A stretch of DNA of 64,000 nucleotides from a virus. This document shows positions 1-64,000 of the stretch, one piece after another. The stretch lies in UHGV virus genome UHGV-1370141; one strand, 5' to 3'. The notes below the pieces were generated by a model, which ran no database searches, was not told where the DNA came from, and saw nothing but the letters and a program-made list of their open reading frames with translations. Made by a program: the position numbers and the translations under genes. How positions within the stretch are numbered: the first letter of the stretch is position 1; every line of letters starts with the position of its first letter.

Positions 1-1
1 A

Positions 2-133
2 TGTTCAGGTTGCTCTAGTTCATGTTCTGGAGGCTGCACGGGGACATGTATAGGCCAATGTACGACTACATGTACAGGTACATGTAGTCGTACCTGTCAT
101 GGTGGCTGTTCACAATCGTGTACGGGAAGATAA
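2..133 (+). CDS. Cys-rich SCIFF/ranthipeptide-like precursor peptide, C-terminal fragment (5' end outside window)
   Basis: Frame 2 translates to ...CSGCSSSCSGGCTGTCIGQCTTTCTGTCSRTCHGGCSQSCTGR with stop at 131-133; 11 Cys, mostly CX3C spacing; lies just upstream of a second Cys-rich peptide and two radical SAM genes. Confidence 0.45.
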   Translation, partial: CSGCSSSCSGGCTGTCIGQCTTTCTGTCSRTCHGGCSQSCTGR

Positions 134-136
134 GAA

Positions 137-346
137 ATGATAAGTCTTAAAAACATACGCGACAGATTAGTAACGGCAGAAGGGTACATTACCACAGCAG
201 GAGCAAACAACTATATTGCAAACCAAGGTACAGTGTCATCTACTAATAACCTTTCTGGTTTACCGTTGAGTCACTATAACTGTAACGGTGGGTGTAGCTG
301 GTCCTGTAGCGGTAGTTGTAGCCGTGGTGCTGGCGGTAGTAAGTAG
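137..346 (+). CDS. Cys-rich precursor-like peptide (leader plus CX3C-repeat core)
   Basis: 69-aa ORF; the C-terminal core NCNGGCSWSCSGSCSRGAGGSK has four Cys at CX3C spacing after a ~47-aa Cys-free leader; same strand and immediately upstream of the radical SAM pair. Confidence 0.5.
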   Translation: MISLKNIRDRLVTAEGYITTAGANNYIANQGTVSSTNNLSGLPLSHYNCNGGCSWSCSGSCSRGAGGSK

Positions 347-369
347 TAGAAACGTGTCAGAGGTATTCA

Positions 370-1257
370 ATGAAAAACGATTTACATTTAGCATATAACA
401 CTACATTTAACCATCCTTTGCAAATCTCTTCTCCAGATTCTGTACGTTATCATTTAAGTGATGACGTTCGTTTAATTACCATGCTACCTGGCGAATGGCC
501 GAAATTACGGGGCCGTGATATCGTCAACCGTGATAATATCTCCGTAGAAAATACTTTTACAATTCGTGATCTGCCGGTCGAACGTGTGATTGTTTTTACA
601 GGAGATGATGAACTTTATGGAATGATTGTTGATGGTAAATACTTCTTCAGTGACGGGGTTTTAAATGCTGGTAGCGATTTAGAACTTTTTTTTACACCGT
701 TTGCTGAGCTTGACGCTAAGCCTATGGTTCGCAGATGGTGGAGTCCAGATTACATGGGGGCTTTTCCGTATTACTATACTCTTGTTGGTAAGGATGTTGA
801 AGAGTATTCCGATAGTGAACCATACACCAACATTGAAGGTTATCAGGACCTCGGAATTGCACATTTAGCTGATTTAATGGCTTATAGCTATAAGTTCGAA
901 TGGATTCGTGAACGTTCTGTTTGGAAAGCCATTACTGACGACCATGTTATTACGAAACGTATTCGTAAACCATGGATGCAACATCTTGTTCAAATACGAT
1001 TTGGCCAAAGTCCAGTAACCGAGGCTGATATTTCTAAACTTGTTAGTTTTTTATTGTCTAAGGTTGAATTGACTGATGAAGAAGCCGAAGCTGTTAAGCC
1101 GATGCTTGATCGTATTGTGACCTTAGAAGACCTCAAAAGAATGAATAGTCGTTATAACGATCTTAATCGGTTGCTAGAGGCGTATAATTCGACAAAGGTT
1201 TTAAAACCTGGAGTCAATTTCGACGAAGATCCGTTGTTCGCTATCGACTATAATTAA
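370..1257 (+). CDS. hypothetical protein, accessory gene of the radical SAM cluster
   Basis: 295-aa ORF with a GAGG RBS before the ATG; sits between the peptides and the radical SAM genes; no recognisable motif. Confidence 0.55.
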   Translation: MKNDLHLAYNTTFNHPLQISSPDSVRYHLSDDVRLITMLPGEWPKLRGRDIVNRDNISVENTFTIRDLPVERVIVFTGDDELYGMIVDGKYFFSDGVLNAGSDLELFFTPFAELDAKPMVRRWWSPDYMGAFPYYYTLVGKDVEEYSDSEPYTNIEGYQDLGIAHLADLMAYSYKFEWIRERSVWKAITDDHVITKRIRKPWMQHLVQIRFGQSPVTEADISKLVSFLLSKVELTDEEAEAVKPMLDRIVTLEDLKRMNSRYNDLNRLLEAYNSTKVLKPGVNFDEDPLFAIDYN

Positions 1258-1264
1258 ATAATTA

Positions 1265-2203
1265 ATGGAGTCACCTGCAATGGCGACCAATGCGGAACCA
1301 AAATTATCAGATCAGTTATTTGACAATCCAACAATATTAGCCGTTATTACTACATCCAAATGTAATCTGGACTGTAGTTTCTGCGGCGGAGCCTATTACA
1401 TGAATCGTGAAGATTCTTCTCGAGAGTTTCAACGTGACCGAATTATGGAGGCGTTAGAAGCTAACCCAACAATCACCGAGATTCAATGGACGGGTGGTGA
1501 GCCTTTGTTAGCCACTCGTAAAATTGAGGCGTTTGTTGACGAGTTAAAAGTAATTCGTCCAGAGCTCAAACATCAGTTATATACCAACGGTTTAAAGATG
1601 CGTAAAACGCATCTCCCGTTGTTAAAACAATTTGATAATGTGTATGTTAGCATCGACGGGTTTGAGTTGTCTGAACGCCCTTTTAAGCGTTTTATTAACG
1701 ATGGTTGCTACGAAGCTTTAGAAGTAATGCATGAGCTTGAAAATGTTCATACATGGGCCGTTTTAACTCGAGAACAGTTGGGTAACAAACGGTGGCATGA
1801 AGACATTATTGAGCTTCATAATGCGATCTATCACTACGGTTATCGTACCATGACGTTGCTGTTAGACGCGAATATGCCAAAACCGTTATCTCCCGATCAC
1901 GTTATGAACTTTATTTACGGGTATTTTAGAATTCAGGAAAATATAGAAAGACTGAATGTTTCCAACTCGAAAAGGTGTGACTATGTCGTAAGCAAAGTTT
2001 TTGATGGTGGGTGTAACGTATGCAGCAATAGTTTATGGTTAAGAGCAGATGGAACCGAATATCAGTTGCAAAATGCCCCGAGATTATTAGAATCGGGATG
2101 TAACCAATTAGCTTGTTCCATCGGGTTAGAAGCCTACGAGTATATTCGACGAGTGGTTATGGCCAACCGTAATAGTGGAGTATTAAATGAACCAAGAAAA
2201 TAA
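1265..2203 (+). CDS. radical SAM enzyme
   Basis: CNLDCSFC (CX3CX2C) motif near the N-terminus and a GGEPLL glycine-rich SAM-binding motif; its end overlaps the start of the next radical SAM gene. Confidence 0.8.
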   Translation: MESPAMATNAEPKLSDQLFDNPTILAVITTSKCNLDCSFCGGAYYMNREDSSREFQRDRIMEALEANPTITEIQWTGGEPLLATRKIEAFVDELKVIRPELKHQLYTNGLKMRKTHLPLLKQFDNVYVSIDGFELSERPFKRFINDGCYEALEVMHELENVHTWAVLTREQLGNKRWHEDIIELHNAIYHYGYRTMTLLLDANMPKPLSPDHVMNFIYGYFRIQENIERLNVSNSKRCDYVVSKVFDGGCNVCSNSLWLRADGTEYQLQNAPRLLESGCNQLACSIGLEAYEYIRRVVMANRNSGVLNEPRK

Positions 2204-3509
2204 TTACCCGAAACAGTTGACTTACCAGATTGTTACAAACTTGTCGTGTAATTTGGACTGTGAGTATTGTTACGAGCGTAAATATCCCCGCAATAACAAA
2301 GCAGCAGATATTGTAGATTTTCTTCATGCCTGTTTCGAGCGTGATAAAGATTTACCAAACGTAGAAGTCGTCATTGACATTATCGGCGGCGAGCCGTTTA
2401 TGCAGCCTAAGCTTCTAATGGCCGCTTTCGAAACAGCCGAGCAGTTGTGTGAAGAACATAAACGCCCGTTTATGTTTAGTATCTCTACTAATGGGACATT
2501 ATTAGATAGGCCGTTGAACAGGGAAATTATTGAACGTTGGAAGGACAGACTTTCTATCGGGGTGTCTATTGATGGGTTACCTGAGTCGCACGATAAGTAC
2601 CGTATTTTTACAACGAGTCGCGAAGGTTCTTACGAGGCCGCTGTACGTGGTTACAATTATCTAAAAGAAGTAGGTATCGCGGAGCTTGGGGTTAAAGCGA
2701 CATTTACTTTGGAAACGCTCCCACATTATGCGGCGGGTATGAAATCCCTAATCGATTTGGCTGGAGGTGGAACCATTTCTGGTAACGTAACCTTCGAAGA
2801 CATTATGCCACGGAGTATGGCTACGTCGATAGCGCTACAAATGATGGATGTAGTCGATTATTGGGTTGAAAAGGGTTTACACACCAACCCACGTAATACC
2901 CTATCACATATCATCCCGGAAGGGTTAGATTTCGACACTATCTGGGAACCGAACTGGCGGGATCAGCTACTTTACAACGATACTGTACGTTTAAACCCGG
3001 AACGCTTGCGTCCGTTCTGCGGGACATTAACTCACATGACTTGTTTAGGGTTTGACAGGAAGATTTTCGGTTGTAACCGTTTCATGTCGACTGTAACGTC
3101 ACGTTCTGCGGTATTTGAGTTAGTCGGTCGTGAGTTTGTTAGCTTAGACGGTGGGAAACTGCTGGAAGAGATTCAGACGCAATACACCAACTATCCTGAG
3201 ACGTGCTTAGGTTGTCCGATGAAACACGCTTGTGGTAGCTGTGCAGCAGCTTCCTACGAGAATGGGGAAGGGACGTTAGAAGACCGTAAAGCGTATCACG
3301 CTGAACGTCGTCAATGTGGTTGGACAACTGCAAAATTAATGGTCGCGGAATACTGGAAACAGAAGATGGGTACAACATCTGTGAAGGATTTCCACGATAA
3401 TAGCATGTGTTACTGCCCTCGCTGTGTACGTGAACGTGCCCAAAAAGAAAAACAATTGAGAGAAGCCAAAGATGAAGCCAATTCTGATCCACAATATTAC
3501 GAAGCGTAA
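2187..3509 (+). CDS. radical SAM enzyme with SPASM/twitch-like C-terminal Cys cluster (peptide-maturase-like)
   Basis: CNLDCEYC (CX3CX2C) and GGEPFM motifs; the C-terminal region holds extra Cys clusters (CLGCPMKHACGSC, CYCPRC) as in SPASM-domain maturases. Confidence 0.8.
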   Translation: MNQENNYPKQLTYQIVTNLSCNLDCEYCYERKYPRNNKAADIVDFLHACFERDKDLPNVEVVIDIIGGEPFMQPKLLMAAFETAEQLCEEHKRPFMFSISTNGTLLDRPLNREIIERWKDRLSIGVSIDGLPESHDKYRIFTTSREGSYEAAVRGYNYLKEVGIAELGVKATFTLETLPHYAAGMKSLIDLAGGGTISGNVTFEDIMPRSMATSIALQMMDVVDYWVEKGLHTNPRNTLSHIIPEGLDFDTIWEPNWRDQLLYNDTVRLNPERLRPFCGTLTHMTCLGFDRKIFGCNRFMSTVTSRSAVFELVGREFVSLDGGKLLEEIQTQYTNYPETCLGCPMKHACGSCAAASYENGEGTLEDRKAYHAERRQCGWTTAKLMVAEYWKQKMGTTSVKDFHDNSMCYCPRCVRERAQKEKQLREAKDEANSDPQYYEA

Positions 3510-4044
3510 ATTCCGTTTTCTGGAAAAGTTTTTAGAAACTACGAAACTGTTTGGCTGTTATGTGCAGATTAACGGCGAAGATTTCAATGACGATGTTAAG
3601 CGTTTATTAATTCGTCACGGAATCACCGTTGTTATCCCGATGTATTGTACAGAACTTACCGAACTTTCTGTGGCCGAAATCGAGAAACAAAATCCAGGCT
3701 TTGAACAGCGCGTGCTGGAATTTCCTAAACATAAAATCGTTCTTTTACGCCGCGCTTTGCAAGAGCCGAGCGTTGAATCTGTTGCTGCTCTAGGTTTATC
3801 GTTTCCTGGTGTGACAATTTATGTCACACGAAACCCAGAGTCCACCATCGATGGTTTTTACGATGAAAGGGAAACTTTTCATAGTTTAGTTTATCCCGAG
3901 CTTACAGAAGACGAACGTCAAGGACTACATATTGACTGGGACTCAAATTTTGATAGTAAGTTTCGTAAAATCGATTTTGATCTTCTGATCGAGCTGGGTT
4001 TAATTAAAGGAGAAGACGAATGCCTGCTCTTGACAAAAGCTTAA
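3472..4044 (+). CDS. hypothetical protein
   Basis: 190-aa ORF overlapping the end of the SPASM gene, same strand; no motif recognised. Confidence 0.5.
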   Translation: MKPILIHNITKRKFRFLEKFLETTKLFGCYVQINGEDFNDDVKRLLIRHGITVVIPMYCTELTELSVAEIEKQNPGFEQRVLEFPKHKIVLLRRALQEPSVESVAALGLSFPGVTIYVTRNPESTIDGFYDERETFHSLVYPELTEDERQGLHIDWDSNFDSKFRKIDFDLLIELGLIKGEDECLLLTKA

Positions 4045-4694
4045 TAAACGAAGATATTCGCGCCAGATTTTTTAGCCGACTTTCCCCAATTGATCGCCAC
4101 GGAAACTTTTTGGGTCATATAGGTACTGAAGATCGCGGCAGAACGGGTTTTTGTACAATGCTTCATTACAAACTACTCGATGGCATGTCCGATGAAGACG
4201 CGTTAGATCAAATGCGTAGTTACAATATGTCAGATATTGAAGCAAATTTCACCCTGAAAAAAGCAAAAGAGTTCATTTCAGATGTATTGGAGATAGATCT
4301 GGATGAAATTCGAAGTAACGTTCGTTCAACAGCACGATATATTTATTTAGATGTTCAAAAGATCATGAAGGCGTTGGAGTCGCGTTACGAAGCAGAACGT
4401 TACGAACCAATTCAGCTGAATGATCGTCATTTTCAGGCTGATGCAATCTCCCGACAAATGTTAGGGCAATATATCCAATCTGAAACTGCGCCAGAATATT
4501 GGTTGGATACCGCCAATACGCGTTTAGAACCCTTTACATTAGAAGAATGTAAGGAACTATTGTCCGAGATCGTAAAACGTGATCAGAAACTGCATGGACA
4601 AATGACCGCGCAGAAAAAAGAGCTTCGCCTCTTAGCTGAACAGCGTGACTACGACACTATCCGTGCACTTGCACTGGAAATGGGATTAGAATAA
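4020..4694 (+). CDS. hypothetical protein
   Basis: 224-aa ORF, last gene of the plus-strand cluster, followed by a strong terminator hairpin. Confidence 0.5.
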   Translation: MPALDKSLINEDIRARFFSRLSPIDRHGNFLGHIGTEDRGRTGFCTMLHYKLLDGMSDEDALDQMRSYNMSDIEANFTLKKAKEFISDVLEIDLDEIRSNVRSTARYIYLDVQKIMKALESRYEAERYEPIQLNDRHFQADAISRQMLGQYIQSETAPEYWLDTANTRLEPFTLEECKELLSEIVKRDQKLHGQMTAQKKELRLLAEQRDYDTIRALALEMGLE

Positions 4695-4698
4695 AAAA

Positions 4699-4742
4699 TA
4701 CCTACCTCCGTAAAGGAGGTAGGTAAACTTATTATTTTTTTG
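4699..4742. terminator. bidirectional rho-independent terminator
   Basis: Inverted repeat tacctacctcc-gtaaa-ggaggtaggta flanked by an A-run upstream and a T-run downstream, between convergent genes ending at 4694 (+) and 4764 (-). Confidence 0.7.
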
Positions 4743-4763
4743 TTATAGTAGTTGACTTAGCGG

Positions 4764-5294
4764 TTAAGCAGTAAAACCGTCCAATTCACCGTTGGTGGTG
4801 GCCAGGTCAATACGATTATCGACAACCTTCGGTGTAATTACGAAAGTTGCCATTACACCCGGTTTATAACGGAGGTTCTGTTCAGTAACGGTGCACGTCA
4901 CGGTACGCAGAGTGACGTTTTCATGTTCGTCTTTCTGGTCTTCGGTGCTGTACACAACGTCACCTGGCGCGATAGCGTCGTCAGGTTTTACTTTGTTGAT
5001 GTAATATTGTAACCAAGCGCGGAGTTCGTTTTCTTGAACCCAGCGAGACAGATCATCAGTTAGTTCAATCCGTCCTACAACACCTGGCTCCAGACGATCG
5101 TAATGCAGTTCGATTGCACCTTTGAAATTCTCAGAACCTGGTAGTGCAGTCATGGTAACTTTGGTATTCTTACTTTCGCCTTCCAGCGCAGTAGGGAGAC
5201 CAAAGGACACTTCTTTATCAGTAATCTGATGTGGTAGCTCAGTGTTAGCAGCATTATAAAGCGCGACCAACATCATCTGGTTAGTAGCGGCCAT
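4764..5294 (-). CDS. hypothetical protein, probably abundant virion protein
   Basis: 176-aa ORF with codon usage that looks strongly biased; C-terminus ...GELDGFTA is shared with the upstream paralog. Confidence 0.55.
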   Translation of the reverse strand: MAATNQMMLVALYNAANTELPHQITDKEVSFGLPTALEGESKNTKVTMTALPGSENFKGAIELHYDRLEPGVVGRIELTDDLSRWVQENELRAWLQYYINKVKPDDAIAPGDVVYSTEDQKDEHENVTLRTVTCTVTEQNLRYKPGVMATFVITPKVVDNRIDLATTNGELDGFTA

Positions 5295-5343
5295 TATCTT
5301 AGGTCCTTAATAGAACAAGTTAGAGAAATATCGGGGGAGGTCA

Positions 5344-5353
5344 CCCCCCCCCC
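5344..5353. repeat. homopolymeric C10/G10 tract in conserved TCACC-Cn-GATT context
   Basis: Ten consecutive C inside a G/C hairpin about 50 nt upstream of the start of 4764..5294. Confidence 0.6.
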
Positions 5354-5365
5354 GATTTAACTTAC

Positions 5366-5938
5366 TTAGCCACCGACACCCGGCGCAGTGAAGCCATCAA
5401 GTTCACCTTCCAGACCGCCCAGTGCTACCTTCTCAGGAGCTGGGTTGGAATAAGTGAAAGTAGCAATAGTACCCGCCAGGAATTTAATGTGGCCATCGTT
5501 TACTTTGACAGTGTAAACTTTAGCACCGCTGTCGCCTTCGGATTTAACGATAGTGAGTTCGCTCTCTGCAAACGCGTCATCGACATAACCTTTAGTAACC
5601 ATTTCTTTGTTCAGTTTGGTTACAATGGCAGAGTTTTCCAGATCGAGACTACCAGCTTGTTCGTAAGCTTTAGCACCGATCAGGTCTTGGGATGCCAGAC
5701 GGATATAATGGAATTCTTTCTCGCCTTTGAAGTTCTGGCTTTCTGCCTTGGCGGTCAGTGTAATTTTGGTGTTACGACCAGCGTCTCCGCTGTGCGCTTC
5801 GACAGCACCAAAATCGACATCACCAACCGTCAGATTAGAAGCGGTTGCAGAGTTTTTAGCAATTACAGCTTCGATGAGCTGTTGTTTGAAGGCTTTAGCC
5901 ATCTTTTTTACCTCGTAAGTGGTAGGGGTGGATTGCAT
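5366..5938 (-). CDS. hypothetical protein, paralog of 4764..5294
   Basis: 190-aa ORF ending ...LEGELDGFTAPGVGG; similar central NFKG..HY.RL block; biased codons. Confidence 0.55.
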   Translation of the reverse strand: MQSTPTTYEVKKMAKAFKQQLIEAVIAKNSATASNLTVGDVDFGAVEAHSGDAGRNTKITLTAKAESQNFKGEKEFHYIRLASQDLIGAKAYEQAGSLDLENSAIVTKLNKEMVTKGYVDDAFAESELTIVKSEGDSGAKVYTVKVNDGHIKFLAGTIATFTYSNPAPEKVALGGLEGELDGFTAPGVGG

Positions 5939-6040
5939 AAGAAAGTTATTTTAGACATTTCCTAAAATATAGATATGACGGTTGGCAGTAGGCGCTAACC
6001 TGAAAAAATAATTTTTCTTAATTTTAATAAGGGTGAGTTT

Positions 6041-6520
6041 ATGCTAAAACGCATTCTCGTGGTCGTTGCTTTTGTAATGACGTTGGCAGGTTGTGCTATT
6101 CAGCCGAACGCAGAAGGTCAGTTCTCCACCGTACCTGTTGACCAACATGATATGGTCATTTACACCTGTACAGGTGCTTCTCAAGAATTCGTCGATTTTA
6201 AACCGGTACCGTCTAGCCTAAAACTGATGCCCCTTTCGGTGTTAGTCATGGATACAGGGGCGAATTGGGTCGCTACATGGGACGAAGGTAAAATCGAATC
6301 TCCGCAACTTTATAAAGACCTGTTAGGTAAGGTGGACGGTAACTTAAACGTTGTTACCGGTGAGCGCTATTACCGTGTAAACGGGTTACTGTCAAAAACT
6401 CCAACGTTTGCGTATTCTACCATCAACTACAAAACAGGTGAAGGTAAAGGTGTAACGTTCTTCAGATGTCACGAAGGTAGCATTCCGGATACCGGCACTA
6501 TGCTGCACCCGGTAGAATAA
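6041..6520 (+). CDS. putative lipoprotein
   Basis: N-terminus MLKRILVVVAFVMTLAGC has a signal peptide and an LAGC lipobox; lone plus-strand gene with its own terminator. Confidence 0.6.
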   Translation: MLKRILVVVAFVMTLAGCAIQPNAEGQFSTVPVDQHDMVIYTCTGASQEFVDFKPVPSSLKLMPLSVLVMDTGANWVATWDEGKIESPQLYKDLLGKVDGNLNVVTGERYYRVNGLLSKTPTFAYSTINYKTGEGKGVTFFRCHEGSIPDTGTMLHPVE

Positions 6521-6525
6521 TAAAT

Positions 6526-6560
6526 ACCCTCCTGCTTAGCAGGAGGGTAGGTTTATTTTG
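6526..6560 (+). terminator. rho-independent terminator
   Basis: Hairpin accctcctgc-ttag-caggagggt followed by gtttattttg, directly after the lipoprotein stop codon. Confidence 0.7.
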
Positions 6561-6640
6561 TCCGTAGAACGCGCTAGAACGCGTTCTAAGACGGTTTATA
6601 CAAAATAAGGTACAATCATCCTAAGTTTCGGTTTACGCGC

Positions 6641-7156
6641 TTAGATTTTAACTAAGGCGCTCCAATCGATAGGGCTTTGTTTCACGACTTTCGCAGTACC
6701 GCGATTCGGTGACCAGAACGTGATATTCGGTTGGTTACGAACGTCGATATGCAACCAACTGATGTCGCATTCGATAAAGTGAATAAACGGAAACTCATCA
6801 GGATTAGCGGCAATATAATCGTGGACTTGTTTTACCGTTGAATCTAACAGTGTCGCGTCGAACGCATTACCGAACTTGTGCTGACTCCCTGAATCGGAAT
6901 AGAGTTGTAACGCACGTTGTTTATAGTTACCGCCCTTAGGCTTTTCTTGATTGATGAAAAAGTCTAAGGTTCTTAGGCCACGCTGTTGCGCAGCAGACGA
7001 GTTAATCACCATTCTGCCGAAACGGTTACGAATCTGTTGCAGCGAAATCATTAACAACGGGTTCATAAACCGAATTGCAGAATCACCGTATTTGGCGATG
7101 TACGATTGCGGTACTAACTCTTTGAGTTTAAAGTTACTCGGATTTGGATGAAACAT
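6641..7156 (-). CDS. peptidase M15 family (VanY-like D,D- or L,D-peptidase) cell-wall hydrolase
   Basis: SQHKFGNAFD matches the SxHxxGxAxD zinc-binding signature of M15 peptidases; 171 aa. Confidence 0.6.
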   Translation of the reverse strand: MFHPNPSNFKLKELVPQSYIAKYGDSAIRFMNPLLMISLQQIRNRFGRMVINSSAAQQRGLRTLDFFINQEKPKGGNYKQRALQLYSDSGSQHKFGNAFDATLLDSTVKQVHDYIAANPDEFPFIHFIECDISWLHIDVRNQPNITFWSPNRGTAKVVKQSPIDWSALVKI

Positions 7157-7808
7157 CTTCCCTCCCAGACAGAAAAGCCCGTTTGATGTTCAGGTATTTG
7201 ACATTAACGGGACAACCTGTGGTGATATCAACACGTTCGTGGTCAGGAATAGCAGGCTCCTTAAACTCACGAACGAACAAATAGTTTCGATTGTAATCTA
7301 ACGTACGGTAATCGTTAGTGGTATAAGACGGCTTCGCGTTAGGGTCTACGTAAGCATCCCAACCGAACCCCGCCACGGCTTTATAAAACGTTTGGCAGAT
7401 ATACGGTGAGATTTCCAACGACTGCATAATACGCAGGAATGTTAAGTCAGAGAACTCTTTATCGATAATACGCGAAACGTTACCACCCGGTGTCATGGGA
7501 TAGCTACGCTCCGTGTTACATTTTTGATAGAGTAAGTCGTGAATGCAGGCCGCAGGTGCCCACGGTCCGTCAGGATGGAAAATTCCCTGGAGGTGTTCAG
7601 GAATTGACGCTAAATCGGTAACGAACCCTTTCGGTGCTGTTAACCACAGTTGCGTGTCAGGCAATACACCCGTTAAATAAACCGCACGGTCTAAGTGTAC
7701 GTGGTCGTGATAAATCTCACGTAACGTAAACGGATAATGGTAATCCTCCGTTAATACAAACCACTTATTGTCTAAACGTTTATATTGAAGCTTCTCCATT
7801 ACCCACAC
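7134..7808 (-). CDS. hypothetical protein (DUF1353-like)
   Basis: 224-aa ORF containing FVTDLASIP...HD..Y, which resembles the DUF1353 signature; the family assignment is from memory. Confidence 0.45.
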   Translation of the reverse strand: MWVMEKLQYKRLDNKWFVLTEDYHYPFTLREIYHDHVHLDRAVYLTGVLPDTQLWLTAPKGFVTDLASIPEHLQGIFHPDGPWAPAACIHDLLYQKCNTERSYPMTPGGNVSRIIDKEFSDLTFLRIMQSLEISPYICQTFYKAVAGFGWDAYVDPNAKPSYTTNDYRTLDYNRNYLFVREFKEPAIPDHERVDITTGCPVNVKYLNIKRAFLSGREDVSSKSE

Positions 7809-7915
7809 CTTTCCTTACAAAAACCAGAAGAACTCTTGCCCACGCTTTTCGTCTTTACGTTTTCGACCAGACGTTAACGCTTTCCACAATAACGCTAAGA
7901 GTTTAGCAAACCAGT

Positions 7916-8506
7916 TCATTTTACTAACCCCGCTTTTACCGCATAATCTGCCATTTCTCTGAAGACGCGGCCGTACCAACCGTAGGTGTATTTCTCGTTT
8001 CTCTTACGTTTTTCGGAGATTTCCGTGTAGTAAGTTACTTGGTGCGAGATTAACGCAAAGATTAAAATGCTCAACCCTTCATCTTTACGATATTTCAGGT
8101 AGGCGTTCAACGCACCCAGTGTCTTAGGACCCATACCGCCGTCGGTGTCAATATCTGCGTAAAGTTTCCCTTCGTTATTTAAAACGTTGAGAATACGTTG
8201 TAACGATTTCACACAGTTAGCACGCCCTGCGTTAATACCAAAATCAAACATCCGGTCTGCGAGTAACGGTGAGATAGCGAAAATCTCATCAAGTTTGAGC
8301 TTCTTCCACCAACCGCGATCGTAAATATCAAACGCTTGTGCACGGGTGAGGTCTTTCATTTTCCCTGTGTAGCCGTATTCGCGTGCAGTAGTTAAAGTTA
8401 CACCGTGACAGGTTTCTCCACCTTTGTCGTCAGGGTCGTTGACGTACCCGCCTTCTAAATCCGTTTTGGATTCAATAATACCTTCTTTAGTCCAACGTTC
8501 AGCCAT
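7916..8506 (-). CDS. GH108-family lysozyme with peptidoglycan-binding domain (endolysin-like)
   Basis: N-terminal EGGYVNDPDDKGGETCHGVT matches the glycoside hydrolase 108 signature; the C-terminal region resembles PG_binding_3. Confidence 0.7.
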   Translation of the reverse strand: MAERWTKEGIIESKTDLEGGYVNDPDDKGGETCHGVTLTTAREYGYTGKMKDLTRAQAFDIYDRGWWKKLKLDEIFAISPLLADRMFDFGINAGRANCVKSLQRILNVLNNEGKLYADIDTDGGMGPKTLGALNAYLKYRKDEGLSILIFALISHQVTYYTEISEKRKRNEKYTYGWYGRVFREMADYAVKAGLVK

Positions 8507-8520
8507 TTTCGTTCAACTCC

Positions 8521-8564
8521 TCTTTTACACAAAAAAGAAAAGAGGGTGGGGATTACCCCCACCC
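8521..8564 (-). terminator. terminator hairpin (ATTA-loop family)
   Basis: agggtgggg-atta-cccccaccct inverted repeat with a T-rich tract following on the minus strand, after the gene ending at 8570. Confidence 0.55.
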
Positions 8565-8569
8565 TGTAA

Positions 8570-9049
8570 TTATTTTTTCTTCTTAGCGCGTGATGGCTTA
8601 GCTGGCGGTGTTTCAACAGCCGGTTTACGTGCAACACGCACTGTAAAACCACCAACCCAGGTCAGACACTCAGGACGGAAGAAAATACCGTGTTCGATTG
8701 CGCTACCGTCCAACGGTAACTCACCAACCTGTTCTACCCATACATCGTCTTCTGTAAGGGTTAGGCTATACTGTTCGTTAATTACGGGCAGTAGGTCAGC
8801 GGTAGTCGTTGCAGACTCCACTAACAGTTTCGGTAATACGTTCAGGAAATACAAACCTGCGTCAATGCGGTTATACTGGAACGTTTGTTCGTTAGTGTAA
8901 CCGAGATTCTTAATTGACGCAACTGTGATTTCGGTATTGTACGTACCGGTGGTTACGACCGGGTCACCCAGCGTGACTTTGGTGGTGTCGAACTCAGCGT
9001 CTGGGTTAGCCTTTTTAATAAGGTCGAAGATAGTTTCTTGATTGGTCAT
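8570..9049 (-). CDS. hypothetical protein
   Basis: 159-aa ORF in the minus-strand block, lysine-rich C-terminus; no motif. Confidence 0.5.
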   Translation of the reverse strand: MTNQETIFDLIKKANPDAEFDTTKVTLGDPVVTTGTYNTEITVASIKNLGYTNEQTFQYNRIDAGLYFLNVLPKLLVESATTTADLLPVINEQYSLTLTEDDVWVEQVGELPLDGSAIEHGIFFRPECLTWVGGFTVRVARKPAVETPPAKPSRAKKKK

Positions 9050-9062
9050 TACTGTAATCCTC

Positions 9063-9911
9063 TTAATCTAAGAATCCCGGTAAGACCGGATTAGTCTGCG
9101 CTAATTCAATCTTCGACTTCGGACGATCGGTGCCGTTAAAGTGGATTAACAGATTACCGGTCAGGTTAGAACACAGCGGGCTGAGCGTCAGCACCAACAC
9201 ACGCGTGAACTTCGTATTTGCGCCTTCGTAACCTGCGGTTGGACCATCGTAAATAATCTTCGCACCATACAGGTTGTTAGCCGCGTTCTTAGGTACACTT
9301 ACCCATTTCTCATCAACGACGTTAGCCAGTTTAGTGGCTAACTCAGCCAGGTCGACGGTGTCGTTGATAGTAATCGGGTCAAGGTAATCTTTTTCTGCGG
9401 TGAAATCAATCGGGTGAGAATAAACCGCAGCGTTACCTTTCTTAGTAGACGGATACTCTACCAGATTCTCTAATTGAGTAACTGGTAACAGTTCAGTCAG
9501 GTCAATAGGATCACGCAGCGTAAGTGTTACTACACCGCACCACTCGTAAGATTTCTCGTTAGCGGTAAGCTGATGGGTTTCACCTTCAACTTTTGCGTCA
9601 ACGATATCCGAGGGTAAAATATTTAGGTTGTATTTTGCGTTAATCGCATTAAGCAAATCCGATGCGGTTACCACACTGTCGTTACCGAACACCAACTCAC
9701 CGGTTAGGTAGTCAGGTAAATTACGACGGTGGTAAGTCACGGTTAAAGTAGTAGACTCATCGCCTTTGAGTTTAGAGGTCAGAACCACCTGGGTATCAAC
9801 CCCAGTACCGGTAGGTTCTCCGATATCAACATCACTGAAAGTCAACGGTGGACTAATATTGTTTTCAGTGTTGATGAGTTTTAGCAGTTTCTGTTTTGAC
9901 GTAAGAGACAT
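9063..9911 (-). CDS. hypothetical protein
   Basis: 282-aa ORF, tightly spaced with the downstream gene; no motif. Confidence 0.5.
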   Translation of the reverse strand: MSLTSKQKLLKLINTENNISPPLTFSDVDIGEPTGTGVDTQVVLTSKLKGDESTTLTVTYHRRNLPDYLTGELVFGNDSVVTASDLLNAINAKYNLNILPSDIVDAKVEGETHQLTANEKSYEWCGVVTLTLRDPIDLTELLPVTQLENLVEYPSTKKGNAAVYSHPIDFTAEKDYLDPITINDTVDLAELATKLANVVDEKWVSVPKNAANNLYGAKIIYDGPTAGYEGANTKFTRVLVLTLSPLCSNLTGNLLIHFNGTDRPKSKIELAQTNPVLPGFLD

Positions 9912-10044
9912 CGCGTTAACTCACAGTAAGTAAAAAGGTTTAAGAGGTCGTTTTACATCCCTCAGCCAGCATAGGAATAGTCGGGTAGGGTGTAAGTAAA
10001 GCGGTGTCAAAATAACAAAAAAGAAAAGGGAAAGAAAATTAATT

Positions 10045-10070
10045 CCGCTATAGACCGAAGCCTATAGCGG
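10045..10070 (-). terminator. terminator hairpin
   Basis: ccgctatag-accgaagc-ctatagcgg inverted repeat directly after the stop of 10078..10509, followed by a T-rich tract on the minus strand. Confidence 0.55.
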
Positions 10071-10077
10071 AGAGTGG

Positions 10078-10509
10078 TTAGCGAACGTTGTGTGCTAAGT
10101 ACATTAGCGTACGGGTGTCGATATCACGAGAAGTTTGTGACATTTGGTTCAGTAGAGTGCTGGCAGTAGGGTCGTTGTAAACACGACTTAACCACTCGTC
10201 AACCATTTCTGGTACAGTGTCGACTAAAAGCGGATAGTTAAGATTTTCCAGTGTGTATTCAACGAATTCGTGCATCAGATTCTGGTCACGATGCATAGTG
10301 TCACCTAACTCACCTACAGGGTACTCTTCACGAGGACGTTTACCCCAGCTACAGATGTGCATGTAGTTAGTATTCACAATTTCTTGATATTCTTCTAACT
10401 TAACTAAATCGAAGTCAGTATTTGGACGACAGAAACCTGCTAAAACGCCTAAAGCAATCGGATTGTTACGAATGTAGTTACGGATATCATCTTTTAATAG
10501 GAAAAACAT
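10078..10509 (-). CDS. hypothetical protein (paralog of 11775..12218)
   Basis: 143 aa; N-terminal region (..IRNNPIALGVLAGF..LEEYQEIVNTNY..) aligns with 11775..12218 (..IRKYPASIPVLASL..VEKFHEVVKSSY..). Confidence 0.5.
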   Translation of the reverse strand: MFFLLKDDIRNYIRNNPIALGVLAGFCRPNTDFDLVKLEEYQEIVNTNYMHICSWGKRPREEYPVGELGDTMHRDQNLMHEFVEYTLENLNYPLLVDTVPEMVDEWLSRVYNDPTASTLLNQMSQTSRDIDTRTLMYLAHNVR

Positions 10510-10541
10510 TTTAATGCTCCTTTAGGTAAATACAATAATAG

Positions 10542-10561
10542 AGGGGTGGATTACCACCCCT
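10542..10561 (-). other. intergenic hairpin (ATTA-loop family)
   Basis: aggggtgg-atta-ccacccct, related to the hairpin at 8543-8564; no clear T-run, so it may be an RNA stability or processing element. Confidence 0.4.
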
Positions 10562-10585
10562 TGGTTGAATTTAGAACGTCGTTAA

Positions 10586-11752
10586 TTAACGACGTTTTTG
10601 ACAATTAGGGCAGTTGCAACCTACGCCAGAAGATATTTCTCTAAAGTACGCGTCGAGTAAGTGCTCGTTATTATTAAGAAAACGAACTGACCACAAGTCA
10701 CGCAGATGAGTTTTTAACTTTCCAATAATACCGGGTTCATAGTTGAGTAGAATGGTAAGTGCGTTGTCTGTGTAAGTCCACTGACGGACTTTCTCAGGAA
10801 ACCAACGAGTGATATCACGCATAAACGTATCGGCATCTTCTTTCCCAATAGCAGTGATTGTCAGAAGACGTAGACGGTTGTTAACAAACTCATCAATGAG
10901 ACTATGAATTTCTTCTTCAAAAGCAATGTTCCACCATTTCCATTTAAAGGTGAGTTTTTCGCCCTCGAGTTTGGTCTCTACCTTGGTAGAATAGAATGCT
11001 GTCAAAGTGTCATTAATCGCTTCGGCATCTGGACCAGTGTATGTAAAGGCTTTCAACACATCGGACTCTTCACGCGGTTGCTCCCCTTCTTCGAGTTGGT
11101 TAAGAAAAATTTTCTTTGTTAACTTACGCATACAGATGTTCAATTGATTAATAACAACAGGGTCATTATCAACAATCACTGTTAAAGTATCGCCAACATA
11201 ATTAGACTGGCGAATTTTCTCCTTGTGTTCGTGAACAACTATACGCATGAATTCGTCCGCTTCACCTTTTCCGATACCTTGAAACGAAATAAGACGAACG
11301 GTGTCGTTATCGATCATCTCAGCGACAGAACGTACTTCTTCCATGAGGTTACGATCGTCTTTCTTCAATCGAACGACGAGTTTGCTGTTATCCCAGTAAA
11401 TGCCTAAATCGTCGGGATAGAAGGTCTCTAACGCCTCTTTAATATCCTTAATCTTTTCGCCTTCGTACCAGAGGACGTGCGGTTCGTCTTTCTGCTGCTC
11501 TTCGACTTTCGGTTGTTCAGTCTCGGCCGTTTCTACCGGGTTGAGCAACTCACCGATTTCCACCGCGATAGTGTCGCAAAGATAATCGTTGCAGTGAGTC
11601 CAGTAGAACACGATGCTTTCATCATTGACCTGCTCTACGCGGAAATGTACACCTTTATCCAGGAATATACGATAAAGTTGATCGAGTAACTGTGCTTCAG
11701 GAACCGGACGGATTTCGGTTTTAACGAGCGGTGTAATCTCGATATTATACAT
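10586..11752 (-). CDS. hypothetical protein with internal duplicated ~60-aa domain
   Basis: 388 aa; two internal repeats (..ISFQGIGKGEADEFMRIVVHEHKEKIRQ.. and ..TITAIGKEDADTFMRDITRWFPEKVRQ..); C-terminal CNCPNC. Confidence 0.5.
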   Translation of the reverse strand: MYNIEITPLVKTEIRPVPEAQLLDQLYRIFLDKGVHFRVEQVNDESIVFYWTHCNDYLCDTIAVEIGELLNPVETAETEQPKVEEQQKDEPHVLWYEGEKIKDIKEALETFYPDDLGIYWDNSKLVVRLKKDDRNLMEEVRSVAEMIDNDTVRLISFQGIGKGEADEFMRIVVHEHKEKIRQSNYVGDTLTVIVDNDPVVINQLNICMRKLTKKIFLNQLEEGEQPREESDVLKAFTYTGPDAEAINDTLTAFYSTKVETKLEGEKLTFKWKWWNIAFEEEIHSLIDEFVNNRLRLLTITAIGKEDADTFMRDITRWFPEKVRQWTYTDNALTILLNYEPGIIGKLKTHLRDLWSVRFLNNNEHLLDAYFREISSGVGCNCPNCQKRR

Positions 11753-11774
11753 GTCAATTTTCCTTTTTGGTAAA

Positions 11775-12218
11775 TTATTCGTAGTTGTGCTTAAGGAACT
11801 CTAAAGCACGTTGGTCATTGGTTAATGCTACTGCCGACATTTTCTTTAAGGCTTGACGACAGTAAGCGTCACTCACAATACGTTGTTGCCAAGCATTGAC
11901 AATTTCCGTAACGGTTTCTCCTTCTACAGCCGTATTGAGTTTATCGATAAAGTGACGTCCCATCAGATACGCAACTGCGTAGTCCGTGAACATCTCTGTA
12001 CCGAAATCACCGTCTGGGTAGTCAGCACGTTTCCGCACTGACATATCGGTAACGATTTGATACGACGACTTCACCACTTCGTGGAATTTTTCTACCGTTA
12101 AGGTGTTAAGGTCCATACCCGATAAAGAGAGTGAAGCCAGTACCGGAATACTGGCTGGGTATTTACGAATGTAATCACGCAACTCTAATTTCAGTTCTTT
12201 GCTCATTGAACTCACCAC
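11775..12218 (-). CDS. hypothetical protein (paralog of 10078..10509)
   Basis: 147-aa ORF; paralogy seen by eye. Confidence 0.5.
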   Translation of the reverse strand: MVSSMSKELKLELRDYIRKYPASIPVLASLSLSGMDLNTLTVEKFHEVVKSSYQIVTDMSVRKRADYPDGDFGTEMFTDYAVAYLMGRHFIDKLNTAVEGETVTEIVNAWQQRIVSDAYCRQALKKMSAVALTNDQRALEFLKHNYE

Positions 12219-12685
12219 TTATATTCAAACAAATAGCTGGAGAAAACATCGGCGAAATTTTCTAAATCATCGGTGTCAATCAAATCCAATCCTTTATTCA
12301 GAGATCCTAGCCATGTACCGTCGTAGCAAACTGCCATTACAGAATGGCGAACTTTTAGTTTACCGTCATTAGTAAATGAACGTTCACCGTTCTCGCCCGC
12401 CTCGTAGCGTTCCCCATTGTCAGCCAAGATAACCAGTTTGTCTAACGGGATGAAAGCGTCCATTACAACAAAGTCATAACGTGCAGTGACATGATTGTCG
12501 GTTACAGTTAAACGTTCAATAATGTAAAGGTTTGAATCACGTTTCAGCTCTTTGCTTTTTCTCCATCCATTCTTAATCAGCGAAAAAGCATCGCTTCTGC
12601 CAGTAAACAGATCTTTAATTTTATAGGTTTTTTCTACTGAATGGAAAGCGGCATGAACGTTGCTGTTGATTTCTAAGCTAAACAT
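12212..12685 (-). CDS. hypothetical protein
   Basis: 157-aa ORF, no motif. Confidence 0.45.
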   Translation of the reverse strand: MFSLEINSNVHAAFHSVEKTYKIKDLFTGRSDAFSLIKNGWRKSKELKRDSNLYIIERLTVTDNHVTARYDFVVMDAFIPLDKLVILADNGERYEAGENGERSFTNDGKLKVRHSVMAVCYDGTWLGSLNKGLDLIDTDDLENFADVFSSYLFEYKW

Positions 12686-12733
12686 ATTCTATTCCTTATA
12701 TACAAGTCGAAGAGTTAATGTGTTAATTTTCGT

Positions 12734-13228
12734 TTAGAGATGTTTTTCGATAACTTCCGAAACTAATTCGTAAAGGTCATCGTCGCTGCACACTTCTACA
12801 CTAATTCCGATATCGATACTACGACTACGGAACCCAACTTTGAGCGATTTACCGAACTCGGTTTGAAAGGCTTTATAGAGGATGTTCTTATCTTCTTCTG
12901 TGAGGCGAACAGGTAGTCTAACGGTGAACTTGTAATGTTCTTTCGAAACAAGTTCGTTGGAATAATTGAGTCGTTTGGCTCCACGCGTTCCGACAATCTG
13001 TGTTACCAGCTTAAACATTTCCTCGTCGGTATACGCTGTTGCGCTATAACCGATATCGATAGTGTTTCTGCGGAAACCTGCGCAGAACAAAGCACCGAAC
13101 TGTTCACGGAATTCTTTGTACAGGACGTCTTTTTCTACGTCCAGTAATCCGTAACCCAAGTCAACAGTAAATTTGTATTTTTCTTTGTCAACCAATTCAT
13201 TAGTGTAATCAAGTCTAGTGAAGTTCAT
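12734..13228 (-). CDS. hypothetical protein with internal tandem duplication
   Basis: 164 aa made of two ~80-aa repeats (LDYTNELVDKEKYKFTVDL.. and LNYSNELVSKEHYKFTVRL..). Confidence 0.5.
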   Translation of the reverse strand: MNFTRLDYTNELVDKEKYKFTVDLGYGLLDVEKDVLYKEFREQFGALFCAGFRRNTIDIGYSATAYTDEEMFKLVTQIVGTRGAKRLNYSNELVSKEHYKFTVRLPVRLTEEDKNILYKAFQTEFGKSLKVGFRSRSIDIGISVEVCSDDDLYELVSEVIEKHL

Positions 13229-13258
13229 GGTATATGCTCCTAAAATGGTTTTAGTTAA

Positions 13259-13299
13259 GTGAGAGCTTTCGTACTCTCACCTAAGTAATATATATCTGA
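13259..13299 (-). promoter_or_regulatory. conserved promoter-like motif plus 5' hairpin (copy 1)
   Basis: Hairpin gtgagag..ctctcac followed by ctaagtaatatatatctga, upstream of the gene starting at 13228; same architecture recurs at 16799-16844 and 37721-37769. Confidence 0.5.
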
Positions 13300-13310
13300 A
13301 AATATTTTAA

Positions 13311-13649
13311 TTAAAACCCAGCAATAAAACTGCCTAATGAAAGACGCTGTAAGTATTTTGGCTTACGTGCCAGGTAACAGTTCTTAGGATTACCTATCGC
13401 CATCTGTGCAACCGCACGTTCTAAACGCGGTGCTTCTAAGATAGCACGATAGTTCCCTTCGTAATGCATTAACCATGCACACTCTTCAACAAAACGTTTT
13501 GCTTCTCGGTATTCTAACGTACGAATACGTTTCTTACCACGATACAAAACCACATCACCATTACTACGAAATACAACCGTTTCACGATTCATTGATTTTA
13601 CCCCATAATTCTCGCCGTAAAACTTGTTTATACATATCGACCTGAGCAC
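13311..13649 (-). CDS. hypothetical protein
   Basis: 112-aa ORF; true start may be the internal ATG at 13592 (MNRETVV..), which reduces overlap with the upstream gene. Confidence 0.4.
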   Translation of the reverse strand: MLRSICINKFYGENYGVKSMNRETVVFRSNGDVVLYRGKKRIRTLEYREAKRFVEECAWLMHYEGNYRAILEAPRLERAVAQMAIGNPKNCYLARKPKYLQRLSLGSFIAGF

Positions 13650-13896
13650 GACAATCTTTTGTGGCCTTCTCTAGTATTAAAAAACCAGCTTCTTTTGGCA
13701 ATTTCTCCTCGCAAATGTACTCGGTAATAGCACAAAGCTTGTAATAAAGCTCTAGCTGTTCCCTGAGCGATTTTTCCTGCACTTTAATTAATTCATCTTG
13801 CTTAGCAATAACCTTTTCATTAACTTCGCAGACAGGACATTTCTTACGTTTAAATAGCCGAATTAGTTTAAAAACCATTATCGCCACCGTTTGCAA
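13582..13896 (-). CDS. hypothetical protein
   Basis: 104-aa ORF with a CPVC pair near the N-terminus. Confidence 0.4.
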   Translation of the reverse strand: MQTVAIMVFKLIRLFKRKKCPVCEVNEKVIAKQDELIKVQEKSLREQLELYYKLCAITEYICEEKLPKEAGFLILEKATKDCRAQVDMYKQVLRRELWGKINES

Positions 13897-14176
13897 TCCA
13901 GGTTGCTACACGAACGTGTGCACTGTGAAAGTTAGAGACTAAGAGTATTACACCACCTAACGTACGTGGAACGCGTAAGGCTTCGAAACGACGACAGTAA
14001 GAACGTACACAATACTCAGAACCTAAGATAACGATTTCGCAGTATTCTGAACGAATCGGCAGTAGTTGAGAAACGAGTTTATCACACGTTTCTTTGTTGT
14101 CTTCTAATAACCCGCCACTGAGAATATAGTTGACGATGTTCTCAGGTGCCGATGTGTTTGCGATTTTATTTTCCAT
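13868..14176 (-). CDS. hypothetical protein
   Basis: 102-aa ORF. Confidence 0.4.
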   Translation of the reverse strand: MENKIANTSAPENIVNYILSGGLLEDNKETCDKLVSQLLPIRSEYCEIVILGSEYCVRSYCRRFEALRVPRTLGGVILLVSNFHSAHVRVATWIANGGDNGF

Positions 14177-14178
14177 CG

Positions 14179-14577
14179 TTAAACTCCTATAGTGATCTCC
14201 GTGATGTGCATTCTTCGCATCTCACGAGTCATTCTGTCTATTGCCCGTTGACATTCGAATAAATTGTCGTAGTATTTCTGGGCAGTAACGTTGAATATAA
14301 TCCGACCTTCTTTCAATTGTTTAGCAACGACTTTTGTAGTTTCCGATTCAAACAGCAGACCACCTTCCCTGCCAATCTTAACTAAAACGTCACGAATAGC
14401 AACGTTTATAAGCTCGCCATTTGGGGAAACCACGATTTCCGTATACCAGTCGCCCTCACTAACGATACGTTGTACCCTTTCACCGCATAGCCAGTTTTTG
14501 ACTTTCCCATTGACGAATAATTGGGCCTTTAGTAACAAACGTCTTTTTAAGTAAGATAAACGCATCATGCAAATCAC
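14179..14577 (-). CDS. hypothetical protein
   Basis: 132-aa ORF. Confidence 0.45.
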   Translation of the reverse strand: MICMMRLSYLKRRLLLKAQLFVNGKVKNWLCGERVQRIVSEGDWYTEIVVSPNGELINVAIRDVLVKIGREGGLLFESETTKVVAKQLKEGRIIFNVTAQKYYDNLFECQRAIDRMTREMRRMHITEITIGV

Positions 14578-14583
14578 CTTATC

Positions 14584-14604
14584 TCCCTCGGGAAAACCGA
14601 GGGA
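14584..14604 (-). terminator. intergenic hairpin or terminator
   Basis: tccctcgg-gaaaa-ccgaggga between genes ending at 14612 and starting at 14577. Confidence 0.4.
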
Positions 14605-14611
14605 GTGCTAA

Positions 14612-14893
14612 TCACAGTTTCTCTTCTATTGTATCGATTCGAACTAACGCATCGTGACTGACTTTACGTGCGTGTCCAATCGTACTACCTAAAGCTTTTG
14701 TTGTTGGGTCTAAGGTATTCAGACGGTGATACTGATAATCGATATCTCGTATACAACGCGCCTGTTGTTTTACCATCCGAATTAATTGTCGTTTGGTCTG
14801 ACGATTGTTACTAAGTTCCTGTCGTAATCGCGTGTTTTCTTTATAAAGCTCCTGTTGACGTGTGTTAATTAAACCCAACAACCAATCTAACAT
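14612..14893 (-). CDS. hypothetical protein (coiled-coil-like)
   Basis: 93-aa ORF rich in Q/R/L heptad-like sequence. Confidence 0.4.
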   Translation of the reverse strand: MLDWLLGLINTRQQELYKENTRLRQELSNNRQTKRQLIRMVKQQARCIRDIDYQYHRLNTLDPTTKALGSTIGHARKVSHDALVRIDTIEEKL

Positions 14894-14895
14894 TT

Positions 14896-15411
14896 TTACC
14901 CCCTGTGCAAGAAAATGCGGTTAGTGTTTTCGAATTTCGGTTCTGTCCACTCTAGTTCCCAGTAAGCCTGGTTAATATCGCGAGACGTGAGTTTCAAATT
15001 CGAAACACCGGGGATATCGATCTGTTGCAGTAAATTAATAATCGTCACCAGCTCTTTACGAGGACGGTTCCAGATAACTTCAAGATACTCTTTCAGACGT
15101 TCTGGGTAAGCAACGGGGCGAATATAGACTAGCCCAGAAGGATACTCAATTGCTGAGGGTGTTCTTGGCACTAACCAAACCCAGTCTTTTAATAGCGGTC
15201 CTGGGTGATAATTCGAGAGTTGGGTAAGCGCGTTCGCGACGGAACAACAGCGAAAATACATGATGTCCCAGTCTTTTTCGAAACAATTACGTGCGACCAG
15301 GACCTTTAGCTTATCGATAGGTTTACCGTCAATCGTAGTAACACCTGGCTGATTAGCCAAGATTTGACGTTCACGTTTGGTATAAAGATTCATGTTGATT
15401 GTTACAGACAT
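14896..15411 (-). CDS. hypothetical protein
   Basis: 171-aa ORF. Confidence 0.45.
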   Translation of the reverse strand: MSVTINMNLYTKRERQILANQPGVTTIDGKPIDKLKVLVARNCFEKDWDIMYFRCCSVANALTQLSNYHPGPLLKDWVWLVPRTPSAIEYPSGLVYIRPVAYPERLKEYLEVIWNRPRKELVTIINLLQQIDIPGVSNLKLTSRDINQAYWELEWTEPKFENTNRIFLHRG

Positions 15412-15453
15412 TTAATGCTCCTTTAGGTAAATAGTGGGGTAATTAAGCCTTCG

Positions 15454-16296
15454 TTATTTAAGATTCCGAACTTCTCTCATCTCGTTACAAAATCTATCAA
15501 ACAGCTGGGCGTATTCGCCAACGTGAGCTTCTAGCTGTCCAAAAAAGTGGCGTGAAAGTCGTTCGCTGATTTCTTTTTCGTATTTCTTGAGAACGTGTTT
15601 AAAATATTCACCGTCTCTCTTAATTTTCTGCGCAAGGGGTTCCAGAACTTTAAGAACCCATGGTTTGTTTGGGATCAAGAGATTCAGGTTACCTTCAAGA
15701 TATTTGCTTTGATAAATTATAAATAGATGGTGTTCGTGTTCATCTTTCACTGCGCGAATAAACTCGGCAGCATCGGCCTCGCTAATATCCTCAACTGTAA
15801 ATAGCAGAATATTTTCTTTCTCTATGTCATTCAATAGGTTATTTAAAAAAGCGCGATAAGTAGCACCTTCATAGTTCACTTTAAGCACGTTGTTTTCAAC
15901 CAGATAAGTGAATTTGTCGTTGTAAAAAAGGTATAATATCGAACCGATTTTACCTGCCTGTTTGGGGGTAAGTGGAATCTCGTCTGTGAAGTAAGCGACG
16001 TCTTTCGCAGTTGGCTTGTCTTTTAGCCTACAAGTCATTTGATCCGGAATTTCTGGATCTTTAGGCGTCTCAACAGCCCGTACTAAAATATCCATAACCG
16101 CACTAATGAGCTTGTTAGGGAAATCGACCTCGCCTTCTACCCAGAAAATGTTAAACGCTTCTGATTTAACTTTATAGTAAAACGTGTATGTGTTTTGTAG
16201 CTCAGTGATTTCTTTAATTTGATCCTCAGTAGGGATAGGGGAAATTTTAAACTTGTTGATAACCTTTTCTTCTTCGGTGAGTTCGAACTGAAACAT
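15454..16296 (-). CDS. hypothetical protein (shares EADA..EF.R repeat unit with 10586..11752)
   Basis: 280 aa; segment ..VEDISEADAAEFIRAVKDEHEHH.. resembles the repeat unit of the 388-aa protein. Confidence 0.5.
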   Translation of the reverse strand: MFQFELTEEEKVINKFKISPIPTEDQIKEITELQNTYTFYYKVKSEAFNIFWVEGEVDFPNKLISAVMDILVRAVETPKDPEIPDQMTCRLKDKPTAKDVAYFTDEIPLTPKQAGKIGSILYLFYNDKFTYLVENNVLKVNYEGATYRAFLNNLLNDIEKENILLFTVEDISEADAAEFIRAVKDEHEHHLFIIYQSKYLEGNLNLLIPNKPWVLKVLEPLAQKIKRDGEYFKHVLKKYEKEISERLSRHFFGQLEAHVGEYAQLFDRFCNEMREVRNLK

Positions 16297-16307
16297 GCTA
16301 CTCCTCC

Positions 16308-16751
16308 TTAAATCATTGCTGGGAATTCGAAATCAATCTTATTTACGATCCCGTAATCTTCTTTTAGTTGAATGTTTAATGTTCCCTGAAATAACTCAAG
16401 AGAACCGATGAAGAACGCTGTGTAGCAGTTTCCACGAACAGAAAAGGCAAGATCCAATCCCCTTAAACAGCGTTTTAAGGTATCGTGTTCTTCTTTACTA
16501 CCGAACAACTGGAAATTGATAACGGTAATCTGTTTGTTAATGATTGCCATTAACCAATTTTTAATTCTTTTCGTGGTTATACTCTCTTTAAAATCGTTAG
16601 CTTCTGGTAGCCAACTAACGTGAACAAACGGAGCGGCATAATCCACGCGAACCTTTTGCTGCCAACGTACTTGCATCAAACCACGAATACGATTTGCTAA
16701 CGTTTCAGAATCACAAAGTAGCATAATGCCATTAGTAGTATTTGGTTTCAT
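16308..16751 (-). CDS. hypothetical protein
   Basis: 147-aa ORF, first gene downstream of promoter-like motif copy 2. Confidence 0.45.
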   Translation of the reverse strand: MKPNTTNGIMLLCDSETLANRIRGLMQVRWQQKVRVDYAAPFVHVSWLPEANDFKESITTKRIKNWLMAIINKQITVINFQLFGSKEEHDTLKRCLRGLDLAFSVRGNCYTAFFIGSLELFQGTLNIQLKEDYGIVNKIDFEFPAMI

Positions 16752-16798
16752 AATTGTCCTTCCTTCTTAATGTACTCTTCAACTCAGCTATAACTAGT

Positions 16799-16844
16799 GG
16801 AGTGAACGTAATTTTCACTCTCCCCTAGGTAATATATATCTGAG
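16799..16844 (-). promoter_or_regulatory. conserved promoter-like motif plus 5' hairpin (copy 2)
   Basis: Hairpin gagtgaa..ttcactc followed by ctaggtaatatatatctgag; located between the terminator at 16858-16884 and the gene start at 16751. Confidence 0.5.
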
Positions 16845-16857
16845 AAAAAATAAAAAA

Positions 16858-16884
16858 GGTAGTAGGGGCTAAGCCCCTACTACC
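16858..16884 (-). terminator. rho-independent terminator
   Basis: ggtagtagggg-ctaa-gcccctactacc with a T-run following on the minus strand, directly after the stop of 16891..17511. Confidence 0.65.
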
Positions 16885-16890
16885 TAAAAT

Positions 16891-17511
16891 TTATTTCATT
16901 CCGTTCTGAGAAAGTGTTGTCCCTGCAAGATGCTTAATAACGATCTTGACAGGCAAATTACTATTCTCGTACTGTACTTCGGTTTCAGACAAATCGGTGA
17001 TATCGACAACTTTAGAAGGTACTTTCGCTAAGACAACCCGAATGGTGTGGGTTATCGTACTGGCTGTGGTCTTTGTATTACTAATGTAGAAGTACGCATC
17101 AATAATACCGCCGTCTTCTGCCAGATAAACCAATTTATTTTCCAACAGACACTGGGTATAAATTGACACTCCAGATAATTGCGAAATCCCCAGTCTATTA
17201 TTAACGTCAACTGTTGTTTTGCAGATTACCGCACCACCTGTCAACGTTTTTTCTACCACCATATTTCCCGATAAGGTTTTTGCATCCATTTTTGGTACAA
17301 TCGGATGAGTGCCGTCAACAAACAACCCATCGCTGTTAGACTTAAGGATGTTATTCGCCGACGGACTCACTGTAACCTCGCCACCCCCTAATTTCTCAAT
17401 CGGGAGTTGGTATTCAGTTTGTTCCTTAGACGCTAAGACTACTACACCCGTGATGTCTTCTGAAAGTGTCTCCAGTTCATGAATGCGCACCTTTCCTACC
17501 AGTTCAGCCAT
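16891..17511 (-). CDS. putative short tail fiber/receptor-binding protein with conserved N-terminal anchor domain
   Basis: N-terminus MAELVGKVRIHELETLSEDITGVVVLASKEQTEYQLPIEKL matches the N-termini of the long tail fiber (23767) and of 26851..27312. Confidence 0.55.
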   Translation of the reverse strand: MAELVGKVRIHELETLSEDITGVVVLASKEQTEYQLPIEKLGGGEVTVSPSANNILKSNSDGLFVDGTHPIVPKMDAKTLSGNMVVEKTLTGGAVICKTTVDVNNRLGISQLSGVSIYTQCLLENKLVYLAEDGGIIDAYFYISNTKTTASTITHTIRVVLAKVPSKVVDITDLSETEVQYENSNLPVKIVIKHLAGTTLSQNGMK

Positions 17512-18026
17512 TAGTGGCCTCCGAATGTTAAGACACGGTTATCTGCGGTAACGATTAAATCGTTGTCTTTTACTACAGCGGCTTCTTCATCGTTACCGAA
17601 AACCAGAACGGAGAATTGGCCTTTATAACCTAACGAGTTGGGTGAAACCTGTAACGTTACAGCGTCTTTCCCTACGGTAAATGATTCGTCGGTAAGATCG
17701 TCGGGTTGTAAATTACAACCACAAGCCGCGTTAATTCCGTCGATTAGATCGTGTGCGGTAAAGCCATTACCGGAAACCTTTACCAGAATAGGTTGCTGGT
17801 TTAACCACCGCTCTGCGGTTAAACGGTTGTAATAAATCTGTAACGTTCTGTTGTCCGGACGTTTTATCTTTACAACAGCAGTGGTGTCACGATCCATTTC
17901 GTTACTGGTCTTTACGTCGCTGACTTCAACCTCGTTCTCTTGCAGGTCGAGCTGGAGGTCATGGTTAACCAGTGAAATAACCATGTTAAGTGAAGTTAAC
18001 GACAAATCTGGCGTGAATTGTTCCAC
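17511..18026 (-). CDS. hypothetical protein (paralog of 27278..27841), tail fiber-associated
   Basis: N-terminal ..PDLSLTSLNMVISLVNHDLQLDL.. aligns with ..PDLSLTSAELVVALINHDNGLQL.. of 27278..27841; GTG start preceded by AGGAGG. Confidence 0.5.
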   Translation of the reverse strand: MEQFTPDLSLTSLNMVISLVNHDLQLDLQENEVEVSDVKTSNEMDRDTTAVVKIKRPDNRTLQIYYNRLTAERWLNQQPILVKVSGNGFTAHDLIDGINAACGCNLQPDDLTDESFTVGKDAVTLQVSPNSLGYKGQFSVLVFGNDEEAAVVKDNDLIVTADNRVLTFGGH

Positions 18027-18081
18027 GTATGGTTACCTCCTATGATTGGGGAGACGTAAAATGTTGGCTAAAAACATTTCA

Positions 18082-18090
18082 CCCCCCCCC
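18082..18090. repeat. homopolymeric C9/G9 tract in conserved TCACC-Cn-GATT context
   Basis: Nine consecutive C about 55 nt upstream of the start of 17511..18026; same context as the C10 tract at 5344-5353. Confidence 0.6.
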
Positions 18091-18124
18091 GATTACGTTT
18101 TCAAGCACACTCGCTTGAAAATTA

Positions 18125-18631
18125 TTAACTGATTTTGAAATCTCTTAACGTACCAGTTGATCTCATCACGTTTTGAAAAGCAGTGCTGATGTTATTAGTC
18201 CAGTAGTAATGCTGTCCGTTAATAACCTGCTGATAGGTCAGTGCGCAAGTGTTACCGCCTAGATTTACAGTGATGTTAGAGGCCCTGCCGCCTTGTAAGT
18301 AAACCGCTAAACTAGGCCTTGCGTTGCCAACTACCGTCGTTAACTGTAATTCGATACCTACTAAAGTTCCCACCCCGCAGTTACCCGCGTTTTGAATGGT
18401 CCCCTGATTTTTCTGGTTTAACGGCCAATTTGGTCCTACTGCGCCCCATTTCTTACCTAAAGAATCTCTATATGCGGCAGTTGCAATTTTACAGCCCATA
18501 GATCTTCCCACCATTTGACTCATCATAAAAGGTCTACTCAATCCTAATTTACTACCCGCAGCGCTCATCCACTGTTCGCCCGTTTCATTCCTAGCTGAAG
18601 ATCCGACCCATCCTGACGCTACCCCCCCCAT
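18125..18631 (-). CDS. Gly-rich tail fiber-associated protein (paralog of 18648..19286)
   Basis: N-terminus MGGVASGWVGSSARNETGEQWMSAAGSKLG aligns with the 212-aa neighbour; a G8 homopolymer spans the start codon and codons 2-3. Confidence 0.5.
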   Translation of the reverse strand: MGGVASGWVGSSARNETGEQWMSAAGSKLGLSRPFMMSQMVGRSMGCKIATAAYRDSLGKKWGAVGPNWPLNQKNQGTIQNAGNCGVGTLVGIELQLTTVVGNARPSLAVYLQGGRASNITVNLGGNTCALTYQQVINGQHYYWTNNISTAFQNVMRSTGTLRDFKIS

Positions 18632-18647
18632 CTACCCTCCTTTTTAA

Positions 18648-19286
18648 TTAAACACGTGAACCGTATATTGCACCTACTGCGTCCCATCTTGGCGCATTAC
18701 CAGTAACAGCTTTACCAGCTGCTCCGCCGTTATATTCTGTACCGTTACCATGAGTATTACATCTTCCTCCAGCAGCACCGACATTACCACCCGAACCGCC
18801 TGTATATGCACTAAGAGACCCCTCACCAACAGATCCTCTACCAGGAGCGGAAATAGTACCAGCAGCTGCACCGGAACTCATATGAGAGGAAGACCCACCA
18901 GCACCGCCTGGCGAGTTAGAACCACCGTTGCCTCCTCTGCCGTATACTGTAACCCCAGGATTGATGATGAGTGTAATATACGAATTTGGAAGATTGCTAG
19001 GGAATTCTAAACAAGGAACCCCGCTACTATAAGACACTAAATCCCCTGTAATGGTCACAACGACAGCAGTAGAGCCTAAAGAACGTAAATAGTTAATAAG
19101 AGTATCCTTATTATAGCTATGGTTAGCACCAATAGAATAATGGACCTCTTTTGATTTTCCCGCCAATTGCGACATCCAGCCTGGAACCGGCACACCAAGT
19201 GTGCGCATCGCGCCAGACATCCATTCGTTACCAGCTTCAGCTTTTGCTGAAGAACCAATCCAACCACCTACGCCGACAACTGCCAC
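18648..19286 (-). CDS. Gly-rich tail fiber-associated protein
   Basis: 212 aa with long Gly/Ser/Ala tracts (GGNGGSNSPGGAGGSS...); GTG start overlapping the tail fiber stop by 1 nt. Confidence 0.5.
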   Translation of the reverse strand: MAVVGVGGWIGSSAKAEAGNEWMSGAMRTLGVPVPGWMSQLAGKSKEVHYSIGANHSYNKDTLINYLRSLGSTAVVVTITGDLVSYSSGVPCLEFPSNLPNSYITLIINPGVTVYGRGGNGGSNSPGGAGGSSSHMSSGAAAGTISAPGRGSVGEGSLSAYTGGSGGNVGAAGGRCNTHGNGTEYNGGAAGKAVTGNAPRWDAVGAIYGSRV

Positions 19287-22200
19287 TAGGATCTCCCTTT
19301 GATTTCGTTAACCTCTTGACGCAACGCTTTCATACCCTCTACTAACAGCGCAATAACGCCATTGTAGTTTAGACGTAAACGTTTTTCGCCTGAAATGGCA
19401 TCATCATCCTCAGACACAAGTTCAGGTAACGCTTCTAATGCGTCTTGAGCAATTAGACCTACAGAAGTTTGCCAACCGTCATCCGGATGCTGAATTTCGT
19501 ACAAATAACCAGTTAGTAACTCTAACCGATCCAAAGCCTTATCCAGCTTCACCAGATTACGTTTGTTACGACGGTCAGAACGAATCTGTACGTCGTTAAA
19601 CGAACCGTTACCGCTGCCAGTAACGTTATGACCAAAGGTTACTTGGCCATTAGCGTTATTAAAATACAACGGACGTAGTCCGTTCCAGGAACCCGTTGCA
19701 GCTTGTCCGGCGTCGGTTACTAAGAAATAGGTATTGGCACCATCGTTACGTAACATAAAGCCGTAGTTGCCGTAAGCGATTCGAAAATCAGGGTACTTAG
19801 TGACCAATTTACCGTTAACGGTTAAATCGCCACCTATAGTACCGCCCCCTGACGGTAACGCACCGATGTCACCAGCGTTAGGTTTGTTGTGTGTGCTGTA
19901 AATCAGATAGACGGTACCGTCTGTTAGTCCTGCGGGTTTATTAGCCGTATAGCTTGGCGATGTGTGAATCGTTACGTTGGCATTACTAGTGTAGTCCCAC
20001 TGAATATTAACACCGGTGGCGTAATTACCTATTTCAACATAAATATCGTAAGTGTCACCAGATGTATTCACCCATGCAAAATTAGTGAAGCCGACTGAGG
20101 TCAGTCGCCATAACGCACCAGTAATACCTTTTGGATTCCCATTTCCTGCACGCAGAACCAGCTCAGAGATACCTGCTTGATGCGGGGAACCAACGTTAAA
20201 CCCTGCACCACCAATCAGGCTTATGTAAACCACGGAACTGGCTTGTGGCATCGTTACAGTTGCTAGTTTGAACCATCCGGCACCACCATTAAAAGACACA
20301 GTTGTTGTGTTCGCGGCACCAACATTTCGTAAGAATTTTCTCTTATCTGGAATATCGGCACCGTTCTGTTTCTTCTGCAATGACCCACCGGCCAATTCTA
20401 CAGTTTGGCCAAGATTTAAACTTTCAGCCGTTATTTCGATGTTTTTAGTGCCGTCAAACGCAATACCGTTGATGGTTCTTGCAGTTTGCAACTTTGTTGC
20501 AGTGGCCGCGTTTCCGGTGGTCGACTGATTACCCGTTTGGTTTACTCCAGGAAGATTAACGTCTTTCGTCCCATCGAAAACCACACCACCGATCCTACGT
20601 CCTGTTTGTAACTTGGTAGCGGTTGCTGCATTACCTGTCGTATTCTGGTTGCCTTGCTGGTTAACCCCCGGTAAATTGATATCCCCAGTACCGTCAAAGG
20701 TAACGCCGCCGATTCTGCGAGCGGTTTTCAGTTTCGTCGCGGTAGCGGCGTTGCCGGTAGTATCTTGATTACCTGTGGTATTTACGCCAGGAATACTGTC
20801 ACGGGCAGTATAAACTTGTGCCCAATCTGACCACGGCGCATCTGCCGTATCACGTCGACTACGAATATAAACTGGCGCGTGCGCACCACTCGTGCCCGAC
20901 CAACCAATTAACAACTCGCCTTCGCCTAGCGCAGCAGAACCACCCAAATGCAGTAAGTTACCATAAGCGGTCGGATAACCGTTATTGTAAACTTCGTACA
21001 TCTGAATACCAGGCGTACCTTTGTTTGAACCAGTCAGTGCAGTAACACGTCCACGTCCTACCAACGTGTTGATATTGATGTCTCTAGACCCATCAAATTT
21101 CACACCGTTGATGTTTCGAGCCGTTTGTAATTTGGTTGCGGTTCCCGCGTTCCCAGAGGTGTTTTGATTACCTTGTTGGTTAACACCTGGGAGGTTAACG
21201 TCGCCGCTACCGTCGAAGGCGACCCCACCAATTCTACGTGCCGTCTTTAATTTAGTGGCGGTTGAAGCATTGCCTGTTAACTCACCTGCTAACCCTTTTG
21301 CAAAGGTCTGTTTTTCTGCCCAGGTGTGCGCTGCGTTCAATACAGGCATCTGGCGTGGCGTAATTGTTCGACTACCTTTCTCACCAGCGATACGAACAGC
21401 AAAGAAGCGATAGTTGGCAGTAGACACCGTACTACGCCAAACCAACATGCTCCGACCGGTGCCGGTGTCATCAGACGGCCCTACAAGGATGTTAACTAAG
21501 TTACCGTCAATCACACCCCAATCCATTCCCGCAGGAATATTTTTCATGGTGTTCAACGGTGACGTTAACATCTGACCGGGAACGAAGTCGTAGGTTTGCC
21601 AGTCTAACGGGTCAACCTTAGCAGCTACACCACCAATGCCTAAAACTAACGGAAGTGAATACGAGGTGAAAACCTCTCGCCACCCACTCCAAATGTTACC
21701 CGTACGGATACGTTGGAATTTACGACCTTTAGTTTCTCTACCCGTGCCGTATGTGGTATAATTCTGTTCGACCCCTGTACCGTCTAAGCGTAAGGTAACT
21801 TCACAAACGCCTACCACGGTTTCGCTAGAAGAACCGATAAGTGGACCGTTAGTTGCCTCACCAGTGACACTGAAACGACCCGGTTTAACGAGATCGTTAA
21901 AATTGGCTTTAAAGAAAGCACCGTCAGTCTGATAACCAACCTGAATCCAATCTTCCCATTGTGGGTTTGATGAATCCCACGTTGCAGTCAAACCACGGAC
22001 ATACATTGTGCCACGACGCGTAGTGTATCGCTGCAACCGTCCGAAAAGACCACCTTCCATTACTTCTAGTACGCCTTGCGCGTTACCGCCTTCTTCAGGG
22101 TAATGCCGGTCGAACACCGCTAACGAACTGGACGAGTTCCGCCAGTTACCCATATGCTCAGCGCCACCCAGAGAGTTCAAGTCTATAGAGGTAGACAGTG

Positions 22201-23767
22201 GGCGAACACCAGTGGTTACCATTCTCCACGGTGACCAGGGTCCATTAGTTCCGTTCCACACACCTGACAACATACGGTTGTACACGTTACCATTACGACA
22301 GGTAAAACGTTGCGCGCCACTGTAGTTGCCCGCTTTATACACTTCCAGATAACCGACTGCACCGTCTTCTGGGAAGTGTTTTGCCATCGACGCATTGGTT
22401 GATGTCGACTTAGACCACGTTCCTGTGTAATTAGCATCTGGAGCAAATGTGTTAATATCAGCATCTACAGGCATTTCGCCACGGAAACGCAGGTAGGTAT
22501 CAGGAGATAGGCCGATGTTGCGAGCAAAAGTTTCTTTATCTGGGATATCAGCGCCGTTAGAGTTTTTCTGTAACGCACCATTCGCTTTATCGACGGTAGT
22601 TTTCAAACCCAGGAAGTTAATGATATCCGCCGTCGACCCTTTCGCTAACAAATCGCGCGCAGTCGAGGTGAAATCCGCTAATCCCACCCGATTACTACCG
22701 GTAAAGTAAGGGAGTTTGTTTGCAGCGGTGGTGACTGCGGCAATCGCTGTCAGTAACGGACTTAACGGCTGTTTACCCGCGAGTTGGTTCGTTATCGTTG
22801 TCGCAAAGTTAGGATCGTTTCCTAACGCGGCTGCAATTTCTGATAACGTATCTAACGTCTCGGGTGAAGAGTCCACTAATTCAGCAATCGCTTGCCGTAC
22901 CCATGCCGTCGTTGAGACTGTCGTGTCGTTAGAATCCGCAGCAGGAGTCGGAGCTTTTACTACGCCAGTAAACGTCGGCGAGTGACGGTTTGCTTTTAAC
23001 TGCAAATCATCATTTAACTGCTTAACCGTTGACGGTGTAGCCGCTTCCGTAACCGAGTCACTGGTTAAGGTATTATTAAGTTTAACGATACCTTTACTGG
23101 ACGTTGTTGCATCAACGTTACCTTTTGCAGCGATTTCCTCTGCACGCTTAGCGGCTGCCTCAGAACGCGTTGCCGCATTCTCTGCGGTTTCTTTGTCTGA
23201 GGTAACTTGCGTTGCTGTAGCCTCTACAGAGGCTTTTGACGACTCTACTGACGCGACAGCTTCGTTAACTGCCGTAAGCGACTGTTCTACTTGACCGGCT
23301 TGTGTGGCAACAGTTTCTGCTTTCTTCGTAACGGTAGTCACCGCTTGTGTGACGTTGGCCTCGCTTGCCGCTACCGCTTGTGCTTTCTCATTAACGGACA
23401 CAACCTGGGTATCTACCGCCGTTTTCGCGGCTAACACTTCAGTGTGTTTTGTACCGACCTCAGTTGCTTTTTCGGTTACAGTTTGCGCTTGTTGAGCAAC
23501 CGTAGCCGCAACGGTGTCAGTTTGTTGTTTTGCTGTTTCTGCTAAATTCTTTGCTTGTGTAGCCTGAGTTGCAGCTTCTTGTGATTGTGTTGCTGCTGCT
23601 TGTGCATCAGACACCGCATTACGCACGGTGTCAATATCTGCAACGATCTCACGGACTGGTAACTTATAATCTTTCTCATCTTTGGAGAAAAGTAAAACAC
23701 CTTCACCGATATCCCCGGTGTATGGACGTAAGTCGTGTAAACGAATTTTCTTTACCGCTTTAGCCAT
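19286..23767 (-). CDS. long tail fiber protein with C-terminal intramolecular chaperone (peptidase S74-like) domain
   Basis: 1493 aa; Ala/Thr/Gln-rich N-terminal region after a conserved anchor; five tandem copies of a ~33-aa GN..TATKL.TAR.I.GV.FDG fibre repeat; C-terminus ..DRRNKRNLVKLDKALDRLELLTGYLYE..GLIAQD..NYNGVIALLVEG.. resembles the self-cleaving chaperone of tail fibers. Confidence 0.85.
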   Translation of the reverse strand: MAKAVKKIRLHDLRPYTGDIGEGVLLFSKDEKDYKLPVREIVADIDTVRNAVSDAQAAATQSQEAATQATQAKNLAETAKQQTDTVAATVAQQAQTVTEKATEVGTKHTEVLAAKTAVDTQVVSVNEKAQAVAASEANVTQAVTTVTKKAETVATQAGQVEQSLTAVNEAVASVESSKASVEATATQVTSDKETAENAATRSEAAAKRAEEIAAKGNVDATTSSKGIVKLNNTLTSDSVTEAATPSTVKQLNDDLQLKANRHSPTFTGVVKAPTPAADSNDTTVSTTAWVRQAIAELVDSSPETLDTLSEIAAALGNDPNFATTITNQLAGKQPLSPLLTAIAAVTTAANKLPYFTGSNRVGLADFTSTARDLLAKGSTADIINFLGLKTTVDKANGALQKNSNGADIPDKETFARNIGLSPDTYLRFRGEMPVDADINTFAPDANYTGTWSKSTSTNASMAKHFPEDGAVGYLEVYKAGNYSGAQRFTCRNGNVYNRMLSGVWNGTNGPWSPWRMVTTGVRPLSTSIDLNSLGGAEHMGNWRNSSSSLAVFDRHYPEEGGNAQGVLEVMEGGLFGRLQRYTTRRGTMYVRGLTATWDSSNPQWEDWIQVGYQTDGAFFKANFNDLVKPGRFSVTGEATNGPLIGSSSETVVGVCEVTLRLDGTGVEQNYTTYGTGRETKGRKFQRIRTGNIWSGWREVFTSYSLPLVLGIGGVAAKVDPLDWQTYDFVPGQMLTSPLNTMKNIPAGMDWGVIDGNLVNILVGPSDDTGTGRSMLVWRSTVSTANYRFFAVRIAGEKGSRTITPRQMPVLNAAHTWAEKQTFAKGLAGELTGNASTATKLKTARRIGGVAFDGSGDVNLPGVNQQGNQNTSGNAGTATKLQTARNINGVKFDGSRDININTLVGRGRVTALTGSNKGTPGIQMYEVYNNGYPTAYGNLLHLGGSAALGEGELLIGWSGTSGAHAPVYIRSRRDTADAPWSDWAQVYTARDSIPGVNTTGNQDTTGNAATATKLKTARRIGGVTFDGTGDINLPGVNQQGNQNTTGNAATATKLQTGRRIGGVVFDGTKDVNLPGVNQTGNQSTTGNAATATKLQTARTINGIAFDGTKNIEITAESLNLGQTVELAGGSLQKKQNGADIPDKRKFLRNVGAANTTTVSFNGGAGWFKLATVTMPQASSVVYISLIGGAGFNVGSPHQAGISELVLRAGNGNPKGITGALWRLTSVGFTNFAWVNTSGDTYDIYVEIGNYATGVNIQWDYTSNANVTIHTSPSYTANKPAGLTDGTVYLIYSTHNKPNAGDIGALPSGGGTIGGDLTVNGKLVTKYPDFRIAYGNYGFMLRNDGANTYFLVTDAGQAATGSWNGLRPLYFNNANGQVTFGHNVTGSGNGSFNDVQIRSDRRNKRNLVKLDKALDRLELLTGYLYEIQHPDDGWQTSVGLIAQDALEALPELVSEDDDAISGEKRLRLNYNGVIALLVEGMKALRQEVNEIKGRS
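20450..21300 (-). repeat. tandem in-frame tail-fibre repeats (about 99 nt unit; 3 + 2 copies), approximate bounds
   Basis: Repeated nucleotide blocks encoding GNQ.T.GNA.TATKLQTAR.I.GV.FDG..D.NLPGVNQ within the tail fiber gene. Confidence 0.55.
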
Positions 23768-23800
23768 GATATTTAATTCTCTATCGGGAGCTAAAAGATC

Positions 23801-23824
23801 TGGGGGAGGTAAGCACCTCCCCCA
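23801..23824 (-). other. intergenic G5/C5 hairpin
   Basis: tgggggaggt-aagc-acctccccca between the 1001-aa gene stop and the tail fiber start; no clear T-run. Confidence 0.35.
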
Positions 23825-23844
23825 ACATTTTTATAAGCGGGTTA

Positions 23845-26800
23845 TTATTGCTCCGGTTTTAATGGAACATCTTCTACCGTTAACGTAACGTCTAAGGCCG
23901 CTTGACTGTGGTCAGTAATCGCTAAGTCACGATAAATATTAGCATTGGCTCCGTAGGTTTTATAAGTAACGTAGAGACCTAACGCACGTAGCACTTCCCC
24001 AGTGTAGAACCCATAAGCCATTCCGTTATCAGAAGACTCTCGAGCGGCTGGAGACCACGCTCCATTAATCGGCTTATTCGGAATTGAGGTAATCGTAAAC
24101 CCTTCACCTAACTCCTTAATTGCCGCATTAACCACTTTATCGTAGTTCGGATTCGTTGCACCGGCGAGTAATGCCCAGCAACACCCTGCTAACCACAACC
24201 CACACATATGTGCGGTGAAGTCGTTTTCCACCCAAACAGCTTTATCCGGTGCTGTAGGGAACTCGTTAGGAGTGTGGCCATTAAACCGATCCACAAACCC
24301 ACCTAGCCAATTCACCCAGTTGTCAATATAGCTTGTTAACGCCTCGGGAACGTCTTTACCTCGCAGTTTCAGTTCGTACCAACAGCGACATGCGGCATGA
24401 AACGCACGAGGCTGATACCCTGCCCAAGGATGGTCATCACCCCAATGGAACGTCGTCCAGGTATCCGCTTCTCCGTAGCTGTAGTTGTCCCAACGGTTCC
24501 AGATATAAGCTGCACAACCAGGTCCTAATTCCCCAATTTGCTGTTGGTAAGCCAACTGCGAATCGTACAGGAATTGAATCTGGTTATCTAACCACAGCTT
24601 ATACCGGTCGTCTTTGTGGATACTGTACATAAACGGATACTGATAACCCGGATAAGGCATCCCGTGCCAAGCACCTAACTGTTCCGAACCTTCTAAGTAG
24701 CTGTTCGTGAACGGTATCGTACCCGGACAGTACGCTAACGAATCCAATCGGTAATCTACAATCGTACAATCACCCACTTTTGCATCAAACTCTGCACCAC
24801 CGCGTAAGGCAATACGGAAGGTTAAAATATAACCATCGTCTTTATTAAAGACCGGTGGAACATCGTTAACACAATAGTAAGCAAAGTGCGCATGGTCAAC
24901 CGTAGAGTCAGGAAGAATCGTGACCTGATCCACCTTATCGAAATTCGGTGCTGAAGGTTTAGGGTCAGCGTCTGTGTGGTCTGGCTGATAACCGGAAAGT
25001 GTGGCTTCATCTGGATTCAACGTTACCTGACGCCATTCGTTGTTTGTGTTGGGTAACATCCACCACCAACGCCAGTTATCACTGTCGACTAAACGCAAGT
25101 TAAAATCTGCGTCTGCACGGTAAACAATAGAAACGGGTTTTACCTTCTCTTCAGCGGTTAACCAAAACCCGATAATAAACCCGGCACTGTCATCAGGAAA
25201 TTCAGCTTCTACCACGGTACCCGCGCGACCATCGTAAATGCTATCCTCAAAACGTTCTTCCCATGTACAACCACCATAGTCCGAACACGCACGGGCTTCA
25301 GCTATCAGGTAGTCTCCCCCTTCTGGGGTGGTAATACGGGAAAGTTGGCCTAAGTCAATATCGTACTGTTTAACGGTATTTACCGTAGACCGAGGTAAGG
25401 TTAAACCGTACCAGTTTACTTCCTCGGTATCAGCTTTCGCAGGGTTAATGTTCACCATCGCTTTACAGTAGACAGGATCGCCATTCTTACAAACTCCACC
25501 GTACGTGACACGAAGTTTGGAGTCTTTGTTAATCCTGAATCGAACCGCTTGCTGCTCCATAAAGTGTTGTACCGCTTCAGGCGCATGGATGGTAATGTCT
25601 CCATTCTCATCACGGCCGTAGGTAACACTTACGGTGTCCGGGTAATTGAAGTCGTACGAAATGCCATCCGTAAACGGTGTTTCCGCAGCGGTAGAACGAC
25701 GGAAGAATTTATCTACCGCATCAATATACGTGTACTCGTGTGCTGTGTAGAAAGCACAGTCTAACGCTTGTTTGTATTTCTCTTCACCTGTTATACGCCA
25801 CAGCAAATAACAGGCGTCGATAAACCACAGTTCAGCATCAGCGGCGTTACCGTATTGGTTTTTCGACCCTAAGAACGGTGTGTGGACCGGACGGTTGTGC
25901 CACGGCTCATTACGTTTAAATTCGTAACCGCCGTGTTCGACGGGAAGTTTTACCGCGTAGTTAATTAAATAGACACCGTTTAACTGTGTGTCTTTTAACT
26001 GTACGGTACCTTTATCAGCGTCTGCTAATCCCGTCTCAATAATTTCACTATCCTGGATTTTGTTACCCGTCCAGGCAATTATCCAGTCAACGTCGTATTT
26101 AGGAGCTTTTGTTGCAGACCCGCCCCAAAGCGGGGTGTAACCTGTAGCATTATTTAGCAGTGTTGGCCAATCGACCCAAGCGATGCTTTCGTAAGGCTTA
26201 TCAGGATTAGTAATAACGTGAGTTAAAACGTCTTCCCAATTAATCGACCCTTCTTTGTCTTCCTTGATAATCTGTACATCTGCGTTAATCGCGGCCCAGG
26301 CAGGGTGGCCACGATGTGCAAACGTACAGATATCCAAATACTCTCCCCAGAAAGGTGCACCGTGCGGTATCTTACATTGGCCATTTGTAAACCTTACAGG
26401 AACACATTTATACCCGCCGTTGGTAGGTTCCGTAGGGTGAATAGGATAGTGTGCTAATACCGGTTCTTTCCCGTTTACTAACCAGTTACAAATCCGACGC
26501 TGGGGTGTTGTCGGAATAGGCTGTCCGGCGTAGAAGTACGTGTTGTACGCATCCCAGGCGTGTTTCGCAGCATCTAACCATCTTTCGTCTTTTGTTGCGA
26601 TATACATGTGGCAATAACCGATAATGTGTAACGACTGACCCTCGGTCGTTGCGTCACCATTCGGTTGGTATTCCGCCATGGTATCAGCGATGAAATGACG
26701 GTTATTCGACAGAACACCTTCTTCGTTTTGAATATAGTGTTCGTTGTGCGCGTCGTGAGTCGTTCCCGTATTCCGGGTAACGAAGGATTGGTGTCCGTAA

Positions 26801-26850
26801 GCTAACGATAACGCGTAGCTAATCGCGTGACGCTGAAAATGTTTTCTCAT
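23845..26850 (-). CDS. putative tailspike/depolymerase-like receptor-binding protein (catalytic body lacking its own anchor)
   Basis: 1001 aa, Trp/Tyr-rich, located between anchor-domain genes and the tail fiber; its ATG directly follows, in frame, the TAA of the upstream anchor gene. Confidence 0.5.
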   Translation of the reverse strand: MRKHFQRHAISYALSLAYGHQSFVTRNTGTTHDAHNEHYIQNEEGVLSNNRHFIADTMAEYQPNGDATTEGQSLHIIGYCHMYIATKDERWLDAAKHAWDAYNTYFYAGQPIPTTPQRRICNWLVNGKEPVLAHYPIHPTEPTNGGYKCVPVRFTNGQCKIPHGAPFWGEYLDICTFAHRGHPAWAAINADVQIIKEDKEGSINWEDVLTHVITNPDKPYESIAWVDWPTLLNNATGYTPLWGGSATKAPKYDVDWIIAWTGNKIQDSEIIETGLADADKGTVQLKDTQLNGVYLINYAVKLPVEHGGYEFKRNEPWHNRPVHTPFLGSKNQYGNAADAELWFIDACYLLWRITGEEKYKQALDCAFYTAHEYTYIDAVDKFFRRSTAAETPFTDGISYDFNYPDTVSVTYGRDENGDITIHAPEAVQHFMEQQAVRFRINKDSKLRVTYGGVCKNGDPVYCKAMVNINPAKADTEEVNWYGLTLPRSTVNTVKQYDIDLGQLSRITTPEGGDYLIAEARACSDYGGCTWEERFEDSIYDGRAGTVVEAEFPDDSAGFIIGFWLTAEEKVKPVSIVYRADADFNLRLVDSDNWRWWWMLPNTNNEWRQVTLNPDEATLSGYQPDHTDADPKPSAPNFDKVDQVTILPDSTVDHAHFAYYCVNDVPPVFNKDDGYILTFRIALRGGAEFDAKVGDCTIVDYRLDSLAYCPGTIPFTNSYLEGSEQLGAWHGMPYPGYQYPFMYSIHKDDRYKLWLDNQIQFLYDSQLAYQQQIGELGPGCAAYIWNRWDNYSYGEADTWTTFHWGDDHPWAGYQPRAFHAACRCWYELKLRGKDVPEALTSYIDNWVNWLGGFVDRFNGHTPNEFPTAPDKAVWVENDFTAHMCGLWLAGCCWALLAGATNPNYDKVVNAAIKELGEGFTITSIPNKPINGAWSPAARESSDNGMAYGFYTGEVLRALGLYVTYKTYGANANIYRDLAITDHSQAALDVTLTVEDVPLKPEQ

Positions 26851-27312
26851 TTAGTAACCCGCTGCAAGAAGAGAACCTTTCCAGGTGGCACCCCCATCAA
26901 GGGTATAAAGCGACAGAGTGTCTTCCGCATTTGCCGCGTAGGATAAAACCGGTTGTGCACCGTGAGGCCATTTAACGTTTTCAGGCCAGGTTACTTTATT
27001 CGCCCCTGTTCCTTGCTTAATCGTTAGCATTACTTCGAAACGGGTATTTTCTGCAACGTTGGTAAGGGCTGCGAACGTCACTGTAGTGTTAGGATCGTTT
27101 AACACCAGAATAATGTCAGTGCTGGTATTGAAATCCAACGTGGCGGCATTATTCGAACCGTTAACCGTGGTGACTGTCGCAACCGGGGCTAACTTATCAA
27201 CATCAATTTTATATTCTTTATTGTCTTTGCTATACAGCAGTACCCCGCCTTGGGGTGTGCCTGCGTAGCTTTCGAGCTCATGGAGTCTCGTCTTCTTCAG
27301 TGCTGTCGCCAT
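26851..27312 (-). CDS. tail fiber N-terminal anchor domain protein
   Basis: MATALKKTRLHELESYAGTPQGGVLLYSKDNKEYKIDVDKL matches the N-termini of the tail fiber and of 16891..17511; start placed at the ATG at 27312 rather than the ORF-track start at 27363. Confidence 0.55.
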   Translation of the reverse strand: MATALKKTRLHELESYAGTPQGGVLLYSKDNKEYKIDVDKLAPVATVTTVNGSNNAATLDFNTSTDIILVLNDPNTTVTFAALTNVAENTRFEVMLTIKQGTGANKVTWPENVKWPHGAQPVLSYAANAEDTLSLYTLDGGATWKGSLLAAGY

Positions 27313-27841
27313 CTGGAACCTCAAATGTAAGAACGGCATCGTCACCAATACAGAAGATTGCATCTTCTTCGTTTGCTAATGCCCGTTCGGTTGTATCAAA
27401 CAACGTCACCATAAACGCGTTCATCCACGCAGGAGAATCGTCGGCAACGTTAACGGAAATGGGATCGTTACCTAAAGTGATATCTGAAGCACGTAAATCC
27501 TCGGGTTGTAAGTTCGTTCCGCAGAATTCATTTACAACACTAAGAATGTCACGAACGTTGTCTTCAGTACCGTCTAACGAAATCAGAATGGGTTCATACG
27601 TTAATACTTCATCTGCGTCGAGTCTGTCGTAGTAAACCACAACAGACGCGCCATCCGGTTTTCTGATTTTACTGATTTCGGTAATGGTGTTACGACGCGA
27701 AGTTGTTGGGGATGGGTTTGTTACAGTTCCGCTAATACGGATTTCGTTTAGTGTAAGCTGTAACCCGTTATCATGATTGATTAAAGCGACCACTAGCTCT
27801 GCTGAGGTCAGACTCAAATCAGGTACGTATGGTGTGGCCAC
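27278..27841 (-). CDS. hypothetical protein (paralog of 17511..18026), tail fiber-associated
   Basis: 187 aa; paralogy to 17511..18026; acidic C-terminus. Confidence 0.5.
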   Translation of the reverse strand: MATPYVPDLSLTSAELVVALINHDNGLQLTLNEIRISGTVTNPSPTTSRRNTITEISKIRKPDGASVVVYYDRLDADEVLTYEPILISLDGTEDNVRDILSVVNEFCGTNLQPEDLRASDITLGNDPISVNVADDSPAWMNAFMVTLFDTTERALANEEDAIFCIGDDAVLTFEVPDGDSTEEDETP

Positions 27842-27872
27842 TTAACCCTCCGAGATCAAAAAAAATAAAACA

Positions 27873-27900
27873 CCTACCGCCCATAGAATCGGGCGGTAGG
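27873..27900 (-). terminator. rho-independent terminator
   Basis: cctaccgccc-atagaatc-gggcggtagg preceded on the plus strand by an A-run (T-run on minus), after the gene ending at 27968. Confidence 0.55.
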
Positions 27901-27967
27901 AGACTATTCTGTAGTTAAAAATCAAGAACGATTAGTGATTTTTTTCGGAAGATTTCGATAGAATTTT

Positions 27968-28342
27968 TTATTCGGTTAATTCTCCACACAACACAACGTC
28001 GATACCAAACATCATTCCCACTTCTTGAAGTTTGTTCGCCAGTAAGTGACGATGACAAAACTTACCTGCGGGACAATAACACATCAAAACCAAATCATCG
28101 TGTCTGAGTAATGACACTAAAACTTCGGCGTTGGTATCTAACAGTCGTTCGAGCTTATATAAATACTTTATCGTGTACTCACGTTCAGCGACAGTGTCCT
28201 TGGCAGAGTTTTTATACGCCATTAAGAAATCCCAGTCTGGGGCGAGTTCCTTTCTCCCCGATTTGACTGTAATATCCACTGCGTGAAATCCTTTCTGCTT
28301 AGCTAACCGCCACTTAGCGAGTTGTAACGTCCAGATACGCAT
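27968..28342 (-). CDS. hypothetical protein (DUF488-like Cys motif)
   Basis: 124 aa with CYCPAGKFCHRH, reminiscent of the DUF488 CxC...CHR signature; family assignment from memory. Confidence 0.4.
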   Translation of the reverse strand: MRIWTLQLAKWRLAKQKGFHAVDITVKSGRKELAPDWDFLMAYKNSAKDTVAEREYTIKYLYKLERLLDTNAEVLVSLLRHDDLVLMCYCPAGKFCHRHLLANKLQEVGMMFGIDVVLCGELTE

Positions 28343-28539
28343 TAGGAACGGGTCTGCGATTCAGCCATCAGCGCACAACTTTTCACAGCCTGTGCATGAA
28401 GTTCTGTACCCGGTGTGTAATCCTTTATACAATCCTGATACAATTCGCTTTTCTTTTCTAAAACACGATTGTCACACTCGGCACTTGCTAGTGCCCCTGC
28501 GATAAGGATAAAAACTAGAATCGGCAACCAAATTTTCAT
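28342..28539 (-). CDS. small secreted protein
   Basis: 65 aa; N-terminal signal-peptide-like MKIWLPILVFILIAGALASA; three Cys. Confidence 0.4.
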   Translation of the reverse strand: MKIWLPILVFILIAGALASAECDNRVLEKKSELYQDCIKDYTPGTELHAQAVKSCALMAESQTRS

Positions 28540-28748
28540 TGCCCACCTCCCATTCGTTTAGCGTATTCCGTACATGCCATTACTAATTCAGCATAACGTG
28601 GGTTATCGACAGTGGTACCTGACATACATTCACGATAAAGGGACTCTTTACGCGATTCGTCAGACGTCTTAACGTAGAACATCAGCATCGTTACAATCAG
28701 CGCAGTTGAAACAATTGCTGAGATGATATATCCGTCATTTATTTTCAT
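28536..28748 (-). CDS. small membrane protein
   Basis: 70 aa; one hydrophobic helix (IISAIVSTALIVTMLMFYV); Cys pattern similar to 28342..28539. Confidence 0.4.
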   Translation of the reverse strand: MKINDGYIISAIVSTALIVTMLMFYVKTSDESRKESLYRECMSGTTVDNPRYAELVMACTEYAKRMGGGQ

Positions 28749-29265
28749 CTATAAAGCACCAAGGTTCTGGATAAAACTCTGTAAGTAAATCAACGTAAAA
28801 GCAGTTTAGGTGGGTTAATTTTATAACACAACCCAACAGATCGTGTTCCCTCCAATGGTAGATTACCACGGACGTTTCTGATAATCGCTTAACGTTCGTA
28901 TATCCCGCATCTTTAATCGTACGATAAAATTGACCGAAATCGATTTGACCAGTAACGTCCTTGTCGTCTGCGGTGAGATAACGTATTCGTGGAGCCTCGT
29001 TATTTACTAACGAAAGAAATTTCTCCACACTTTCAGCATGGATTCGTTCCATAAGGGATAAATGTGGGAACACTTCTTTACGTAATGCACCACTTGAAAT
29101 CTTAGCAAAAACCTGACGTTCCGTTAAGCGCATTAACTCGCCTAATCTTTTCAAGTCTTTGTTATATCCCAAAAAAAGAGCCACTTTCTCGTCATGCGTA
29201 ATAGGCGGCCATTCGACCGCCTTTGCCCGACGTTGCTTAAACCAACTCGCAAGTCGCGCTATCAC
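28735..29265 (-). CDS. hypothetical protein
   Basis: 176-aa ORF. Confidence 0.45.
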   Translation of the reverse strand: MIARLASWFKQRRAKAVEWPPITHDEKVALFLGYNKDLKRLGELMRLTERQVFAKISSGALRKEVFPHLSLMERIHAESVEKFLSLVNNEAPRIRYLTADDKDVTGQIDFGQFYRTIKDAGYTNVKRLSETSVVIYHWREHDLLGCVIKLTHLNCFYVDLLTEFYPEPWCFIDENK

Positions 29266-29267
29266 GT

Positions 29268-29960
29268 TTAGTAATCCTCTTCCTGATTGACTACCGATTG
29301 GATACGGGTTGCGACTTCGCTGGTGTCCAGGTCAGTTTCGTCTACCTTATCCACGAGTTTCTGTACTTTACGTACATGAGATTCGGTAATATCAAAACGA
29401 CCACGATCGGCTAACAACAACGTTACCATATCCTTACGCGTAACCATCAGTTCTTCTTCAGGTAAGTGTAAGGATTTGTCTAACAGACCCGAATGCATGA
29501 AGTTTTCCAGTAAGCGTTCTTCTCCCTGGTCGAAATCATAACGTTCGTTAGGTGCAGCAACGAAAGCGTAACCGAAGTAGTTTTCTTCCGTCTCACGTAG
29601 CGACTTGATGATTTTATCACCATGCTGACAGAAATCACTTAACGTGTAGTCGTCAAGCGTTGCAACGATGGTTTCTGCTTGTACACCATTATCTGTTTCG
29701 TACAGATGTGCAACCCAAAGTTTCCAGTTACGCGGTTCGTCAAACAAACCACCGATTAACATGTCGGTGGCTGCCATGCGCATACGCGGTGACGTTGTAA
29801 ACTGGAAACCACGACCTGCATACGGACCGATAGGACGAATAGAGCTACCGACGAAAGTAATGCGGTTTAGCGCATTTTCAGCAATGGTGTGTGCAGTACG
29901 GTTAGCAGCCGCTTTCGGGTTATACTTTTTGTTACGAGGTTTCTTTTGTTTGGTAGCCAT
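29268..29960 (-). CDS. hypothetical protein
   Basis: 230-aa ORF with basic N-terminus (KQKKPRNKKYNPK). Confidence 0.5.
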   Translation of the reverse strand: MATKQKKPRNKKYNPKAAANRTAHTIAENALNRITFVGSSIRPIGPYAGRGFQFTTSPRMRMAATDMLIGGLFDEPRNWKLWVAHLYETDNGVQAETIVATLDDYTLSDFCQHGDKIIKSLRETEENYFGYAFVAAPNERYDFDQGEERLLENFMHSGLLDKSLHLPEEELMVTRKDMVTLLLADRGRFDITESHVRKVQKLVDKVDETDLDTSEVATRIQSVVNQEEDY

Positions 29961-30442
29961 TATTTATTCTCAACTAATACTGTGTGAAATGCTTTATAAA
30001 GAGCTTGACGTGTCTCAATTAACACAGGGCGATTAATCAAGCACATATATCCGATTTTCCAAGACCAGTAAGACGTGTCGTCGGTATTTAACCCGTAATC
30101 GGGTTCAAGATATACCAAATCCGTGTATGAATCTGGTATATAAAGACGACACAAACTAAGATTCCAAAAATTAGGTAAATCCGATTTTGCAAGTTCGGAC
30201 ATAACCTGCATTGGAAGCCAGCTTCCAATGGCATCTGTTGCAAAAACAATGTGCAGATTTCCAGGCGACTTAGAATACATACCGTGACCTTCACAGCTCC
30301 ACATTGTCGCCAAGTGCGGATGGTCGTTGATTAGTTTACAAGTATCACGAACACCTTTCTCAATGTAACCGTTTTTGATTGCAGACTGAGCACGCTCTTT
30401 AAACGACGCCAATCTTTCTGCGTCAACAGAAAATTGAATCAT
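29960..30442 (-). CDS. hypothetical protein
   Basis: 160-aa ORF, 1-nt overlap with upstream gene. Confidence 0.45.
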   Translation of the reverse strand: MIQFSVDAERLASFKERAQSAIKNGYIEKGVRDTCKLINDHPHLATMWSCEGHGMYSKSPGNLHIVFATDAIGSWLPMQVMSELAKSDLPNFWNLSLCRLYIPDSYTDLVYLEPDYGLNTDDTSYWSWKIGYMCLINRPVLIETRQALYKAFHTVLVENK

Positions 30443-30945
30443 GACGGATTCTTCCCTAAAATTATCTCGCGCATTTCCAGGTAGGTGTCAAACGGCACCA
30501 CGGTGTCTTTGTAACGCAACGTTACGTAGGTTACGAAATGCTGGGGTGCCAGGAAAGCACGTTTTGGCGACCCGTCGTGGTTGTAATACTGTTTCGGACG
30601 ATAGTTGTTGAAAATGTCTTCACGCGGGAACAACGATTTCTGAATAACCACTTCCCAGCGATGCGGCGTTTCCAAAAGCGCGATACGGTTCAGTATGTCA
30701 TCTACCCAACGTTCCTTATTTTCAGTTAACACGAAACTCACGTGATGGTGTTGGACTTCTGCTAATGCGATTTCGGGTTCTTTATCCAGTTTCAACAATA
30801 CCGCAAACAGAGGACGATAATCAGAATCGTACAGGTCACGGAAAGCGGTTTTCTCACGCTGTTTAAACAACTCAACAATTTCTTTAGATTCGAAGCAATT
30901 CATTTTGAAATCCCCAATTCGTAAGTAACCAAATCGAACAAACAC
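30439..30945 (-). CDS. hypothetical protein
   Basis: 168-aa ORF. Confidence 0.45.
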   Translation of the reverse strand: MFVRFGYLRIGDFKMNCFESKEIVELFKQREKTAFRDLYDSDYRPLFAVLLKLDKEPEIALAEVQHHHVSFVLTENKERWVDDILNRIALLETPHRWEVVIQKSLFPREDIFNNYRPKQYYNHDGSPKRAFLAPQHFVTYVTLRYKDTVVPFDTYLEMREIILGKNPS

Positions 30946-31295
30946 ATTTCCAGCATCGCTTGATACAACGTGTGTTCCCCATTACCCACAAAACCGTTGG
31001 TCAACATTTTATACGTATCTGCCCCAAACATCGTCTTTATGTCTATAGGACGTTTTTCGATAATACGTAATAGCGATATTTCCATTACAATCCAATAAGC
31101 AGGCTCAACCCTAATTCTAAATAACGGATTGATTTTACTTATTGTTTTATCCCAAATCCTAAACCAGCGAACCCATTCTGTGCTATTCTGGGGTTTACGC
31201 AATCTAAGACGCGTATACGGTGAGTTGTTATATTGGTCAATAAATGTCTCAATGACATCAGCTTTTCTTGACATTATACCTAATATTGCGGTCAT
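30900..31295 (-). CDS. hypothetical protein
   Basis: 131-aa ORF. Confidence 0.4.
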   Translation of the reverse strand: MTAILGIMSRKADVIETFIDQYNNSPYTRLRLRKPQNSTEWVRWFRIWDKTISKINPLFRIRVEPAYWIVMEISLLRIIEKRPIDIKTMFGADTYKMLTNGFVGNGEHTLYQAMLEMCLFDLVTYELGISK

Positions 31296-31341
31296 CTCTA
31301 TATTCTCCTAATCATTAAAATAGCCGCAGTTGTAAAAAAGA

Positions 31342-31863
31342 CTACGGGTTAAAAGGTAGCGGTTTGCAATCCCGCTTTTTCAACTCTTCTACTAACTCAG
31401 GTAATGTACACCAACGTTTAAATTTGTTGTTGGCTTTAAAGTGACTAAGAATTTCCTCTACGCGTTCAATAGACCACTTCCCTTTACCCACGTTATCTAA
31501 ATCTTTACGTACCGAGAGCGTCTCAATGGTAAACGCTAATTCTGAAGTGTCCGAGTGGTCGTACAGCAGTCTTACTGGTGTAGATTGGTGTAGCGTAACA
31601 CGCCACCCTGACTCTTTAGCCCAGTAGACGTCTTTAATTCGACCACTGACATCAATTACGGAACTGATATAGCACCACTCCTTTTCTAGTTTGTTCTCTT
31701 CAGCAGTTAATGCTTCTTCTAATCTTAAAGAATTAGGGGACGGAATCCACCAACCGTACTTACCGTAATAATCGTCTATTACAGTAATACCTTCGTAATA
31801 CAGATATTGAGTTTTTGTATTAACGAATATTTCATCGCCAATTAAGACAGCGTTTATCTTCAT
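31342..31863 (-). CDS. hypothetical protein
   Basis: 173-aa ORF. Confidence 0.45.
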   Translation of the reverse strand: MKINAVLIGDEIFVNTKTQYLYYEGITVIDDYYGKYGWWIPSPNSLRLEEALTAEENKLEKEWCYISSVIDVSGRIKDVYWAKESGWRVTLHQSTPVRLLYDHSDTSELAFTIETLSVRKDLDNVGKGKWSIERVEEILSHFKANNKFKRWCTLPELVEELKKRDCKPLPFNP

Positions 31864-32348
31864 CGTAAGTGCTTCCTGTAAAATAAGTCATACGCCTCCG
31901 ATGTGGCGGTATCAATAGATCCTACTAAGGGAATAATATTCTTTTCGCTTATACCTGATGCCCAGGCCGCACGAGCAAAACCTTGACCCGAACCCGTTGC
32001 CCAAACCGTGTTTTTATTCAGTACACGGGATTCAAATTTACCCTCTAGCAGCCCGAGCCAGTGTGTTTCCTCAGCTGTGTAAATGATAATCTGATCGTAA
32101 AACTGTTCTTTTTCAATAAGATCTTTAAATAACCCTTCGATCTTGGCTCGCTTTTCTTCAATCAAATATTTTTCTGCTGCGACCATTATCGTCTTTTTCC
32201 AGAGATCCGAGTCCAATACGCGTTCCCCAGTATAAACAACGAATTTGTTTTTGTACTTGTGTAATTTAGGTGCCGCTTTAACTGTACCGCCGTAGTCAAC
32301 CAACCGATCGGCTAAAATGTAATCGTTTGTTACTAAAACTGTTGTCAT
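31860..32348 (-). CDS. hypothetical protein
   Basis: Start placed at the internal ATG (MTTVLVTNDY..) because the ORF-track N-terminal extension would run through the terminator hairpin at 32377-32400. Confidence 0.45.
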   Translation of the reverse strand: MTTVLVTNDYILADRLVDYGGTVKAAPKLHKYKNKFVVYTGERVLDSDLWKKTIMVAAEKYLIEEKRAKIEGLFKDLIEKEQFYDQIIIYTAEETHWLGLLEGKFESRVLNKNTVWATGSGQGFARAAWASGISEKNIIPLVGSIDTATSEAYDLFYRKHLR

Positions 32349-32376
32349 CACACACCTCGAAGAAAAATAAAAGTAC

Positions 32377-32400
32377 CCTCTCTCCAAACGGAGAGAGGGG
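32377..32400 (-). terminator. rho-independent terminator (exact-repeat hairpin, copy 1)
   Basis: ccctctctcc-aaac-ggagagaggg preceded by an A-run on the plus strand; the same sequence recurs at 33163-33186. Confidence 0.6.
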
Positions 32401-32406
32401 CACTGC

Positions 32407-32676
32407 TTAAATCTTACGACTGCTACCGTAGCAGCCACGACCTGCTGTCGTTTTCGCAGCACTGACAGGTGCTAACGCAGCCATCGTACCATCGGCCTTA
32501 ACAATGTGTAAATTACCTGCGCGAACCAGACCTTTAAAGGTAATCTTCACACCTTTGCGTAAACTCTTCACTTCATACCCGTCGAGTTTGAGTGTTTTAA
32601 CTTTTTCAGGTTTACCTTCTTCGTAATAGGAAAGAACATTACCCGCACGTTTCTCAACAATGTAAATCTTAGCCAT
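32407..32676 (-). CDS. hypothetical protein
   Basis: 89-aa ORF bounded by hairpin elements. Confidence 0.4.
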   Translation of the reverse strand: MAKIYIVEKRAGNVLSYYEEGKPEKVKTLKLDGYEVKSLRKGVKITFKGLVRAGNLHIVKADGTMAALAPVSAAKTTAGRGCYGSSRKI

Positions 32677-32699
32677 TTTAGATTACTCCATTTAGTTAA

Positions 32700-32740
32700 G
32701 TGAGAATTCTCACATAGATGAAATATATCTTAAATTTTTT
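32700..32740 (-). promoter_or_regulatory. degenerate copy of promoter-like motif plus hairpin
   Basis: gtgagaattctcac hairpin followed by atagatgaaatatatcttaaatttttt, upstream of the gene starting at 32676. Confidence 0.35.
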
Positions 32741-32777
32741 AGACCGTTAACAACACAATGCTGAAGCCATATCGAAA

Positions 32778-33110
32778 TTAGTGTGGCTCGGGTTCGACAT
32801 AAATTTCCCCAAACACGTATGCGGTTCCGGCTTCATTTGTCGGTTTAGCAACACACCACATCCATTCTTTAGTTTCTTGGTTTTGCCAGGACAACAAAAG
32901 AACACCGTCACAAATTTCAGAAGTATCCACTTCTGGATGATACAACATAAATTCGTTGTCATTATCATCCATTACAACAAACTGCCCTTCTTCGATTCTT
33001 TCGAATTTCGCGACGCCTACCGCAATCGCGGGCTCCTCAACAGTAAACGACACGTCACGTTTTGGCAAATCACGGTGAATAGCACTTAACCACATCAGAT
33101 TGTTCCTCAA
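32778..33110 (-). CDS. hypothetical protein
   Basis: 110-aa ORF. Confidence 0.4.
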   Translation of the reverse strand: MRNNLMWLSAIHRDLPKRDVSFTVEEPAIAVGVAKFERIEEGQFVVMDDNDNEFMLYHPEVDTSEICDGVLLLSWQNQETKEWMWCVAKPTNEAGTAYVFGEIYVEPEPH

Positions 33111-33162
33111 TTAATTTTGTTTACTTGTGCATAACTACGGCTATACGCGTAAAATAAATACA

Positions 33163-33186
33163 CCCTCTCTCCAAACGGAGAGAGGG
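33163..33186 (-). terminator. rho-independent terminator (exact-repeat hairpin, copy 2)
   Basis: ccctctctcc-aaac-ggagagaggg with an A/T-rich flank, after the stop of 33192..33698. Confidence 0.6.
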
Positions 33187-33191
33187 GCAGC

Positions 33192-33698
33192 TTACAGCAG
33201 ATTCTCTTCGCGATCATCTACCAAGATAGACGTAATAACATAACGCGCTAAGCGACTACGCGCTTCTTCAGTTTCTTCGTCGGACGGTAATTGCTCACCT
33301 GCTGGCGCACACAGCGTCAGTCCTGATTCACGAAGCTGTTCCGTGTATTCTTCTACGGCAGTTTCAAACGTACCACGAATACCTGCGACAGTGTCCATAA
33401 TCTCATCAGTTGGGATAATGGATTCTTTCAACACAGCATGGGCATCAGTAGGTTCGACGGAGTCTAAGTTCAGTTCGACCAGCAACGCTTTCTTCGCCAG
33501 ACAGTCAGTGATAAAACACGACAGAACTTTTTCAAACTCATCTAAACTGAATTCGGTGTCGTCAGAGGCACCGGTGATGAGCTGACCGTAACGGTTAAAC
33601 AGCTCTTTACAACGTGTTTCATAATCAGCATCGATATCACGAACACCGAGGTCGAAATCGTGTTGTTCGAGCTGATTAAAATCCAGAGTCTCACTCAT
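33192..33698 (-). CDS. hypothetical acidic protein
   Basis: 168 aa, Asp/Glu-rich. Confidence 0.45.
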   Translation of the reverse strand: MSETLDFNQLEQHDFDLGVRDIDADYETRCKELFNRYGQLITGASDDTEFSLDEFEKVLSCFITDCLAKKALLVELNLDSVEPTDAHAVLKESIIPTDEIMDTVAGIRGTFETAVEEYTEQLRESGLTLCAPAGEQLPSDEETEEARSRLARYVITSILVDDREENLL

Positions 33699-33737
33699 TA
33701 TTAAAGTCTCCAGTTAAGAGGTCATATTACCTGCTGA

Positions 33738-33965
33738 CTAGAGGGCCAGCGTTAACCCCGTGTGGGTTTGTACTGAACCAACACCGTCACGCGCTTTCGC
33801 TTTTGCGATAAGTTTGTCAATCACACGTTGGTGACTGCGCGTAATAACTTTACCCGGATAACCGATAATGAGCGCATTTTCGCTGTTGATTACCGCCGAG
33901 AATTCGTTATCACCTGCGACGTAAACAATCTGTTTGTTTTTGGTTACAATACGTTTAATTTCCAT
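33738..33965 (-). CDS. hypothetical protein
   Basis: 75-aa ORF. Confidence 0.4.
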   Translation of the reverse strand: MEIKRIVTKNKQIVYVAGDNEFSAVINSENALIIGYPGKVITRSHQRVIDKLIAKAKARDGVGSVQTHTGLTLAL

Positions 33966-33974
33966 TCATCATCC

Positions 33975-34748
33975 TTAAAAGATAAAGTGGCCTGTTAATG
34001 GTTCTACCTCAACTCCGCCCATAGACGGTGGAGCTGTGTATGGAAACGTGAGGCGTACAGTTGCGCCTTTCAGATAAGCAATACGGAAATACGTGGTTAG
34101 TAGTGCGTTTCCGTAAGTACAGTCGTTATAGAAAAAACCTTCGGTGGCAAACGTCTTTTCGTTGATTTTCGAATAGACTAAGATACCTTCAACCTTACCA
34201 TCTTTACGACAACACAACCCTTCTGCTGCACCTACGGCTAACAACCCTAAACAGTGCGTGTCCAGGTTGACATTAACAACCTTAGGAATCGTAAACGTCT
34301 CTTCCAACGTTAGGGATTCAACGTCGAACACGTCAGGTAAGTCAGTGCGTACTTCCGGCTTTTCAGTAATCGTAAGGTCATAATCGATAGACGTTGGTTG
34401 CATACCTAAAAACGACATTAACTGATCACGACGTTTTAGGTCGTTAGCAGGGTACGTGACATCGAACATCTTCACGTTTAACAGACGTTTGAGTTGGGCG
34501 AAGTTGATGTTCTTCTTCGCAAACACAACGATTGCGGACATATAGAAAATCTTACCGTCTGCACGCCCTGAAAAGATGCCCTGTAACTGGTTAGTATTCG
34601 AAAGGATGATAAAGGTAGGGTCTTCAGATTCCCGAATGATTTCTTTTTCCATTAACCCTTTGCGTACACGGGTTAACGAAACCATTTTACCTTCTACACC
34701 AATCGCTAAATGATCATTACGATAATCGTGGATATCCACTATACGCAT
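33975..34748 (-). CDS. hypothetical protein
   Basis: 257-aa ORF, 1-nt overlap with the dam gene upstream. Confidence 0.5.
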   Translation of the reverse strand: MRIVDIHDYRNDHLAIGVEGKMVSLTRVRKGLMEKEIIRESEDPTFIILSNTNQLQGIFSGRADGKIFYMSAIVVFAKKNINFAQLKRLLNVKMFDVTYPANDLKRRDQLMSFLGMQPTSIDYDLTITEKPEVRTDLPDVFDVESLTLEETFTIPKVVNVNLDTHCLGLLAVGAAEGLCCRKDGKVEGILVYSKINEKTFATEGFFYNDCTYGNALLTTYFRIAYLKGATVRLTFPYTAPPSMGGVEVEPLTGHFIF

Positions 34749-35563
34749 TAGAGCACTCCTAACAATTCCGTTACCGTTTTACGAGCAGCACCTGACGCAC
34801 CCATGTAACGCCCTACTTCTACAGAACGCCATTCGAACCCGTAATAAATCTCACGCGTTAGTAACGTATCTGCATTGGACAACACAACGCTATTCCCCTT
34901 CTCAACCTGCTTAAACAGCGCTCTGGCGAGTTCCCGATGGTCAGCCTGGGAAAACTCTTTCCGATGGTATTGCGCGTGTTTAGCGGTCTCTGAAAGCGGT
35001 ATATAAGGTGGGTCCGCGTAAATCACGCTGTCTTCCGGTGTACGCTCTAAAACTGTTCGGAAATCTTCACAAACAATTTCTAAGTATTCCGGCTCTTGAC
35101 AACGTTTAGCCCAACCACGAATTTCGTCTAACGGGTAATACACACCGTTAGGATAGCGGCCGAATGGAACGTTAAAGCCACCACTGCCATTGTAACGACA
35201 CATCCCGTTAAAACCGTGACGCATTAAATACAAGAACATCGCTGCCCGGTCTAACGGAGCCATATCCGTTTCACGATTAAACAGTTCTCGTCTCTCCATA
35301 TACTTAATACAATCGTTACCGTCTTCGAATAGCGGTTTCGACTTTAAGATAAGTTCTTCAGGTTGGTCTTTCGCCACGTTCAGCAACTGTATTAAATCGG
35401 GGTTAGAGTCAGCAAGAATGTAACGTTTATAACGTGTGTTCAAAAACACCGACCCTGCACCAACAAACGGTTCAACGAAAGTGGTACGTTCAGGTAAGAC
35501 TTGTAGTAAGGTGTCGATAATCCGCGATTTGCCACCCATCCACTTTATAATTGGTTTATGCAT
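34748..35563 (-). CDS. dam: DNA adenine methyltransferase (Dam-like, GATC-type N6-adenine MTase)
   Basis: KWMGGKSR..VEPFVGAGSVFLN..LYLMRHGFNGMCRYN..FNVPFGRY..YADPPY aligns along its length with E. coli Dam (KWAGGK, EPFVGAGSVFLN, DPPY motifs). Confidence 0.85.
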   Translation of the reverse strand: MHKPIIKWMGGKSRIIDTLLQVLPERTTFVEPFVGAGSVFLNTRYKRYILADSNPDLIQLLNVAKDQPEELILKSKPLFEDGNDCIKYMERRELFNRETDMAPLDRAAMFLYLMRHGFNGMCRYNGSGGFNVPFGRYPNGVYYPLDEIRGWAKRCQEPEYLEIVCEDFRTVLERTPEDSVIYADPPYIPLSETAKHAQYHRKEFSQADHRELARALFKQVEKGNSVVLSNADTLLTREIYYGFEWRSVEVGRYMGASGAARKTVTELLGVL

Positions 35564-36542
35564 TAATTCCGCCTTGTAACGATGACATTTCGTCGCCTAA
35601 CACTAACTCGACGCGGTTTTTCCGACGCTCCCAACTGACGACATCGTCGTCGCGCACTAAAACAAATTCGTACTCGTAGGGACGGAATTTAAACAAATCT
35701 ACAGCCAGATGTCTAAATGCTGGGTTGTTATTGTAACACCCTATTTCTAATGGTGCCGCTGTTGTCGATGCAATCTGTAAAGCACGATACAGCAACGCAC
35801 GCCCAATCCCACGGCCCCGGTGTGATTCACTTACCGCAATGGCTTTTAGTTCGCATTCGCTAAGATTACGTGATTTAACTTGCACCACACCCACAACGTC
35901 ATTACCTTCCATCCAAACGTAAGTGTAGTGATTGATGTGTCGCACTAACTCCACCAATGTTTCAACTTGCGGCATTATTTGTCGAGAACGCGTTACAGGG
36001 TCAGCATTGATGTTTTCAACGATGCTAGTGCCAAACAACATCATGAGCTGTTCACGTTGTGCTCCGGTTAAGTCTTTATAGAAGTCGCCGGAGACGTTCT
36101 TCACGTTCGTCGGTAAAGTGACATCCGATAGCGTACGTGTACCTAAACGATATGCTGTGTGGGTGTGTCTAAACCCTAAATCGTTAAGCTCAGCAATTTC
36201 TTCCACACCTCTGGCAATTCGGTTAAGGTACGTAAAACCCGTATAGTCAAGTACCAATAGAAGACTCAGTTTGTTCAAACACCCTGGTACAATTTCGTGC
36301 ATATACAAGCAGTGTAACGTTGGATCACCGTAAATGTGTTTTGTGATGATAAACCCTTGGATTGTTTTTCCTTTTTGTAAAGAGAACGTATTCAGCTCGG
36401 TATTACACAGTGCCTCACGAATCACCGCACCGTTAGGGCCCGTTAAACATGCCTGAAGTTGAGGATTACGAATATCTCTACGGGCTAAGCGTCCTACTGT
36501 CAAATCAGAAGAGGTTCTTTCTATCGTTTTACGATATACCAT
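35556..36542 (-). CDS. GNAT-family acetyltransferase domain protein
   Basis: C-terminal ..VVGVVQVKS..AIAVSESHRGRGIGRALLYRAL.. matches the GNAT acetyl-CoA binding motif (R/Q-x-x-G-x-G/A); N-terminal ~200 aa unassigned. Confidence 0.5.
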   Translation of the reverse strand: MVYRKTIERTSSDLTVGRLARRDIRNPQLQACLTGPNGAVIREALCNTELNTFSLQKGKTIQGFIITKHIYGDPTLHCLYMHEIVPGCLNKLSLLLVLDYTGFTYLNRIARGVEEIAELNDLGFRHTHTAYRLGTRTLSDVTLPTNVKNVSGDFYKDLTGAQREQLMMLFGTSIVENINADPVTRSRQIMPQVETLVELVRHINHYTYVWMEGNDVVGVVQVKSRNLSECELKAIAVSESHRGRGIGRALLYRALQIASTTAAPLEIGCYNNNPAFRHLAVDLFKFRPYEYEFVLVRDDDVVSWERRKNRVELVLGDEMSSLQGGINA

Positions 36543-36599
36543 TTTAATACTCCTTATCGGCTTTCCTCACAACAAAAGAAAAAGTTGTAAAAAGAAAAA

Positions 36600-36615
36600 G
36601 GGAGCCGAAGCTCCC
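36600..36615 (-). terminator. rho-independent terminator
   Basis: gggagc-cgaa-gctccc preceded on the plus strand by an A-run (T-run on minus), after the stop of 36629..37312. Confidence 0.55.
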
Positions 36616-36628
36616 TGTTTGTTACAAA

Positions 36629-37312
36629 CTACCAAAGCTTAGAACTAGTGAATGCTGCACTAGAATCTGGAACCTTGCCTCTTAATTTATCGCGCAGAAG
36701 TTCAAAGAACATGCGATGATAAGCGTAATATTTTTCCAACCGTTGGTATTCGATCAGGTTTTCTAACGCCGGATGAAAGCGAAGATGTTTGTTAGGACTG
36801 GTAAGGGAAAACGGAACGACTTCTTCATTAAGCAAGATAGGATACTTAACACTATCGCCCATTTCAGCATACAACATTTTGGTGTCGAAAACGAAATAAG
36901 CCGTTGGGTGAAAGCCTAACCACGTTGAAGCCTCAACAAAGAAGTCAGTCAATTTACTAGCAATCTGGCTGATCATCTTATCGTCTGATTTAAACATCAA
37001 GCGCAGGAAAATCTCGCTAATGACTGAACCCGTAAGCAGTTTTTCTTTGTGGATACCTGGAACGACTGCCAGTATCTCGTCGTCGAGTCGACAGACAAGC
37101 GTGTACAGATCGAATACCGGGTAATGGTAAATATCGATCGTTAAACTCGCGCGTGGAGTGTAACTTAAGATTTTATCCCCGTGTATTTCTGTGGCAGGCG
37201 GCATAAGCGCAAGCTTCTTGCTAGGCTCAGTCTGCTTAACTTCTGCTTCCTTAGTTTCAATCGGTTTTTCTACAGTTTCTTTAACTTCGGTTTTCTTAGT
37301 TCTCGGTGCCAT
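36629..37312 (-). CDS. hypothetical protein
   Basis: 227 aa with Lys/Glu-rich N-terminus. Confidence 0.5.
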   Translation of the reverse strand: MAPRTKKTEVKETVEKPIETKEAEVKQTEPSKKLALMPPATEIHGDKILSYTPRASLTIDIYHYPVFDLYTLVCRLDDEILAVVPGIHKEKLLTGSVISEIFLRLMFKSDDKMISQIASKLTDFFVEASTWLGFHPTAYFVFDTKMLYAEMGDSVKYPILLNEEVVPFSLTSPNKHLRFHPALENLIEYQRLEKYYAYHRMFFELLRDKLRGKVPDSSAAFTSSKLW

Positions 37313-37333
37313 GATAATACTCCTTTAGGTTGA

Positions 37334-37693
37334 TTAGTGTGTTGCGGTGTTAGTAACAAAACGAATATTCTTCGCGGTACGTTTAAGGGACGTATTTGCA
37401 ACGTAGTCCAACGCAGACTCTACGTGAACCGTTACTGAGCAACGCCCTTTAACGGAGTTAAACGTAATCTGATATTTCAGGCGAATTGCATCAGCAACCT
37501 TCATCATTATCGGTAGACTCAGGCGTTCGCTACGATCGTTCTTAATAGATGAAATAACCGGTTGTGAAACTTTCGCAAGCTGGGCAAGTTCACGCTGTGT
37601 AATGTCTTTCGCTGTCAAATGACGAATCACGTAAGAAAGATGAAGACCGAATTTACGTTTTGCTAAAACAATAGAGTTGTGATTATAAGCCAT
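37334..37693 (-). CDS. HTH (XRE-like) DNA-binding protein
   Basis: ..LTAKDITQRELAQLAKVSQPVISSIKNDRS.. is a helix-turn-helix; start placed at the internal ATG (MAYNHNS..) because the ORF-track extension to 37831 covers the promoter-like motif and hairpin. Confidence 0.55.
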   Translation of the reverse strand: MAYNHNSIVLAKRKFGLHLSYVIRHLTAKDITQRELAQLAKVSQPVISSIKNDRSERLSLPIMMKVADAIRLKYQITFNSVKGRCSVTVHVESALDYVANTSLKRTAKNIRFVTNTATH

Positions 37694-37720
37694 GGTAATT
37701 AATCCTAATCTGTAGAACAA

Positions 37721-37769
37721 GTCGTAAAAGAGATTACGATGTAATCTCACTAAGGTAATATATATCTGA
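37721..37769 (-). promoter_or_regulatory. conserved promoter-like motif plus 5' hairpin (copy 3)
   Basis: Hairpin gagattac-gat-gtaatctc followed by ctaaggtaatatatatctgag; located between the tmk terminator and the HTH gene start. Confidence 0.5.
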
Positions 37770-37781
37770 GAAAAAATTAAA

Positions 37782-37805
37782 TAACCCCTACCCGAAGGTA
37801 GGGGG
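37782..37805 (-). terminator. rho-independent terminator
   Basis: cccctacc-cgaa-ggtaggggg directly after the tmk stop, with an A-rich flank on the plus strand. Confidence 0.55.
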
Positions 37806-37812
37806 TATGTGA

Positions 37813-38436
37813 TTAATTCTCTAAAATACAAGCAACGATTTCAGCCGCTTTTAAACGGTAATCGTCGTCTTGCTTCACGGGTAATAAATGGTGTAGACAA
37901 CCGCCTTCAGTGAGAATGTGGTGGGCGAAACGGTAGTGGTCACGTAACGCTTCCCAGCTTTGGTTGTCTTTTAAATACTTAACGGTAAGAACCTCATCGT
38001 CCCAATTCTTACCTTGTTCTTCTACCCGTTTCTTAAAGCGTGCTACTGCGCCGTCGTAATCCACATCTGTCCAAACGTACAAATCTGGTGCGTTGAAATG
38101 ACGCGTTAGCTTACGTCGGAAAACTTCGTCTTTACCATCGACGCCCTGGTAAACGACTGTAGAGGGACAGAACCTGTCGAAAATAACAACATCGTAATCG
38201 TCAACAACGTGGTCTAACGTGTGAAGGAAATCGTCGCACATCGCTTCGGCAATTTTTGCTTTTGCTGCGGACTGAATGACTAAACTGCGTGCGCGGATAC
38301 CCGCTTCGGTCTCCGTCGTAGGGTGATTACGGATGCAGACCTTTAACCCCGCAGATTCCAGCATACCTTTTACTATTTTGCACAACGTCGATTTCCCAGA
38401 AAAGTCAGGGCCATCAATAGACACTGTCTTAAGCAT
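37813..38436 (-). CDS. tmk: thymidylate kinase
   Basis: MLKTVSIDGPDFSGKST (P-loop) and FDRFCPSTVVYQG match the Tmk GxxGxGKST and DR..SxxAYQG motifs; start placed at the ATG at 38436 rather than 38484, which would overlap a hairpin. Confidence 0.7.
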   Translation of the reverse strand: MLKTVSIDGPDFSGKSTLCKIVKGMLESAGLKVCIRNHPTTETEAGIRARSLVIQSAAKAKIAEAMCDDFLHTLDHVVDDYDVVIFDRFCPSTVVYQGVDGKDEVFRRKLTRHFNAPDLYVWTDVDYDGAVARFKKRVEEQGKNWDDEVLTVKYLKDNQSWEALRDHYRFAHHILTEGGCLHHLLPVKQDDDYRLKAAEIVACILEN

Positions 38437-38497
38437 TATTGTTTTACCTTTACGCACTTTTAGATAAAAGGGGCGTAAAAACACCCCTTAATTTTAC

Positions 38498-39112
38498 TTA
38501 CAATTCAAAATATGTGGAAATTAAACTCTCAAGGTTACGTTCTTCGTACACTTCCTTACTCGTAGGGTAGCCAACGGTATGGTATTTCGCTGTAAAAGAA
38601 ATGGCCTTGTTTGCAATAACGTACCGGTCACCGACATTCACCTTTTCAGGATATTTGAGGTTGAGCGTGACGGTGCGTATATGGGTCACCTCAAAATCTT
38701 TGATGATAACGCGATCTCTATGTCGTGAGATAACAATATTGCATCTGCCCGCTTCAAACTCTTCATAACCCCCTACCAGTTTAAGAGCTGCTAAACATGC
38801 GGTATAAGCAGGGTATTTATCAGCCAATAGTTGCTCTTTTGTTACAAAGAGTTTATAGTCTTCCTCATCGCGAAGGTATCTCAACAATAACTGGGAACGG
38901 AATTTTGACAACAGTCTTTCGTACTGCGATTCCCAGAGTTTTCCATTTTCAGTGAAGAGATGACCGACAGTATACTTTAGTTTCTCACCTTCATAAATCA
39001 AAAGCGAATTTTTCGAGACAAAGCCCGCATCCTTTCTATTTTCGCTAATTTCATTTTCAGCAACTTCAACTAAAGTGTAGTTGTTAGGAAGTTCAAAGCG
39101 TTTAATTTCCAT
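38498..39112 (-). CDS. hypothetical protein
   Basis: 204-aa ORF. Confidence 0.5.
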   Translation of the reverse strand: MEIKRFELPNNYTLVEVAENEISENRKDAGFVSKNSLLIYEGEKLKYTVGHLFTENGKLWESQYERLLSKFRSQLLLRYLRDEEDYKLFVTKEQLLADKYPAYTACLAALKLVGGYEEFEAGRCNIVISRHRDRVIIKDFEVTHIRTVTLNLKYPEKVNVGDRYVIANKAISFTAKYHTVGYPTSKEVYEERNLESLISTYFEL

Positions 39113-39214
39113 AATTTATCTCTCTTTTCTAAATTGGTGAGTTACCGACTCACTACGGTTGTCACATTGATAATATCAGTCTGTAATAAATTTTAGGATA
39201 AAAAAAGAAACCCG

Positions 39215-39234
39215 CCCCTACCGTTAGGTAGGGG
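39215..39234 (-). terminator. terminator hairpin
   Basis: cccctacc-gtta-ggtagggg preceded by an A-run on the plus strand; after the stop of 39242..39850. Confidence 0.5.
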
Positions 39235-39241
39235 TAAGGTT

Positions 39242-39850
39242 TTATTGATGGTCAACAATCGGACCACTCCACACTTCTGACGTTTCCGGTGCGGTGAGAT
39301 TAGCAGCCTGTGCAGACGGTACACACAGTATAACTAACCCTTGCTTAGCAAGATAGTGCTGCATTCTTGCGGCCTGTACTGCGGTGTCCACAATAACGAG
39401 CTCAGCGCCTCGTAGAAGCGCTAAAGCCGCTTGGCCTTCTTGCGGTGTGGTAAACGCGTCTGAGTCGTCCAGAATGCGTTTGAGGCGGTTATACGCAAGT
39501 CCTGTAACGTTACAGTGTTCGGTACGTAAATCAACAACCATTTCGTTATAGACCCCCACAACCTGTTGCGTAGAGTTTGGATAAAAGCGAAACGAGGCAC
39601 GACGACGCGCACGACGGACTTCAGAAATCGCACGTTGGAGTACCACTAATACGTATTTCGGTGCTGCGTCTGACGTCGGTCTACGCATCTTCGCTAACCG
39701 CGCTGCCAAATCGAGAACTTTCGTTAACGGGTAGCGGTGCTTAAACCCCTCCCGTTCAATCGTCACCCCACGCTTTGGTAGCTTACCGGTTTTGTTGATA
39801 TACGCCACCGTAATCAGCAGTAATGAGTCGAGAATCATCTCTGACATCAC
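39242..39850 (-). CDS. hypothetical protein
   Basis: 202-aa ORF. Confidence 0.5.
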   Translation of the reverse strand: MMSEMILDSLLLITVAYINKTGKLPKRGVTIEREGFKHRYPLTKVLDLAARLAKMRRPTSDAAPKYVLVVLQRAISEVRRARRRASFRFYPNSTQQVVGVYNEMVVDLRTEHCNVTGLAYNRLKRILDDSDAFTTPQEGQAALALLRGAELVIVDTAVQAARMQHYLAKQGLVILCVPSAQAANLTAPETSEVWSGPIVDHQ

Positions 39851-39860
39851 AATACCCTCT

Positions 39861-40232
39861 TTAGAACCCCTCGAGAACAGCTTTCACAAATTCATAAACC
39901 GTGCGTCGGTGTTCTTCAAGTGGATAAACAAACTTAGAATAATCGTTGTTCCAGACAACCGGATAGAGGTCACCGTCACAACTTAAATAGCTCTTACGAA
40001 CCATGTAATAATCTAAACCTACACGGAAGTTTAACGACAGACTGCCGTGTTTACTACAAACGTGTAGCTGGAGCGATTTCACACCGTCGCGGGTTGGCGT
40101 TTCAATCGTTTCCGCATACAATACATCCGAACACTGTTCTATAACGCTAACGACATCTCTGAGGTTGTTGTGAGCATCGATGGTCGCTTTTCGGAGAGCG
40201 TCGGTGTATTGCTGAAGTTCTCGATAGAACAT
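39861..40232 (-). CDS. hypothetical protein
   Basis: 123-aa ORF. Confidence 0.4.
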   Translation of the reverse strand: MFYRELQQYTDALRKATIDAHNNLRDVVSVIEQCSDVLYAETIETPTRDGVKSLQLHVCSKHGSLSLNFRVGLDYYMVRKSYLSCDGDLYPVVWNNDYSKFVYPLEEHRRTVYEFVKAVLEGF

Positions 40233-40771
40233 CCTGCTAATCTCCTGTCTCTACCGTAAGGCAGAGGAAATGCTTTGTGTTCGTATTCTGCAACGACGTA
40301 GGCAGGATAGAACAAAAGGTATTTATAGAACGTGGCTAATGTAACGTCTTTCGGGGTAGCCAGAAAATAATTAAGGTCAGGGTTATCCGGGAACGCAAAA
40401 TGTAACCCAGTGTACACCTGACCGTGATATTCACCGTTAAAGGGCGTGACGGCACAACGGGGATGTGTTGGCTCAACGTGTAACCAACGACTCCCTACGT
40501 GATAAACACCACGTACCGTCGCGTTTCGTGTTTTACCCAAATAACGGCAACGAATATTCTTTTCCCACGCAGCACGTTGCGTGGGAGAACCCAGAGAAAC
40601 AAACCGCGTTAAAGCTTCAGGTGTAAAGTAATCAAAAATGCCGGTCGGTAAACACCAACACGCTTTATCGATTCGTACCACTCTCCAACCAGGACGAAAA
40701 CCCACAGCGTAACGCTCTACACCAAAAGTATATCTAGACCCGTCGTGAAACGGTACGAATCTTGCAGCCAT
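40139..40771 (-). CDS. hypothetical protein
   Basis: 210-aa ORF; overlaps the downstream ORF, so the boundaries are uncertain. Confidence 0.45.
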   Translation of the reverse strand: MAARFVPFHDGSRYTFGVERYAVGFRPGWRVVRIDKACWCLPTGIFDYFTPEALTRFVSLGSPTQRAAWEKNIRCRYLGKTRNATVRGVYHVGSRWLHVEPTHPRCAVTPFNGEYHGQVYTGLHFAFPDNPDLNYFLATPKDVTLATFYKYLLFYPAYVVAEYEHKAFPLPYGRDRRLAGCSIENFSNTPTLSEKRPSMLTTTSEMSLAL

Positions 40772-40772
40772 T

Positions 40773-41240
40773 TTAGATTTCCTTTATCATTTCCCTGCAT
40801 TCGGTACGGAATCCCATTTTCTCATACAAGGAGATAGCTTTAACGTTGTTGTCTAACACATCCAGACTCATCCAACCACAACCTTTGGACTTTCCGTATT
40901 CACGGACTTTGTCCATAAGCGCACGCCCTACCCCTTGAGAACGTGCTTCAGGAATCACATAGTAATTCCCGATGTAAACAAACGTGTCTTTTGAGCAAGA
41001 ACCCAATGAGAACGTCATAAATCCCAGAAGCTGTTCGTTGTCACCCACCGCACACGCACAGAGATAGTCTTGAGGCCAAATCTCTTCTAAACGCTCGATG
41101 GGGTTGAACGTGTCACGTCCAGTTAACTGACTAATACGCACTTTCTCTTCTGCGAACAACATGTTGTGCAGTTTGAGTACCTGGTCGCCGTATAACTTTC
41201 CGTATTTACTGTCGGGTTTGAGAATAATAGTGATACGCAT
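40773..41240 (-). CDS. GNAT-family N-acetyltransferase
   Basis: 155 aa; ..YYVIPEARSQGVGRALMDKVREY..ISLYEKMGF.. is a typical GNAT fold signature. Confidence 0.65.
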   Translation of the reverse strand: MRITIILKPDSKYGKLYGDQVLKLHNMLFAEEKVRISQLTGRDTFNPIERLEEIWPQDYLCACAVGDNEQLLGFMTFSLGSCSKDTFVYIGNYYVIPEARSQGVGRALMDKVREYGKSKGCGWMSLDVLDNNVKAISLYEKMGFRTECREMIKEI

Positions 41241-42373
41241 TATTTAACCTCAATCAGCGACAACCTGCACCATTCCAGTAAGCCTTCCGCAACACGCACT
41301 AACGAGGTAGTAAACGCATCTTCTAAACGCAGTGCGTTCTTATACCGAACGGTAGCGTCACGTAACTCACGACCGTCTAACGATTTCAGCTCTTTTTTCA
41401 TTCGCTGAATTTCATCGTAAATACCGGTATAACCAACGCTACGTCGCTTCGTACCACGCTGACGTAAAGCTCGGATAATTTTTTCAACGGCTTCGAGAGC
41501 TGAACCGATTTCGTGTAAGTTCAGAGATTTGATTGTGTGGCCAAAATCACCATCACGGGCAATCGCCCACTCAATCTTACCGCTGTCGTGTTCAACGACC
41601 ACCACGTTACCTGGCCACGGATACGCTTTCACCGTTTTAAACGGATCGATAATACCGAACAGCCCTGCACTACGTTTAATCGCCCAGTTCGTTGAGCGGC
41701 CTACTTTCTCCAAGCCACTCTCAGTAACTTTCTTGCTCTTACCAATAATGGTGCGCGTTTTAACGGTATACTCGTTGACCATCGCATCCAATGCGTTCAG
41801 GTTCTTACTGAACTCAATACACGCTTTTACATTAGGTTTGTCTTCTAAACAAACTTTGGTCGTCCAGCTTCCCGTGTCGCAGTCAACCGGTTTTAAGGTG
41901 TCTTTGTCACCGATTAAACTTAGACGGGCATTTAACTTTTGCAGTTTGCGCTCTAAGGTCGTCGCTTTAGACGTCGCTTCTTTTAATTCCTTAATGACTT
42001 CTTTACCCGCAGCTTCGGCAAAATCCACAAAACGTAAAGCAAGTTGTTTGGAATGTTTACCTGCAAAGTTCGCTGACGCTTTTGCACCTGCACTGGCAGC
42101 ACGTCCTGCTACCCGACTTACGCCACGAACCGCACGTCCGGTGAGTCGCGCCGCCGCTTTGCCTATCCCTTTATCAGGTTCCGTGTCTGACAAAAACTGT
42201 GCACGGTGCATCATGGCCGCAGACTCTGACGCAACAACCACATCATCCAAAAGCCAACGTTTACGGATAGCAACGATAGCCGGATAATTGTCTTTTACTC
42301 CAATGGATTCTAACGCTACGAGTCGGTCGTAATCGTCACAAAGCACTTCTAAGTCGCTATCTAACGTTGACAT
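41240..42373 (-). CDS. hypothetical protein (tandem paralog A)
   Basis: 377 aa; C-terminal ~120 aa aligns with 42380..43264 (..GIYDEIQRMKKE..YKNALRLEDAFTTSLVRVAEGLLEW..). Confidence 0.5.
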   Translation of the reverse strand: MSTLDSDLEVLCDDYDRLVALESIGVKDNYPAIVAIRKRWLLDDVVVASESAAMMHRAQFLSDTEPDKGIGKAAARLTGRAVRGVSRVAGRAASAGAKASANFAGKHSKQLALRFVDFAEAAGKEVIKELKEATSKATTLERKLQKLNARLSLIGDKDTLKPVDCDTGSWTTKVCLEDKPNVKACIEFSKNLNALDAMVNEYTVKTRTIIGKSKKVTESGLEKVGRSTNWAIKRSAGLFGIIDPFKTVKAYPWPGNVVVVEHDSGKIEWAIARDGDFGHTIKSLNLHEIGSALEAVEKIIRALRQRGTKRRSVGYTGIYDEIQRMKKELKSLDGRELRDATVRYKNALRLEDAFTTSLVRVAEGLLEWCRLSLIEVK

Positions 42374-42379
42374 GATAAT

Positions 42380-43264
42380 TTACTCGTTTGCTTTGATCGT
42401 CGCTTTCACCCAGGCTAACAACCCATCCGCTACTCGGTCGAGTGCAGTGGTCACCGCGTCTTCCAACTTAATAACGTTTTTGTAAGCGCGTTTAACCTCG
42501 GAGATTTCATCCCGATCGACTTTGTACATTTTATCTTTAATCTTTTCAGCTTCTTGGTAAATACCGCTGTAGCCAAAAAGTCCGTTTTTCGCGTTGCGAG
42601 ATTCCATGATGTCTGCAATCTTACGCACCGCTTTTAATGCCTGGTGACATTCACGCTCGGTGAGTGCGGCAATAGTGTCTTTATACATCCCGCCGTTACC
42701 GATACCGAACGTAGTCTTACTTTTACCCAGTTCACCCTGCGTAACGACGTAGACGTTTCCTGCTAACGGATACGCAGTAACTTCCGTGCCCATCAAATTA
42801 GGGATATACCCCATCGCACGATGAATCGCTGAACTACTGGAGTAGCTCAATTCTTTTAACATCCCGTCTTCAACTTTACGGTGAACTTCTTTAGGACCGA
42901 TAGCCATCGGGTTAGTCACAACCAGGAATTTCTTCGCAGCCGCCTCGAACCCGTTTACGGAATCGACTAACTTAAGACATTCTTTTAAATCAGGAACGTC
43001 TTCGTAACACACGCGCGCACACCAGGTGCCCGCAGGAACCACTTTGGCAGAAAACGTTTTGACGTCTTTCAACCGATCTTCTAATCGGTCAGCGTCTTCT
43101 TTCATCGTTTTCATTTTGCCGGTGACGACACGCTTAGCATCGTGTAATCGGTTGTTCACTAAACCGATAATTTCCAAATAGACCTGGTGGCCATACGAGG
43201 CAGAAGAGTCGGTGCGATCGCGAGACTCCTGTCCCACCTGTTGGCCAATCCAACTACGACGCAT
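42380..43264 (-). CDS. hypothetical protein (tandem paralog B)
   Basis: 294 aa; ..GIYQEAEKIKDK..YKNVIKLEDAVTTALDRVADGLLAW.. paralogous to the gene downstream. Confidence 0.5.
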   Translation of the reverse strand: MRRSWIGQQVGQESRDRTDSSASYGHQVYLEIIGLVNNRLHDAKRVVTGKMKTMKEDADRLEDRLKDVKTFSAKVVPAGTWCARVCYEDVPDLKECLKLVDSVNGFEAAAKKFLVVTNPMAIGPKEVHRKVEDGMLKELSYSSSSAIHRAMGYIPNLMGTEVTAYPLAGNVYVVTQGELGKSKTTFGIGNGGMYKDTIAALTERECHQALKAVRKIADIMESRNAKNGLFGYSGIYQEAEKIKDKMYKVDRDEISEVKRAYKNVIKLEDAVTTALDRVADGLLAWVKATIKANE

Positions 43265-43300
43265 ATCGAGATTTCCTTTGTAAAACGGTTAAAGTCAAGT

Positions 43301-43867
43301 TCATAATAAACGAAGACTTTCCAACCACTTATCTCGATCGGCGGTATGGTAGTAACAAGGAACGTCGATTGACTTCGCATATTTTACACCCATCGCAGTA
43401 CCACCTTTTGCGTTTCCGTGTTTGTCGTGGTCGCTGAAATAATAGACTGCGTCTACCGGTTCGTCTAAGCGGTCACCTGCGATGATGTTCAGATTACGGC
43501 CGTGTAACGCCCAGGCAATCGGTGAGAGCTTATCTGGGTTTGGGTGGAGTGAAGCAACAACTGCTCGGTACTGAACGTCTTGTGGGATATAACGAAACTC
43601 TACCTTAGGGTGTATTTTCCCTAACCACATTTTCTTTTCATCCGGCAGATAACAAACGCTCTTAACGTCCTCGGTACGTGCTATCATAAACTGAAGTTGG
43701 TCTGGGCCTTTATAACATCCTCCAGAACGGGTGGTAATCGTGTAGCCTTTCTTTCGTAAGATTCGAAACCCTTCCCGTAACGTGTCTAACATTTCCTCCA
43801 TAACGTCTTCCGGTGTTTCTCGAGACCCGATAATCGCGATTTTATATTCTTTCATGGTCACCTCCAT
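43301..43867 (-). CDS. hypothetical protein, possible SLOG/DprA-like Rossmann-fold protein
   Basis: N-terminal KIAIIGSRE..TRSGG pattern resembles the nucleotide-binding loops of DprA/LOG-type folds; weak. Confidence 0.3.
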   Translation of the reverse strand: MEVTMKEYKIAIIGSRETPEDVMEEMLDTLREGFRILRKKGYTITTRSGGCYKGPDQLQFMIARTEDVKSVCYLPDEKKMWLGKIHPKVEFRYIPQDVQYRAVVASLHPNPDKLSPIAWALHGRNLNIIAGDRLDEPVDAVYYFSDHDKHGNAKGGTAMGVKYAKSIDVPCYYHTADRDKWLESLRLL

Positions 43868-43896
43868 AAAGACCGTCGATAATGAAAAAAAGAAAA

Positions 43897-43923
43897 GTAG
43901 AGAGAGCCCGAAAGCTCTCTCTA
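43897..43923 (-). terminator. rho-independent terminator
   Basis: gtagagagagc-ccgaaa-gctctctctac preceded by an A-run on the plus strand, after the stop of 43937..44599. Confidence 0.6.
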
Positions 43924-43936
43924 CCCACCGTTACTA

Positions 43937-44599
43937 TTACATTTCCAGGCCGCTTAAGACGACTGTCTCAACCAACGCCTGGCCCATCCACACTTCTAAC
44001 TCACCGTCCAAATCCGCCAATGGTTTCTTGTTCAGTTCGTTATTGTAATTAAGACCGTCTAATGTCGTGTCGTTAATCACCTGCCCTAAGTGTAGAGGTA
44101 AGATGAATCGGTTTCTCGCACTATAAATAAAAGAGTCGCACTCGTAAACAACCACATAGCGTTCGATAGACTCGTCAAACTCAATGTGACACTGTGAACC
44201 GGTGTCCCAAGCGCGCGATATCACCATACCTCGGTCTTGGCACATTTTCTCTACAGCGACTTTAGCGGAAGCTGCCCACGTATCGTAGTTCTTAGGTTGA
44301 CCGTTTTCGAAATCAAACCAATCCAGATACTTGGCAGGAATCTCAAGGAAGTCGTTCAGTTGAAGCTTTGTGTAGGTAATCAGTACCGCATCGTTTATGT
44401 CGTTACGGTTCGTTAACTTTACCTTATAGCGTCCTTCCGGTGTTGGGGCACCGACGAGCGTAACGTCTACCTTTTCAGCCGAAAGCTTTTTCCGTACACT
44501 GTCGCTGTTACAATAACTAACGAGATTAAGTAAGTTCTGTCTGTGGCCAACGTCGAAATCAATTACAAAAGACATACGAACTCCGTGGGGGCTAATCAC
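43937..44599 (-). CDS. hypothetical protein
   Basis: 220-aa ORF. Confidence 0.5.
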   Translation of the reverse strand: MISPHGVRMSFVIDFDVGHRQNLLNLVSYCNSDSVRKKLSAEKVDVTLVGAPTPEGRYKVKLTNRNDINDAVLITYTKLQLNDFLEIPAKYLDWFDFENGQPKNYDTWAASAKVAVEKMCQDRGMVISRAWDTGSQCHIEFDESIERYVVVYECDSFIYSARNRFILPLHLGQVINDTTLDGLNYNNELNKKPLADLDGELEVWMGQALVETVVLSGLEM

Positions 44600-44988
44600 T
44601 AATACCCGTATAACGGATAACGTGCTGTGATTTCATCACCCGCATAAAAGGTTAAACGTTGTATATTAATGTTTTTATTCGTGTAAGGTACGGTTTCTAA
44701 CGTCACCTTAACCATTGCAGAGCAGCTACCCGGATCAACAAACTGATAAGTTCGACGTTTGATGTTCACCAGATAAAATCCACCCGCAGGGCATAAGTCC
44801 GTTTTGCCGTAATTCACCACTGCAAACTCATCGTTTTGAACCGCAGTGACGGGTTGGTCATCTGCTTTAAACACAACCGGTTTATCGCCAGGGACAGCGG
44901 GTTCGTAACGACTGATATCGTACGGTTTAAAATCCGCTAATACAGAAAACGAAAGTAACATTAGAAATGGAGTAATAAAACGTTTCAT
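44599..44988 (-). CDS. hypothetical secreted protein
   Basis: N-terminal signal-peptide-like MKRFITPFLMLLSFSVLA; 129 aa. Confidence 0.5.
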   Translation of the reverse strand: MKRFITPFLMLLSFSVLADFKPYDISRYEPAVPGDKPVVFKADDQPVTAVQNDEFAVVNYGKTDLCPAGGFYLVNIKRRTYQFVDPGSCSAMVKVTLETVPYTNKNINIQRLTFYAGDEITARYPLYGY

Positions 44989-45464
44989 CAGTTTACCTCA
45001 TCGAGATAAACACGAAGCCAAGGCATTGACTCTAAACGCGGCATCATATTCCGGGTGTTCGGAGACCAACGCAATGACTCGTGGTATTTCTTTTTGAAAC
45101 GTTCCCAGTGATACGAGAACGGTTTGGGTTGAAAACCACGCTCTTTAAGCACTTCTTCCCAAACCAGGTCTTTAATGAAATCGTCGACTAACATTAAAAC
45201 CAACACCTTCCATTTACTCCGGCGATAGTGTCGTTGAAAACACTTACGGAGTTCTGAAAAGTCTTCTCGTTTACTGGAACGTACTACTGGGACAGCTTTC
45301 TCTTTATATTGCGAACAATGGCTGTGTTGTACGATCTTAACCGGAACGCCCCGAACCTTACCAGCTTGAATATCCAGTTCGTGTTCGGGGACGATTTCAA
45401 CACAACGTAATGCTTTTGCTCGATTGTCTTCTAAGCACCGCGTCTCATATTCGACACGTATCAT
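44988..45464 (-). CDS. hypothetical protein
   Basis: 158-aa ORF. Confidence 0.45.
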   Translation of the reverse strand: MIRVEYETRCLEDNRAKALRCVEIVPEHELDIQAGKVRGVPVKIVQHSHCSQYKEKAVPVVRSSKREDFSELRKCFQRHYRRSKWKVLVLMLVDDFIKDLVWEEVLKERGFQPKPFSYHWERFKKKYHESLRWSPNTRNMMPRLESMPWLRVYLDEVN

Positions 45465-45480
45465 TTTAGACTCTCAACGG

Positions 45481-45957
45481 TTAATAAATTTTATCCGCAA
45501 CAGAGAGAAAGATGGGCGTGTTTTCGATAAAATCCACCAAATATCCTTCTTCCGGCGGGGCGTATGACGAAACAACGTTACCGTTCGTCATACGAAAATA
45601 CCGACGAGAGTCGCTGGCGATATACCAACGGTCAATCTGGTAGCCTTTTTTCGAAAAGAAACACAGGCCGTCAATGTTCGAAGGGTGGACACGACACGTC
45701 ACCATTTGGCGATCGGAATTCAGTTGAACGTACTGCAATAAGAACGAACCCACACCGAAACGTCGAGAGCCTTCCGCTACCACCAGATAGATAAGATTAC
45801 CCGGTTCCCAAATCGCGATACCGTGCGTAATGTCGTCTTCTATCGCTAACGTAATACGAACAGGTGTTTCGCGTATCGAGTTTAAGTCCTTGATATATTC
45901 GCGTAATTGTGGAAATTTAGCGGAGATTTTGTCTTCAGTAATATCTAACTGCTGCAT
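45481..45957 (-). CDS. hypothetical protein, possible GNAT-like acetyltransferase
   Basis: ..VVAEGSRRFGVGSFLLQYV.. resembles the GNAT acetyl-CoA binding loop; weak. Confidence 0.4.
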   Translation of the reverse strand: MQQLDITEDKISAKFPQLREYIKDLNSIRETPVRITLAIEDDITHGIAIWEPGNLIYLVVAEGSRRFGVGSFLLQYVQLNSDRQMVTCRVHPSNIDGLCFFSKKGYQIDRWYIASDSRRYFRMTNGNVVSSYAPPEEGYLVDFIENTPIFLSVADKIY

Positions 45958-46610
45958 TATTGTTCCCCAATTGACATAACGTTATTAACGAATTCAGCCC
46001 ACGTAGTGTTCTCGCCGGAAGTAAATAAACTGCTAAGCGGAACGTTTCGGTGTTTTGGAATAATCGTATCGAGTTTATTTACTGGAACTTCGCTCCATAG
46101 CGCCCAGCCGTACAACCCCTCCACCGTTTTTCTCTCACCGTGCAATACCGGCACCCACCACGCAAACTGTACGAATCTTTTACCGCGACAAGTTTTGAGA
46201 GTTGTGGTAAAACCGTGGTCTAACATGCGTACGTCATCAACCTTACAGTTAATTGAGAAAAGACCGTAGCGGGTGAGTAATTTTCTTATCTGAAACGTCA
46301 GTTCGATCTGATAACTCTTCAGTTTATCGGTGTCCAAATAAACCCGACCTTTCCCAACCCCGATTCCTTTCTGTTCTAAATACTCTGCGATTAACGCAGA
46401 CGTACTCCCTTCTACGCCAGGGCAATCTAATCCGCCCGACAAAGGTACTGCATTATAATAATGATGCAGCGTCTCCTGGAAAGCCGTCAACACAAATTCT
46501 TCGTCTTTAATGAAATCAATGACCTCCCCATTAGAGGCAGGCAATGGGGCAAGCTTCAATTCCCAGATAGGAATCAGTAGCGTTCTGGTCATTAAACGTA
46601 GTGGTTCCAT
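45957..46610 (-). CDS. hypothetical protein
   Basis: 217-aa ORF. Confidence 0.5.
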   Translation of the reverse strand: MEPLRLMTRTLLIPIWELKLAPLPASNGEVIDFIKDEEFVLTAFQETLHHYYNAVPLSGGLDCPGVEGSTSALIAEYLEQKGIGVGKGRVYLDTDKLKSYQIELTFQIRKLLTRYGLFSINCKVDDVRMLDHGFTTTLKTCRGKRFVQFAWWVPVLHGERKTVEGLYGWALWSEVPVNKLDTIIPKHRNVPLSSLFTSGENTTWAEFVNNVMSIGEQ

Positions 46611-46670
46611 GATAAGTCTCCTTGTTCAAGTCTCACAGTATGATCAAAAATTGTAAAATAAAAAGAAGAA

Positions 46671-46694
46671 AACCTCTACCCGAAGGTAGAGGTT
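46671..46694 (-). terminator. rho-independent terminator
   Basis: aacctctacc-cgaa-ggtagaggtt preceded by an A-run on the plus strand; after the stop of 46699..47277. Confidence 0.6.
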
Positions 46695-46698
46695 GGTT

Positions 46699-47277
46699 TT
46701 ATTTCGTTGTCTTTGTTTCCGTCTTCGCGACGACCTGACCTGATTTCTCAAGTTTCTTCTCGACAACTTTGGTAGCAATCTCCAACGACTTGTAAGCCAA
46801 TGTTTTAATCGGCCACGTTGCAAATACTACCAGTCCGAACAGCGGAAGTAAGGATACAAACAACACTTCCATGCTGTCTTTTGGAAAGTTCTGATGCGTG
46901 TCGTACGCTAAGAAGCCTGTCACGACCACAGTGGCGAGAGCAAGCAGAACAATAATGAACTTCTGTGCACCGGCAAGTTTCGGCCACAGCGTCAACATCG
47001 TTTCTTTGCTTACTTCGTCACCTAAACTCTCTACAGCGTTTGTGGCTTGCTGCTGAAAGTTTTCCGCCATCTTTCCAATGTTCTCAAGAAGCGTTGGGCG
47101 TAACTCCGACAGAATCTTTGTACCCGACCGCGTTACGTCTACAGAGACTTCGTCACCGAAGTTGTCTTTGAGAATCTTAGACAGTTCTTCGGACTGCTCT
47201 TTACTTAACTTTCTGTTTCCTGCTTGGATAAGAATGTCAAGAATTGCGGCTGACACGTCTTGTGTTGGTTGCGACAT
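46699..47277 (-). CDS. hypothetical membrane protein
   Basis: 192 aa with two predicted hydrophobic helices (FIIVLLALATVVVTGFLAY; VLFVSLLPLFGLVVFATWPI). Confidence 0.5.
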   Translation of the reverse strand: MSQPTQDVSAAILDILIQAGNRKLSKEQSEELSKILKDNFGDEVSVDVTRSGTKILSELRPTLLENIGKMAENFQQQATNAVESLGDEVSKETMLTLWPKLAGAQKFIIVLLALATVVVTGFLAYDTHQNFPKDSMEVLFVSLLPLFGLVVFATWPIKTLAYKSLEIATKVVEKKLEKSGQVVAKTETKTTK

Positions 47278-47279
47278 CG

Positions 47280-47924
47280 CTATTTCCTCCGACGTCTTCT
47301 CCGCCGTTTTGCCGTCTTAGCAGACTTTTGTTTTGGCGGTAGGAGACTATTCAAGTTTAACAGGTTTACCCTGACAAAGATATTCCCCACCGCCACGGCA
47401 TCGATACTGTGCTCATCCAACGTTGTAATATCAAACAACGCGTGGTCGCGATACAACTTCGTTACGGCACGAAACATATCTGTTTTGTCCGTTCCTTTCG
47501 CTTCCACACCGACGAATGATTTTACAATAATCGGATTGAACCCGTGTAGCACCTTCTCTGGAAACACGTCCCATAACGCACGTCTTAACATCAGCTGTAA
47601 CTCTACGCCAGATTCGTACGCGGAGAGTTTTGCCCGCCGCATAAACGGCGTTTCTGTTGCAACAAACGTCGGACGCGCAATCCGAAGAAACTCACGGTAG
47701 CACGCTTCGAGTTTTACTAAGCGATCGTCGCGTTTACCGACACACTCTGCAAACGCACTTGGATGTGTTGGGTCTAATACGTGCATGGTATCAGCCCACA
47801 CCACTTCGGCTTGGTCGCTGCCATATTCCCAATCCAGCACCGCCATCCCGAGATGGCTCGTACCGGGGTCTATCGCCGCGATCCTGACCATTTTATCGGG
47901 AAGTCTCGGCTCAGGAATCAACAT
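47280..47924 (-). CDS. RuvC-like Holliday junction resolvase
   Basis: ..VRIAAIDPGTSHLGMAV.. matches the RuvC GIDPG motif; later VATETPF and EHSIDAVAVG match positions of the catalytic acidic residues; poly-Arg C-terminal tail (KRRRRRRRK). Confidence 0.6.
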   Translation of the reverse strand: MLIPEPRLPDKMVRIAAIDPGTSHLGMAVLDWEYGSDQAEVVWADTMHVLDPTHPSAFAECVGKRDDRLVKLEACYREFLRIARPTFVATETPFMRRAKLSAYESGVELQLMLRRALWDVFPEKVLHGFNPIIVKSFVGVEAKGTDKTDMFRAVTKLYRDHALFDITTLDEHSIDAVAVGNIFVRVNLLNLNSLLPPKQKSAKTAKRRRRRRRK

Positions 47925-48811
47925 TAATTCGCTGTCCCTAAGAAGAACGGTGCAGGTTGACCGATACGGATCGTCAGTGACAGTTTATCGTTCGTCTGCG
48001 CCAGGTTAGTAAACATCGAAATGTAATACAGGGCTTGTACACCGATAGCTTCAGTGTAGCTGAACTTCGAACCTGTGGCAGAGTCACCAGACGTTACCTG
48101 GTCTAAACCGGAGCACAGTGCCAGTTCAGAGATAATCGAACTACGAGGGCTACCGCGCATAATGCTGGTTACGTTCATGTACTCCTGAACGTCGAAGTCC
48201 GTCCATGGGATAACCAGGTCTGCACCTGACTCCACATAACGGCCGTCAGGAATTGCAACGGTACCGTCGTCGTCGTAATCGTAATCCGGCAACACTTTCG
48301 GTACCGGGTTCAGTTCAGTATCTGTATAAACAAAGTCTTCTACAGTTTCAACACCGTTCTCACGCTTAATGTCGTAGTCGGTGGTTTTTACTGCACGCAT
48401 GTCAATGCGTTTTAAGTAGTACGCCCAATATTCACGTTTGTTGATGGTTTCCAGAGTACGGAAAGCGTAGTTCTTACGCTGTTCATCAGACAAATCGTTG
48501 TCTTTAGTACGCAGGACAAACGGAACGCGTGAAAACATCCCGGACGCGATAGGTTCTTTAGCTACAGGAACAACATCAGCAACAACATCTGATGTGTCGA
48601 CCATGTGGCCACGGTTACCAATCGCCATGTACTGCAAATGGGGACGTGCTTTACCGTCCGGCACTGGGGTTTGCATGAGCTTATAAAACTCATTCAGTGT
48701 GGACTTCTGTGGGTATTGCACATCGGCACCGGTAATTAATGCGGTAGCCAGACGCATCGCATTAAGTGTTACCGTCGAGAGTTTACCGTCGTAAACTTTG
48801 ACATTAGACAT
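47924..48811 (-). CDS. hypothetical protein (possible virion protein)
   Basis: 295-aa ORF. Confidence 0.5.
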   Translation of the reverse strand: MSNVKVYDGKLSTVTLNAMRLATALITGADVQYPQKSTLNEFYKLMQTPVPDGKARPHLQYMAIGNRGHMVDTSDVVADVVPVAKEPIASGMFSRVPFVLRTKDNDLSDEQRKNYAFRTLETINKREYWAYYLKRIDMRAVKTTDYDIKRENGVETVEDFVYTDTELNPVPKVLPDYDYDDDGTVAIPDGRYVESGADLVIPWTDFDVQEYMNVTSIMRGSPRSSIISELALCSGLDQVTSGDSATGSKFSYTEAIGVQALYYISMFTNLAQTNDKLSLTIRIGQPAPFFLGTAN

Positions 48812-49358
48812 TGATTAATTCTCCAGGGCGGAACCCGTCCAGCGCAAGTTTCGTCACGAGAGACGCCAACGTACGTGGTGTGGGGTCAGTAAATACGACC
48901 GGAATCGTTCCTTTAAAAGATAAGTGATTCGGGACTAAGCGAACATCATAAGAATCGAGTTCCTCACTGATAGGCTCGATCATAATGTCGTCTTCAGTCA
49001 AATCAATACCGGTCTGGGCAACGATATAGTCTGCTAGTTCTTGGCTGCTGGTTACTTCGCCTTTCGGTACTGTAACCGGTTCGTCAGCTAAGAACGTTGC
49101 CAGGTCAACACGGGTTAAGATGAATTCCTGGTTCCCTGTAACACCGTTTTTAAAGTCGGCCGCCACTTTCGATTCCAGTCCGTAACGACGGGCTTCGTCT
49201 TTCGTCAGCGGTTGCACACCTTTATCGTTAAAATCGATGTTATCAGTGGTATAGGATACCCCGAAAACGTAGTTAATACGATCTACCAGAATTTGTTTCG
49301 GAGTTTTCGTTAAGTCGACGCGATATGCCATGGTTTTCTCACTTAGGTAGCTGGTCAA
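48804..49358 (-). CDS. hypothetical protein
   Basis: 184-aa ORF. Confidence 0.5.
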   Translation of the reverse strand: MTSYLSEKTMAYRVDLTKTPKQILVDRINYVFGVSYTTDNIDFNDKGVQPLTKDEARRYGLESKVAADFKNGVTGNQEFILTRVDLATFLADEPVTVPKGEVTSSQELADYIVAQTGIDLTEDDIMIEPISEELDSYDVRLVPNHLSFKGTIPVVFTDPTPRTLASLVTKLALDGFRPGELINV

Positions 49359-51522
49359 GCGTGAAGCCGTCCAGATCGTTAATTTTCACCTGTTCGTTTA
49401 ACGTCCAATCGTCAAGCGAAGATTTCACTTTAACAACCCCGGTAGTCGGCTCGTTAATATCCACCACAACCTGCTGTGTTACTTTCACTCGGATGCCCAT
49501 GTAAATGTTCATCCTGAGTTTGATGTGCTGCGGCATCGACAGTTCTTTAATAACAGGCGCTGCCGGTAACACAGTGTCGGTAGACATATACTGGTGACGC
49601 GTAACTTGCTGTACGCCTAAGAGGGGTTCAATAATTGTAATTGTCCCCTCCCCACTCATAGGGATATCCCCTAAGATGGGACAGAGCGGGTCCATAACGT
49701 CGTAAGAATCTGACCCCATTCGCGCAGCAAAATGTACGGTGTAGGATGACAACTTCGTCATCAGTCGTACCATCGCACGCTGAATCTCAGACTGTGAAAT
49801 CGTTGCACGGGTTTCCAGGTTAGTCGCGGTGTTAAACGCATCAATAGCAATGTCTTGCCACGTCTCCGCCGAAACCAACGTATAATCTAACCCGAACGTT
49901 TTAAAGAACTCATCGTAGTTACGGTAGTTCAGTTTTAAATCGCAGCGATAATCACGATAATGGTAGTTAAACAGCATCAAGCCCGCAGCGCGGTCAGGAA
50001 TCTTCCGACGGTTTTGGCTATAACGCCAACGACGACGTTTCTGGGTAATGATTTCATTAACCGTGTCGTAAAGCTCATCAGCACTAAGAATCGTTCCGAC
50101 GACTTCTGTGTGCGTATCGGTATAATAGTTAATCAACGCATTGAAACGGTTTTCCCAGCTCGGGATTAAATGTTGTTCCATTTCGTCGAACGAAACCCAA
50201 CGTTTGATTAACACCCCGAACACGTTGAACACAGGAATCTCTTCTAACGCAACGTCAGAATATCCTTTATACGCCGCATACAAGAACAGCGCCAATAACT
50301 CTTTTGAGCTAAGCTTTAAGGTATCCCCGTTTGTTGGGTTAAGAATCTCGTGGTAGATATTGTACTTCCCTTTCGCGACGAGATGTACCCATTCGTTAAA
50401 GAGGTTATGCAGATACTCAAAGCGCTCAATCGCTTCTGGGTCGACTGCTGTCACTTCAATGAGTTTGGTTTTCAGGTTAGGGTATTGCGTTAAACTTAAA
50501 CGGGTATCTAAGTCTTCCTGATACTCCGGTTCGTACGCCGGGTTATTGTACGCTAACGCGACTTCCTTCTGGATAATGTCCGTCGTCGTTACAATGTCAA
50601 GGTCTCGACCAGAATCCTTTTCTGTGTAATTAAGCGATTGCTGGTAACCGATCGGTAACGGAGTTAACGTGGAATCGTCATCATCCTTCGGCTCGTGTAT
50701 TTGCTGCGCAACATTATACCCAACCGCAGGCATCCCCCAACCTGTCAGTAGCGCATCAATCTGCCAGTCGAAAATCTCCTCTTTCCCTGAGTTACGTTCC
50801 CAGTAACGAATATTCCGATAAAGAATGAATTTCTGTTTCTGGGTCAGATACGGCATAAACTCGTGAAGTTCTTGGTGTGATGCTAAGAACTCTGTCACGT
50901 AAAACGAGTGTGTTTCCGTGGTATGCTGTAAAGAAGAACGGATGTAACCAATAATGCCGGGTAGCTGCGGATACAGAATACAGTAGAACGCTAACACGAA
51001 CGCATCGTTGTGAACTTTCCACCCTTCTGACATATAGCGAACGTGAGCTGCCCTTATTCTGTCTTCCAATCTCGACATCAGCGACGTCTCTTGCGACTCC
51101 ACTAATGAACTGTCGTAATAGAGAATAGAACAATCAGCCACACGGATGGCGTAGTTTATATCCACCGGATTAAACACACCTCGGATATAAATCGCGTAGT
51201 CAGGATACGTTCTGATCAGCTCCTCAACGTACTCGCCGTTCGAACGAAATACGTTTGAGGTCTTTTTATGACGGGACAGGTTGGCTGTCGTTAATTCTAT
51301 CTGCTCTTGCGTGTCGAGCGACGTTATGTAAATAGGCTTATCCCATTCGTGACGTTGTCCTGCTAAATGCAGGTAGTATCGCCACGTACTTCGGTTATCG
51401 GAAACGAAACCGCCGTTCTCGGTTATTGCCAGATTCATCTGTTGTGCGATTGATTCTGATTTAATAATCAGTGATTTCGCCAACGCGATGTTCTGTTCAC
51501 GAAATATGTTAAATCTCTGCAT
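49339..51522 (-). CDS. large hypothetical protein (possible virion/morphogenesis protein)
   Basis: Start assigned to the ATG at 51522 (MQRFNIF..), which has a GGGG RBS; the ORF-track start at 51534 is a TTG with no RBS. Confidence 0.55.
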   Translation of the reverse strand: MQRFNIFREQNIALAKSLIIKSESIAQQMNLAITENGGFVSDNRSTWRYYLHLAGQRHEWDKPIYITSLDTQEQIELTTANLSRHKKTSNVFRSNGEYVEELIRTYPDYAIYIRGVFNPVDINYAIRVADCSILYYDSSLVESQETSLMSRLEDRIRAAHVRYMSEGWKVHNDAFVLAFYCILYPQLPGIIGYIRSSLQHTTETHSFYVTEFLASHQELHEFMPYLTQKQKFILYRNIRYWERNSGKEEIFDWQIDALLTGWGMPAVGYNVAQQIHEPKDDDDSTLTPLPIGYQQSLNYTEKDSGRDLDIVTTTDIIQKEVALAYNNPAYEPEYQEDLDTRLSLTQYPNLKTKLIEVTAVDPEAIERFEYLHNLFNEWVHLVAKGKYNIYHEILNPTNGDTLKLSSKELLALFLYAAYKGYSDVALEEIPVFNVFGVLIKRWVSFDEMEQHLIPSWENRFNALINYYTDTHTEVVGTILSADELYDTVNEIITQKRRRWRYSQNRRKIPDRAAGLMLFNYHYRDYRCDLKLNYRNYDEFFKTFGLDYTLVSAETWQDIAIDAFNTATNLETRATISQSEIQRAMVRLMTKLSSYTVHFAARMGSDSYDVMDPLCPILGDIPMSGEGTITIIEPLLGVQQVTRHQYMSTDTVLPAAPVIKELSMPQHIKLRMNIYMGIRVKVTQQVVVDINEPTTGVVKVKSSLDDWTLNEQVKINDLDGFTLDQLPK

Positions 51523-51533
51523 CGGAGACCCCA

Positions 51534-54251
51534 ATGGACGATATTAGTAAATTAACGGGCGACCCCGCCGTAGCTGCAATTCTTCGTAAAACTACGGGCC
51601 CAGCACCTCAGCAACAACGCGGTACGCGTAGCGAGGGTGGTTCTACGCCAACACGTCAAGAACTCACGGCAATTGCGAGTTCACGTATTCGTACTATCAA
51701 AAATGCGGAACGTATCTTTGATGCGTTACCTGAACTCGAAACAATCGTTACTATTGCAACTTCGAGCCTGCTATCAACAAAAGACTTAATCAACACGACG
51801 TTGATTTACGACAACGTCGCGGACATCCCCATTGATCTGCGTAACGCACTACTGACACCGACCCGTGATTATCACGATAACATTCGTCAGCTACCTAAGA
51901 AATTATATCAGTGGATTTACGATGCGTTAAAAACCAAAGGCGCAAGTCCAGTGATGATAATCTCGGATACCGGCTTCGACCAATTATTCGGTCTGAATAC
52001 AAAGGTCGCTACTGAATCTGTTCGTCGTTCCCAAACGGCGTTCTTCGAACAGCAGCTTGGTATTCTCGGGCCTATTAATGCGCCGAAAGAAGGGCAGCGT
52101 GTTGGTGTGGAATCAATTCTCAACCGTTTACACGGAGCCGTTACTGGTCCACAGACGTTGAAAATCGATTTCGGTAAGCACGATTCGATGTTCTCGGATA
52201 AATTCCAGATGGAAATCACGATTACCGATAACCCGCGCATTACCATGCTGCCAGATTTGTATCGTCGTATTGCGCATGAGAACGCACGTACGGGATTGTA
52301 CGGGCAATTAGAGCAAGCCGCATATGAAAAGCCGTCTACACCAAACGGTGGCAGTCCGTTCGACCCTAACCAATCTTTCGATGACCGTCAGCGTGACGCT
52401 GCTGAAAAAGGGTTCATTAACTTGGGTGATTTAAACGAAGCGTATAAGTCAACACCGAAAACACAAACGTACGGTGATATTCCTATTATCTCAATGGATG
52501 AGAATAACAAAATCGAATACATCGAACGTTTACTGCCCGCAGAGTCAACGCTGCCACTGGTAATTGGCGATGACGTTCGTAACCCTATCGGTTATCTGAC
52601 TATCGTAGATGACATGGGTAACTTCATCAATGCTCGCTCCTCGCTGTACGGCGATGCGAACTTTATGAACTACCTGAATAACGACGGGATGACGGACAGC
52701 ATCATTAACCGTTCTAATCTGGGCCTAGGGAACACTTCTCGTATTACCCCGGAAATCGCCAACCGTTTAAGTGCACGTTGCGGTGAAATCGCTGAAAACG
52801 AATTTGCACGCGCATTAAGTCAGGCACTAGGTGGCGCAGAAATCAGCATGAATATTACCGAAACATTCGGTCGTATTCTGTTAGCGCGTCATCTCGCAAA
52901 ACGTCATACTCAGGTGGTTTACATTCCGGTTAATAACCTATGCTATTTTGCAACGGACTTTAACGAAGACGGTATCGGGGTTTCTATTACTGAACGCTCC
53001 TTTATTATCTCTACTGTCAGGATGGCGCTGCTGTTCGCAACGATGAACTCATCTGTACTGAACTCGGCTCGTCACATGCAGTACGACATTGAGCTGTCAC
53101 CAGATGATGCAAACGGTCAAAAAACCGTTGACCAAGTTAAATCAGATATCCTTAATTCCTACAATCGTCGCCTGCCGATGTGGGGCGATATCAACGACGC
53201 CTGGTCAATGGGGGCTAACGCGGGGATTGCCTTTAACGTAACGGGTAACGATTACTACGCCAGTCACAAAGTGTCTGTGTCTGATACCACGCCGGAGTAT
53301 AAAGTTCCTGATCAACAAATTGACGAGAACCTGTTACGCCGTACATGTCACATCGCGTGTGTTGATCCTGACCTTGTACTTACCCCGGAGAACCTGGAGT
53401 TTGCTTCTCAGATTTATTCTAAATCGCTGTTGGTCACTCAACAGATTGTGAAGAAACAGGAAATCCTCTCAACCCCGCTTACGCGCTACGTTACAAACAG
53501 TCTGCAAGCTTCACCGAAACTGCAAGCAGAACTCATCCGTATTATCGTTGAGTATATCCGTGAGCAGAATCCGGATGTATCTAGCGAAGAGATGACAAAA
53601 CAAACGTCAGAGTATATGGCGAAGTTTATCAACGGTATGAAGGTCACCTTGCCACCGCCTGATACTTCTGCAACAGCATCTCAAGCTGATCTCTTCGATA
53701 AACGCTATGAATTTATCGAGAAACTTGCAGATCTGGTGGTCACGGATGACATTGCTAATATGCTTCAGAACGAAGGTATTGAAATGTCACCTGATGACCT
53801 CAAGACGATGGTTAAGACCTTCTACGCGCGCAACTGGCTACGTAATCAGGGCATTGAGAACGATATGTTCGACCTGATTTACGATGAAGAGAAACGCGGT
53901 GAAAATGTGAAGATGATCTCTGACGAAATTGCTTCTGCGTCTAAGACATTGATTCAGTTAGCAAAACGTGTAACAGGGAAAGTCGAAACATTAGCAAAAG
54001 CAGCCGATCTGAATCCTGAAGACGCCAATAACTTCGGCGGTGGTAGCGACTTTGGTGGCGGCACTGAAGATGACGGTGGCTTAGGAGGCGATGAGGACTT
54101 AGGGGGTGACGATCTGGGCGGTGATGAAGACTTGGACATGACCGATGATGAAACGACGGAAACCGATACGACAACGGAAGAAGACGTTTCAACTGAAGGC
54201 ACGGACGAGACGGATACCGGTACAGACGACAACACCGATGAAACTCTCTAA
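51534..54251 (+). CDS. large hypothetical protein with polyacidic low-complexity C-terminal tail
   Basis: 905 aa; GGAGA RBS before the ATG; C-terminal ~80 aa is GGGSDFGGGTEDDGGLGGDEDLGGDDLGGDEDLD..TDDETTETDTTTEED..; followed by a terminator. Confidence 0.6.
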   Translation: MDDISKLTGDPAVAAILRKTTGPAPQQQRGTRSEGGSTPTRQELTAIASSRIRTIKNAERIFDALPELETIVTIATSSLLSTKDLINTTLIYDNVADIPIDLRNALLTPTRDYHDNIRQLPKKLYQWIYDALKTKGASPVMIISDTGFDQLFGLNTKVATESVRRSQTAFFEQQLGILGPINAPKEGQRVGVESILNRLHGAVTGPQTLKIDFGKHDSMFSDKFQMEITITDNPRITMLPDLYRRIAHENARTGLYGQLEQAAYEKPSTPNGGSPFDPNQSFDDRQRDAAEKGFINLGDLNEAYKSTPKTQTYGDIPIISMDENNKIEYIERLLPAESTLPLVIGDDVRNPIGYLTIVDDMGNFINARSSLYGDANFMNYLNNDGMTDSIINRSNLGLGNTSRITPEIANRLSARCGEIAENEFARALSQALGGAEISMNITETFGRILLARHLAKRHTQVVYIPVNNLCYFATDFNEDGIGVSITERSFIISTVRMALLFATMNSSVLNSARHMQYDIELSPDDANGQKTVDQVKSDILNSYNRRLPMWGDINDAWSMGANAGIAFNVTGNDYYASHKVSVSDTTPEYKVPDQQIDENLLRRTCHIACVDPDLVLTPENLEFASQIYSKSLLVTQQIVKKQEILSTPLTRYVTNSLQASPKLQAELIRIIVEYIREQNPDVSSEEMTKQTSEYMAKFINGMKVTLPPPDTSATASQADLFDKRYEFIEKLADLVVTDDIANMLQNEGIEMSPDDLKTMVKTFYARNWLRNQGIENDMFDLIYDEEKRGENVKMISDEIASASKTLIQLAKRVTGKVETLAKAADLNPEDANNFGGGSDFGGGTEDDGGLGGDEDLGGDDLGGDEDLDMTDDETTETDTTTEEDVSTEGTDETDTGTDDNTDETL

Positions 54252-54273
54252 ATAGCAAAAAAAATAATTCGAG

Positions 54274-54318
54274 CTTACTCCGACCCTTCTGGGGTCGGAG
54301 TAGCTTTCTTTTTTTTTT
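54274..54318 (+). terminator. rho-independent terminator
   Basis: Hairpin actccgaccc-ttct-ggggtcggag(tag) followed by a run of about 13 T. Confidence 0.75.
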
Positions 54319-54617
54319 CACCACGCTATTTCGTCTTTGTTGATAGCAAGGTCTAACATAATTCCTATTGCTAAAGGATCGTTATCAAACGCCATCAGTT
54401 TCGCTAACAGTTCTGACTGACCTGATTTCTTGACGGCTTTCAGTAACTCATTACGGGCATTATAGTAGATAAGCCAGTATCTACCGTGATTGACTTTGGT
54501 GTTTGAATGTTCTAACAGGTAACGATTAAACTCCATGGTTGCATTGGTTTCAGGTAATTCGAAGCGAAAACGTGGACTACGTTCGTAGTTTACATTAATA
54601 ACAACATATTTAATCAT
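54318..54617 (-). CDS. hypothetical protein
   Basis: 99-aa ORF. Confidence 0.45.
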   Translation of the reverse strand: MIKYVVINVNYERSPRFRFELPETNATMEFNRYLLEHSNTKVNHGRYWLIYYNARNELLKAVKKSGQSELLAKLMAFDNDPLAIGIMLDLAINKDEIAW

Positions 54618-54676
54618 TTCCTCATTCCCTCACTATAGTGGGCAGCTATAATAAATTGGGGAATAAAAATAAAGGA

Positions 54677-54694
54677 GGAGAGCCGAAGCTCTCC
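54677..54694 (-). terminator. terminator hairpin
   Basis: ggagagc-cgaa-gctctcc preceded by an A-rich tract on the plus strand, after the stop of 54706..54960. Confidence 0.5.
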
Positions 54695-54705
54695 TTGTGT
54701 GGTGA

Positions 54706-54960
54706 TTAACCAATAGCAGCGATACGTTCTTCGAGTAACAGTTTCTCTGCGGCCATAACTTCTAACTCCGCAGTGATAAGTTTTACCTGCTTCTCGTCGA
54801 TAAATAATGGACGTTTCTCAATAAGTTGTTCACGCTCGTGAATACGGACGCGAAGTTGATATAACTCCAAAGAAAGTTGTTGCTTTAAACGCTCTACGGT
54901 ATCAATTACGTTTAGCTCTATCTTGGCTTTACTGTAATCAACATAAGCGGCCATACGCAC
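54706..54960 (-). CDS. hypothetical coiled-coil protein
   Basis: 84 aa, heptad-like Leu/Glu/Gln-rich sequence. Confidence 0.45.
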   Translation of the reverse strand: MRMAAYVDYSKAKIELNVIDTVERLKQQLSLELYQLRVRIHEREQLIEKRPLFIDEKQVKLITAELEVMAAEKLLLEERIAAIG

Positions 54961-54998
54961 TCCTTAAAAATGGGGATGTTTCCACCCCCAATCCAAAC

Positions 54999-56609
54999 TT
55001 AATAACGAACTGGTGCAGTAACGTCACCTGTGCTCAGTAGCGAATAAACATGAGACGGGGTCTTAAGTTTAATGAACGCTTCTGGTGCTTTCTGGTTAAT
55101 GACTTCGTAGATTGAAACAATCGGTTCGAAGCTGTTACCAAACGATGAGATTTCCACGATATGGCGATCGTTAGCGGATTGATAATCTGCTTGCAGAGAA
55201 ATCGTGTACGTTACCTGAGACAGTTCAATAGCTTTATTATCGCAGGTCAGACGAATGTGCAGCTTACGCAGAGAACGCGCGATCAGCAGGAACATTTCAC
55301 GGAAATAATCCGCAGACTTGCTCACACCATTTTCACCGATGGTACGACCATACACTGTCTCTTTAAAGTAGGTCATGTCATCCAGGCAGCATTCCAACTG
55401 TACGAATTTCGTACCCGGAACGTCTTTACCGTAAGCAGATGCCACGGAGATGGCGTTGTGAACCAGCACAGTTAATGTTGCAATGAAACGACGAGTAAAC
55501 ATTGAACATTCGCTACGATACGTTTCATTCTCATCAGATTTGGTGAGGAAGTACATTAACAAACGTTGTGCAAGGTCACGCAGTCTGAAGACGTCATTAG
55601 AAACACGCTCCATCAGCTTTTCAATATCGTCAATATCACGTACGGTATCGAGATCGTCGATAATCTGGCGAACCGAACTATAAAACTCCTGGAGATACAC
55701 CGCAGAAGTTTCAGTCTGTGCCATCGGATACAGACGATATTCGCTTTCGACTTTCACCATGATACCCGCATCGTCATACGAGCAATATTGTTTGTCGTTA
55801 TCTTCAACCAGTTCACTAACCTTATCACCCCAGTCACGATGTTCTGCATACACAGAATTCTTGACGCGTGTATTAGCTTCTTTCGGCGAAACAACGTTTT
55901 GCTGAATCTTTTCTTTCAGCTCGTGATCTAAATAGTCTTCCACAATTTCTACCCGCAAAATGTCATGGTGAGGACGGTTAGCACGTTGAATGATATCATC
56001 CATCGTTTCCTTATTCATATCCACAGGCTTGCTTTTGTTCATCACTTCCTGCGGAACAGTCGGCTGAATAATAGCAGGCTGCGTTTGCGGCTGAGGTTGA
56101 GGTTGCGGAGTACCGCCGAATACCGGAGCGGGTTGTACAGGTTGCACTGTTACACCTGCCGGAGTATAGCTGGCCATCGGTACAGAAGAACCCTGAATCG
56201 GTGCAGTTGATTGCGCATTCTGTGAATTCTGAATACCGAAGTTAACCGGTTCAGTACGTACACCGAAACCACCCTGCCCGGCACGACGGGCTTCTTCTGC
56301 AAGTTGATTTGCCAGCACAAACGCTTTCTCTAACGCGCTATGAATTTCCGGCTGCAACGGCGTCAGACCTAAACCTAACAGACGGCTATACAGCGTTGCC
56401 TTAAAGGTTTCGATAACCGCAACGTTAGTCTGGTCGTTAGGACGACGGTTTTGCAGATACCAGTTACCCACAATGCACGCTGCATTAACAAACGGATCTT
56501 CTTTTATCCCCTTCGCGTTCATCGCGTCGACGAGATAGTTCAACAGCTGATCCTGTTTAGCCATAAAAACTTTCAAGATAAATTCACGAGTTTCGCTGTA
56601 GCTTGCCAT
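54999..56609 (-). CDS. hypothetical protein with Pro/Gln-rich linker
   Basis: 536 aa; internal PQPQPQTQP low-complexity linker. Confidence 0.55.
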   Translation of the reverse strand: MASYSETREFILKVFMAKQDQLLNYLVDAMNAKGIKEDPFVNAACIVGNWYLQNRRPNDQTNVAVIETFKATLYSRLLGLGLTPLQPEIHSALEKAFVLANQLAEEARRAGQGGFGVRTEPVNFGIQNSQNAQSTAPIQGSSVPMASYTPAGVTVQPVQPAPVFGGTPQPQPQPQTQPAIIQPTVPQEVMNKSKPVDMNKETMDDIIQRANRPHHDILRVEIVEDYLDHELKEKIQQNVVSPKEANTRVKNSVYAEHRDWGDKVSELVEDNDKQYCSYDDAGIMVKVESEYRLYPMAQTETSAVYLQEFYSSVRQIIDDLDTVRDIDDIEKLMERVSNDVFRLRDLAQRLLMYFLTKSDENETYRSECSMFTRRFIATLTVLVHNAISVASAYGKDVPGTKFVQLECCLDDMTYFKETVYGRTIGENGVSKSADYFREMFLLIARSLRKLHIRLTCDNKAIELSQVTYTISLQADYQSANDRHIVEISSFGNSFEPIVSIYEVINQKAPEAFIKLKTPSHVYSLLSTGDVTAPVRY

Positions 56610-56648
56610 TCTTAATTCTCCTAATAGGTCTTAATACGTCTTTCGTGG

Positions 56649-58424
56649 TTAACGGCCAATCTTCGCAATATCTTCTTCGGTTGCTTGGATTAACTCGTCA
56701 AGTTTTGGATTACGAACCATCACTAACTGACGGTTAGTTTTCATGTACGGGTTAAGGACACCCCATTTGAACGGGGACGATTTCGGAATGTAATAAACGT
56801 TACCGCACTCCAGATGCGATGCAGAAGCGTGTTTCGTACGGTCGTTAAGGTTAACCGTTTTACCGCCTTTGCTGTTACGTTTAGATTCCGTTTCAGTTTG
56901 ACTAATCGCGTGTGTGGATACTCCTAACACCATGGACTCTGTTGATGCGTTGAAATAACTTACACCGCCGTTACCAGTGATATTACGCAACACCAGACTC
57001 GTGACAATTTCTTTATTGAGTGCGCTACGAATCATATTCGCGCAGGATTCTGGCGAACGATTCTCCGTTTGTCCCAGATGGAAACGAATAGCCGCTACCG
57101 TTGGTGTAAACCCACGGTCACCTAACAGTAAGTAGTCAGTCACGGTTAAACGTTTTCCGTACATCGACGGAATGTCACCCTGTTTAGTCAAACGGGTACG
57201 TACCATCAGTTTCGTTGCATACCAGAAGAAATCAAACATATCCATGTCGTCTGGAATGTCAGGATCGGTCATCTTCAGTTCTGCACGGAACGTTGAGTTA
57301 ACGTAGCGATCGCATTCGGTATAATGTTTCGCCATACTGTGTGCTAACTCAATATCGGAAGGTTTTAGTCCTACGATACTTCTTCCCAGAATCTCACGCC
57401 AAATCGGAGCAGAGTTCAGGTTAGCAATATCGTCTTCCATCGCTAACTCGTTAATTGCAGTAAACAGCGGCGGGAGCGGCGTGACGTTACCGTTCTTAAT
57501 GGATTGTTTACTGCAATAGTAGTGAGCGGCTTTGAAGAACGCAGCAATTGCGGCCAGCAACAAATGCTCGTTTTGATCCCAACCAACTTTATCCACGTTC
57601 GGCAATGCTTCTGCGGGTACGACAACCGCGTACATTATCGAACGGTTATATTTCGATTCACCGGAACTGATTACAACTTTCTCGTTGAGATCGAGTTCTG
57701 GGATCTTAAACGATGGATAAATTTCTACGTCAACACCAGTATAGCGTTTAATCGCTTCTTTAAATCCATAACGTCCGAACAACCAATACATTAACGGTTT
57801 CTCGTCGGTATCAGGATGTGTTGCGTTCTTCGCTTTGAACAGGTTTTTGGTTCCTGGTAAGAATAGCTCCTCTTTTTTACCGTTGACTAACACACGGACA
57901 GGTTGCTTACAGAATTTCAACGAGGCTTTACGTTTAAAGTCAAAGTTAACAAATACCCCACCGTGTTCGCGACAGATACCTGGCTGGTGAATAACCGGTG
58001 CAACATGATACGTCGTACCGTAATAGTTCATTAAACCACCACGACGGATAAAGGGTAAGTTAATCGGTCTTGAGATCGGTCGAGAATCTCCTGGAATACG
58101 GAATGTTGACATGACCATATACGCATCGGTATTCGCAATGGACATCACACCACGACGTCTATCCATTCTGCTGCTCTCAGAACGAGACAGCTTATAGATG
58201 AACGTTTCAAACGGTGACATTAACCGTACACCTAATACAGCCAGCCCTTCAGGAACACGCGGATTATCAACAGGATGATAATCCAGCTCACGTTTCAAGA
58301 TAATCTGAACACGCTCGTGTATACCGTCTTTGGCCTGTGTATAACCGACACCTTCCGCAATCGCTCGGTTAAAGGGTACTATTTTGCCATCCTCTTTAAG
58401 CTTTCTGATTGCATCTTTAAACAC
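56649..58424 (-). CDS. hypothetical protein
   Basis: 591-aa ORF with a tight gap to the neighbouring gene. Confidence 0.55.
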   Translation of the reverse strand: MFKDAIRKLKEDGKIVPFNRAIAEGVGYTQAKDGIHERVQIILKRELDYHPVDNPRVPEGLAVLGVRLMSPFETFIYKLSRSESSRMDRRRGVMSIANTDAYMVMSTFRIPGDSRPISRPINLPFIRRGGLMNYYGTTYHVAPVIHQPGICREHGGVFVNFDFKRKASLKFCKQPVRVLVNGKKEELFLPGTKNLFKAKNATHPDTDEKPLMYWLFGRYGFKEAIKRYTGVDVEIYPSFKIPELDLNEKVVISSGESKYNRSIMYAVVVPAEALPNVDKVGWDQNEHLLLAAIAAFFKAAHYYCSKQSIKNGNVTPLPPLFTAINELAMEDDIANLNSAPIWREILGRSIVGLKPSDIELAHSMAKHYTECDRYVNSTFRAELKMTDPDIPDDMDMFDFFWYATKLMVRTRLTKQGDIPSMYGKRLTVTDYLLLGDRGFTPTVAAIRFHLGQTENRSPESCANMIRSALNKEIVTSLVLRNITGNGGVSYFNASTESMVLGVSTHAISQTETESKRNSKGGKTVNLNDRTKHASASHLECGNVYYIPKSSPFKWGVLNPYMKTNRQLVMVRNPKLDELIQATEEDIAKIGR

Positions 58425-58434
58425 GCCACGCTCC

Positions 58435-59445
58435 TTATTTTAGCATCCCTATAAATGCGACACCCGCCGCCAGATACGCAGGGACTGATTTAAATAGGTC
58501 TGACCCATCTTTACGAATGTAAGAACGAGTCTCGTAGAATTCTTTTCGTGCCTCTGCCCGAGACTTTGCTTCTAGTTCTTGTTGTTTATACGCTAGAGTC
58601 AAACGCTCCTTTTCCAAAGCCAAATTCTGTAGTTGTTTTTTGTGTTCTATTTCCAGTTTGTCTTTTGCCGAATCCAAACTTTCTAATTTTTCTCTGTATT
58701 GACTTTCCAGCTTTTCCTTTATCTCGTGAATATCCGGTAACGTTTCTTGCCATCGAAACGCAGTGGCTGTTTCTTTATCTTTAAAAACACGGAACGGTGA
58801 CAATAAGTCATCGAACTCGAAGTGAATCATCCTGCTCCCTTCTACTTTGTCTCCACCTCCGATTACCATATACACACCCGGTTCGTAATACCGTGATAGT
58901 ACCGGTTGTACTTCCATGCGCGTTCCGTAGAATCTAATCCAACGATATAGTTCGGGATCGTCGTAACGCTGCACAACAATAACACCTAATGTAAATTCAG
59001 TTCTCTCACCTCCTGGTCTTACGCTCGGTGGCGTACTTTCTAATCGAACTGGTGTAATTGAAAATGCGAATCCTAGCTGCTTCAATACAACCAAGTCCCC
59101 ACGTAATAAAGCACCGATATCGTCAACCACGTATCGGAGTGTGACCTCTCCTTTCTCCTTTAAATCTGCACAAAATTTAGTGAATTGTTTTTCTGGTAAG
59201 ACTTCTGCAAACCCGTTCAGGTTAGCCAGATTTCCGAACGATTGATACGTTACATAAACAACAACCCCATGCTCATCAGCCGGGCTTTTGGACGGAGTTA
59301 AAATAAAGCTACCGCCACTGGTTTCAGTGACGTAAATTGGCACACCAGTATTATTCTCAAAAGTGATGAGTTTTTGTAGTCCTGACTTTTGATACAACGA
59401 ACGGTCAGTAATACTGGGTACCACATCAATATCAAGACGGTTCAT
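58435..59445 (-). CDS. hypothetical protein with C-terminal coiled coil and membrane anchor
   Basis: 336 aa; C-terminal region is heptad-rich (KEKLESQYREKLESL..) and ends in a hydrophobic segment (PAYLAAGVAFIGML). Confidence 0.5.
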   Translation of the reverse strand: MNRLDIDVVPSITDRSLYQKSGLQKLITFENNTGVPIYVTETSGGSFILTPSKSPADEHGVVVYVTYQSFGNLANLNGFAEVLPEKQFTKFCADLKEKGEVTLRYVVDDIGALLRGDLVVLKQLGFAFSITPVRLESTPPSVRPGGERTEFTLGVIVVQRYDDPELYRWIRFYGTRMEVQPVLSRYYEPGVYMVIGGGDKVEGSRMIHFEFDDLLSPFRVFKDKETATAFRWQETLPDIHEIKEKLESQYREKLESLDSAKDKLEIEHKKQLQNLALEKERLTLAYKQQELEAKSRAEARKEFYETRSYIRKDGSDLFKSVPAYLAAGVAFIGMLK

Positions 59446-59586
59446 GTAGGGGCCAGATTAAGTTTTAATAATGGTACATATCTTTAGTCTTAAATGTATT
59501 TTTTCCATAAAGTCTCCTTTAAACCAACTGACAGTCTCCCTTTGATAATATCTATCCAAAAAATAATAGAAAGAAAAAAATAAAAG

Positions 59587-59610
59587 GTCTAAGCCCCGAA
59601 GGGCTTAGAC
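59587..59610 (-). terminator. rho-independent terminator
   Basis: gtctaagccc-cgaa-gggcttagac flanked by an A-run on the plus strand (T-run on minus), directly after the stop of the 761-aa gene. Confidence 0.7.
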
Positions 59611-59625
59611 ACTTTTTATTCGGTA

Positions 59626-61911
59626 TTATTTACCAGCTTTGTCTTTACCGTCGCCAGCAACATTACCTGCTACACCACCTTCGGTTTGTTTCTGGCCGTT
59701 CTGTTCTACAGAAACGTTGTAAGCCAGTTTTTCTTCAACCAGTTTAGTGATGCCTTTAACCCAAATCAGACCAGTGATCGGGCAGTGGCAGATATGCGCG
59801 TTACGCGGCTGTACAGCCAGTTCTTTAGAAGTAGAACTGTTACGCTGGATGTTGATGTTGGTAACCATGATCGGAGACCAGAAGTGGTTACCCCAGTTCA
59901 GTACGCAGTAGGAACCATCGTCCGCAGTCGGAACTTTCAGGAACCATTGCAGACGACGAGTCCAGGAATCGTCAGCTGCGTTGTAGATACGCCAGCGGTC
60001 ATCGTTGGTGGTAACGACTTCGTATTCATAACGGTCGCCCAGCAGACGTTGGTCGCCCTGAACCAGCAGCAGCATGGATGCAGTCGGTTCGTCAGTTGCG
60101 ATAATAACTTTCGGCAGAATGTCCGGATCAGCGGTCAGCAGGCGCAGTGCAGGAATGAAACGAGAATCCTGGATAGCCTGAGTTACCTGGCTACCGATAC
60201 GCTGCAACAGACCCTGACGAGCGTTGATCAGCGCTTCTTTGGTATCCAGAGACTGAACAACTTCATCGACTTTGTAGTCAGACTCTTTGAACCACGGAGC
60301 AACCCAGTGACGGCCCAGACCACGGATAGCCGGTTTGTCCCACGGAGTGATCATCGCAGCGGCTGCGTTACGTACTGCTTCGGTGTAAGACAGCGTCTGA
60401 GTAATAGCCAGCTGTTCGTTACGGATGTTCACCGCAGAGATCAGGTCGTCCAGACGTTCAGTGTCGTCGTATTCAACACCAACCGGAGACTTGGTCAGAA
60501 TCGGAGAACCGTATTGCAGTTTGTAGTTTTCCTGTTCCCAAATTGGGTCAAGCAGCAGACCCTGGGTACGACGGTTTTCGTTGGTACGAGTACCATCGAA
60601 GCGCCAGCCCATCAGCTCGAGCTTCAGGCCGTCCAGGATAACTTTACCGGTACCAGACTTGGTATCAACTTTGTTACCAGTTGCATCGTACAGACCTTCG
60701 ATTTCCAGTTTGTGGCCGGAAATGTCTACTTTACCACCGAACTGGCCGCTGGTGAACAGGGACATGGTGATGGTGATAACGTAGCGCAGGGTGTAGGAGT
60801 TCTGGCCCAGTGCTTGCAGAGCCGGAATAGCTGCACCAGTCCAGTCGGTAGTTTTCGCATTCAGAGAGAACGCGGTACGACGGAATTGCAGAACCAGTTC
60901 ACGGCCGTCACCTTCAGCAGGACGCTGGAAGGTTGCGAACTGCATGTCACGAACGTGCAGTTTGATGAATTTACCCGCTTTCGCTTCTTCGGTCGGTTTA
61001 CGTACAGAAATCAGCAGGCTGCCCAGAGCACAACCCGGTGCGATTTCATCAGTTTCATCGTAACCTTCCTGAACGATACCCGGATGCGCAGACAGCTGGA
61101 ACAGGTTCAGCGTGTCGTTTGCAAAGCTCAGGTAGTTAGTCGGATACGGAGGTACACGACCCAGGCGAACGGTTTCGTTCGGAACCAGTTCTTCGCTTAC
61201 GAAGTATTCCTGGTTTTCACCGGTTTCCATTACGTAAGGAACGATGTTGATCGCTTCGTCCTGGAGAACGGTGTGGTCAGTCAGTGCGTTGTGCAGCGGA
61301 CGACGATGGTCTTCAACCACGTCTTTGCTCAGCAGCGCGTTCATGATACCGCGAGAAACGGTAGTCACTTTAGTACGTACGGTAATACCAACATCGTTGG
61401 TGTCAACGGTAATGGTCGGGAACAGCGTTTCAGCAAACTTGGACTGAGTTTCCAGAGCACGTACGTTCAGGGTCCAGGTCAGGCCCAGGTTTTTGTCGTA
61501 GTCTTTGTTGCTGTAGTATTCCTGAGCAACAACCATGCGCTCACGACCCCAGTCACCACCTTGCGCACCAGGGATACCAATATCCAGGTTATACTTGCTG
61601 TGGAATTCCGGCTTAGCGTATTCCTGGGCAACACGTTCTTGCAGGTCTTTACCGTGGTTAGCTGCGCCCAGAATCATTGCGGAGGCGACAGTCGCAGCAT
61701 GAGACATTTTCTTGCCACCAAAAGCGTTGGCATAGTGCTGTGATGCTTCGTCACGCAGAGCGCCAAACACTTTTGCGTTGCTACGTACGGACTCGCCTGC
61801 AACAATCGTGTTCCACATTTCGCTGGCGGTGTTGTTGCCGATGACGTTTTGGGCCAGACTAGTACCGGCTTCTACGAGTTTCTCTAAATTAGAGATTCGG
61901 GTATCTTTCAT
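59626..61911 (-). CDS. major virion structural protein (candidate major capsid or tail sheath protein)
   Basis: 761 aa; codon usage looks the most biased in the window; own strong terminator; the antisense strand gives a long artefactual ORF typical of highly biased genes. Confidence 0.55.
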   Translation of the reverse strand: MKDTRISNLEKLVEAGTSLAQNVIGNNTASEMWNTIVAGESVRSNAKVFGALRDEASQHYANAFGGKKMSHAATVASAMILGAANHGKDLQERVAQEYAKPEFHSKYNLDIGIPGAQGGDWGRERMVVAQEYYSNKDYDKNLGLTWTLNVRALETQSKFAETLFPTITVDTNDVGITVRTKVTTVSRGIMNALLSKDVVEDHRRPLHNALTDHTVLQDEAINIVPYVMETGENQEYFVSEELVPNETVRLGRVPPYPTNYLSFANDTLNLFQLSAHPGIVQEGYDETDEIAPGCALGSLLISVRKPTEEAKAGKFIKLHVRDMQFATFQRPAEGDGRELVLQFRRTAFSLNAKTTDWTGAAIPALQALGQNSYTLRYVITITMSLFTSGQFGGKVDISGHKLEIEGLYDATGNKVDTKSGTGKVILDGLKLELMGWRFDGTRTNENRRTQGLLLDPIWEQENYKLQYGSPILTKSPVGVEYDDTERLDDLISAVNIRNEQLAITQTLSYTEAVRNAAAAMITPWDKPAIRGLGRHWVAPWFKESDYKVDEVVQSLDTKEALINARQGLLQRIGSQVTQAIQDSRFIPALRLLTADPDILPKVIIATDEPTASMLLLVQGDQRLLGDRYEYEVVTTNDDRWRIYNAADDSWTRRLQWFLKVPTADDGSYCVLNWGNHFWSPIMVTNINIQRNSSTSKELAVQPRNAHICHCPITGLIWVKGITKLVEEKLAYNVSVEQNGQKQTEGGVAGNVAGDGKDKAGK

Positions 61912-61923
61912 TTGTTTAATACC

Positions 61924-62448
61924 TTAATGAGATAAATGACATGCGTATAATTGCGTCAGCACTTCGTTAGCGGCAAACTGCGTTGAGGTACTGAAGCAGT
62001 CATCCACGACGCGAGTCTTGGTACGCATATATTTAAAAAGTTCTGCGCAGAACATCTTTTTCGCAGCGTGGTCTTCACCCGAAGAAAAACCCGAACCGGA
62101 CTTCGCTTCTGCAAATGACGCCACAATCGTATCACCACGTTGGGTAAAGACCCAGCGTAAGCGACAAGGAATTGTTTCCCCATATAAATCGTCAAGGGAA
62201 ACCTTTTCGCCTGATTCGACCAGACGTAACACCTGATCATAATATTTACCTGGAAGTACAGGCGGAGCCATTAACGCTTTATAAATAGCAGAACGACTTA
62301 CTTCAGGTATAATGATAGAACTGAAACCATTCGGACAGTCATATAACCAGTTAAAGAACCCTGCCTGGAGCAATTCTACACTTTTAACGGCAGCGCCTTT
62401 ATCTATGTTAGGCTGAACTTCCCACGGTGGACTAAAACGAATTTGCAT
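61924..62448 (-). CDS. hypothetical protein
   Basis: 174-aa ORF immediately upstream of, and co-oriented with, the 761-aa gene. Confidence 0.5.
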   Translation of the reverse strand: MQIRFSPPWEVQPNIDKGAAVKSVELLQAGFFNWLYDCPNGFSSIIIPEVSRSAIYKALMAPPVLPGKYYDQVLRLVESGEKVSLDDLYGETIPCRLRWVFTQRGDTIVASFAEAKSGSGFSSGEDHAAKKMFCAELFKYMRTKTRVVDDCFSTSTQFAANEVLTQLYACHLSH

Positions 62449-62461
62449 TTAAGGATGCTCC

Positions 62462-64000
62462 ATGAATAACAAAATGATGTTGATAACCGCATTAGCCACA
62501 CTATACACTGAAAGTTTGCTGACCGACCCTGAGAAGGATCACGAGGTCATAAGAAAAGTGCTGTTAGAGGCTAAGCTTCCTGATTACGTAGAGGAAGGTG
62601 ACGAACGTGCCGCCCTCGTCGAAATCAAGGATATCATCACATCCATCATAGACGGCGGTATGCCTTACGACCACACAAACGTCATGAAACGCTTGAAGTT
62701 GGCCACTACGCAAATACGTCCTCTATACGATACGATTACCAAATTCCTGGAAGATGATATTCCAGAAGAACCAGAAGCACGCATCGAGCATCTTAACCGT
62801 CAAGTAGCACAATACTACTTCCAATTACGTCAAGCTATTCAAGGCGTACAACTGAAACAAAAATTAGGTCGTACGTTAGGCGCACTGAACGGAACCGAAA
62901 CGCGCGTTGATTTACAAACGGCGCTCAACGACCTCAGAGATAGTCTCTCTACGTTCAGTGAACGCTCTCATAATAAGATTCCCTCACTAGTTGGTGAGCT
63001 TATTACGGATAACCGTGCACCATTCGTACATGTCTTCGACTCAATCAGTAAGAAAGCAGCGGGTAACGGTTTACGTACCGGATGGAAAGCCATTAACCAG
63101 ATGCTGGGTTGTAACAAAGGGATTACCGAAGAACTTTGGCTAATGCCTGCACTGCCCTTTAACTGTAAATCGCTTTTTAGTCTGTTGTTGTCTATCAGTA
63201 TTCCGGTATTCAATACACCTGAAAAAGTAATGGAAAACGTTAAAGGGGATTTGCAGCCGGTTATTCTCGATTTAAGTTTAGAGAACGAACTGGACGTTAA
63301 CTTGGCGTATGCGTACCAAGCGCTCTACGGTCATTTTGAAGGTGAAGCACCGGTTATGGTTGCTTCTGAAAACGCTACCGACGAAGAGAAAGCTTTGCAC
63401 AACACAAAAATGTCGGACTACCTCTGTAGTAAAATGCGGGCTAACGGTTGGGAGTACATCTTTCAGAAACACACAAACTCAGATTTTAAAATACATTACT
63501 TAAACGACTTAATACTGGACTTAAAGCGTCGAGGTTATCATGTAGCTGGGATTCGCGGAGACTATTTCGGGACTATCAGTAAAGCAGGTCACGGTAACGG
63601 GATTGCCGGTAGCGACATTAAAGAAATTTATCGTATCGCTCGAAACATCCAGGTAGTACGTAACCGTGGTTTCTTGTTAGCGCCACACCAAATCTCACCA
63701 GAAGGCAAAAAATTAAAAGCGTTAGACCCAGCAAGTTTCTGTAAGAACTTACCAGGTCGCGGTCTTTACGATAACTGCTCCAGCTTGGATAACGAAGCTG
63801 ACGGTGAGATGTATTTTAACAAACGTGTTGTCAATGGGCATAGTTACTTAGAAGTACAACGTGGTAAACACCGTACAATTATCGATACTAAAGAAGCTTA
63901 CCATTATACAGTAATACCTTTCCGTGAAGTTGGCATTCTGCCATGGGATTGCGATAAAGAAGAAACAGTAACTGCATCGTCGATTAACGTCTTTACAGGC
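62462..64000 (+). CDS. hypothetical protein, partial (3' end beyond window)
   Basis: ATG at 62462 with an AAGGA RBS; open frame of more than 500 codons with no stop before position 64000; absent from the ORF track because it is unterminated. Confidence 0.6.
   Translation, partial: MNNKMMLITALATLYTESLLTDPEKDHEVIRKVLLEAKLPDYVEEGDERAALVEIKDIITSIIDGGMPYDHTNVMKRLKLATTQIRPLYDTITKFLEDDIPEEPEARIEHLNRQVAQYYFQLRQAIQGVQLKQKLGRTLGALNGTETRVDLQTALNDLRDSLSTFSERSHNKIPSLVGELITDNRAPFVHVFDSISKKAAGNGLRTGWKAINQMLGCNKGITEELWLMPALPFNCKSLFSLLLSISIPVFNTPEKVMENVKGDLQPVILDLSLENELDVNLAYAYQALYGHFEGEAPVMVASENATDEEKALHNTKMSDYLCSKMRANGWEYIFQKHTNSDFKIHYLNDLILDLKRRGYHVAGIRGDYFGTISKAGHGNGIAGSDIKEIYRIARNIQVVRNRGFLLAPHQISPEGKKLKALDPASFCKNLPGRGLYDNCSSLDNEADGEMYFNKRVVNGHSYLEVQRGKHRTIIDTKEAYHYTVIPFREVGILPWDCDKEETVTASSINVFTG

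What the first reader, a model, noticed from the sequence alone, without database searches (positions are those of the whole stretch)
16891..27841. Duplicated receptor-binding modules sharing a common N-terminal anchor domain
Three proteins (16891..17511, 19286..23767, 26851..27312) begin with the same ~40-aa domain (M-A-x-x-K-K-x-R-L-H-E/D-L ... G-V-L-L-x-S-K-D-x-K-x-Y-K). Each anchor gene is preceded by a paralogous ~170-190-aa gene (17511..18026 and 27278..27841), and the long fibre is followed by two Gly-rich paralogs. This looks like modular exchange of receptor-binding tips on a shared attachment domain, implying several alternative host receptors.
Basis: seen in the sequence. Interest (0 to 1): 0.6.

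Follow-up and report, generated by a model that had tools for sequence, protein, structure and literature searches.

The report
Shared anchor on three phage fibres
A giant gut phage related to Salmonella phage SPN3US puts the same 45-residue N-terminal module on three unrelated tail-fibre proteins, one of them a T-even-style long fibre with two alternative tip adhesins: a familiar plug-and-play design, but with a previously undescribed anchor.

Summary
Three minus-strand genes (16891-17511, 19286-23767, 26851-27312) begin with the same ~45-aa module. Similarity is z = 15-21 against shuffles. There are exactly three copies in the window, and the proteins share nothing after the module.

The window comes from an uncultivated SPN3US-like (Seoulvirus-related, Chimalliviridae) jumbo phage. 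Cultured relatives carry the module once, in the conserved trio DUF7941 / small fibre / ~1000-aa glycosidase-like tail protein (SPN3US gp122-124).

This lineage adds five genes:
- a 1493-aa mosaic long fibre with a C-terminal intramolecular chaperone and an S16/T2-type tip;
- two gp38-type adhesins that share only the Gp38_N attachment domain;
- a second DUF7941 gene;
- a 206-aa anchored protein.

Close relatives carry other cargo behind the same anchor, including a SASA esterase and an Ig/propeller protein. In podophage ISAO8 the anchor is replaced by a T7 gp17 tail-binding domain on the same small-fibre/glycosidase pair. Both facts point to the module being a virion-attachment element.

DUF7941 folds like phiKZ gp127, a peripheral baseplate protein. 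Whether it is the socket for the anchor is untested.

Verdict: a new member of the known class of modular, anchored multi-receptor-binding-protein systems. Interest is moderate.

The parts
27278..27841 (-). DUF7941_a, 187 aa. Orthologue of SPN3US gp122. Its end overlaps the start of the small-fibre gene by 35 nt.
26851..27312 (-). Small anchored fibre or adaptor, 153 aa. Orthologue of SPN3US gp123. Anchor = residues 1-45; beta-sandwich = residues 47-150.
   Evidence: phrog_9017. 46% identical to SPN3US gp123. In the AF2 model residues 1-15 are disordered, a hairpin spans 24-37 and the beta-sandwich has pLDDT above 90.
27178..27312 (-). Anchor module, copy 1 (small-fibre codons 1-45).
23845..26850 (-). 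Glycosidase-like tail protein, 1001 aa. Orthologue of SPN3US gp124. It has no anchor of its own; its ATG directly follows the small-fibre stop codon.
   Evidence: phrog_2871 at 1458 bits. 71-77% identical to Seoulvirus-type 'tail-associated protein' and 42% to ISAO8 gp39. The Pfam GH76 hit is sub-threshold.
19286..23767 (-). Anchored long tail fibre, 1493 aa. Order of parts: anchor (1-45), Ala/Thr/Gln-rich shaft, Phage_fiber_2, repeat region, Gp34_trimer, S16 gp37-like tip, Peptidase_S74 chaperone.
   Evidence: Pfam and PHROG hits. Residues 1338-1491 match PDB 6f45_A, the S16 gp37 tip, at E 1.8e-13. Relatives show a mosaic conservation pattern.
23633..23767 (-). Anchor module, copy 2 (long-fibre codons 1-45).
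   Evidence: It is 93-100% identical across variant loci whose fibre tips are only 24-38% identical.
19289..19579 (-). C-terminal intramolecular chaperone of the long fibre (residues 1397-1493, starting at the SDRRNK motif). Predicted to be cut off after trimerisation.
   Evidence: Pfam Peptidase_S74, residues 1397-1451, E 3e-10. Motif position. Cleavage is inferred from the family, not shown here.
18648..19286 (-). gp38-type adhesin 1, 212 aa: Gp38_N domain plus a Gly-rich receptor-recognition domain. It carries a 48-aa in-frame deletion relative to alleles in close relatives. Its GTG start overlaps the long-fibre stop codon.
   Evidence: Pfam GP38 (E 5e-45) and Gp38_N. PDB 6f45_D, S16 gp38, at E 2e-30. 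The last 261 nt are 85-92% identical to Krischvirus gp38. Deletion shown.
18125..18631 (-). gp38-type adhesin 2, 168 aa: the same Gp38_N attachment domain with an unrelated C-terminal domain.
   Evidence: Pfam Gp38_N at E 1e-18 and phrog_1121 'tail fiber adhesin'. 56-60% identical to the adhesins of Stx phages and of phage CMS-2020a.
17511..18026 (-). DUF7941_b, 171 aa. Paralogue of DUF7941_a. Its stop codon overlaps the ATG of the next gene.
   Evidence: Pfam DUF7941 at 62 bits. 35.5% identical to DUF7941_a. Its orthologues directly precede the variable anchored gene in L015 and L017.
16891..17511 (-). Anchored 206-aa protein: anchor (1-45) plus a ~160-aa C-terminal domain of unknown specificity.
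   Evidence: phrog_33169, C-terminal part only. In cultured phages only the anchor part finds matches. The gene is mostly deleted in L006 and L007 and replaced by other anchored cargo in L015 and L017.
17377..17511 (-). Anchor module, copy 3 (codons 1-45 of the 206-aa protein).

Best explanation
This region is the accessory receptor-binding-protein cluster of an uncultivated SPN3US-like jumbo phage of enterobacteria.

The ~45-residue N-terminal module is a flexible peptide followed by a beta-hairpin. I read it as a lineage-specific virion-attachment element that plugs three unrelated proteins into the tail or peripheral baseplate.

- Cargo 1 is a ~100-aa beta-sandwich. It most likely serves as the docking adaptor for the 1001-aa glycosidase-like tail protein encoded immediately downstream. 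This is the ancestral gp123/gp124 module.
- Cargo 2 is a mosaic long fibre. It trimerises with the help of its C-terminal S74 chaperone, sheds that chaperone, and is then capped at an S16/T2-type tip by a gp38 adhesin. Two different adhesins share the same Gp38_N attachment domain, so either could occupy a fibre tip.
- Cargo 3 is a small domain of unknown specificity.

The virion would therefore carry several independent host-recognition devices. New ones are acquired by recombination that joins foreign distal parts to the resident anchor.

Shown here: the homologies, the domain boundaries, the natural cassette exchange among relatives, and (from the literature) virion incorporation of the SPN3US orthologues. 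Inferred: the physical docking, the chaperone cleavage, adhesin alternation, and receptor identities.
For: 1. The anchor is real, position-locked and selected at the protein level.
2. A profile search of 1.84 billion representative proteins finds it at residues 1-45 of proteins 133-1494 aa long with unrelated C-termini. These include a SASA esterase with DUF6645 and an Ig/beta-propeller protein.
3. In relatives, the slot behind DUF7941_b holds a 206-aa, a 706-aa (SASA) or a 709-aa anchored protein. L017 has an extra anchored 273-aa protein and lacks the small-fibre and glycosidase genes.
4. Cultured Seoulvirus-type phages (SPN3US, EC001, pEa_SNUABM_29, Proteus phage 7) have one copy and only the three-gene core.
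5. ISAO8 gp38 is a Phage_T7_tail N-domain joined to the small-fibre C-domain (34% identity). It is followed by a homologue of the 1001-aa protein (42% identity). The N-terminal part therefore changes with virion type.
6. The small-fibre C-domain and the 1001-aa protein were found in 523 and 528 phage records respectively, with nearly the same counts per genus. They are adjacent in the five genomes where I compared the coordinates of both matches: SPN3US, Asesino, JohannJBalmer, pEC-M2929-1AR.1 and ISAO8.
7. SPN3US gp123 and gp124 were detected in virions at similar abundance and are not flagged as head proteins (PMC5694885, Supplementary Table 1).
8. The long-fibre tip and gp38_1 match the S16 gp37-gp38 complex, PDB 6F45. 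The gp38 N-terminus is the part that binds gp37 (PMC12892980).
9. Among 88-97% identical relatives the anchor is 93-100% conserved, while the fibre tip is only 24-38% identical in most relatives (L003, L005, L006) and mosaic, up to 81-90% in some segments, in L007 and L017.
Against: - No structure or interaction data exist for the anchor, and its binding partner is unknown.
- gp38_1 carries a 48-aa deletion in its Gly-rich domain and is a rare allele, so it may be impaired.
- The two adhesins share only ~45 residues, whereas gp37-gp38 compatibility in T2 and PP01 was restored by swapping the N-terminal 113 residues.
- SPN3US gp122, the DUF7941 orthologue, was not detected in virions.
- No virion data exist for this phage itself.
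Confidence: 0.72

Rival explanations
1. The anchor does not bind a core baseplate protein. [quoted passage not shown] DUF7941 proteins are proposed to sit on the peripheral baseplate and to polymerise head-to-tail. They would then be the universal socket for the anchored fibres. This refines the best explanation rather than contradicting it.
For: - DUF7941 and anchor genes form translationally coupled pairs twice in the window, and in every relative examined.
- In L017, DUF7941_a sits directly upstream of the long fibre.
Against: - The window and L017 each have three anchors but only two adjacent DUF7941 genes.
- SPN3US gp122 was not detected in virions, although gp123 was.
- SPN3US paralog family B, which I equate with DUF7941 on the basis of the gp122 orthology and the family members detected in the window, was assigned to the head because its members were detected in a tailless mutant.
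- hhalign finds no similarity between the anchor and the DUF7941 C-terminal tail.
- No multimer prediction could be run.
Confidence: 0.3
2. The 45-aa module is not an attachment element. It is an assembly tag, for example a recognition peptide for a chaperone (possibly the non-virion DUF7941 protein) or an N-terminal trimerisation nucleus. Attachment would then be mediated elsewhere.
For: - SPN3US gp122 is absent from virions, as an assembly factor would be.
- The module is poorly ordered in the monomer model.
- The coupled gene order resembles fibre/chaperone pairs.
Against: - In ISAO8 the equivalent position is occupied by the T7 gp17 N-terminal domain, an established tail-attachment domain.
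- The long fibre already carries its own C-terminal chaperone, and relatives add DUF4376 chaperone-like genes downstream of their anchored genes.
- After the anchor the three proteins share no other region that could mediate common attachment.
Confidence: 0.1
3. The five extra genes are recently acquired and partly decaying cargo with little present function. The phage would rely on its gp131-like main fibres and the ancestral gp123/gp124 module.
For: - gp38_1 has a 48-aa deletion.
- gp38_2 is 5'-truncated in L005.
- The 206-aa gene is mostly deleted in L006 and L007.
Against: - The long fibre, gp38_2, DUF7941_b and the 206-aa protein are intact, and their clusters have 186-339 members on many 220-226 kb contigs.
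- The anchor copies are conserved at the protein level while synonymous sites are saturated.
- The pattern of variation is cassette replacement rather than accumulation of stop codons.
Confidence: 0.08

Closest known systems
SPN3US gp122-gp123-gp124 module (Seoulvirus, Chimalliviridae)
   Same: Same gene order and orientation next to the DUF488 gene. The small fibre is 46% identical and the tail protein 71% identical. The anchor is present in gp123. gp123 and gp124 are virion proteins that are not flagged as head proteins.
   Different: SPN3US and the other cultured relatives examined have a single anchor copy. They lack the long fibre, both gp38 adhesins, the second DUF7941 gene and the 206-aa protein.
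T2/S16-type long-tail-fibre tip: gp37 with a C-terminal chaperone plus the gp38 adhesin (PDB 6F45)
   Same: The fibre C-terminus matches S16 gp37, and gp38_1 matches S16 gp38 at E 2e-30. The fibre carries a Peptidase_S74 chaperone. The adhesin gene directly follows the fibre gene. The Gly-rich domain is 85-92% identical at the DNA level to Krischvirus gp38.
   Different: The fibre is a single 1493-aa chain grafted onto a jumbo-phage anchor, not a gp34-gp35-gp36-gp37 assembly. Two adhesin genes with unrelated C-domains lie in tandem. gp38_1 lacks 48 residues of the Gly-rich domain.
Two-component receptor-binding module of Yersinia podophage ISAO8 (gp38 fibre plus gp39 glycosyl hydrolase); phi92 gp140 is named in the annotation of the SPFM orthologues
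   Same: The C-domain of the small fibre and the ~1000-aa glycosidase-like protein are homologous and adjacent.
   Different: The N-terminal attachment part is a T7 gp17-type domain in ISAO8, and other sequences in other families, rather than the 45-aa anchor. The function of phi92 gp140 is still uncharacterised (PMC13450770).
Branched multi-tailspike systems with conserved N-terminal anchor or adaptor domains (CBA120 TSP1-4, SP6/K1-5, Klebsiella phages). This comparison rests on my own knowledge of those systems.
   Same: The logic is the same: a conserved N-terminal attachment part, exchangeable distal receptor-binding or enzymatic parts, and several such proteins per virion.
DUF7941 proteins of chimalliviruses (phiKZ gp126/gp127; Goslar gp22/gp23 'fibre cloud')
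   Different: These two are short forms, with an N-terminal domain and a ~35-aa tail. They are paired with anchored fibre genes, a pairing that the passages of the Goslar and phiKZ papers I read do not mention. The SPN3US orthologue was not detected in virions.

Membership tests
T2/S16-type gp37-gp38 adhesin system | The adhesin has the N-terminal gp37-attachment domain (Pfam Gp38_N). | tested here: met
   gp38_1 E 3.8e-14 and gp38_2 E 9.6e-19, both above the 25-bit cut-off.
T2/S16-type gp37-gp38 adhesin system | The adhesin has a C-terminal Gly-rich-motif / hypervariable receptor-recognition domain (Pfam GP38; PGII sandwich). | tested here: inconclusive
   gp38_1 is met: PF05268 E 5e-45 and PDB 6f45_D E 2e-30. 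It does lack 48 residues present in 94-97% identical alleles. gp38_2 is not met: its C-domain is unrelated.
T2/S16-type gp37-gp38 adhesin system | The fibre distal tip is homologous to gp37 of gp38-bearing phages, has a C-terminal intramolecular chaperone, and the adhesin gene lies immediately downstream. | tested here: met
   Long-fibre residues 1338-1491 match 6f45_A at E 1.8e-13. Peptidase_S74 E 3e-10. The gp38_1 start overlaps the fibre stop codon.
T2/S16-type gp37-gp38 adhesin system | The adhesin binds an outer-membrane porin and sits on the mature fibre tip. | not testable with these tools
   This needs adsorption assays, receptor mutants or a virion structure.
SPN3US gp122-124 module (Seoulvirus-type) | Orthology and synteny of the three genes. 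| tested here: met
   Identities are 45-46% (DUF7941), 46% (small fibre) and 71% (tail protein). Order and neighbours are the same.
SPN3US gp122-124 module (Seoulvirus-type) | The products are incorporated into the tail part of the virion. | not testable with these tools
   Known only for SPN3US: gp123 and gp124 were detected and not flagged as head proteins, while gp122 was not detected (PMC5694885).
DUF7941 (chimallivirus peripheral-baseplate / fibre-cloud proteins) | Pfam PF25613 match above the gathering score. | tested here: met
   72 and 62 bits against a cut-off of 27.
DUF7941 (chimallivirus peripheral-baseplate / fibre-cloud proteins) | The fold of the N-terminal domain matches that of phiKZ gp127 in the baseplate. 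| tested here: met
DUF7941 (chimallivirus peripheral-baseplate / fibre-cloud proteins) | Head-to-tail oligomerisation and association with the baseplate. | not testable with these tools
   No multimer prediction was available. The literature conflicts: the Goslar preprint places these proteins on the baseplate, while the SPN3US tailless-mutant proteomics places them in the head.
Peptidase_S74 intramolecular chaperone | The domain sits at the extreme C-terminus of a trimeric fibre, with a Ser...Lys motif at its start. | tested here: met
   PF13884 covers residues 1397-1451, and the SDRRNK motif starts at residue 1397. Autocleavage itself was not tested.
Anchored modular receptor-binding-protein systems (generic) | A conserved N-terminal module at residue 1 combined with unrelated C-terminal modules, both within one genome and across relatives. 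| tested here: met
Anchored modular receptor-binding-protein systems (generic) | The module physically mediates attachment to the virion. | not testable with these tools
   This is inferred from the ISAO8 domain substitution and from SPN3US proteomics only.

The most novel reading that the evidence does not exclude
The 45-aa anchor is a universal plug that docks by strand addition onto the N-terminal domain of short DUF7941 proteins on the peripheral baseplate of Seoulvirus-type nucleus-forming phages. Any protein given this peptide would then be displayed on the virion. In addition, the two tandem gp38-type adhesins compete for the same fibre tip, producing virions with mixed receptor specificities from a single fibre gene.
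Probability: 0.2. Interest if true: 0.65.

Novelty: new member of a known kind. Interest (0 to 1): 0.45.

Why it matters
Nucleus-forming jumbo phages are attractive for therapy because their DNA is shielded from many host defences, but how they recognise hosts is poorly understood. A short, defined anchor that nature reuses for a glycosidase adaptor, a porin-targeting long fibre, an esterase and other cargo would be a practical handle for re-targeting these phages.

It also shows that T-even-type fibre tips and gp38 adhesins move into an unrelated virion architecture.

Proteins of this locus occur on ~220-226 kb contigs in assemblies labelled Salmonella, E. coli, Shigella and Enterobacter. That fits a broad host range served by several receptor-binding devices, although the link is only suggestive.

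Tried and rejected
- **Word-indexed homologue search with the 45-aa profile.** It returned only 6 candidates and was uninformative. The exhaustive HMM search replaced it.
- **Weak tblastn hits of the anchor in Felix O1-like phages (E 0.2-0.9).** The hit I examined (phage nataliec) lies at the C-terminal end of a small gene of unknown function, in a run of small hypothetical genes, not at the start of a fibre gene. The other hits have similar scores. Rejected as chance.
- **Sequence searches of PDB chains.** The small fibre, DUF7941_a, the 1001-aa protein, gp38_2 and the 206-aa protein gave nothing meaningful.
- **hhalign of the anchor profile against the conserved DUF7941 C-terminal tail.** This tested whether the anchor mimics the DUF7941 linker. 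No similarity: probability 0.1%.
- **Nucleotide-level explanation of the shared N-terminus** (recent duplication or a conserved translation-initiation region). Rejected because third codon positions are at chance identity.
- **Literature search for tandem gp38 adhesins, or gp38 in jumbo phages.** Nothing relevant was found. This is not proof of absence.
- **tRNA scan of the window.** None found.


Full report
**What is in the region.** All genes between 16891 and 27841 lie on the minus strand and are tightly packed, several with overlapping stop and start codons. In order of transcription they are:

| Window coordinates | Product |
|---|---|
| 27278-27841 | DUF7941_a, 187 aa |
| 26851-27312 | small fibre, 153 aa |
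| 23845-26850 | glycosidase-like tail protein, 1001 aa |
| 19286-23767 | long fibre, 1493 aa |
| 18648-19286 | gp38-type adhesin 1, 212 aa |
| 18125-18631 | gp38-type adhesin 2, 168 aa |
| 17511-18026 | DUF7941_b, 171 aa |
| 16891-17511 | anchored protein, 206 aa |

**Source of the window.** The window also encodes a jumbo-phage major head protein and virion proteins. It aligns at only ~72-75% nucleotide identity to Seoulvirus-type phages such as SPN3US, Asesino and phiEaH2. Seoulvirus belongs to the Chimalliviridae. Window positions 16851-28400 are 100% identical to a metagenome contig. Close variants occur on ~225 kb contigs from human gut metagenomes. Cluster members of these proteins (clusters at 90% identity) also occur on 219-226 kb contigs in isolate assemblies labelled Salmonella, E. 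coli, Shigella and Enterobacter.

**Checking the observation.**
- Residues 1-45 of the small fibre, the long fibre and the 206-aa protein align without gaps.
- Pairwise Smith-Waterman scores of 82-110 compare with about 20 +/- 4 for shuffles (z = 15-21). The remainders of the three proteins show no similarity (z about 0).
- A profile scan of all six-frame ORFs finds exactly three copies, each at the first residue of a called gene.
- Third codon positions are at chance identity, while first and second positions are conserved. The copies are therefore old paralogues maintained by selection on the peptide.
- The two DUF7941 genes are clear paralogues. However, the family has three more members in the window, and only two of the three anchor genes have one upstream.
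- The two proteins after the long fibre share only the ~45-aa Gp38_N domain.

**The ancestral core.** SPN3US, E. coli phage EC001, Erwinia phage pEa_SNUABM_29 and Proteus phage 7 all carry DUF7941, small fibre and ~1000-aa tail protein at the same position, followed by small non-structural genes. tblastn with the anchor finds one copy per cultured genome, always in the small fibre. In SPN3US these are gp122, gp123 and gp124. Mass spectrometry detected gp123 and gp124 in virions at similar normalised abundance without assigning them to the head. gp122 was not detected (PMC5694885).

**Evidence that the N-terminal module is the attachment part.**
- The small-fibre C-domain and the 1001-aa protein were found in 523 and 528 phage records respectively, with nearly the same counts per genus. 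The records span very different families.
- The two are adjacent in the five genomes where I compared the coordinates of both matches: SPN3US, Asesino, JohannJBalmer, pEC-M2929-1AR.1 and ISAO8.
- In the podophage ISAO8, the small-fibre C-domain (34% identity) is attached to a Phage_T7_tail domain, the established tail-binding domain of T7 gp17. The next gene is 42% identical to the 1001-aa protein.
- The cargo pair is thus conserved while the N-terminal part changes with the type of virion. This is what an attachment element should do.
- The AF2 model of the small fibre shows a disordered N-terminal peptide, a hairpin (residues 24-37) and a confident beta-sandwich.
- Fold searches give only weak resemblance to N-terminal adaptor parts of tailspikes, so the adaptor role of the sandwich remains an inference from co-occurrence.

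**Evidence for modular exchange.**
- An exhaustive profile search places the anchor at residues 1-45 of 17 protein clusters ranging from 133 to 1494 aa.
- Their C-termini include a sialate-O-acetylesterase-type domain with DUF6645, an Ig/beta-propeller protein and several domains without Pfam matches.
- The genomic contexts show these are alleles of the same locus in sister phages. In L015, DUF7941_b is followed by the 706-aa esterase instead of the 206-aa protein.
- L017 has an extra anchored 273-aa protein and a 709-aa anchored protein, each followed by a DUF4376 gene. It lacks the small fibre and the glycosidase gene, so DUF7941_a sits directly before the long fibre.
- L006 and L007 have lost most of the 206-aa gene. 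L005 has a DUF7941 domain fused to a glycosidase-like region.

**The long fibre and its adhesins.**
- After the anchor come an Ala/Thr/Gln-rich shaft, Phage_fiber_2 and repeat regions, a Gp34_trimer domain, a tip matching S16 gp37 (PDB 6F45 chain A) and a Peptidase_S74 intramolecular chaperone starting at SDRRNK, residue 1397.
- Parts are 70-90% identical to fibres of an E. coli phage (CMS-2020a) and of Yersinia phages.
- Among relatives the anchor is 93-100% conserved. The last ~350 residues drop to 24-38% identity in L003, L005 and L006. In L007 and L017 that region is mosaic, with some segments 81-90% identical.
- gp38_1 matches S16 gp38 (E 2e-30) and has the GP38 Gly-rich domain. Its last 261 nt are 85-92% identical to Krischvirus gp38. 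That domain determines porin specificity in T-even phages (bioRxiv 10.64898/2026.04.02.716166).
- gp38_1 carries a 48-aa in-frame deletion relative to otherwise 94-97% identical alleles, and it belongs to a small cluster.
- gp38_2 has the same attachment domain but a different C-domain. That C-domain is related to the 'tail fiber adhesin' of Stx phages and PEi20-like phages.
- The tandem pair is conserved in L003, L004, L006, L007, L015 and L016.
- The gp38 N-terminus is the part that binds gp37 (PMC12892980). Two adhesins competing for one tip is therefore a reasonable but untested reading.

**The DUF7941 genes.**
- In phiKZ, gp127 terminates the gp139 band of the star-lobe complex (PMC13250141).
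- Against this, the SPN3US study assigned its paralog family B, which I equate with DUF7941 through the gp122 orthology, to the head and did not detect gp122.
- The repeated, translationally coupled pairing of DUF7941 with an anchor gene suggests DUF7941 could be the socket. I could not test this, and a profile comparison gave no hint of mimicry.

**Comparison and verdict.** The system works like other multi-receptor-binding-protein phages that hang exchangeable distal modules on a conserved N-terminal anchor. It also contains a bona fide T2/S16-type fibre-tip and adhesin unit. In the literature I could search, three things appear undescribed:
- the 45-aa anchor family itself;
- its threefold use in one genome;
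- the grafting of a gp37/gp38-type fibre, with two alternative adhesins, onto a chimallivirus-type phage.

It is a new member of a known kind, of moderate interest.

Noticed in passing
window 18648-19286: gp38_1 has a clean 48-aa in-frame deletion between Gly-rich repeats, relative to 94-97% identical 260-aa alleles in L003 and L005 and to the allele of phage CMS-2020a. Its 90% identity cluster has 9 members, against 328 for gp38_2. It may be a crippled or altered adhesin.
   Followed up: partly
whole locus; clusters: Proteins of this locus, or members of their clusters at 90% identity, lie on 219-226 kb contigs in many isolate assemblies. The labels include Salmonella enterica (several serovars), E. 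coli, Shigella flexneri and sonnei, and Enterobacter ludwigii. They also occur in human gut metagenomes. This suggests a jumbo phage carried along with cultured isolates of several genera.
   Followed up: no
window 9066-9920, 8573-9067, 48807-49385 (all minus strand): Three further DUF7941-family ORFs lie outside the fibre cluster. I take this family to correspond to SPN3US 'paralog family B'. Published localisation of the family conflicts: head in SPN3US, peripheral baseplate in phiKZ and Goslar.
   Followed up: partly
window 13260-13314: A 40-nt intergenic element (13273-13314) is 93-95% identical in SPN3US-like Salmonella phages and in Erwinia phages, although the flanks do not align by megablast. 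It overlaps a hairpin (13260-13281) and lies about 45 nt upstream of a minus-strand ATG at 13229. It is a candidate conserved terminator/promoter element.
   Followed up: no
L005 19203-19577 and 19674-20462: In one relative, gp38_2 is reduced to a 124-aa ORF lacking the Gp38_N domain. In place of DUF7941_b and the 206-aa gene there is a 643-aa protein with a DUF7941 N-domain, followed by a region that looks like an (alpha/alpha)6 glycosidase.
   Followed up: partly
L017 (394-10690) and L015 (4283-8121): Sister phages carry different anchored cargo: 273 aa and 709 aa, each followed by a DUF4376 chaperone-like gene, and a 706-aa SASA esterase. L017 has lost the small-fibre and glycosidase genes altogether.
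   Followed up: yes
database proteins P0019 and P0024: Two predicted proteins consist of segments of SPN3US gp123 in permuted order. They are probably assembly or construct artefacts in the public collection.
   Followed up: no
window 2187-3509 (+): A radical-SAM domain protein (phrog_1802) is encoded on the opposite strand, near the left end of the window.
   Followed up: no

What the first reader, a model, noticed from the sequence alone, without database searches (positions are those of the whole stretch)
18622..18631. G8 homopolymer spanning the start codon of a Gly-rich tail fibre accessory gene
The minus-strand gene 18125..18631 begins ATG-GGG-GGG-G.., a run of eight G from the start codon through codon 3. 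A single-nucleotide slip would frameshift the gene immediately, giving an on/off switch for a putative receptor-binding accessory protein.
Basis: seen in the sequence. Interest (0 to 1): 0.65.

Follow-up and report, generated by a model that had tools for sequence, protein, structure and literature searches.

The report
PolyG tract at adhesin start codon
A run of eight G's sits on the start codon of one of two alternative receptor-binding tip genes of a giant Enterobacteriaceae phage; related phages carry 4-, 5-, 8- and probably 9-G versions, some of which switch the gene off, so it is a likely slippage-driven on/off site of a kind already known in other phages.

Summary
On the minus strand, ATG (18631-18629) runs into G8 (18629-18622), served by AAGGAGGG. 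The gene (18125-18631) is not an accessory. It is a 168-aa gp38-family fibre-tip adhesin (Pfam Gp38_N, PHROG 1121), the second of two tandem adhesin genes behind a 1493-aa fibre gene in a ~225-kb phage with a phiKZ-type capsid protein.

G8 is derived. Fifteen related contigs read ATG-GGG-GTA (G5) and nine have no run. The window strain (at least 3 assemblies) has an in-frame +GGG. G/C runs of 6 or more are strongly depleted in this phage (6 found, about 51 expected, in 222 kb). This is the only coding G/C run of 7 or more seen.

Out-of-frame alleles exist. One contig has G4 (ATG-GGG-TAG) with an otherwise intact gene. A 187-aa NCBI protein matches the predicted G9 product in length and junction. 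One protein body occurs as 167-, 168- and 147-aa forms. A nearby intergenic G9/G10 is the only difference across 8.4 kb between two assemblies.

Best reading: a slippage hotspot that heritably toggles adhesin 2, leaving adhesin 1. Whether it is a selected switch is unproven, and no within-population data were available. This is a new member of a known kind (Campylobacter-phage polyG, T-even contingency loci).

The parts
18622..18629 (-). G8 homopolymer: the G of ATG, GGG, GGG, and the first G of GTA
   Evidence: Relatives have G5, G4 or no run at this site.
18629..18631 (-). ATG start codon of adhesin 2
   Evidence: The start is homologous to that of all family members, which begin MGV[AT]SGW or MAVASGW.
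18635..18642 (-). Shine-Dalgarno-like AAGGAGGG, ending 3 nt (TAG) upstream of the ATG
   Evidence: Read. Conserved in relatives with small variations (GGAGGG, GAGGG, GGTGGG; A5 or A6 before it).
18125..18631 (-). Adhesin-2 gene, 168 aa, a gp38-family short adhesin
   Evidence: PHROG 1121 'tail fiber adhesin', E = 4.6e-44 over residues 3-162. Pfam Gp38_N, 67.6 bits against a cut-off of 25. Homologues are annotated as tail fibre adhesin / Gp38 in Stx phages and T4-like phages.
18509..18625 (-). Coding region of the Gp38_N fibre-attachment domain (residues 3-41)
   Evidence: It is 53% identical over 38 aa to the same domain of the upstream gp38.
18566..18568 (-). Internal ATG (Met22). It is the first in-frame start left in G4/G7/G10 alleles and gives a 147-aa product lacking half of the attachment domain.
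   Evidence: Allele simulation. 147-aa products are on record: P0002, P0013, P0026, P0038.
18685..18687 (-). ATG inside the 3' end of gp38, in another frame. The adhesin body fuses to it in G6/G9/G12 alleles, giving 186-188 aa.
   Evidence: Simulation. P0009 (187 aa, NCBI EDF1098026.1) begins MGRSRCNLWFTCLIKKEGRWGGVASGW, matching the G9 prediction in length and junction; residues 8-9 are LW versus the predicted IR.
18648..19286 (-). Adhesin-1 gene: 212-aa gp38 (Gp38_N plus the GP38 polyglycine domain). Its stop codon lies 16 nt before the adhesin-2 ATG.
   Evidence: Pfam PF05268 at 5.3e-45 and PF21721. PHROG 2056. Its 3' 260 nt are 85-92% identical to gp38 of Krischvirus/T-even phages.
19286..23767 (-). 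Tail fibre gene, 1493 aa, with a C-terminal intramolecular chaperone. It is the presumed carrier of the two adhesins.
   Evidence: Pfam Gp34_trimer, Peptidase_S74 and Phage_fiber_2. Many tail-fibre PHROGs.

Best explanation
The G8 is a slippage-prone homopolymer. It arose by an in-frame +GGG expansion of the conserved ATG-GGG-GTA (G5) start of a gp38-family fibre-tip adhesin gene. This gene is the second of two tandem adhesin genes whose products share the N-terminal domain that docks onto the fibre tip.

In the G8 state the gene is ON: 168 aa, with one extra Gly at position 2/3, a position where the family tolerates length variation.

A +/-1 slip during phage DNA replication leaves the only Shine-Dalgarno-served ATG reading MGG* (G7) or a 13-aa peptide (G9). 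The adhesin body then sits behind starts with no ribosome-binding site: Met22, which lacks half of the attachment domain, or an ATG 56 nt upstream inside gp38. Such progeny would heritably and reversibly lack adhesin 2 while keeping adhesin 1. That would change which receptor-binding tips decorate the fibres.

Shown here: the tract, its derived status, the reading-frame consequences, natural alleles of different length including out-of-frame ones, and instability of a comparable polyG run in this very strain.

Inferred: the slippage rate at G8, the loss of function in OFF alleles, competition of the two adhesins for one docking site, and any host-range effect or selective value.
For: (1) Anatomy: the SD, the ATG and G8. 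The frame consequences of G4-G12 were simulated.

(2) Gene identity: Gp38_N plus PHROG 1121. Gp38 is a monomeric adhesin whose N-terminal domain attaches it to Gp37 (PMC12032242). The two tandem genes share only that domain. Tandem Gp38_N genes occur in most relatives.

(3) G8 is derived. G5 occurs in 15 distinct related contigs and no run in 9. G8 occurs only in the window strain. All cluster representatives start MGV.

(4) Out-of-frame alleles occur in nature. L071 reads ATGGGGTAG (G4), and the remaining 165 codons are intact and 96% identical to the window's. P0009 (187 aa) has the predicted G9 length and fusion junction. One identical protein body is on record as 167 aa (G5), 168 aa (G8) and 147 aa.

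(5) PolyG is unstable in this lineage. L045 and the window are identical over 8,444 bp except for G10 versus G9 in the intergenic run 540 nt away. That run ranges from G6 to G11 among relatives.

(6) G/C runs of 6 or more are about 8-fold depleted genome-wide, as expected if they are mutagenic.

(7) Precedent: SSR indel frequencies of about 3e-4 and reversible frameshift switching were measured in T2/T4 (bioRxiv 10.1101/2025.10.21.683753). Hypermutable polyG tracts are reported in Campylobacter phages (Sorensen 2021, title seen).
Against: - No read-level or within-population data. Every assembly of the G8 strain (3-5 contigs) has G8, even where the neighbouring intergenic run changed.
- G8 is confined to one strain plus one other contig (P0027). 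It is not conserved, as an evolved contingency locus usually is.
- The G9 and 147/124-aa alleles are inferred from protein records, and their DNA could not be fetched.
- At least one 147-aa record (P0002, IMG) is a gene-calling difference on a G8 contig of the same length.
- OFF alleles also arise from G5 (L071), so they may simply mark a dispensable gene.
- Tail-fibre genes are, if anything, depleted of SSRs in coliphages.
- The slippage behaviour of this phage's family B polymerase is unknown.
Confidence: 0.55

Rival explanations
1. Incidental indel in a redundant gene. The extra GGG is a neutral in-frame slip that adds one Gly. The G4/G9 and truncated alleles in relatives are ordinary loss-of-function mutations, tolerated because adhesin 1 suffices. 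There is no selected or biologically meaningful switching.
For: - G8 is restricted to one strain, and relatives have G5 or no run.
- The no-run alleles ATGGC[GT]GTA show that the run is not needed.
- Some relatives carry only one adhesin gene (L051, L074) or another fibre type (L076, L078).
- All G8-strain assemblies are in frame.
- The genome-wide depletion of G/C runs argues that such runs are normally purged.
Against: - The lesions recur at this one site in several backgrounds (G4, G9, 147- and 124-aa calls), while the rest of the ORF stays intact.
- The same protein body is found with G5 and with G8.
- The tract sits at the extreme 5' end of a receptor-binding gene, the classic position of contingency tracts.
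- A G9/G10 change separates otherwise identical genomes.
Confidence: 0.3
2. Expression tuning rather than on/off. The G-rich start region modulates translation initiation, or allows transcriptional or ribosomal slippage. Possible routes are local structure, a G-quadruplex formed with the flanking GGG blocks, or pairing with the anti-SD. The tract would then set the amount of adhesin 2 relative to adhesin 1.
For: - G8 lies 3 nt after a strong SD and is flanked by GGAGGG and GGATGGG blocks.
- G GGG GGG formally fits an X XXY YYZ slippery heptamer.
- Alleles also differ in the poly-A (A5/A6) and in the SD itself.
Against: - The 81-nt start region has no significant secondary structure: minimum free energy -10.8 kcal/mol, z = +0.62, and 147 of 200 shuffles fold as well.
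- The -1 and +1 frames end after 3-13 codons, with no functional trans-frame product.
- There is no downstream stimulatory structure.
- G-quadruplex formation was not tested.
Confidence: 0.07
3. Sequencing or assembly artefact: the true tract is G5 or some other length, miscalled in a homopolymer.
For: - Homopolymers are error-prone on some platforms.
- One relative (L039, CYGL01000001.1) clearly carries indel errors or lesions in several genes.
Against: - G8 is read identically in the window, Logan ERR414475 and ENA ERZ1304834 (the latter in 3 samples).
- 5 contigs encode the identical 168-aa product.
- An artefact would rarely add exactly 3 bases and preserve the frame.
Confidence: 0.03

Closest known systems
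Hypermutable polyG tracts of Campylobacter phages (Sorensen et al. 2021, Cell Rep 35:109214; title seen; details from my own knowledge)
   Same: A G homopolymer inside a phage gene involved in host recognition. Length changes by slippage give ON/OFF subpopulations and phenotypic diversity.
   Different: In those phages, several long tracts per genome are conserved across a genus and were shown experimentally to vary. Here there is a single, strain-specific G8 in a genome otherwise purged of G/C runs, with no population data.
Phage contingency loci in T2/T4 (Gomez, Barrick & Waters, bioRxiv 10.1101/2025.10.21.683753)
   Same: An SSR of 6 or more bases in a phage ORF. Reversible +/-1 frameshifts occur at about 1e-4 to 1e-3 and are proposed as bet-hedging.
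   Different: Those are mostly A runs in agt, rIIA and other genes, and SSRs were under-represented in tail-fibre genes. Here the tract is a G run on the start codon of a receptor-binding adhesin, in a phage with a phiKZ-type capsid protein, and it is untested.
Bacterial contingency loci (polyG/polyC at the 5' ends of surface-structure genes in Campylobacter, Neisseria, Haemophilus)
   Same: Tract position at the 5' end of the ORF, tract length (G8), translational ON/OFF logic, and a target that is a surface-interaction protein.
   Different: The replicon is a virus using its own family B polymerase, not a cell. The tract is not conserved among relatives.
T2/T6/S16-type Gp38 long-tail-fibre adhesins (PMC12032242; Pfam PF21721 + PF05268)
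   Same: An N-terminal Gp38_N attachment domain. The gene lies directly behind a fibre gene that ends in a cleavable chaperone-like domain. It is the receptor-binding tip.
   Different: The 168-aa protein lacks the polyglycine-sandwich GRM/HVS domain and has a different beta-rich C-terminal domain (PHROG 1121). Two such adhesin genes sit in tandem. The host phage is a ~225-kb jumbo phage, not a member of Straboviridae.
Other heritable phage host-range switches (Mu Gin / P1 Cin invertible tail-fibre segments; Bordetella BPP-1 diversity-generating retroelement); from my own knowledge
   Same: The same outcome: a phage population carrying alternative receptor-binding tips.
   Different: A different mechanism. 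No invertase, inverted repeats or reverse transcriptase is involved here, only replication slippage.

Membership tests
Gp38-family fibre-tip adhesin | N-terminal Gp38_N attachment domain (PF21721) | tested here: met
   67.6 bits against a cut-off of 25, residues 3-41. 53% identity to the same domain of the adjacent gp38.
Gp38-family fibre-tip adhesin | Gene immediately downstream of a long fibre gene (gp37-like, with a C-terminal chaperone or processing domain) | tested here: met
   The order is fibre 19286-23767 (Peptidase_S74, Gp34_trimer), then gp38, then this gene. In L051, L074 and CMS-2020a the short adhesin directly follows the fibre gene.
Gp38-family fibre-tip adhesin | C-terminal polyglycine-sandwich domain with GRM/HVS (PF05268), as in canonical T2-type Gp38 | tested here: not met
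   No PF05268 hit for the 168-aa protein. Beyond residue 45 there is no similarity to gp38. It belongs instead to the short adhesin family PHROG 1121.
Gp38-family fibre-tip adhesin | Physical attachment to the fibre tip and receptor binding | not testable with these tools
   The AF2 monomer model has low confidence (pLDDT 65.5; N-terminus below 50) and found no PDB fold match.
Contingency locus (phase-variable SSR) | A simple repeat placed so that +/-1 unit changes switch expression | tested here: met
   G8 spans the start codon. G7 gives MGG* and G9 gives a 13-aa peptide.
Contingency locus (phase-variable SSR) | Tract-length polymorphism, including OFF lengths, among closely related genomes | tested here: inconclusive
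   G4, G5 and G8 are read in DNA, and G9 and others are inferred from proteins, across relatives with 91-96% identical genes. Within the G8 strain itself, only G8 is seen.
Contingency locus (phase-variable SSR) | Elevated, reversible switching rate within a clonal population | not testable with these tools
   No reads or lysates were available. The only indirect evidence is the G9/G10 difference in the neighbouring run between otherwise identical sequences.
Contingency locus (phase-variable SSR) | A long tract maintained by selection across the lineage | tested here: not met
   24 of 26 distinct related contigs have G5 or no run (one more has G4). No G>=7 allele was found in IMG/VR, JGI metagenomes or GTDB representatives.
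Campylobacter-phage-type polyG system | Several long polyG tracts per genome in coding genes | tested here: not met
   This is the only coding G/C run of 7 or more in the 64-kb window. There is none in a 222-kb relative.
Programmed ribosomal frameshift site | A slippery site plus a stimulatory structure plus a functional trans-frame product | tested here: not met
   The alternative frames stop after 3-13 codons. There is no significant local structure (z = +0.62).

The most novel reading that the evidence does not exclude
The start-codon polyG is a genuine, selected contingency locus of a jumbo phage. By toggling the second of two adhesins that compete for one docking site on the fibre tip, it would produce mixed progeny with one-adhesin and two-adhesin fibres. 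That would be bet-hedging of host range across Salmonella, Shigella, E. coli and Enterobacter. It would be the first such switch at a gp38-type adhesin and the first outside Campylobacter and T-even phages. A possible link is the polymorphic G6-G11 hairpins in front of DUF7941 genes, which might be a second layer of polyG-dependent control.
Probability: 0.2. Interest if true: 0.65.

Novelty: new member of a known kind. Interest (0 to 1): 0.45.

Why it matters
If the tract switches at 1e-4 or more, any stock of this phage is a mixture of particles with different receptor-binding tips. That affects host-range assays, the interpretation of resistance, and phage-therapy use. It would also extend phage contingency loci to gp38-type adhesins and to jumbo phages with a phiKZ-type capsid protein. 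If it does not switch, the case still shows two things. Replication slippage at the conserved ATG-GGG-GTA start recurrently makes and breaks this adhesin gene in nature. And gene callers then report 124-, 147-, 168- or 187-aa 'proteins' for one gene.

Tried and rejected
G9 therefore rests on protein-to-frame inference.
- Pattern scans of GTDB representative genomes, IMG/VR and JGI metagenomes for tract alleles found only G5. None had G>=7.
- Looking up the window-strain body as G5, G6, G9 or G11 products found none on record.
- A Fisher test of out-of-frame calls in expanded-tract versus G5 backgrounds gave p between 0.0004 and 0.07, depending on classification. I do not rely on it. Contigs are not independent, IMG's 147-aa call is a gene-calling artefact, and L071 shows that OFF alleles also arise from G5.
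- Searches for a solved structure or fold gave nothing: no PDB sequence hit, an AF2 model with pLDDT 65.5, and no Foldseek match with E <= 0.001.
- Rfam has no family in the window.
- Programmed frameshifting and local RNA structure at the start were considered and rejected.
- The neighbours 26851-27363 and the 147-aa truncated product were not on record in the contig index.

Full report
OBSERVATION. On the minus strand the window reads AAAAAGGAGGGTAG-ATG-GGG-GGG-GTA-GCG-TCA-GGA-TGG. The A of ATG is at 18631 and the run of eight G's is at 18629-18622 (C8 on the + strand).

The run is not a chance feature of base composition. The 64-kb window contains only three G/C homopolymers of 6 or more, against 12.6 expected, and all three are 8 or longer, against 0.64 expected. 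I reconstructed a complete 221,873-bp relative (NZ_CP173450.1). It has 6 G/C runs of 6 or more against about 51 expected, and its only runs of 7 or more are two intergenic ones that the window shares. The start-codon G8 is therefore the only coding G/C run of 7 or more seen in this phage type. It is also the only GGG-GGG among 39 Gly-Gly codon pairs in the tail-fibre module.

It is not an assembly artefact. The identical 168-aa product is carried by 5 contigs. G8 is read in two independent assemblies: Logan ERR414475 and ENA ERZ1304834, the latter present in 3 samples.

WHAT THE GENE IS. The window comes from a jumbo phage with a phiKZ-type major capsid protein (PF25620, 689 bits, at 59626-61911). 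Related contigs are 205-232 kb and come from Salmonella, Shigella and E. coli assemblies and from metagenomes. Two relatives are deposited as circular 'plasmids', one from E. coli and one from Enterobacter ludwigii.

The 168-aa protein has a Pfam Gp38_N domain (67.6 bits, residues 3-41). It matches PHROG 1121 'tail fiber adhesin' over its full length (4.6e-44). Homologues annotated as tail-fibre adhesin or Gp38 occur in Stx phages, SSU5-like phage-plasmids and T4-like phages.

The gene is the second of two tandem adhesin genes behind a 1493-aa fibre gene that ends in a Peptidase_S74 chaperone domain (19286-23767). The first adhesin gene (18648-19286, 212 aa) is a canonical gp38 with the polyglycine domain (PF05268). 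The two proteins share only the N-terminal 45 residues, at 53% identity. According to the Gp38 literature, Gp38 is a monomeric adhesin and this N-terminal domain attaches it to the fibre protein Gp37 (PMC12032242). Tandem Gp38_N genes are the common arrangement in relatives. A few relatives have only the short adhesin, and a few have a different fibre type. So the gene is a receptor-binding tip protein, not an accessory. It is only moderately Gly-rich at 14.3%.

COMPARATIVE ANATOMY OF THE TRACT. I read the start region in every related locus fetched. Among distinct jumbo-phage contigs:
- 15 have ATG-GGG-GTA (G5).
- 9 have ATG-GC[GT]-GTA (no run).
- The window strain alone has G8.
- One (L071, ENA ERZ28615512, 225,527 bp) has ATG-GGG-TAG (G4).

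All cluster representatives of the family start MGV. G8 is thus a derived, in-frame +GGG expansion of a conserved G5, adding one Gly at position 2/3. The length of the segment before the GW[VI]GSSA motif varies in the family (5-7 residues in the alignment; up to 10 in gp38 variants), so the insertion is probably tolerated (inference).

CONSEQUENCES OF LENGTH CHANGE. I simulated G4 to G12 on the window sequence.
- G5, G8 and G11 are in frame.
- G4, G7 and G10 make the SD-served ATG read MG*, MGG* or MGGG*. The first in-frame start is then Met22, giving a 147-aa product that lacks half of the attachment domain.
- G6, G9 and G12 give a 12-14-aa peptide from the canonical ATG. They fuse the body to an ATG 56 nt upstream inside gp38, which has no obvious SD, giving 186-188 aa.

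The start region has no significant RNA structure (z = +0.62).

NATURAL OFF ALLELES. L071's G4 is read directly. The remaining 165 codons are open and 96.4% identical in protein to the window's, so the only lesion is at the tract. The gene caller reports 124 aa there, starting at Met45.

In the 328-member 90% cluster most members are 167 aa. P0009 (NCBI EDF1098026.1, Salmonella Enteritidis, 187 aa) begins MGRSRCNLWFTCLIKKEGRWGGVASGW. This has the length and junction predicted for G9; its upstream peptide differs from the window-based prediction only at residues 8-9, LW for IR.

Exact look-ups of hypothetical products gave the following.
- One body (that of P0013) is on record as 167 aa (G5, 2 contigs), 168 aa (G8, 1 contig) and 147 aa (3 contigs).
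- The P0009 body is on record only as 187 aa and 147 aa.
- The window body is on record only as G8, plus a 147-aa IMG call.

That IMG call is a gene-calling difference. The contig has the same length (225,879), and IMG also writes the GTG-started gp38 as 'V...'.

As a control, truncated 147-aa forms exist for only 1 of 6 common G5 or no-run bodies. A formal enrichment test is not robust, and I do not rely on it.

POLYG INSTABILITY IN THIS STRAIN. L045 and the window are identical over 8,444 bp except for one base. The intergenic run 540 nt downstream of the tract is G10 in L045 and G9 in the window and L035. Among relatives that run ranges from G6 to G11, or is interrupted. A run of comparable length thus changes on the shortest evolutionary scale visible here. 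The start-codon G8 stayed G8 in the same genomes. That is consistent with selection for the ON frame at consensus level, or simply with too few samples.

INTERPRETATION. The best-supported reading is that the tract is a replication-slippage hotspot that heritably and reversibly turns adhesin 2 off and on while adhesin 1 remains. This makes it a de facto contingency locus.

The steps shown are the anatomy, the derived state, the frame consequences, natural length variants including OFF ones, and local polyG instability. The steps inferred are the rate at G8, non-function of OFF alleles, competition of the two adhesins for one docking site, and any host-range or fitness effect.

The main rival is that this is a neutral Gly insertion in a redundant gene, and that the OFF alleles are ordinary tolerated knock-outs. 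It is favoured by the lack of conservation of the long tract and by relatives with no run at all. An expression-tuning role and an artefact are unlikely.

COMPARISON WITH WHAT IS KNOWN. Slippage-driven ON/OFF sites in phage genes have precedent.
- Hypermutable polyG tracts in Campylobacter phages (Sorensen 2021). I saw only the title in reference lists, and the paper itself is not held.
- SSR contingency loci in T2/T4, with measured indel frequencies of about 3e-4 and about 1000-10000-fold faster reversion than point mutations (bioRxiv 10.1101/2025.10.21.683753).

That preprint also reports SSRs under-represented in tail-fibre genes. A tract on an adhesin start codon is therefore somewhat unusual but not a new principle. 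The present case fails the 'conserved tract' criterion and has no population data. I therefore file it as a plausible new member of a known kind, not as a demonstrated phase-variable gene.

VERDICT.
- Observation: confirmed.
- Interpretation: partly supported.
- Novelty: new member of a known kind.
- Interest: 0.45.

Noticed in passing
window 18048-18090 (-) with G9 at 18082-18090; window 5330-5356 (-) with G10 at 5344-5353: The other two long G runs are the 5' arms of strong intergenic hairpins with a shared AATC-Gn-TGA...CCCC motif (minimum free energy -34.4 kcal/mol, z = -6.1 for the 18040-18125 region). Each lies just upstream of a DUF7941 gene (17511-18026 and 4764-5294). Both are conserved in a 222-kb relative. 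The run length varies from G6 to G11 among relatives, and G9 versus G10 between otherwise identical 8.4-kb sequences. No Rfam family matches, and the function is unknown (terminator, processing site or regulator).
   Followed up: partly
whole window; NZ_CP173450.1 (L055-L059): G/C homopolymers of 6 or more are about 8-fold depleted in this phage type (6 observed against about 51 expected in 221,873 bp). A/T runs reach 10. This suggests strong selection, or a mutational bias, against G/C runs.
   Followed up: partly
L040 (NZ_CP134650.1, Enterobacter ludwigii, 222,441 bp) and L041/L055-L059 (NZ_CP173450.1, E. coli 98232, 221,873 bp): Close relatives of this jumbo phage with a phiKZ-type capsid protein are deposited as circular 'plasmids' of complete bacterial genomes. 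Contigs of 205-232 kb recur in Salmonella, Shigella and E. coli isolate assemblies. This hints at a carrier or pseudolysogenic state, or at frequent phage carry-over in cultures. No close relative is in the phage collection searched (best match about 72% over one tail gene).
   Followed up: no
window 18646-18906; L001 (CMS-2020a); Stx phages: The tail-fibre tip module is mosaic across very different phages. The 3' 260 nt of gp38 are 85-92% identical to Krischvirus/T-even gp38. The short adhesin type is shared with Stx2 phages (P13374, 75/02 Stx), SSU5-like phage-plasmids and T4-like PEi20.
   Followed up: partly
L039 (CYGL01000001.1) reverse strand, about 1850; compare window 17380-17392: A relative has a G10 inside a tail-spike-like ORF (..ELQ-GGG-VTEPD..), at the junction after the conserved N-terminal anchor. 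The window's 206-aa paralogue has the interrupted GGGGGTGGC there. The same contig has a broken adhesin and a split downstream gene, so it may be an error-prone assembly.
   Followed up: partly
window 686-693 (+), in ORF 370-1257: A T8 run lies inside a coding ORF (CTT TTT TTT ACA, ..LFFT..). It is another potential slippage site in a gene of unknown function.
   Followed up: no
window 18641-18645 (-) and homologous sites in L002, L041, L047: The poly-A just upstream of the SD of adhesin 2 is A5 in the window and A6 in several relatives. The SD itself varies (GGAGGG, GAGGG, GGTGGG, GGAGGA). This is a second small length polymorphism in the same initiation region.
   Followed up: no
protein records P0002, P0009, P0012, P0013, P0026, P0038: One adhesin gene appears in public protein collections as 124-, 147-, 167-, 168- and 187-aa 'proteins', depending on tract length and gene caller. 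IMG aa even on a G8 contig. Length heterogeneity in clusters can be a cheap screen for start-codon tracts, but it needs DNA confirmation.
   Followed up: partly

What the first reader, a model, noticed from the sequence alone, without database searches (positions are those of the whole stretch)
19286..23767. Long tail fibre with five tandem fibre repeats and a self-cleaving chaperone-type C-terminus
The 1493-aa protein carries 3 + 2 tandem copies of a ~33-aa repeat (GN..TATKLQTAR.I.GV.FDG...NLPGVNQ) encoded by near-identical DNA blocks, and ends with a domain resembling the intramolecular chaperone/S74 autoprotease of phage fibres. The repeat DNA is a likely substrate for recombination-driven length variation.
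Basis: partly seen in the sequence, partly recalled or inferred. Interest (0 to 1): 0.45.

Follow-up and report, generated by a model that had tools for sequence, protein, structure and literature searches.

The report
Jumbo-phage tail fibre capped by adhesins
This is the long tail fibre gene of a giant enterobacterial phage: an ordinary patchwork fibre that most likely cuts off its own C-terminal folding domain and is then capped by one of two separately encoded receptor-binding proteins lying just downstream.

Summary
The ORF is real: 19286-23767 on the minus strand, 1493 aa. It carries five copies of a 40-aa repeat (2 + 3 in protein order). Its C-terminus is a Peptidase_S74 intramolecular chaperone (Pfam 40.7 bits; fold match to solved chaperone domains; cleavage motif DVQIR^SDRRNK aligned to the mapped site of phage S16 gp37).

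The repeat DNA is not near-identical: units are 48-68% identical, with exact runs of 10 nt or less. Phage_fiber_2 does not match the five repeats; it matches one other segment, aa 221-259.

Both are gp38-type adhesins. This is therefore a T2/S16-type fibre, in which the chaperone leaves and a separate adhesin binds the receptor.

The fibre is a mosaic of a jumbo-phage anchor with P1 S-like, T-even gp37-like and SSU5-like modules. The genome is a Seoulvirus-like jumbo phage.

Among 120 relatives the second repeat block has 2, 3 or 4 units, sometimes within otherwise identical flanks. Length variation is therefore real.

Verdict: a new member of a known kind. The paired adhesins are the only mildly novel point.

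The parts
19286..23767 (-). Long tail fibre CDS, 1493 aa plus stop
   Evidence: ORF list and translation. Many PHROG tail-fibre families match at E down to 1e-243. 120 full-length relatives share 82-100% identity.
23618..23767 (-). N-terminal anchor, aa 1-50 (presumed baseplate or adaptor attachment)
   Evidence: 52% identical to the N-terminus of the SPN3US gp143 'tail fiber protein' and its relatives in jumbo phages. The same motif heads two other proteins of this locus: ORF 26851-27363 (52%) and ORF 16891-17511 (39%). The attachment role is inferred.
23123..23617 (-). Ala/Thr/Val/Gln-rich segment, aa 51-215, probably coiled coil
   Evidence: Composition: A 44, T 27, V 23 among the 175 residues counted. 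Only weak sub-threshold matches to SMC/Rad50 coiled-coil models. The structure is inferred.
22991..23107 (-). Single Phage_fiber_2 unit, aa 221-259, inside a P1 S-like shaft (aa 112-389)
   Evidence: PF03406, 37.4 bits against a cut-off of 22. 41% identical to P1 S aa 196-457.
21290..22519 (-). T-even gp37-like region with repeated roughly 100-aa globular domains, aa 417-826
   Evidence: 54% identical over 412 aa to gp37 aa 105-515 of Tequatrovirus WilhelmHis, E 1e-144. Internal domain duplication, E 5e-14.
21041..21280 (-). Repeat block 1: two 40-aa units (aa 830-909)
   Evidence: Always two units in the 120 relatives.
20762..21040 (-). Globular domain between the repeat blocks, aa 910-1002
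   Evidence: Weak similarity to the upstream globular domains, E 4e-4. Together with block 1 it is 74% identical to SSU5 fibre aa 603-765.
20402..20761 (-). Repeat block 2: three 40-aa units (aa 1003-1122). The middle unit is the one whose number varies among relatives.
   Evidence: Block 2 has 2 units in 6 relatives, 3 in 32 and 4 in 80; two proteins carry an extra block.
19868..20401 (-). Distal shaft module, aa 1123-1300, shared with SSU5-like phage-plasmids
   Evidence: Fibre aa 1072-1317 are 72% identical to the fibre of E. coli plasmid pAMPD1, aa 791-1004. Relatives carry alternative modules at this position, of 287, 255 or 230 aa.
19664..19864 (-). Gp34_trimer-type trimerisation domain, aa 1302-1368
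   Evidence: PF21446, 61.5 bits against a cut-off of 27. Aligns to Mu S (5yvq) and T4 gp34 (4uxe, 5nxf).
19580..19663 (-). Fibre tip, aa 1369-1396, ending in DVQIR; predicted docking surface for gp38
   Evidence: Aligns to the S16 gp37 tip (6f45_A). PMC7917993 describes the five residues before the cut as the gp38 docking strand. Docking here is inferred.
19289..19579 (-). Peptidase_S74 intramolecular chaperone, aa 1397-1493. Predicted cut R1396^S1397; Ser1397 codon at 19577-19579; Lys1402.
   Evidence: PF13884, 40.7 bits against a cut-off of 22. Alignment to S16 gp37. The motif is present in 120 of 120 relatives. AF2 pLDDT is 80-92 over this part, and Foldseek hits 7dc3 and 3gw6. Cleavage itself is not shown.
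18648..19286 (-). gp38-type adhesin 1, 212 aa. GTG start overlaps the fibre stop codon by one base.
   Evidence: Pfam GP38 154 bits and Gp38_N 53 bits. Aligns to S16 gp38 (6f45_D), E 2e-30. It is 48 aa shorter than in relatives.
18125..18631 (-). gp38-type adhesin 2, 168 aa. It has the same N-terminal docking domain but an unrelated beta-rich C-terminal domain.

Best explanation
The ORF encodes the long tail fibre of a roughly 220-226 kb Seoulvirus-like (SPN3US-related, phiKZ-type) jumbo phage of enterobacteria. The fibre is a homotrimeric shaft assembled from borrowed modules.

From N- to C-terminus these are:
- a 50-aa lineage-specific anchor that fixes it to the tail;
- an Ala-rich coiled coil;
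- a P1 S-like shaft with one Phage_fiber_2 unit;
- a T-even gp37-like run of globular domains;
- two blocks (2 + 3) of a 40-aa shaft repeat separated by a globular domain;
- an SSU5-like module;
- a gp34-type trimerisation domain;
- a short tip ending in DVQIR.

The last 97 residues are a Peptidase_S74 intramolecular chaperone. It helps the three chains fold in register and then cuts itself off between Arg1396 and Ser1397, using Ser1397 and Lys1402. The fibre does not bind the receptor itself. The newly exposed tip is capped by a separately encoded gp38-type adhesin, as in phages T2, T6 and S16.

Two such adhesin genes follow directly. They share the docking domain but have unrelated receptor-binding domains, so individual fibres probably carry one or the other.

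The 40-aa repeats are spacer units of the shaft. Their number sets fibre length and differs among relatives.

Shown here: the domain memberships, the motifs, the gene order and the polymorphism. Inferred: trimerisation, cleavage, capping and alternative use of the two adhesins.
For: Fibre identity: PHROG tail-fibre families and Pfam domains.

Chaperone:
- PF13884 scores above its cut-off.
- The last 100-140 aa align to the S16 gp37 construct 6f45_A, with DVQIR^SDRRNK against DLNVS^SDRRIKK.
- PMC7917993 states that the S16 chaperone is autocleaved at that site, which exposes the gp38 docking surface. Preprint 10.64898/2026.05.12.724579 says the same for T2, T6 and S16.
- The motif is present in 120 of 120 relatives.
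- The AF2 model of the chaperone part (pLDDT 80-92) hits MyRF ICA 7dc3 (prob 1.0) and the endosialidase chaperone 3gw6 (prob 0.93-0.97).

Adhesins:
- The ORF immediately downstream matches GP38 plus Gp38_N and aligns along its length to S16 gp38.
- The next ORF matches Gp38_N.
- Both keep the N-terminal Trp residues.
- The pair is present in every relative examined: L001, L003, L004 and L005.
- A complete 221,873-bp relative has exactly one chaperone-bearing fibre and exactly two Gp38_N ORFs.

Genome and mosaic:
- Genome type: 761-aa major capsid protein, 78-80% identical to Erwinia phiEaH2/Asesino and to SPN3US-like phages.
- Anchor shared with SPN3US gp143.
- Mosaic map.

Repeat-number polymorphism.
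Against: - Nothing here is experimental. Trimerisation, cleavage and adhesin binding are inferred from homology.
- Apart from the last five residues, the tip upstream of the cut is only weakly similar to that of S16, and its AF2 model has low confidence (pLDDT below 50).
- Adhesin 1 of this window lacks 48 aa of the glycine-rich domain that relatives have, and it starts with GTG. It may be impaired.
- Adhesin 2 keeps only two of the three N-terminal Trp positions, and its C-terminal domain has no solved relative.
- I found no report of two gp38-type adhesins serving one fibre. That part has no precedent to lean on.
Confidence: 0.75

Rival explanations
1. One reading: a T5 pb1-type fibre. The fibre's own distal domain binds the receptor once the chaperone is removed. 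The five repeats are near-identical DNA that recombines to change fibre length.
For: The S74 chaperone is real. Repeat number does differ among relatives. Alternative distal modules occur downstream of the last repeat, which shows that the distal shaft evolves quickly.
Against: Two gp38-type adhesin genes follow the fibre gene directly, and the tip plus chaperone align to S16 gp37, which needs gp38 for binding. T5 pb1 structures did not appear among the sequence matches to solved structures. The repeat DNA is 48-68% identical, with exact runs of 10 nt at most.
Confidence: 0.1
2. Only one adhesin works in this genome. Adhesin 1 is a decaying copy, with a 48-aa deletion in its receptor-binding domain and a GTG start, and adhesin 2 alone caps the fibre.
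For: A clean 48-aa in-frame deletion relative to L001, L003 and L005, between two GAGG motifs; GTG in place of ATG. Adhesin 2 has a strong AAAGGAGG ribosome-binding site.
Against: The deletion is in frame, and the remaining glycine-rich region still aligns to the C-terminal part of S16 gp38. The docking and central domains are intact. The same 212-aa gene is seen on an independent contig. Glycine-rich motifs are modular.
Confidence: 0.2
3. The two downstream proteins are assembly chaperones, like T4 gp38 or the Tfa proteins of Mu and P1, and are not part of the virion.
For: Some database records name homologues of adhesin 2 'distal long tail fiber assembly catalyst'.
Against: Adhesin 1 matches the T2-type adhesin family PF05268 at 154 bits and aligns to the S16 adhesin crystallised on the fibre tip. 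The fibre already carries its own intramolecular chaperone. The C-terminal domain of adhesin 2 varies between relatives (about 60% identity, two allele types), as expected for a receptor-binding part.
Confidence: 0.05

Closest known systems
Long tail fibre tip of Salmonella phage S16 and of T2/T6-type T-even phages (gp37 with C-terminal chaperone, plus gp38 adhesin; PDB 6F45)
   Same: A C-terminal S74 chaperone with the S-D-x-R-x-K cut site after a short beta-strand tip. A gp38 adhesin gene immediately downstream, with a Trp-bearing N-terminal docking domain and a glycine-rich receptor-binding domain.
   Different: Here the whole fibre is one 1493-aa chain with a jumbo-phage anchor, in place of the four proteins gp34-37. 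Two adhesin genes follow rather than one. Adhesin 1 is 48 aa shorter than its relatives. The host genome is phiKZ-type, not Straboviridae.
Tail fibre and 'tail fiber adhesin' of Salmonella phage SSU5 and SSU5-like phage-plasmids (e.g. E. coli pAMPD1)
   Same: A single-chain fibre with the same 40-aa repeat, a shared distal module (72-74% identity) and the same type of chaperone (47-48%), followed by a gp38-type adhesin. Short stretches of 84-89% nucleotide identity occur within window 18661-20383.
   Different: A different N-terminal half. One adhesin gene, not two. SSU5-like elements are siphovirus phage-plasmids of about 100-115 kb.
Phage P1 and Mu tail fibre protein S
   Same: Shaft segments 41-50% identical, including single copies of the 40-aa repeat and the gp34-type trimerisation domain.
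   Different: P1 and Mu switch fibre tips by DNA inversion and use separate Tfa chaperones (U, U'). They have no S74 chaperone and no gp38.
Phage T5 L-shaped tail fibre pb1 and endosialidase tailspikes (classical S74 chaperones)
   Same: A C-terminal self-cleaving Ser-Lys intramolecular chaperone; fold match to 3gw6.
   Different: In those proteins the receptor-binding or enzymatic domain is part of the same chain. Here a separate adhesin is expected.
C-terminal spike of the phage L decoration protein Dec (PDB 6E3C)
   Same: The only solved-structure sequence that the repeat profile finds, at E 0.003: NAxTAxKLxTARxI...FDGSxN. It was modelled as a narrow three-stranded beta-helix (PMC6449081).
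   Different: A single copy in a capsid protein. The structure of that part is a low-resolution model, so the fold of the fibre repeats remains inferred.

Membership tests
Peptidase_S74 / intramolecular chaperone auto-processing domain | Match to the family HMM above the curated threshold | tested here: met
   PF13884, 40.7 bits against a cut-off of 22, aa 1397-1451, E 3e-10.
Peptidase_S74 / intramolecular chaperone auto-processing domain | Catalytic Ser at the cut site with Lys five residues downstream | tested here: met
   S1397-D-R-R-N-K1402 aligns to the S16 gp37 motif SDRRIK, whose cleavage site is given in PMC7917993. Conserved in 120 of 120 relatives.
Peptidase_S74 / intramolecular chaperone auto-processing domain | Fold of the chaperone domain | tested here: met
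   AF2 pLDDT is 80-92 over the chaperone part. Foldseek top hits are MyRF ICA 7dc3 (E 4e-4, prob 1.0, TM 0.38/0.51) and the endosialidase chaperone 3gw6 (prob 0.93-0.97). TM values are modest because the upstream half of the model has low confidence.
Peptidase_S74 / intramolecular chaperone auto-processing domain | Actual autoproteolytic release after trimerisation | not testable with these tools
   Needs protein expression or virion mass spectrometry.
T2/S16-type fibre tip with gp38 adhesin | gp38 adhesin gene (PF05268 plus PF21721) next to the fibre gene | tested here: met
   ORF 18648-19286: GP38 154 bits, Gp38_N 53 bits. Aligns to 6f45_D at E 2e-30. Its start overlaps the fibre stop codon.
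T2/S16-type fibre tip with gp38 adhesin | Conserved Trp residues in the adhesin's N-terminal docking domain | tested here: met
   Adhesin 1 has W9, W22 and W37. Adhesin 2 has W8 and W21, with Met at the third position. Aligned to the S16 gp38 N-terminus.
T2/S16-type fibre tip with gp38 adhesin | Full set of glycine-rich motifs and hypervariable loops in the adhesin | tested here: inconclusive
   The glycine-rich C-terminal region is present and aligns to S16 gp38, but 48 aa found in relatives are missing from this window's copy.
T2/S16-type fibre tip with gp38 adhesin | Physical capping of the processed fibre tip by the adhesin | not testable with these tools
   No multimer prediction or experiment was available. 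Indirect support: one chaperone-bearing fibre and two Gp38_N ORFs in a complete relative genome.
Phage_fiber_2 repeat (PF03406) | The five 40-aa repeats match the family HMM | tested here: not met
   No PF03406 hit on the repeat blocks even at E <= 10. The only PF03406 match is aa 221-259.
Gp34_trimer (PF21446) | HMM match above threshold and alignment to solved members | tested here: met
   61.5 bits against a cut-off of 27, aa 1302-1368. Aligns to T4 gp34 and Mu S structures.
T5 pb1-type fibre (intrinsic receptor-binding tip) | Sequence similarity of the pre-chaperone tip to pb1 | tested here: not met
   No pb1 chain appeared among the sequence matches to solved structures at E <= 1 to 10.

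The most novel reading that the evidence does not exclude
One fibre, two interchangeable caps. The two adjacent gp38-type adhesins share a docking domain but have unrelated receptor-binding domains. They would compete for the same self-processed fibre tip, so a single virion carries a mixture of fibres with two receptor specificities. That would be a way of widening host range distinct from invertible tips (P1, Mu) and from multiple separate fibres. The pair is conserved across a large population of persistent Seoulvirus-like jumbo phages.
Probability: 0.35. Interest if true: 0.55.

Novelty: new member of a known kind. Interest (0 to 1): 0.33.

Why it matters
The result identifies the probable host-recognition apparatus of a widespread but uncultured group of jumbo phages found inside Escherichia, Shigella, Salmonella and Enterobacter isolates. 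In this group receptor specificity should be sought in two small downstream genes, not in the 1493-aa fibre. That matters for host-range prediction from genomes and for engineering. If both adhesins cap the same fibre, it would be a simple modular route to dual specificity. The repeat-number polymorphism gives a natural series for testing how fibre length affects adsorption.

Tried and rejected
- Near-identical DNA repeats. Tandem Repeats Finder found none, and the repeat finder gave only 62-71% identity. Rejected.
- Pfam on the isolated repeat units, the inter-block domain and the distal module. No family matched.
- Sequence searches of the PDB with the repeat region. No significant match with the region itself (four chance-level PPIase matches, E about 0.5). 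A profile of nine units found only the Dec C-terminus, at E 0.003.
- Megablast against 50,697 phage records. No close relative of the gene or of the neighbouring 24 kb, so the comparative work used metagenome and isolate assemblies instead.
- Literature searches for two gp38 adhesins on one fibre. Nothing relevant.
- Sigma-70 promoter scan. Fewer sites than in shuffles, and not informative for a phage with its own RNA polymerases.
- NCBIfam. Only sub-threshold coiled-coil matches.
- Breakpoints between relatives. The nucleotide identity profile is patchy all along the gene, not only at the repeats. 'Repeats as the only recombination sites' was therefore not adopted. What does hold is that relatives diverge right after the last unit.
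Full report
**Observation**

The coordinates 19286-23767 delimit one ORF on the minus strand: ATG start, 1493 codons, then a stop. The + strand of this stretch is full of stops.

A motif search finds five copies of T(A/G)TKL(K/Q)T(A/G)R. In register they define 40-aa (120-nt) units:
- aa 830-869 and 870-909;
- aa 1003-1042, 1043-1082 and 1083-1122.

Fifteen of 40 columns are invariant in an alignment of nine units from this window and two relatives.

The claim of near-identical DNA fails:
- Pairwise nucleotide identity between units is 48-68%.
- The longest exact string shared by any two units is 6-10 nt.
- Tandem Repeats Finder reports nothing in the gene, and the repeat finder gives 62-71%.

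Units 1 and 3 are 88% identical in protein. They differ at 26 synonymous codons and only 5 non-synonymous ones; units 3 and 4 differ at 28 and 7. These are old copies held constant at the protein level, not recent duplications.

**Domains**

Pfam gives three matches above threshold:
- Phage_fiber_2 at aa 221-259 only;
- Gp34_trimer at aa 1302-1368;
- Peptidase_S74 at aa 1397-1451.

Scanning the repeat blocks alone at E <= 10 gave no Phage_fiber_2 hit and no other credible family. The five repeats therefore belong to no curated family.

A profile of nine units finds one solved-structure sequence, the C-terminal spike of the phage L decoration protein (E 0.003). That part was modelled as a narrow three-stranded beta-helix (PMC6449081). 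It is the only structural lead for the repeats, and it is weak.

The same unit occurs:
- once in T-even gp37 (aa 74-104);
- twice, dispersed, in P1 S;
- twice in tandem in the SSU5 fibre.

**The chaperone**

The last 100-140 residues align to the gp37 construct of Salmonella phage S16 (PDB 6F45 chain A), with DVQIR-SDRRNKRN opposite DLNVS-SDRRIKKD. PMC7917993 states three things:
- the last 113 residues of S16 gp37 are an intramolecular chaperone, autocleaved between the two serines of DLNVS^SDRRIKK;
- related phages have DVYIR^SDGRLK;
- the five residues before the cut form the surface on which gp38 docks.

By alignment, the cut here is R1396^S1397, with Ser1397 and Lys1402 as the dyad and a 97-aa chaperone. 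The motif is present in all 120 close relatives.

An AlphaFold2 model of aa 1300-1493 is confident only over the chaperone part (pLDDT 80-92). Its best Foldseek hits are the MyRF ICA domain (7dc3, prob 1.0) and the endosialidase intramolecular chaperone (3gw6, prob 0.93-0.97). On every feature testable here, membership of S74 is met. Cleavage itself is not shown.

The ORF directly downstream (18648-19286, 212 aa) has a GTG start that overlaps the fibre stop codon by one base.
- It matches the Pfam families GP38 (154 bits) and Gp38_N.
- It aligns to S16 gp38, the adhesin crystallised on the fibre tip, at E 2e-30.

The next ORF (18125-18631, 168 aa) has an AAAGGAGG ribosome-binding site.
- It matches Gp38_N.
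- It shares only its first ~40 residues with the first adhesin: 53% identity, including two Trp.
- Its homologues are annotated as the tail fibre adhesin of Stx2 phage P13374 (56%) and as gene 38 of the T4-like Edwardsiella phage PEi20 (43-45%).

Preprint 10.64898/2026.05.12.724579 summarises the known rule. In T2, T6 and S16, gp37 carries the chaperone, is cleaved, lacks its own receptor-binding domain, and receives specificity from gp38. This locus fits that rule.

**Are both adhesins partners of this fibre?**

The pair is present, in the same order, in every relative whose DNA I fetched: L001, L003, L004 and L005. I assembled a complete circular relative of 221,873 bp (NZ_CP173450.1) from five fetches and screened it with tblastn. 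It contains one chaperone-bearing fibre and exactly two Gp38_N ORFs, adjacent to it.

In that genome the chaperone is a different allele, 39% identical with motif DVYIR^SDARLK, yet the docking domains of the adhesins are 88-90% identical. This fits docking on the short conserved tip strand rather than on the chaperone.

Two caveats apply. Adhesin 1 in this window has a clean 48-aa in-frame deletion between two GAGG motifs, relative to the 260-aa form in the relatives examined. And I found no paper describing two gp38-type adhesins on one fibre.

**Genome context**

The window encodes:
- a 761-aa major head protein;
- a protein matching a PHROG family described as 'polymerase';
- internal head proteins.

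The capsid protein is 78-80% identical to those of Erwinia phages phiEaH2 and Asesino and of SPN3US-like phages. Megablast finds no close relative among 50,697 phage records.

The fibre has 120 listed relatives at 82-100% identity. Many sit on contigs of 220-226 kb from Shigella, Salmonella and E. coli assemblies. Two RefSeq 'plasmids' of about 222 kb belong to the same group. This matches the 'Seoul-like' persistent jumbo phages described in preprint 10.1101/2024.12.31.630880.

The first 50 residues of the fibre are 52% identical to the N-terminus of SPN3US gp143. They also resemble the N-termini of two other proteins of this locus. They are probably the lineage-specific anchor.

The rest of the fibre is borrowed:
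- aa 112-389 resemble P1 S (41%);
- aa 417-826 resemble T-even gp37 (54%);
- aa 826-987 resemble the SSU5 fibre (74%);
- aa 1072-1317 resemble the fibre of an SSU5-like plasmid (72%);
- aa 1338-1492 resemble the SSU5 (48%) and T-even (37%) C-termini.

**Length variation**

An HMM of the five units was run on the 120 relatives. Block 1 always has two units. Block 2 has two units in 6 proteins, three in 32 and four in 80; two proteins carry an extra block. The indels are exactly 120 nt.

The first and last units of block 2 are constant, and the internal units come and go. They fall into three sequence types, found in the combinations none, A, B, C, A+C and B+C.

Some pairs of proteins have 99-100% identical flanks (340 aa upstream, 240 aa downstream) but differ by one unit. 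The change is therefore recent, and it has occurred in several backgrounds.

In a four-unit relative the two internal units are 86% identical in DNA, with a 14-nt exact run. That is closer than any pair in this window.

Directly after the last unit, relatives carry different sequences and distal modules of 287, 255 or 230 aa. The last repeat is thus also a module junction.

The stated cause, near-identical DNA in this gene, is not. Exchange between diverged alleles in the phage population is the more likely source, but I did not establish the mechanism.

**Verdict**

This is a well-supported but ordinary mosaic tail fibre with an S74 chaperone, of the T2/S16 type in which a separate gp38 adhesin binds the receptor. 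It has been transplanted onto a jumbo-phage anchor.

The mildly novel points are the conserved pair of adhesins with one docking domain and the well-documented repeat-number polymorphism.

Confidence in the main reading is 0.75. Probability that both adhesins alternate on the same fibre is about 0.35.

Noticed in passing
window 18648-19286 (minus strand): Adhesin 1 lacks 48 aa of the glycine-rich domain that three relatives have (212 vs 260 aa). The deletion is clean and in frame, between two GAGG motifs. The start codon is GTG here and ATG in the relatives whose 5' end was compared (L001, L003). The same 212-aa gene occurs on an independent contig (L004).
   Followed up: partly
window 26851-27363, 16891-17511 and 23618-23767 (all minus strand): Three proteins of the locus share an N-terminal motif of about 45 aa, (K)IRLHEL..Y.G...GVLL.SKD.KEYKLPV. 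Two DUF7941 paralogues (27278-27841 and 17511-18026, 36% identical) each precede one of them. This looks like a cassette system of adaptor plus fibre. The third anchor-bearing protein is absent from the relative NZ_CP173450.1.
   Followed up: partly
window 23800-23825: An 11-bp G+C-rich hairpin followed by a T run on both strands, between the 1001-aa tail protein gene and the fibre gene. It could be a terminator separating transcription units.
   Followed up: no
L005, L011-L015 (NZ_CP173450.1) and NZ_CP134650.1: Relatives of this phage are deposited as circular ~222-kb 'plasmids' of E. coli and Enterobacter ludwigii, and many Logan and ENA isolate assemblies carry contigs of 220-226 kb. This fits the 'persistent virulent jumbo phages' reported in preprint 10.1101/2024.12.31.630880.
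   Followed up: partly
window 22469-22633 and 20276-20440 (fibre aa ~380-434 and ~1111-1165): A second repeated motif, L.K..NGADIPDK..F.RN.G, occurs twice in the fibre. It also aligns to Mu tail fibre protein S (5yvq). Each copy lies just upstream of a globular region.
   Followed up: no
[not shown]
   Followed up: partly
window 18661-20383: Short stretches of 84-89% nucleotide identity to SSU5-like phage-plasmids of E. coli (105-115 kb) and to ~48-kb plasmids such as that of ATCC 25922, within the distal fibre and adhesin 1. This suggests fairly recent exchange of fibre-tip modules between a jumbo phage and phage-plasmids.
   Followed up: partly
window 23845-26850 (minus strand): The 1001-aa 'tail protein' (phrog_2871) upstream of the fibre is about 72% identical in DNA to genes of Proteus phage 7 (annotated glycosyl hydrolase) and Erwinia phage pEa_SNUABM_29. 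It is absent from relative L003, which instead carries a 709-aa protein elsewhere in the locus. The receptor-binding gene set of this phage group is variable.
   Followed up: no
window 1265-3509 (+ strand): ORF 2187-3509 matches a PHROG family of radical SAM domain proteins. In the relative NZ_CP173450.1 the two syntenic ORFs are both annotated 'radical SAM protein'. They sit next to the structural region; their function here is unknown.
   Followed up: no
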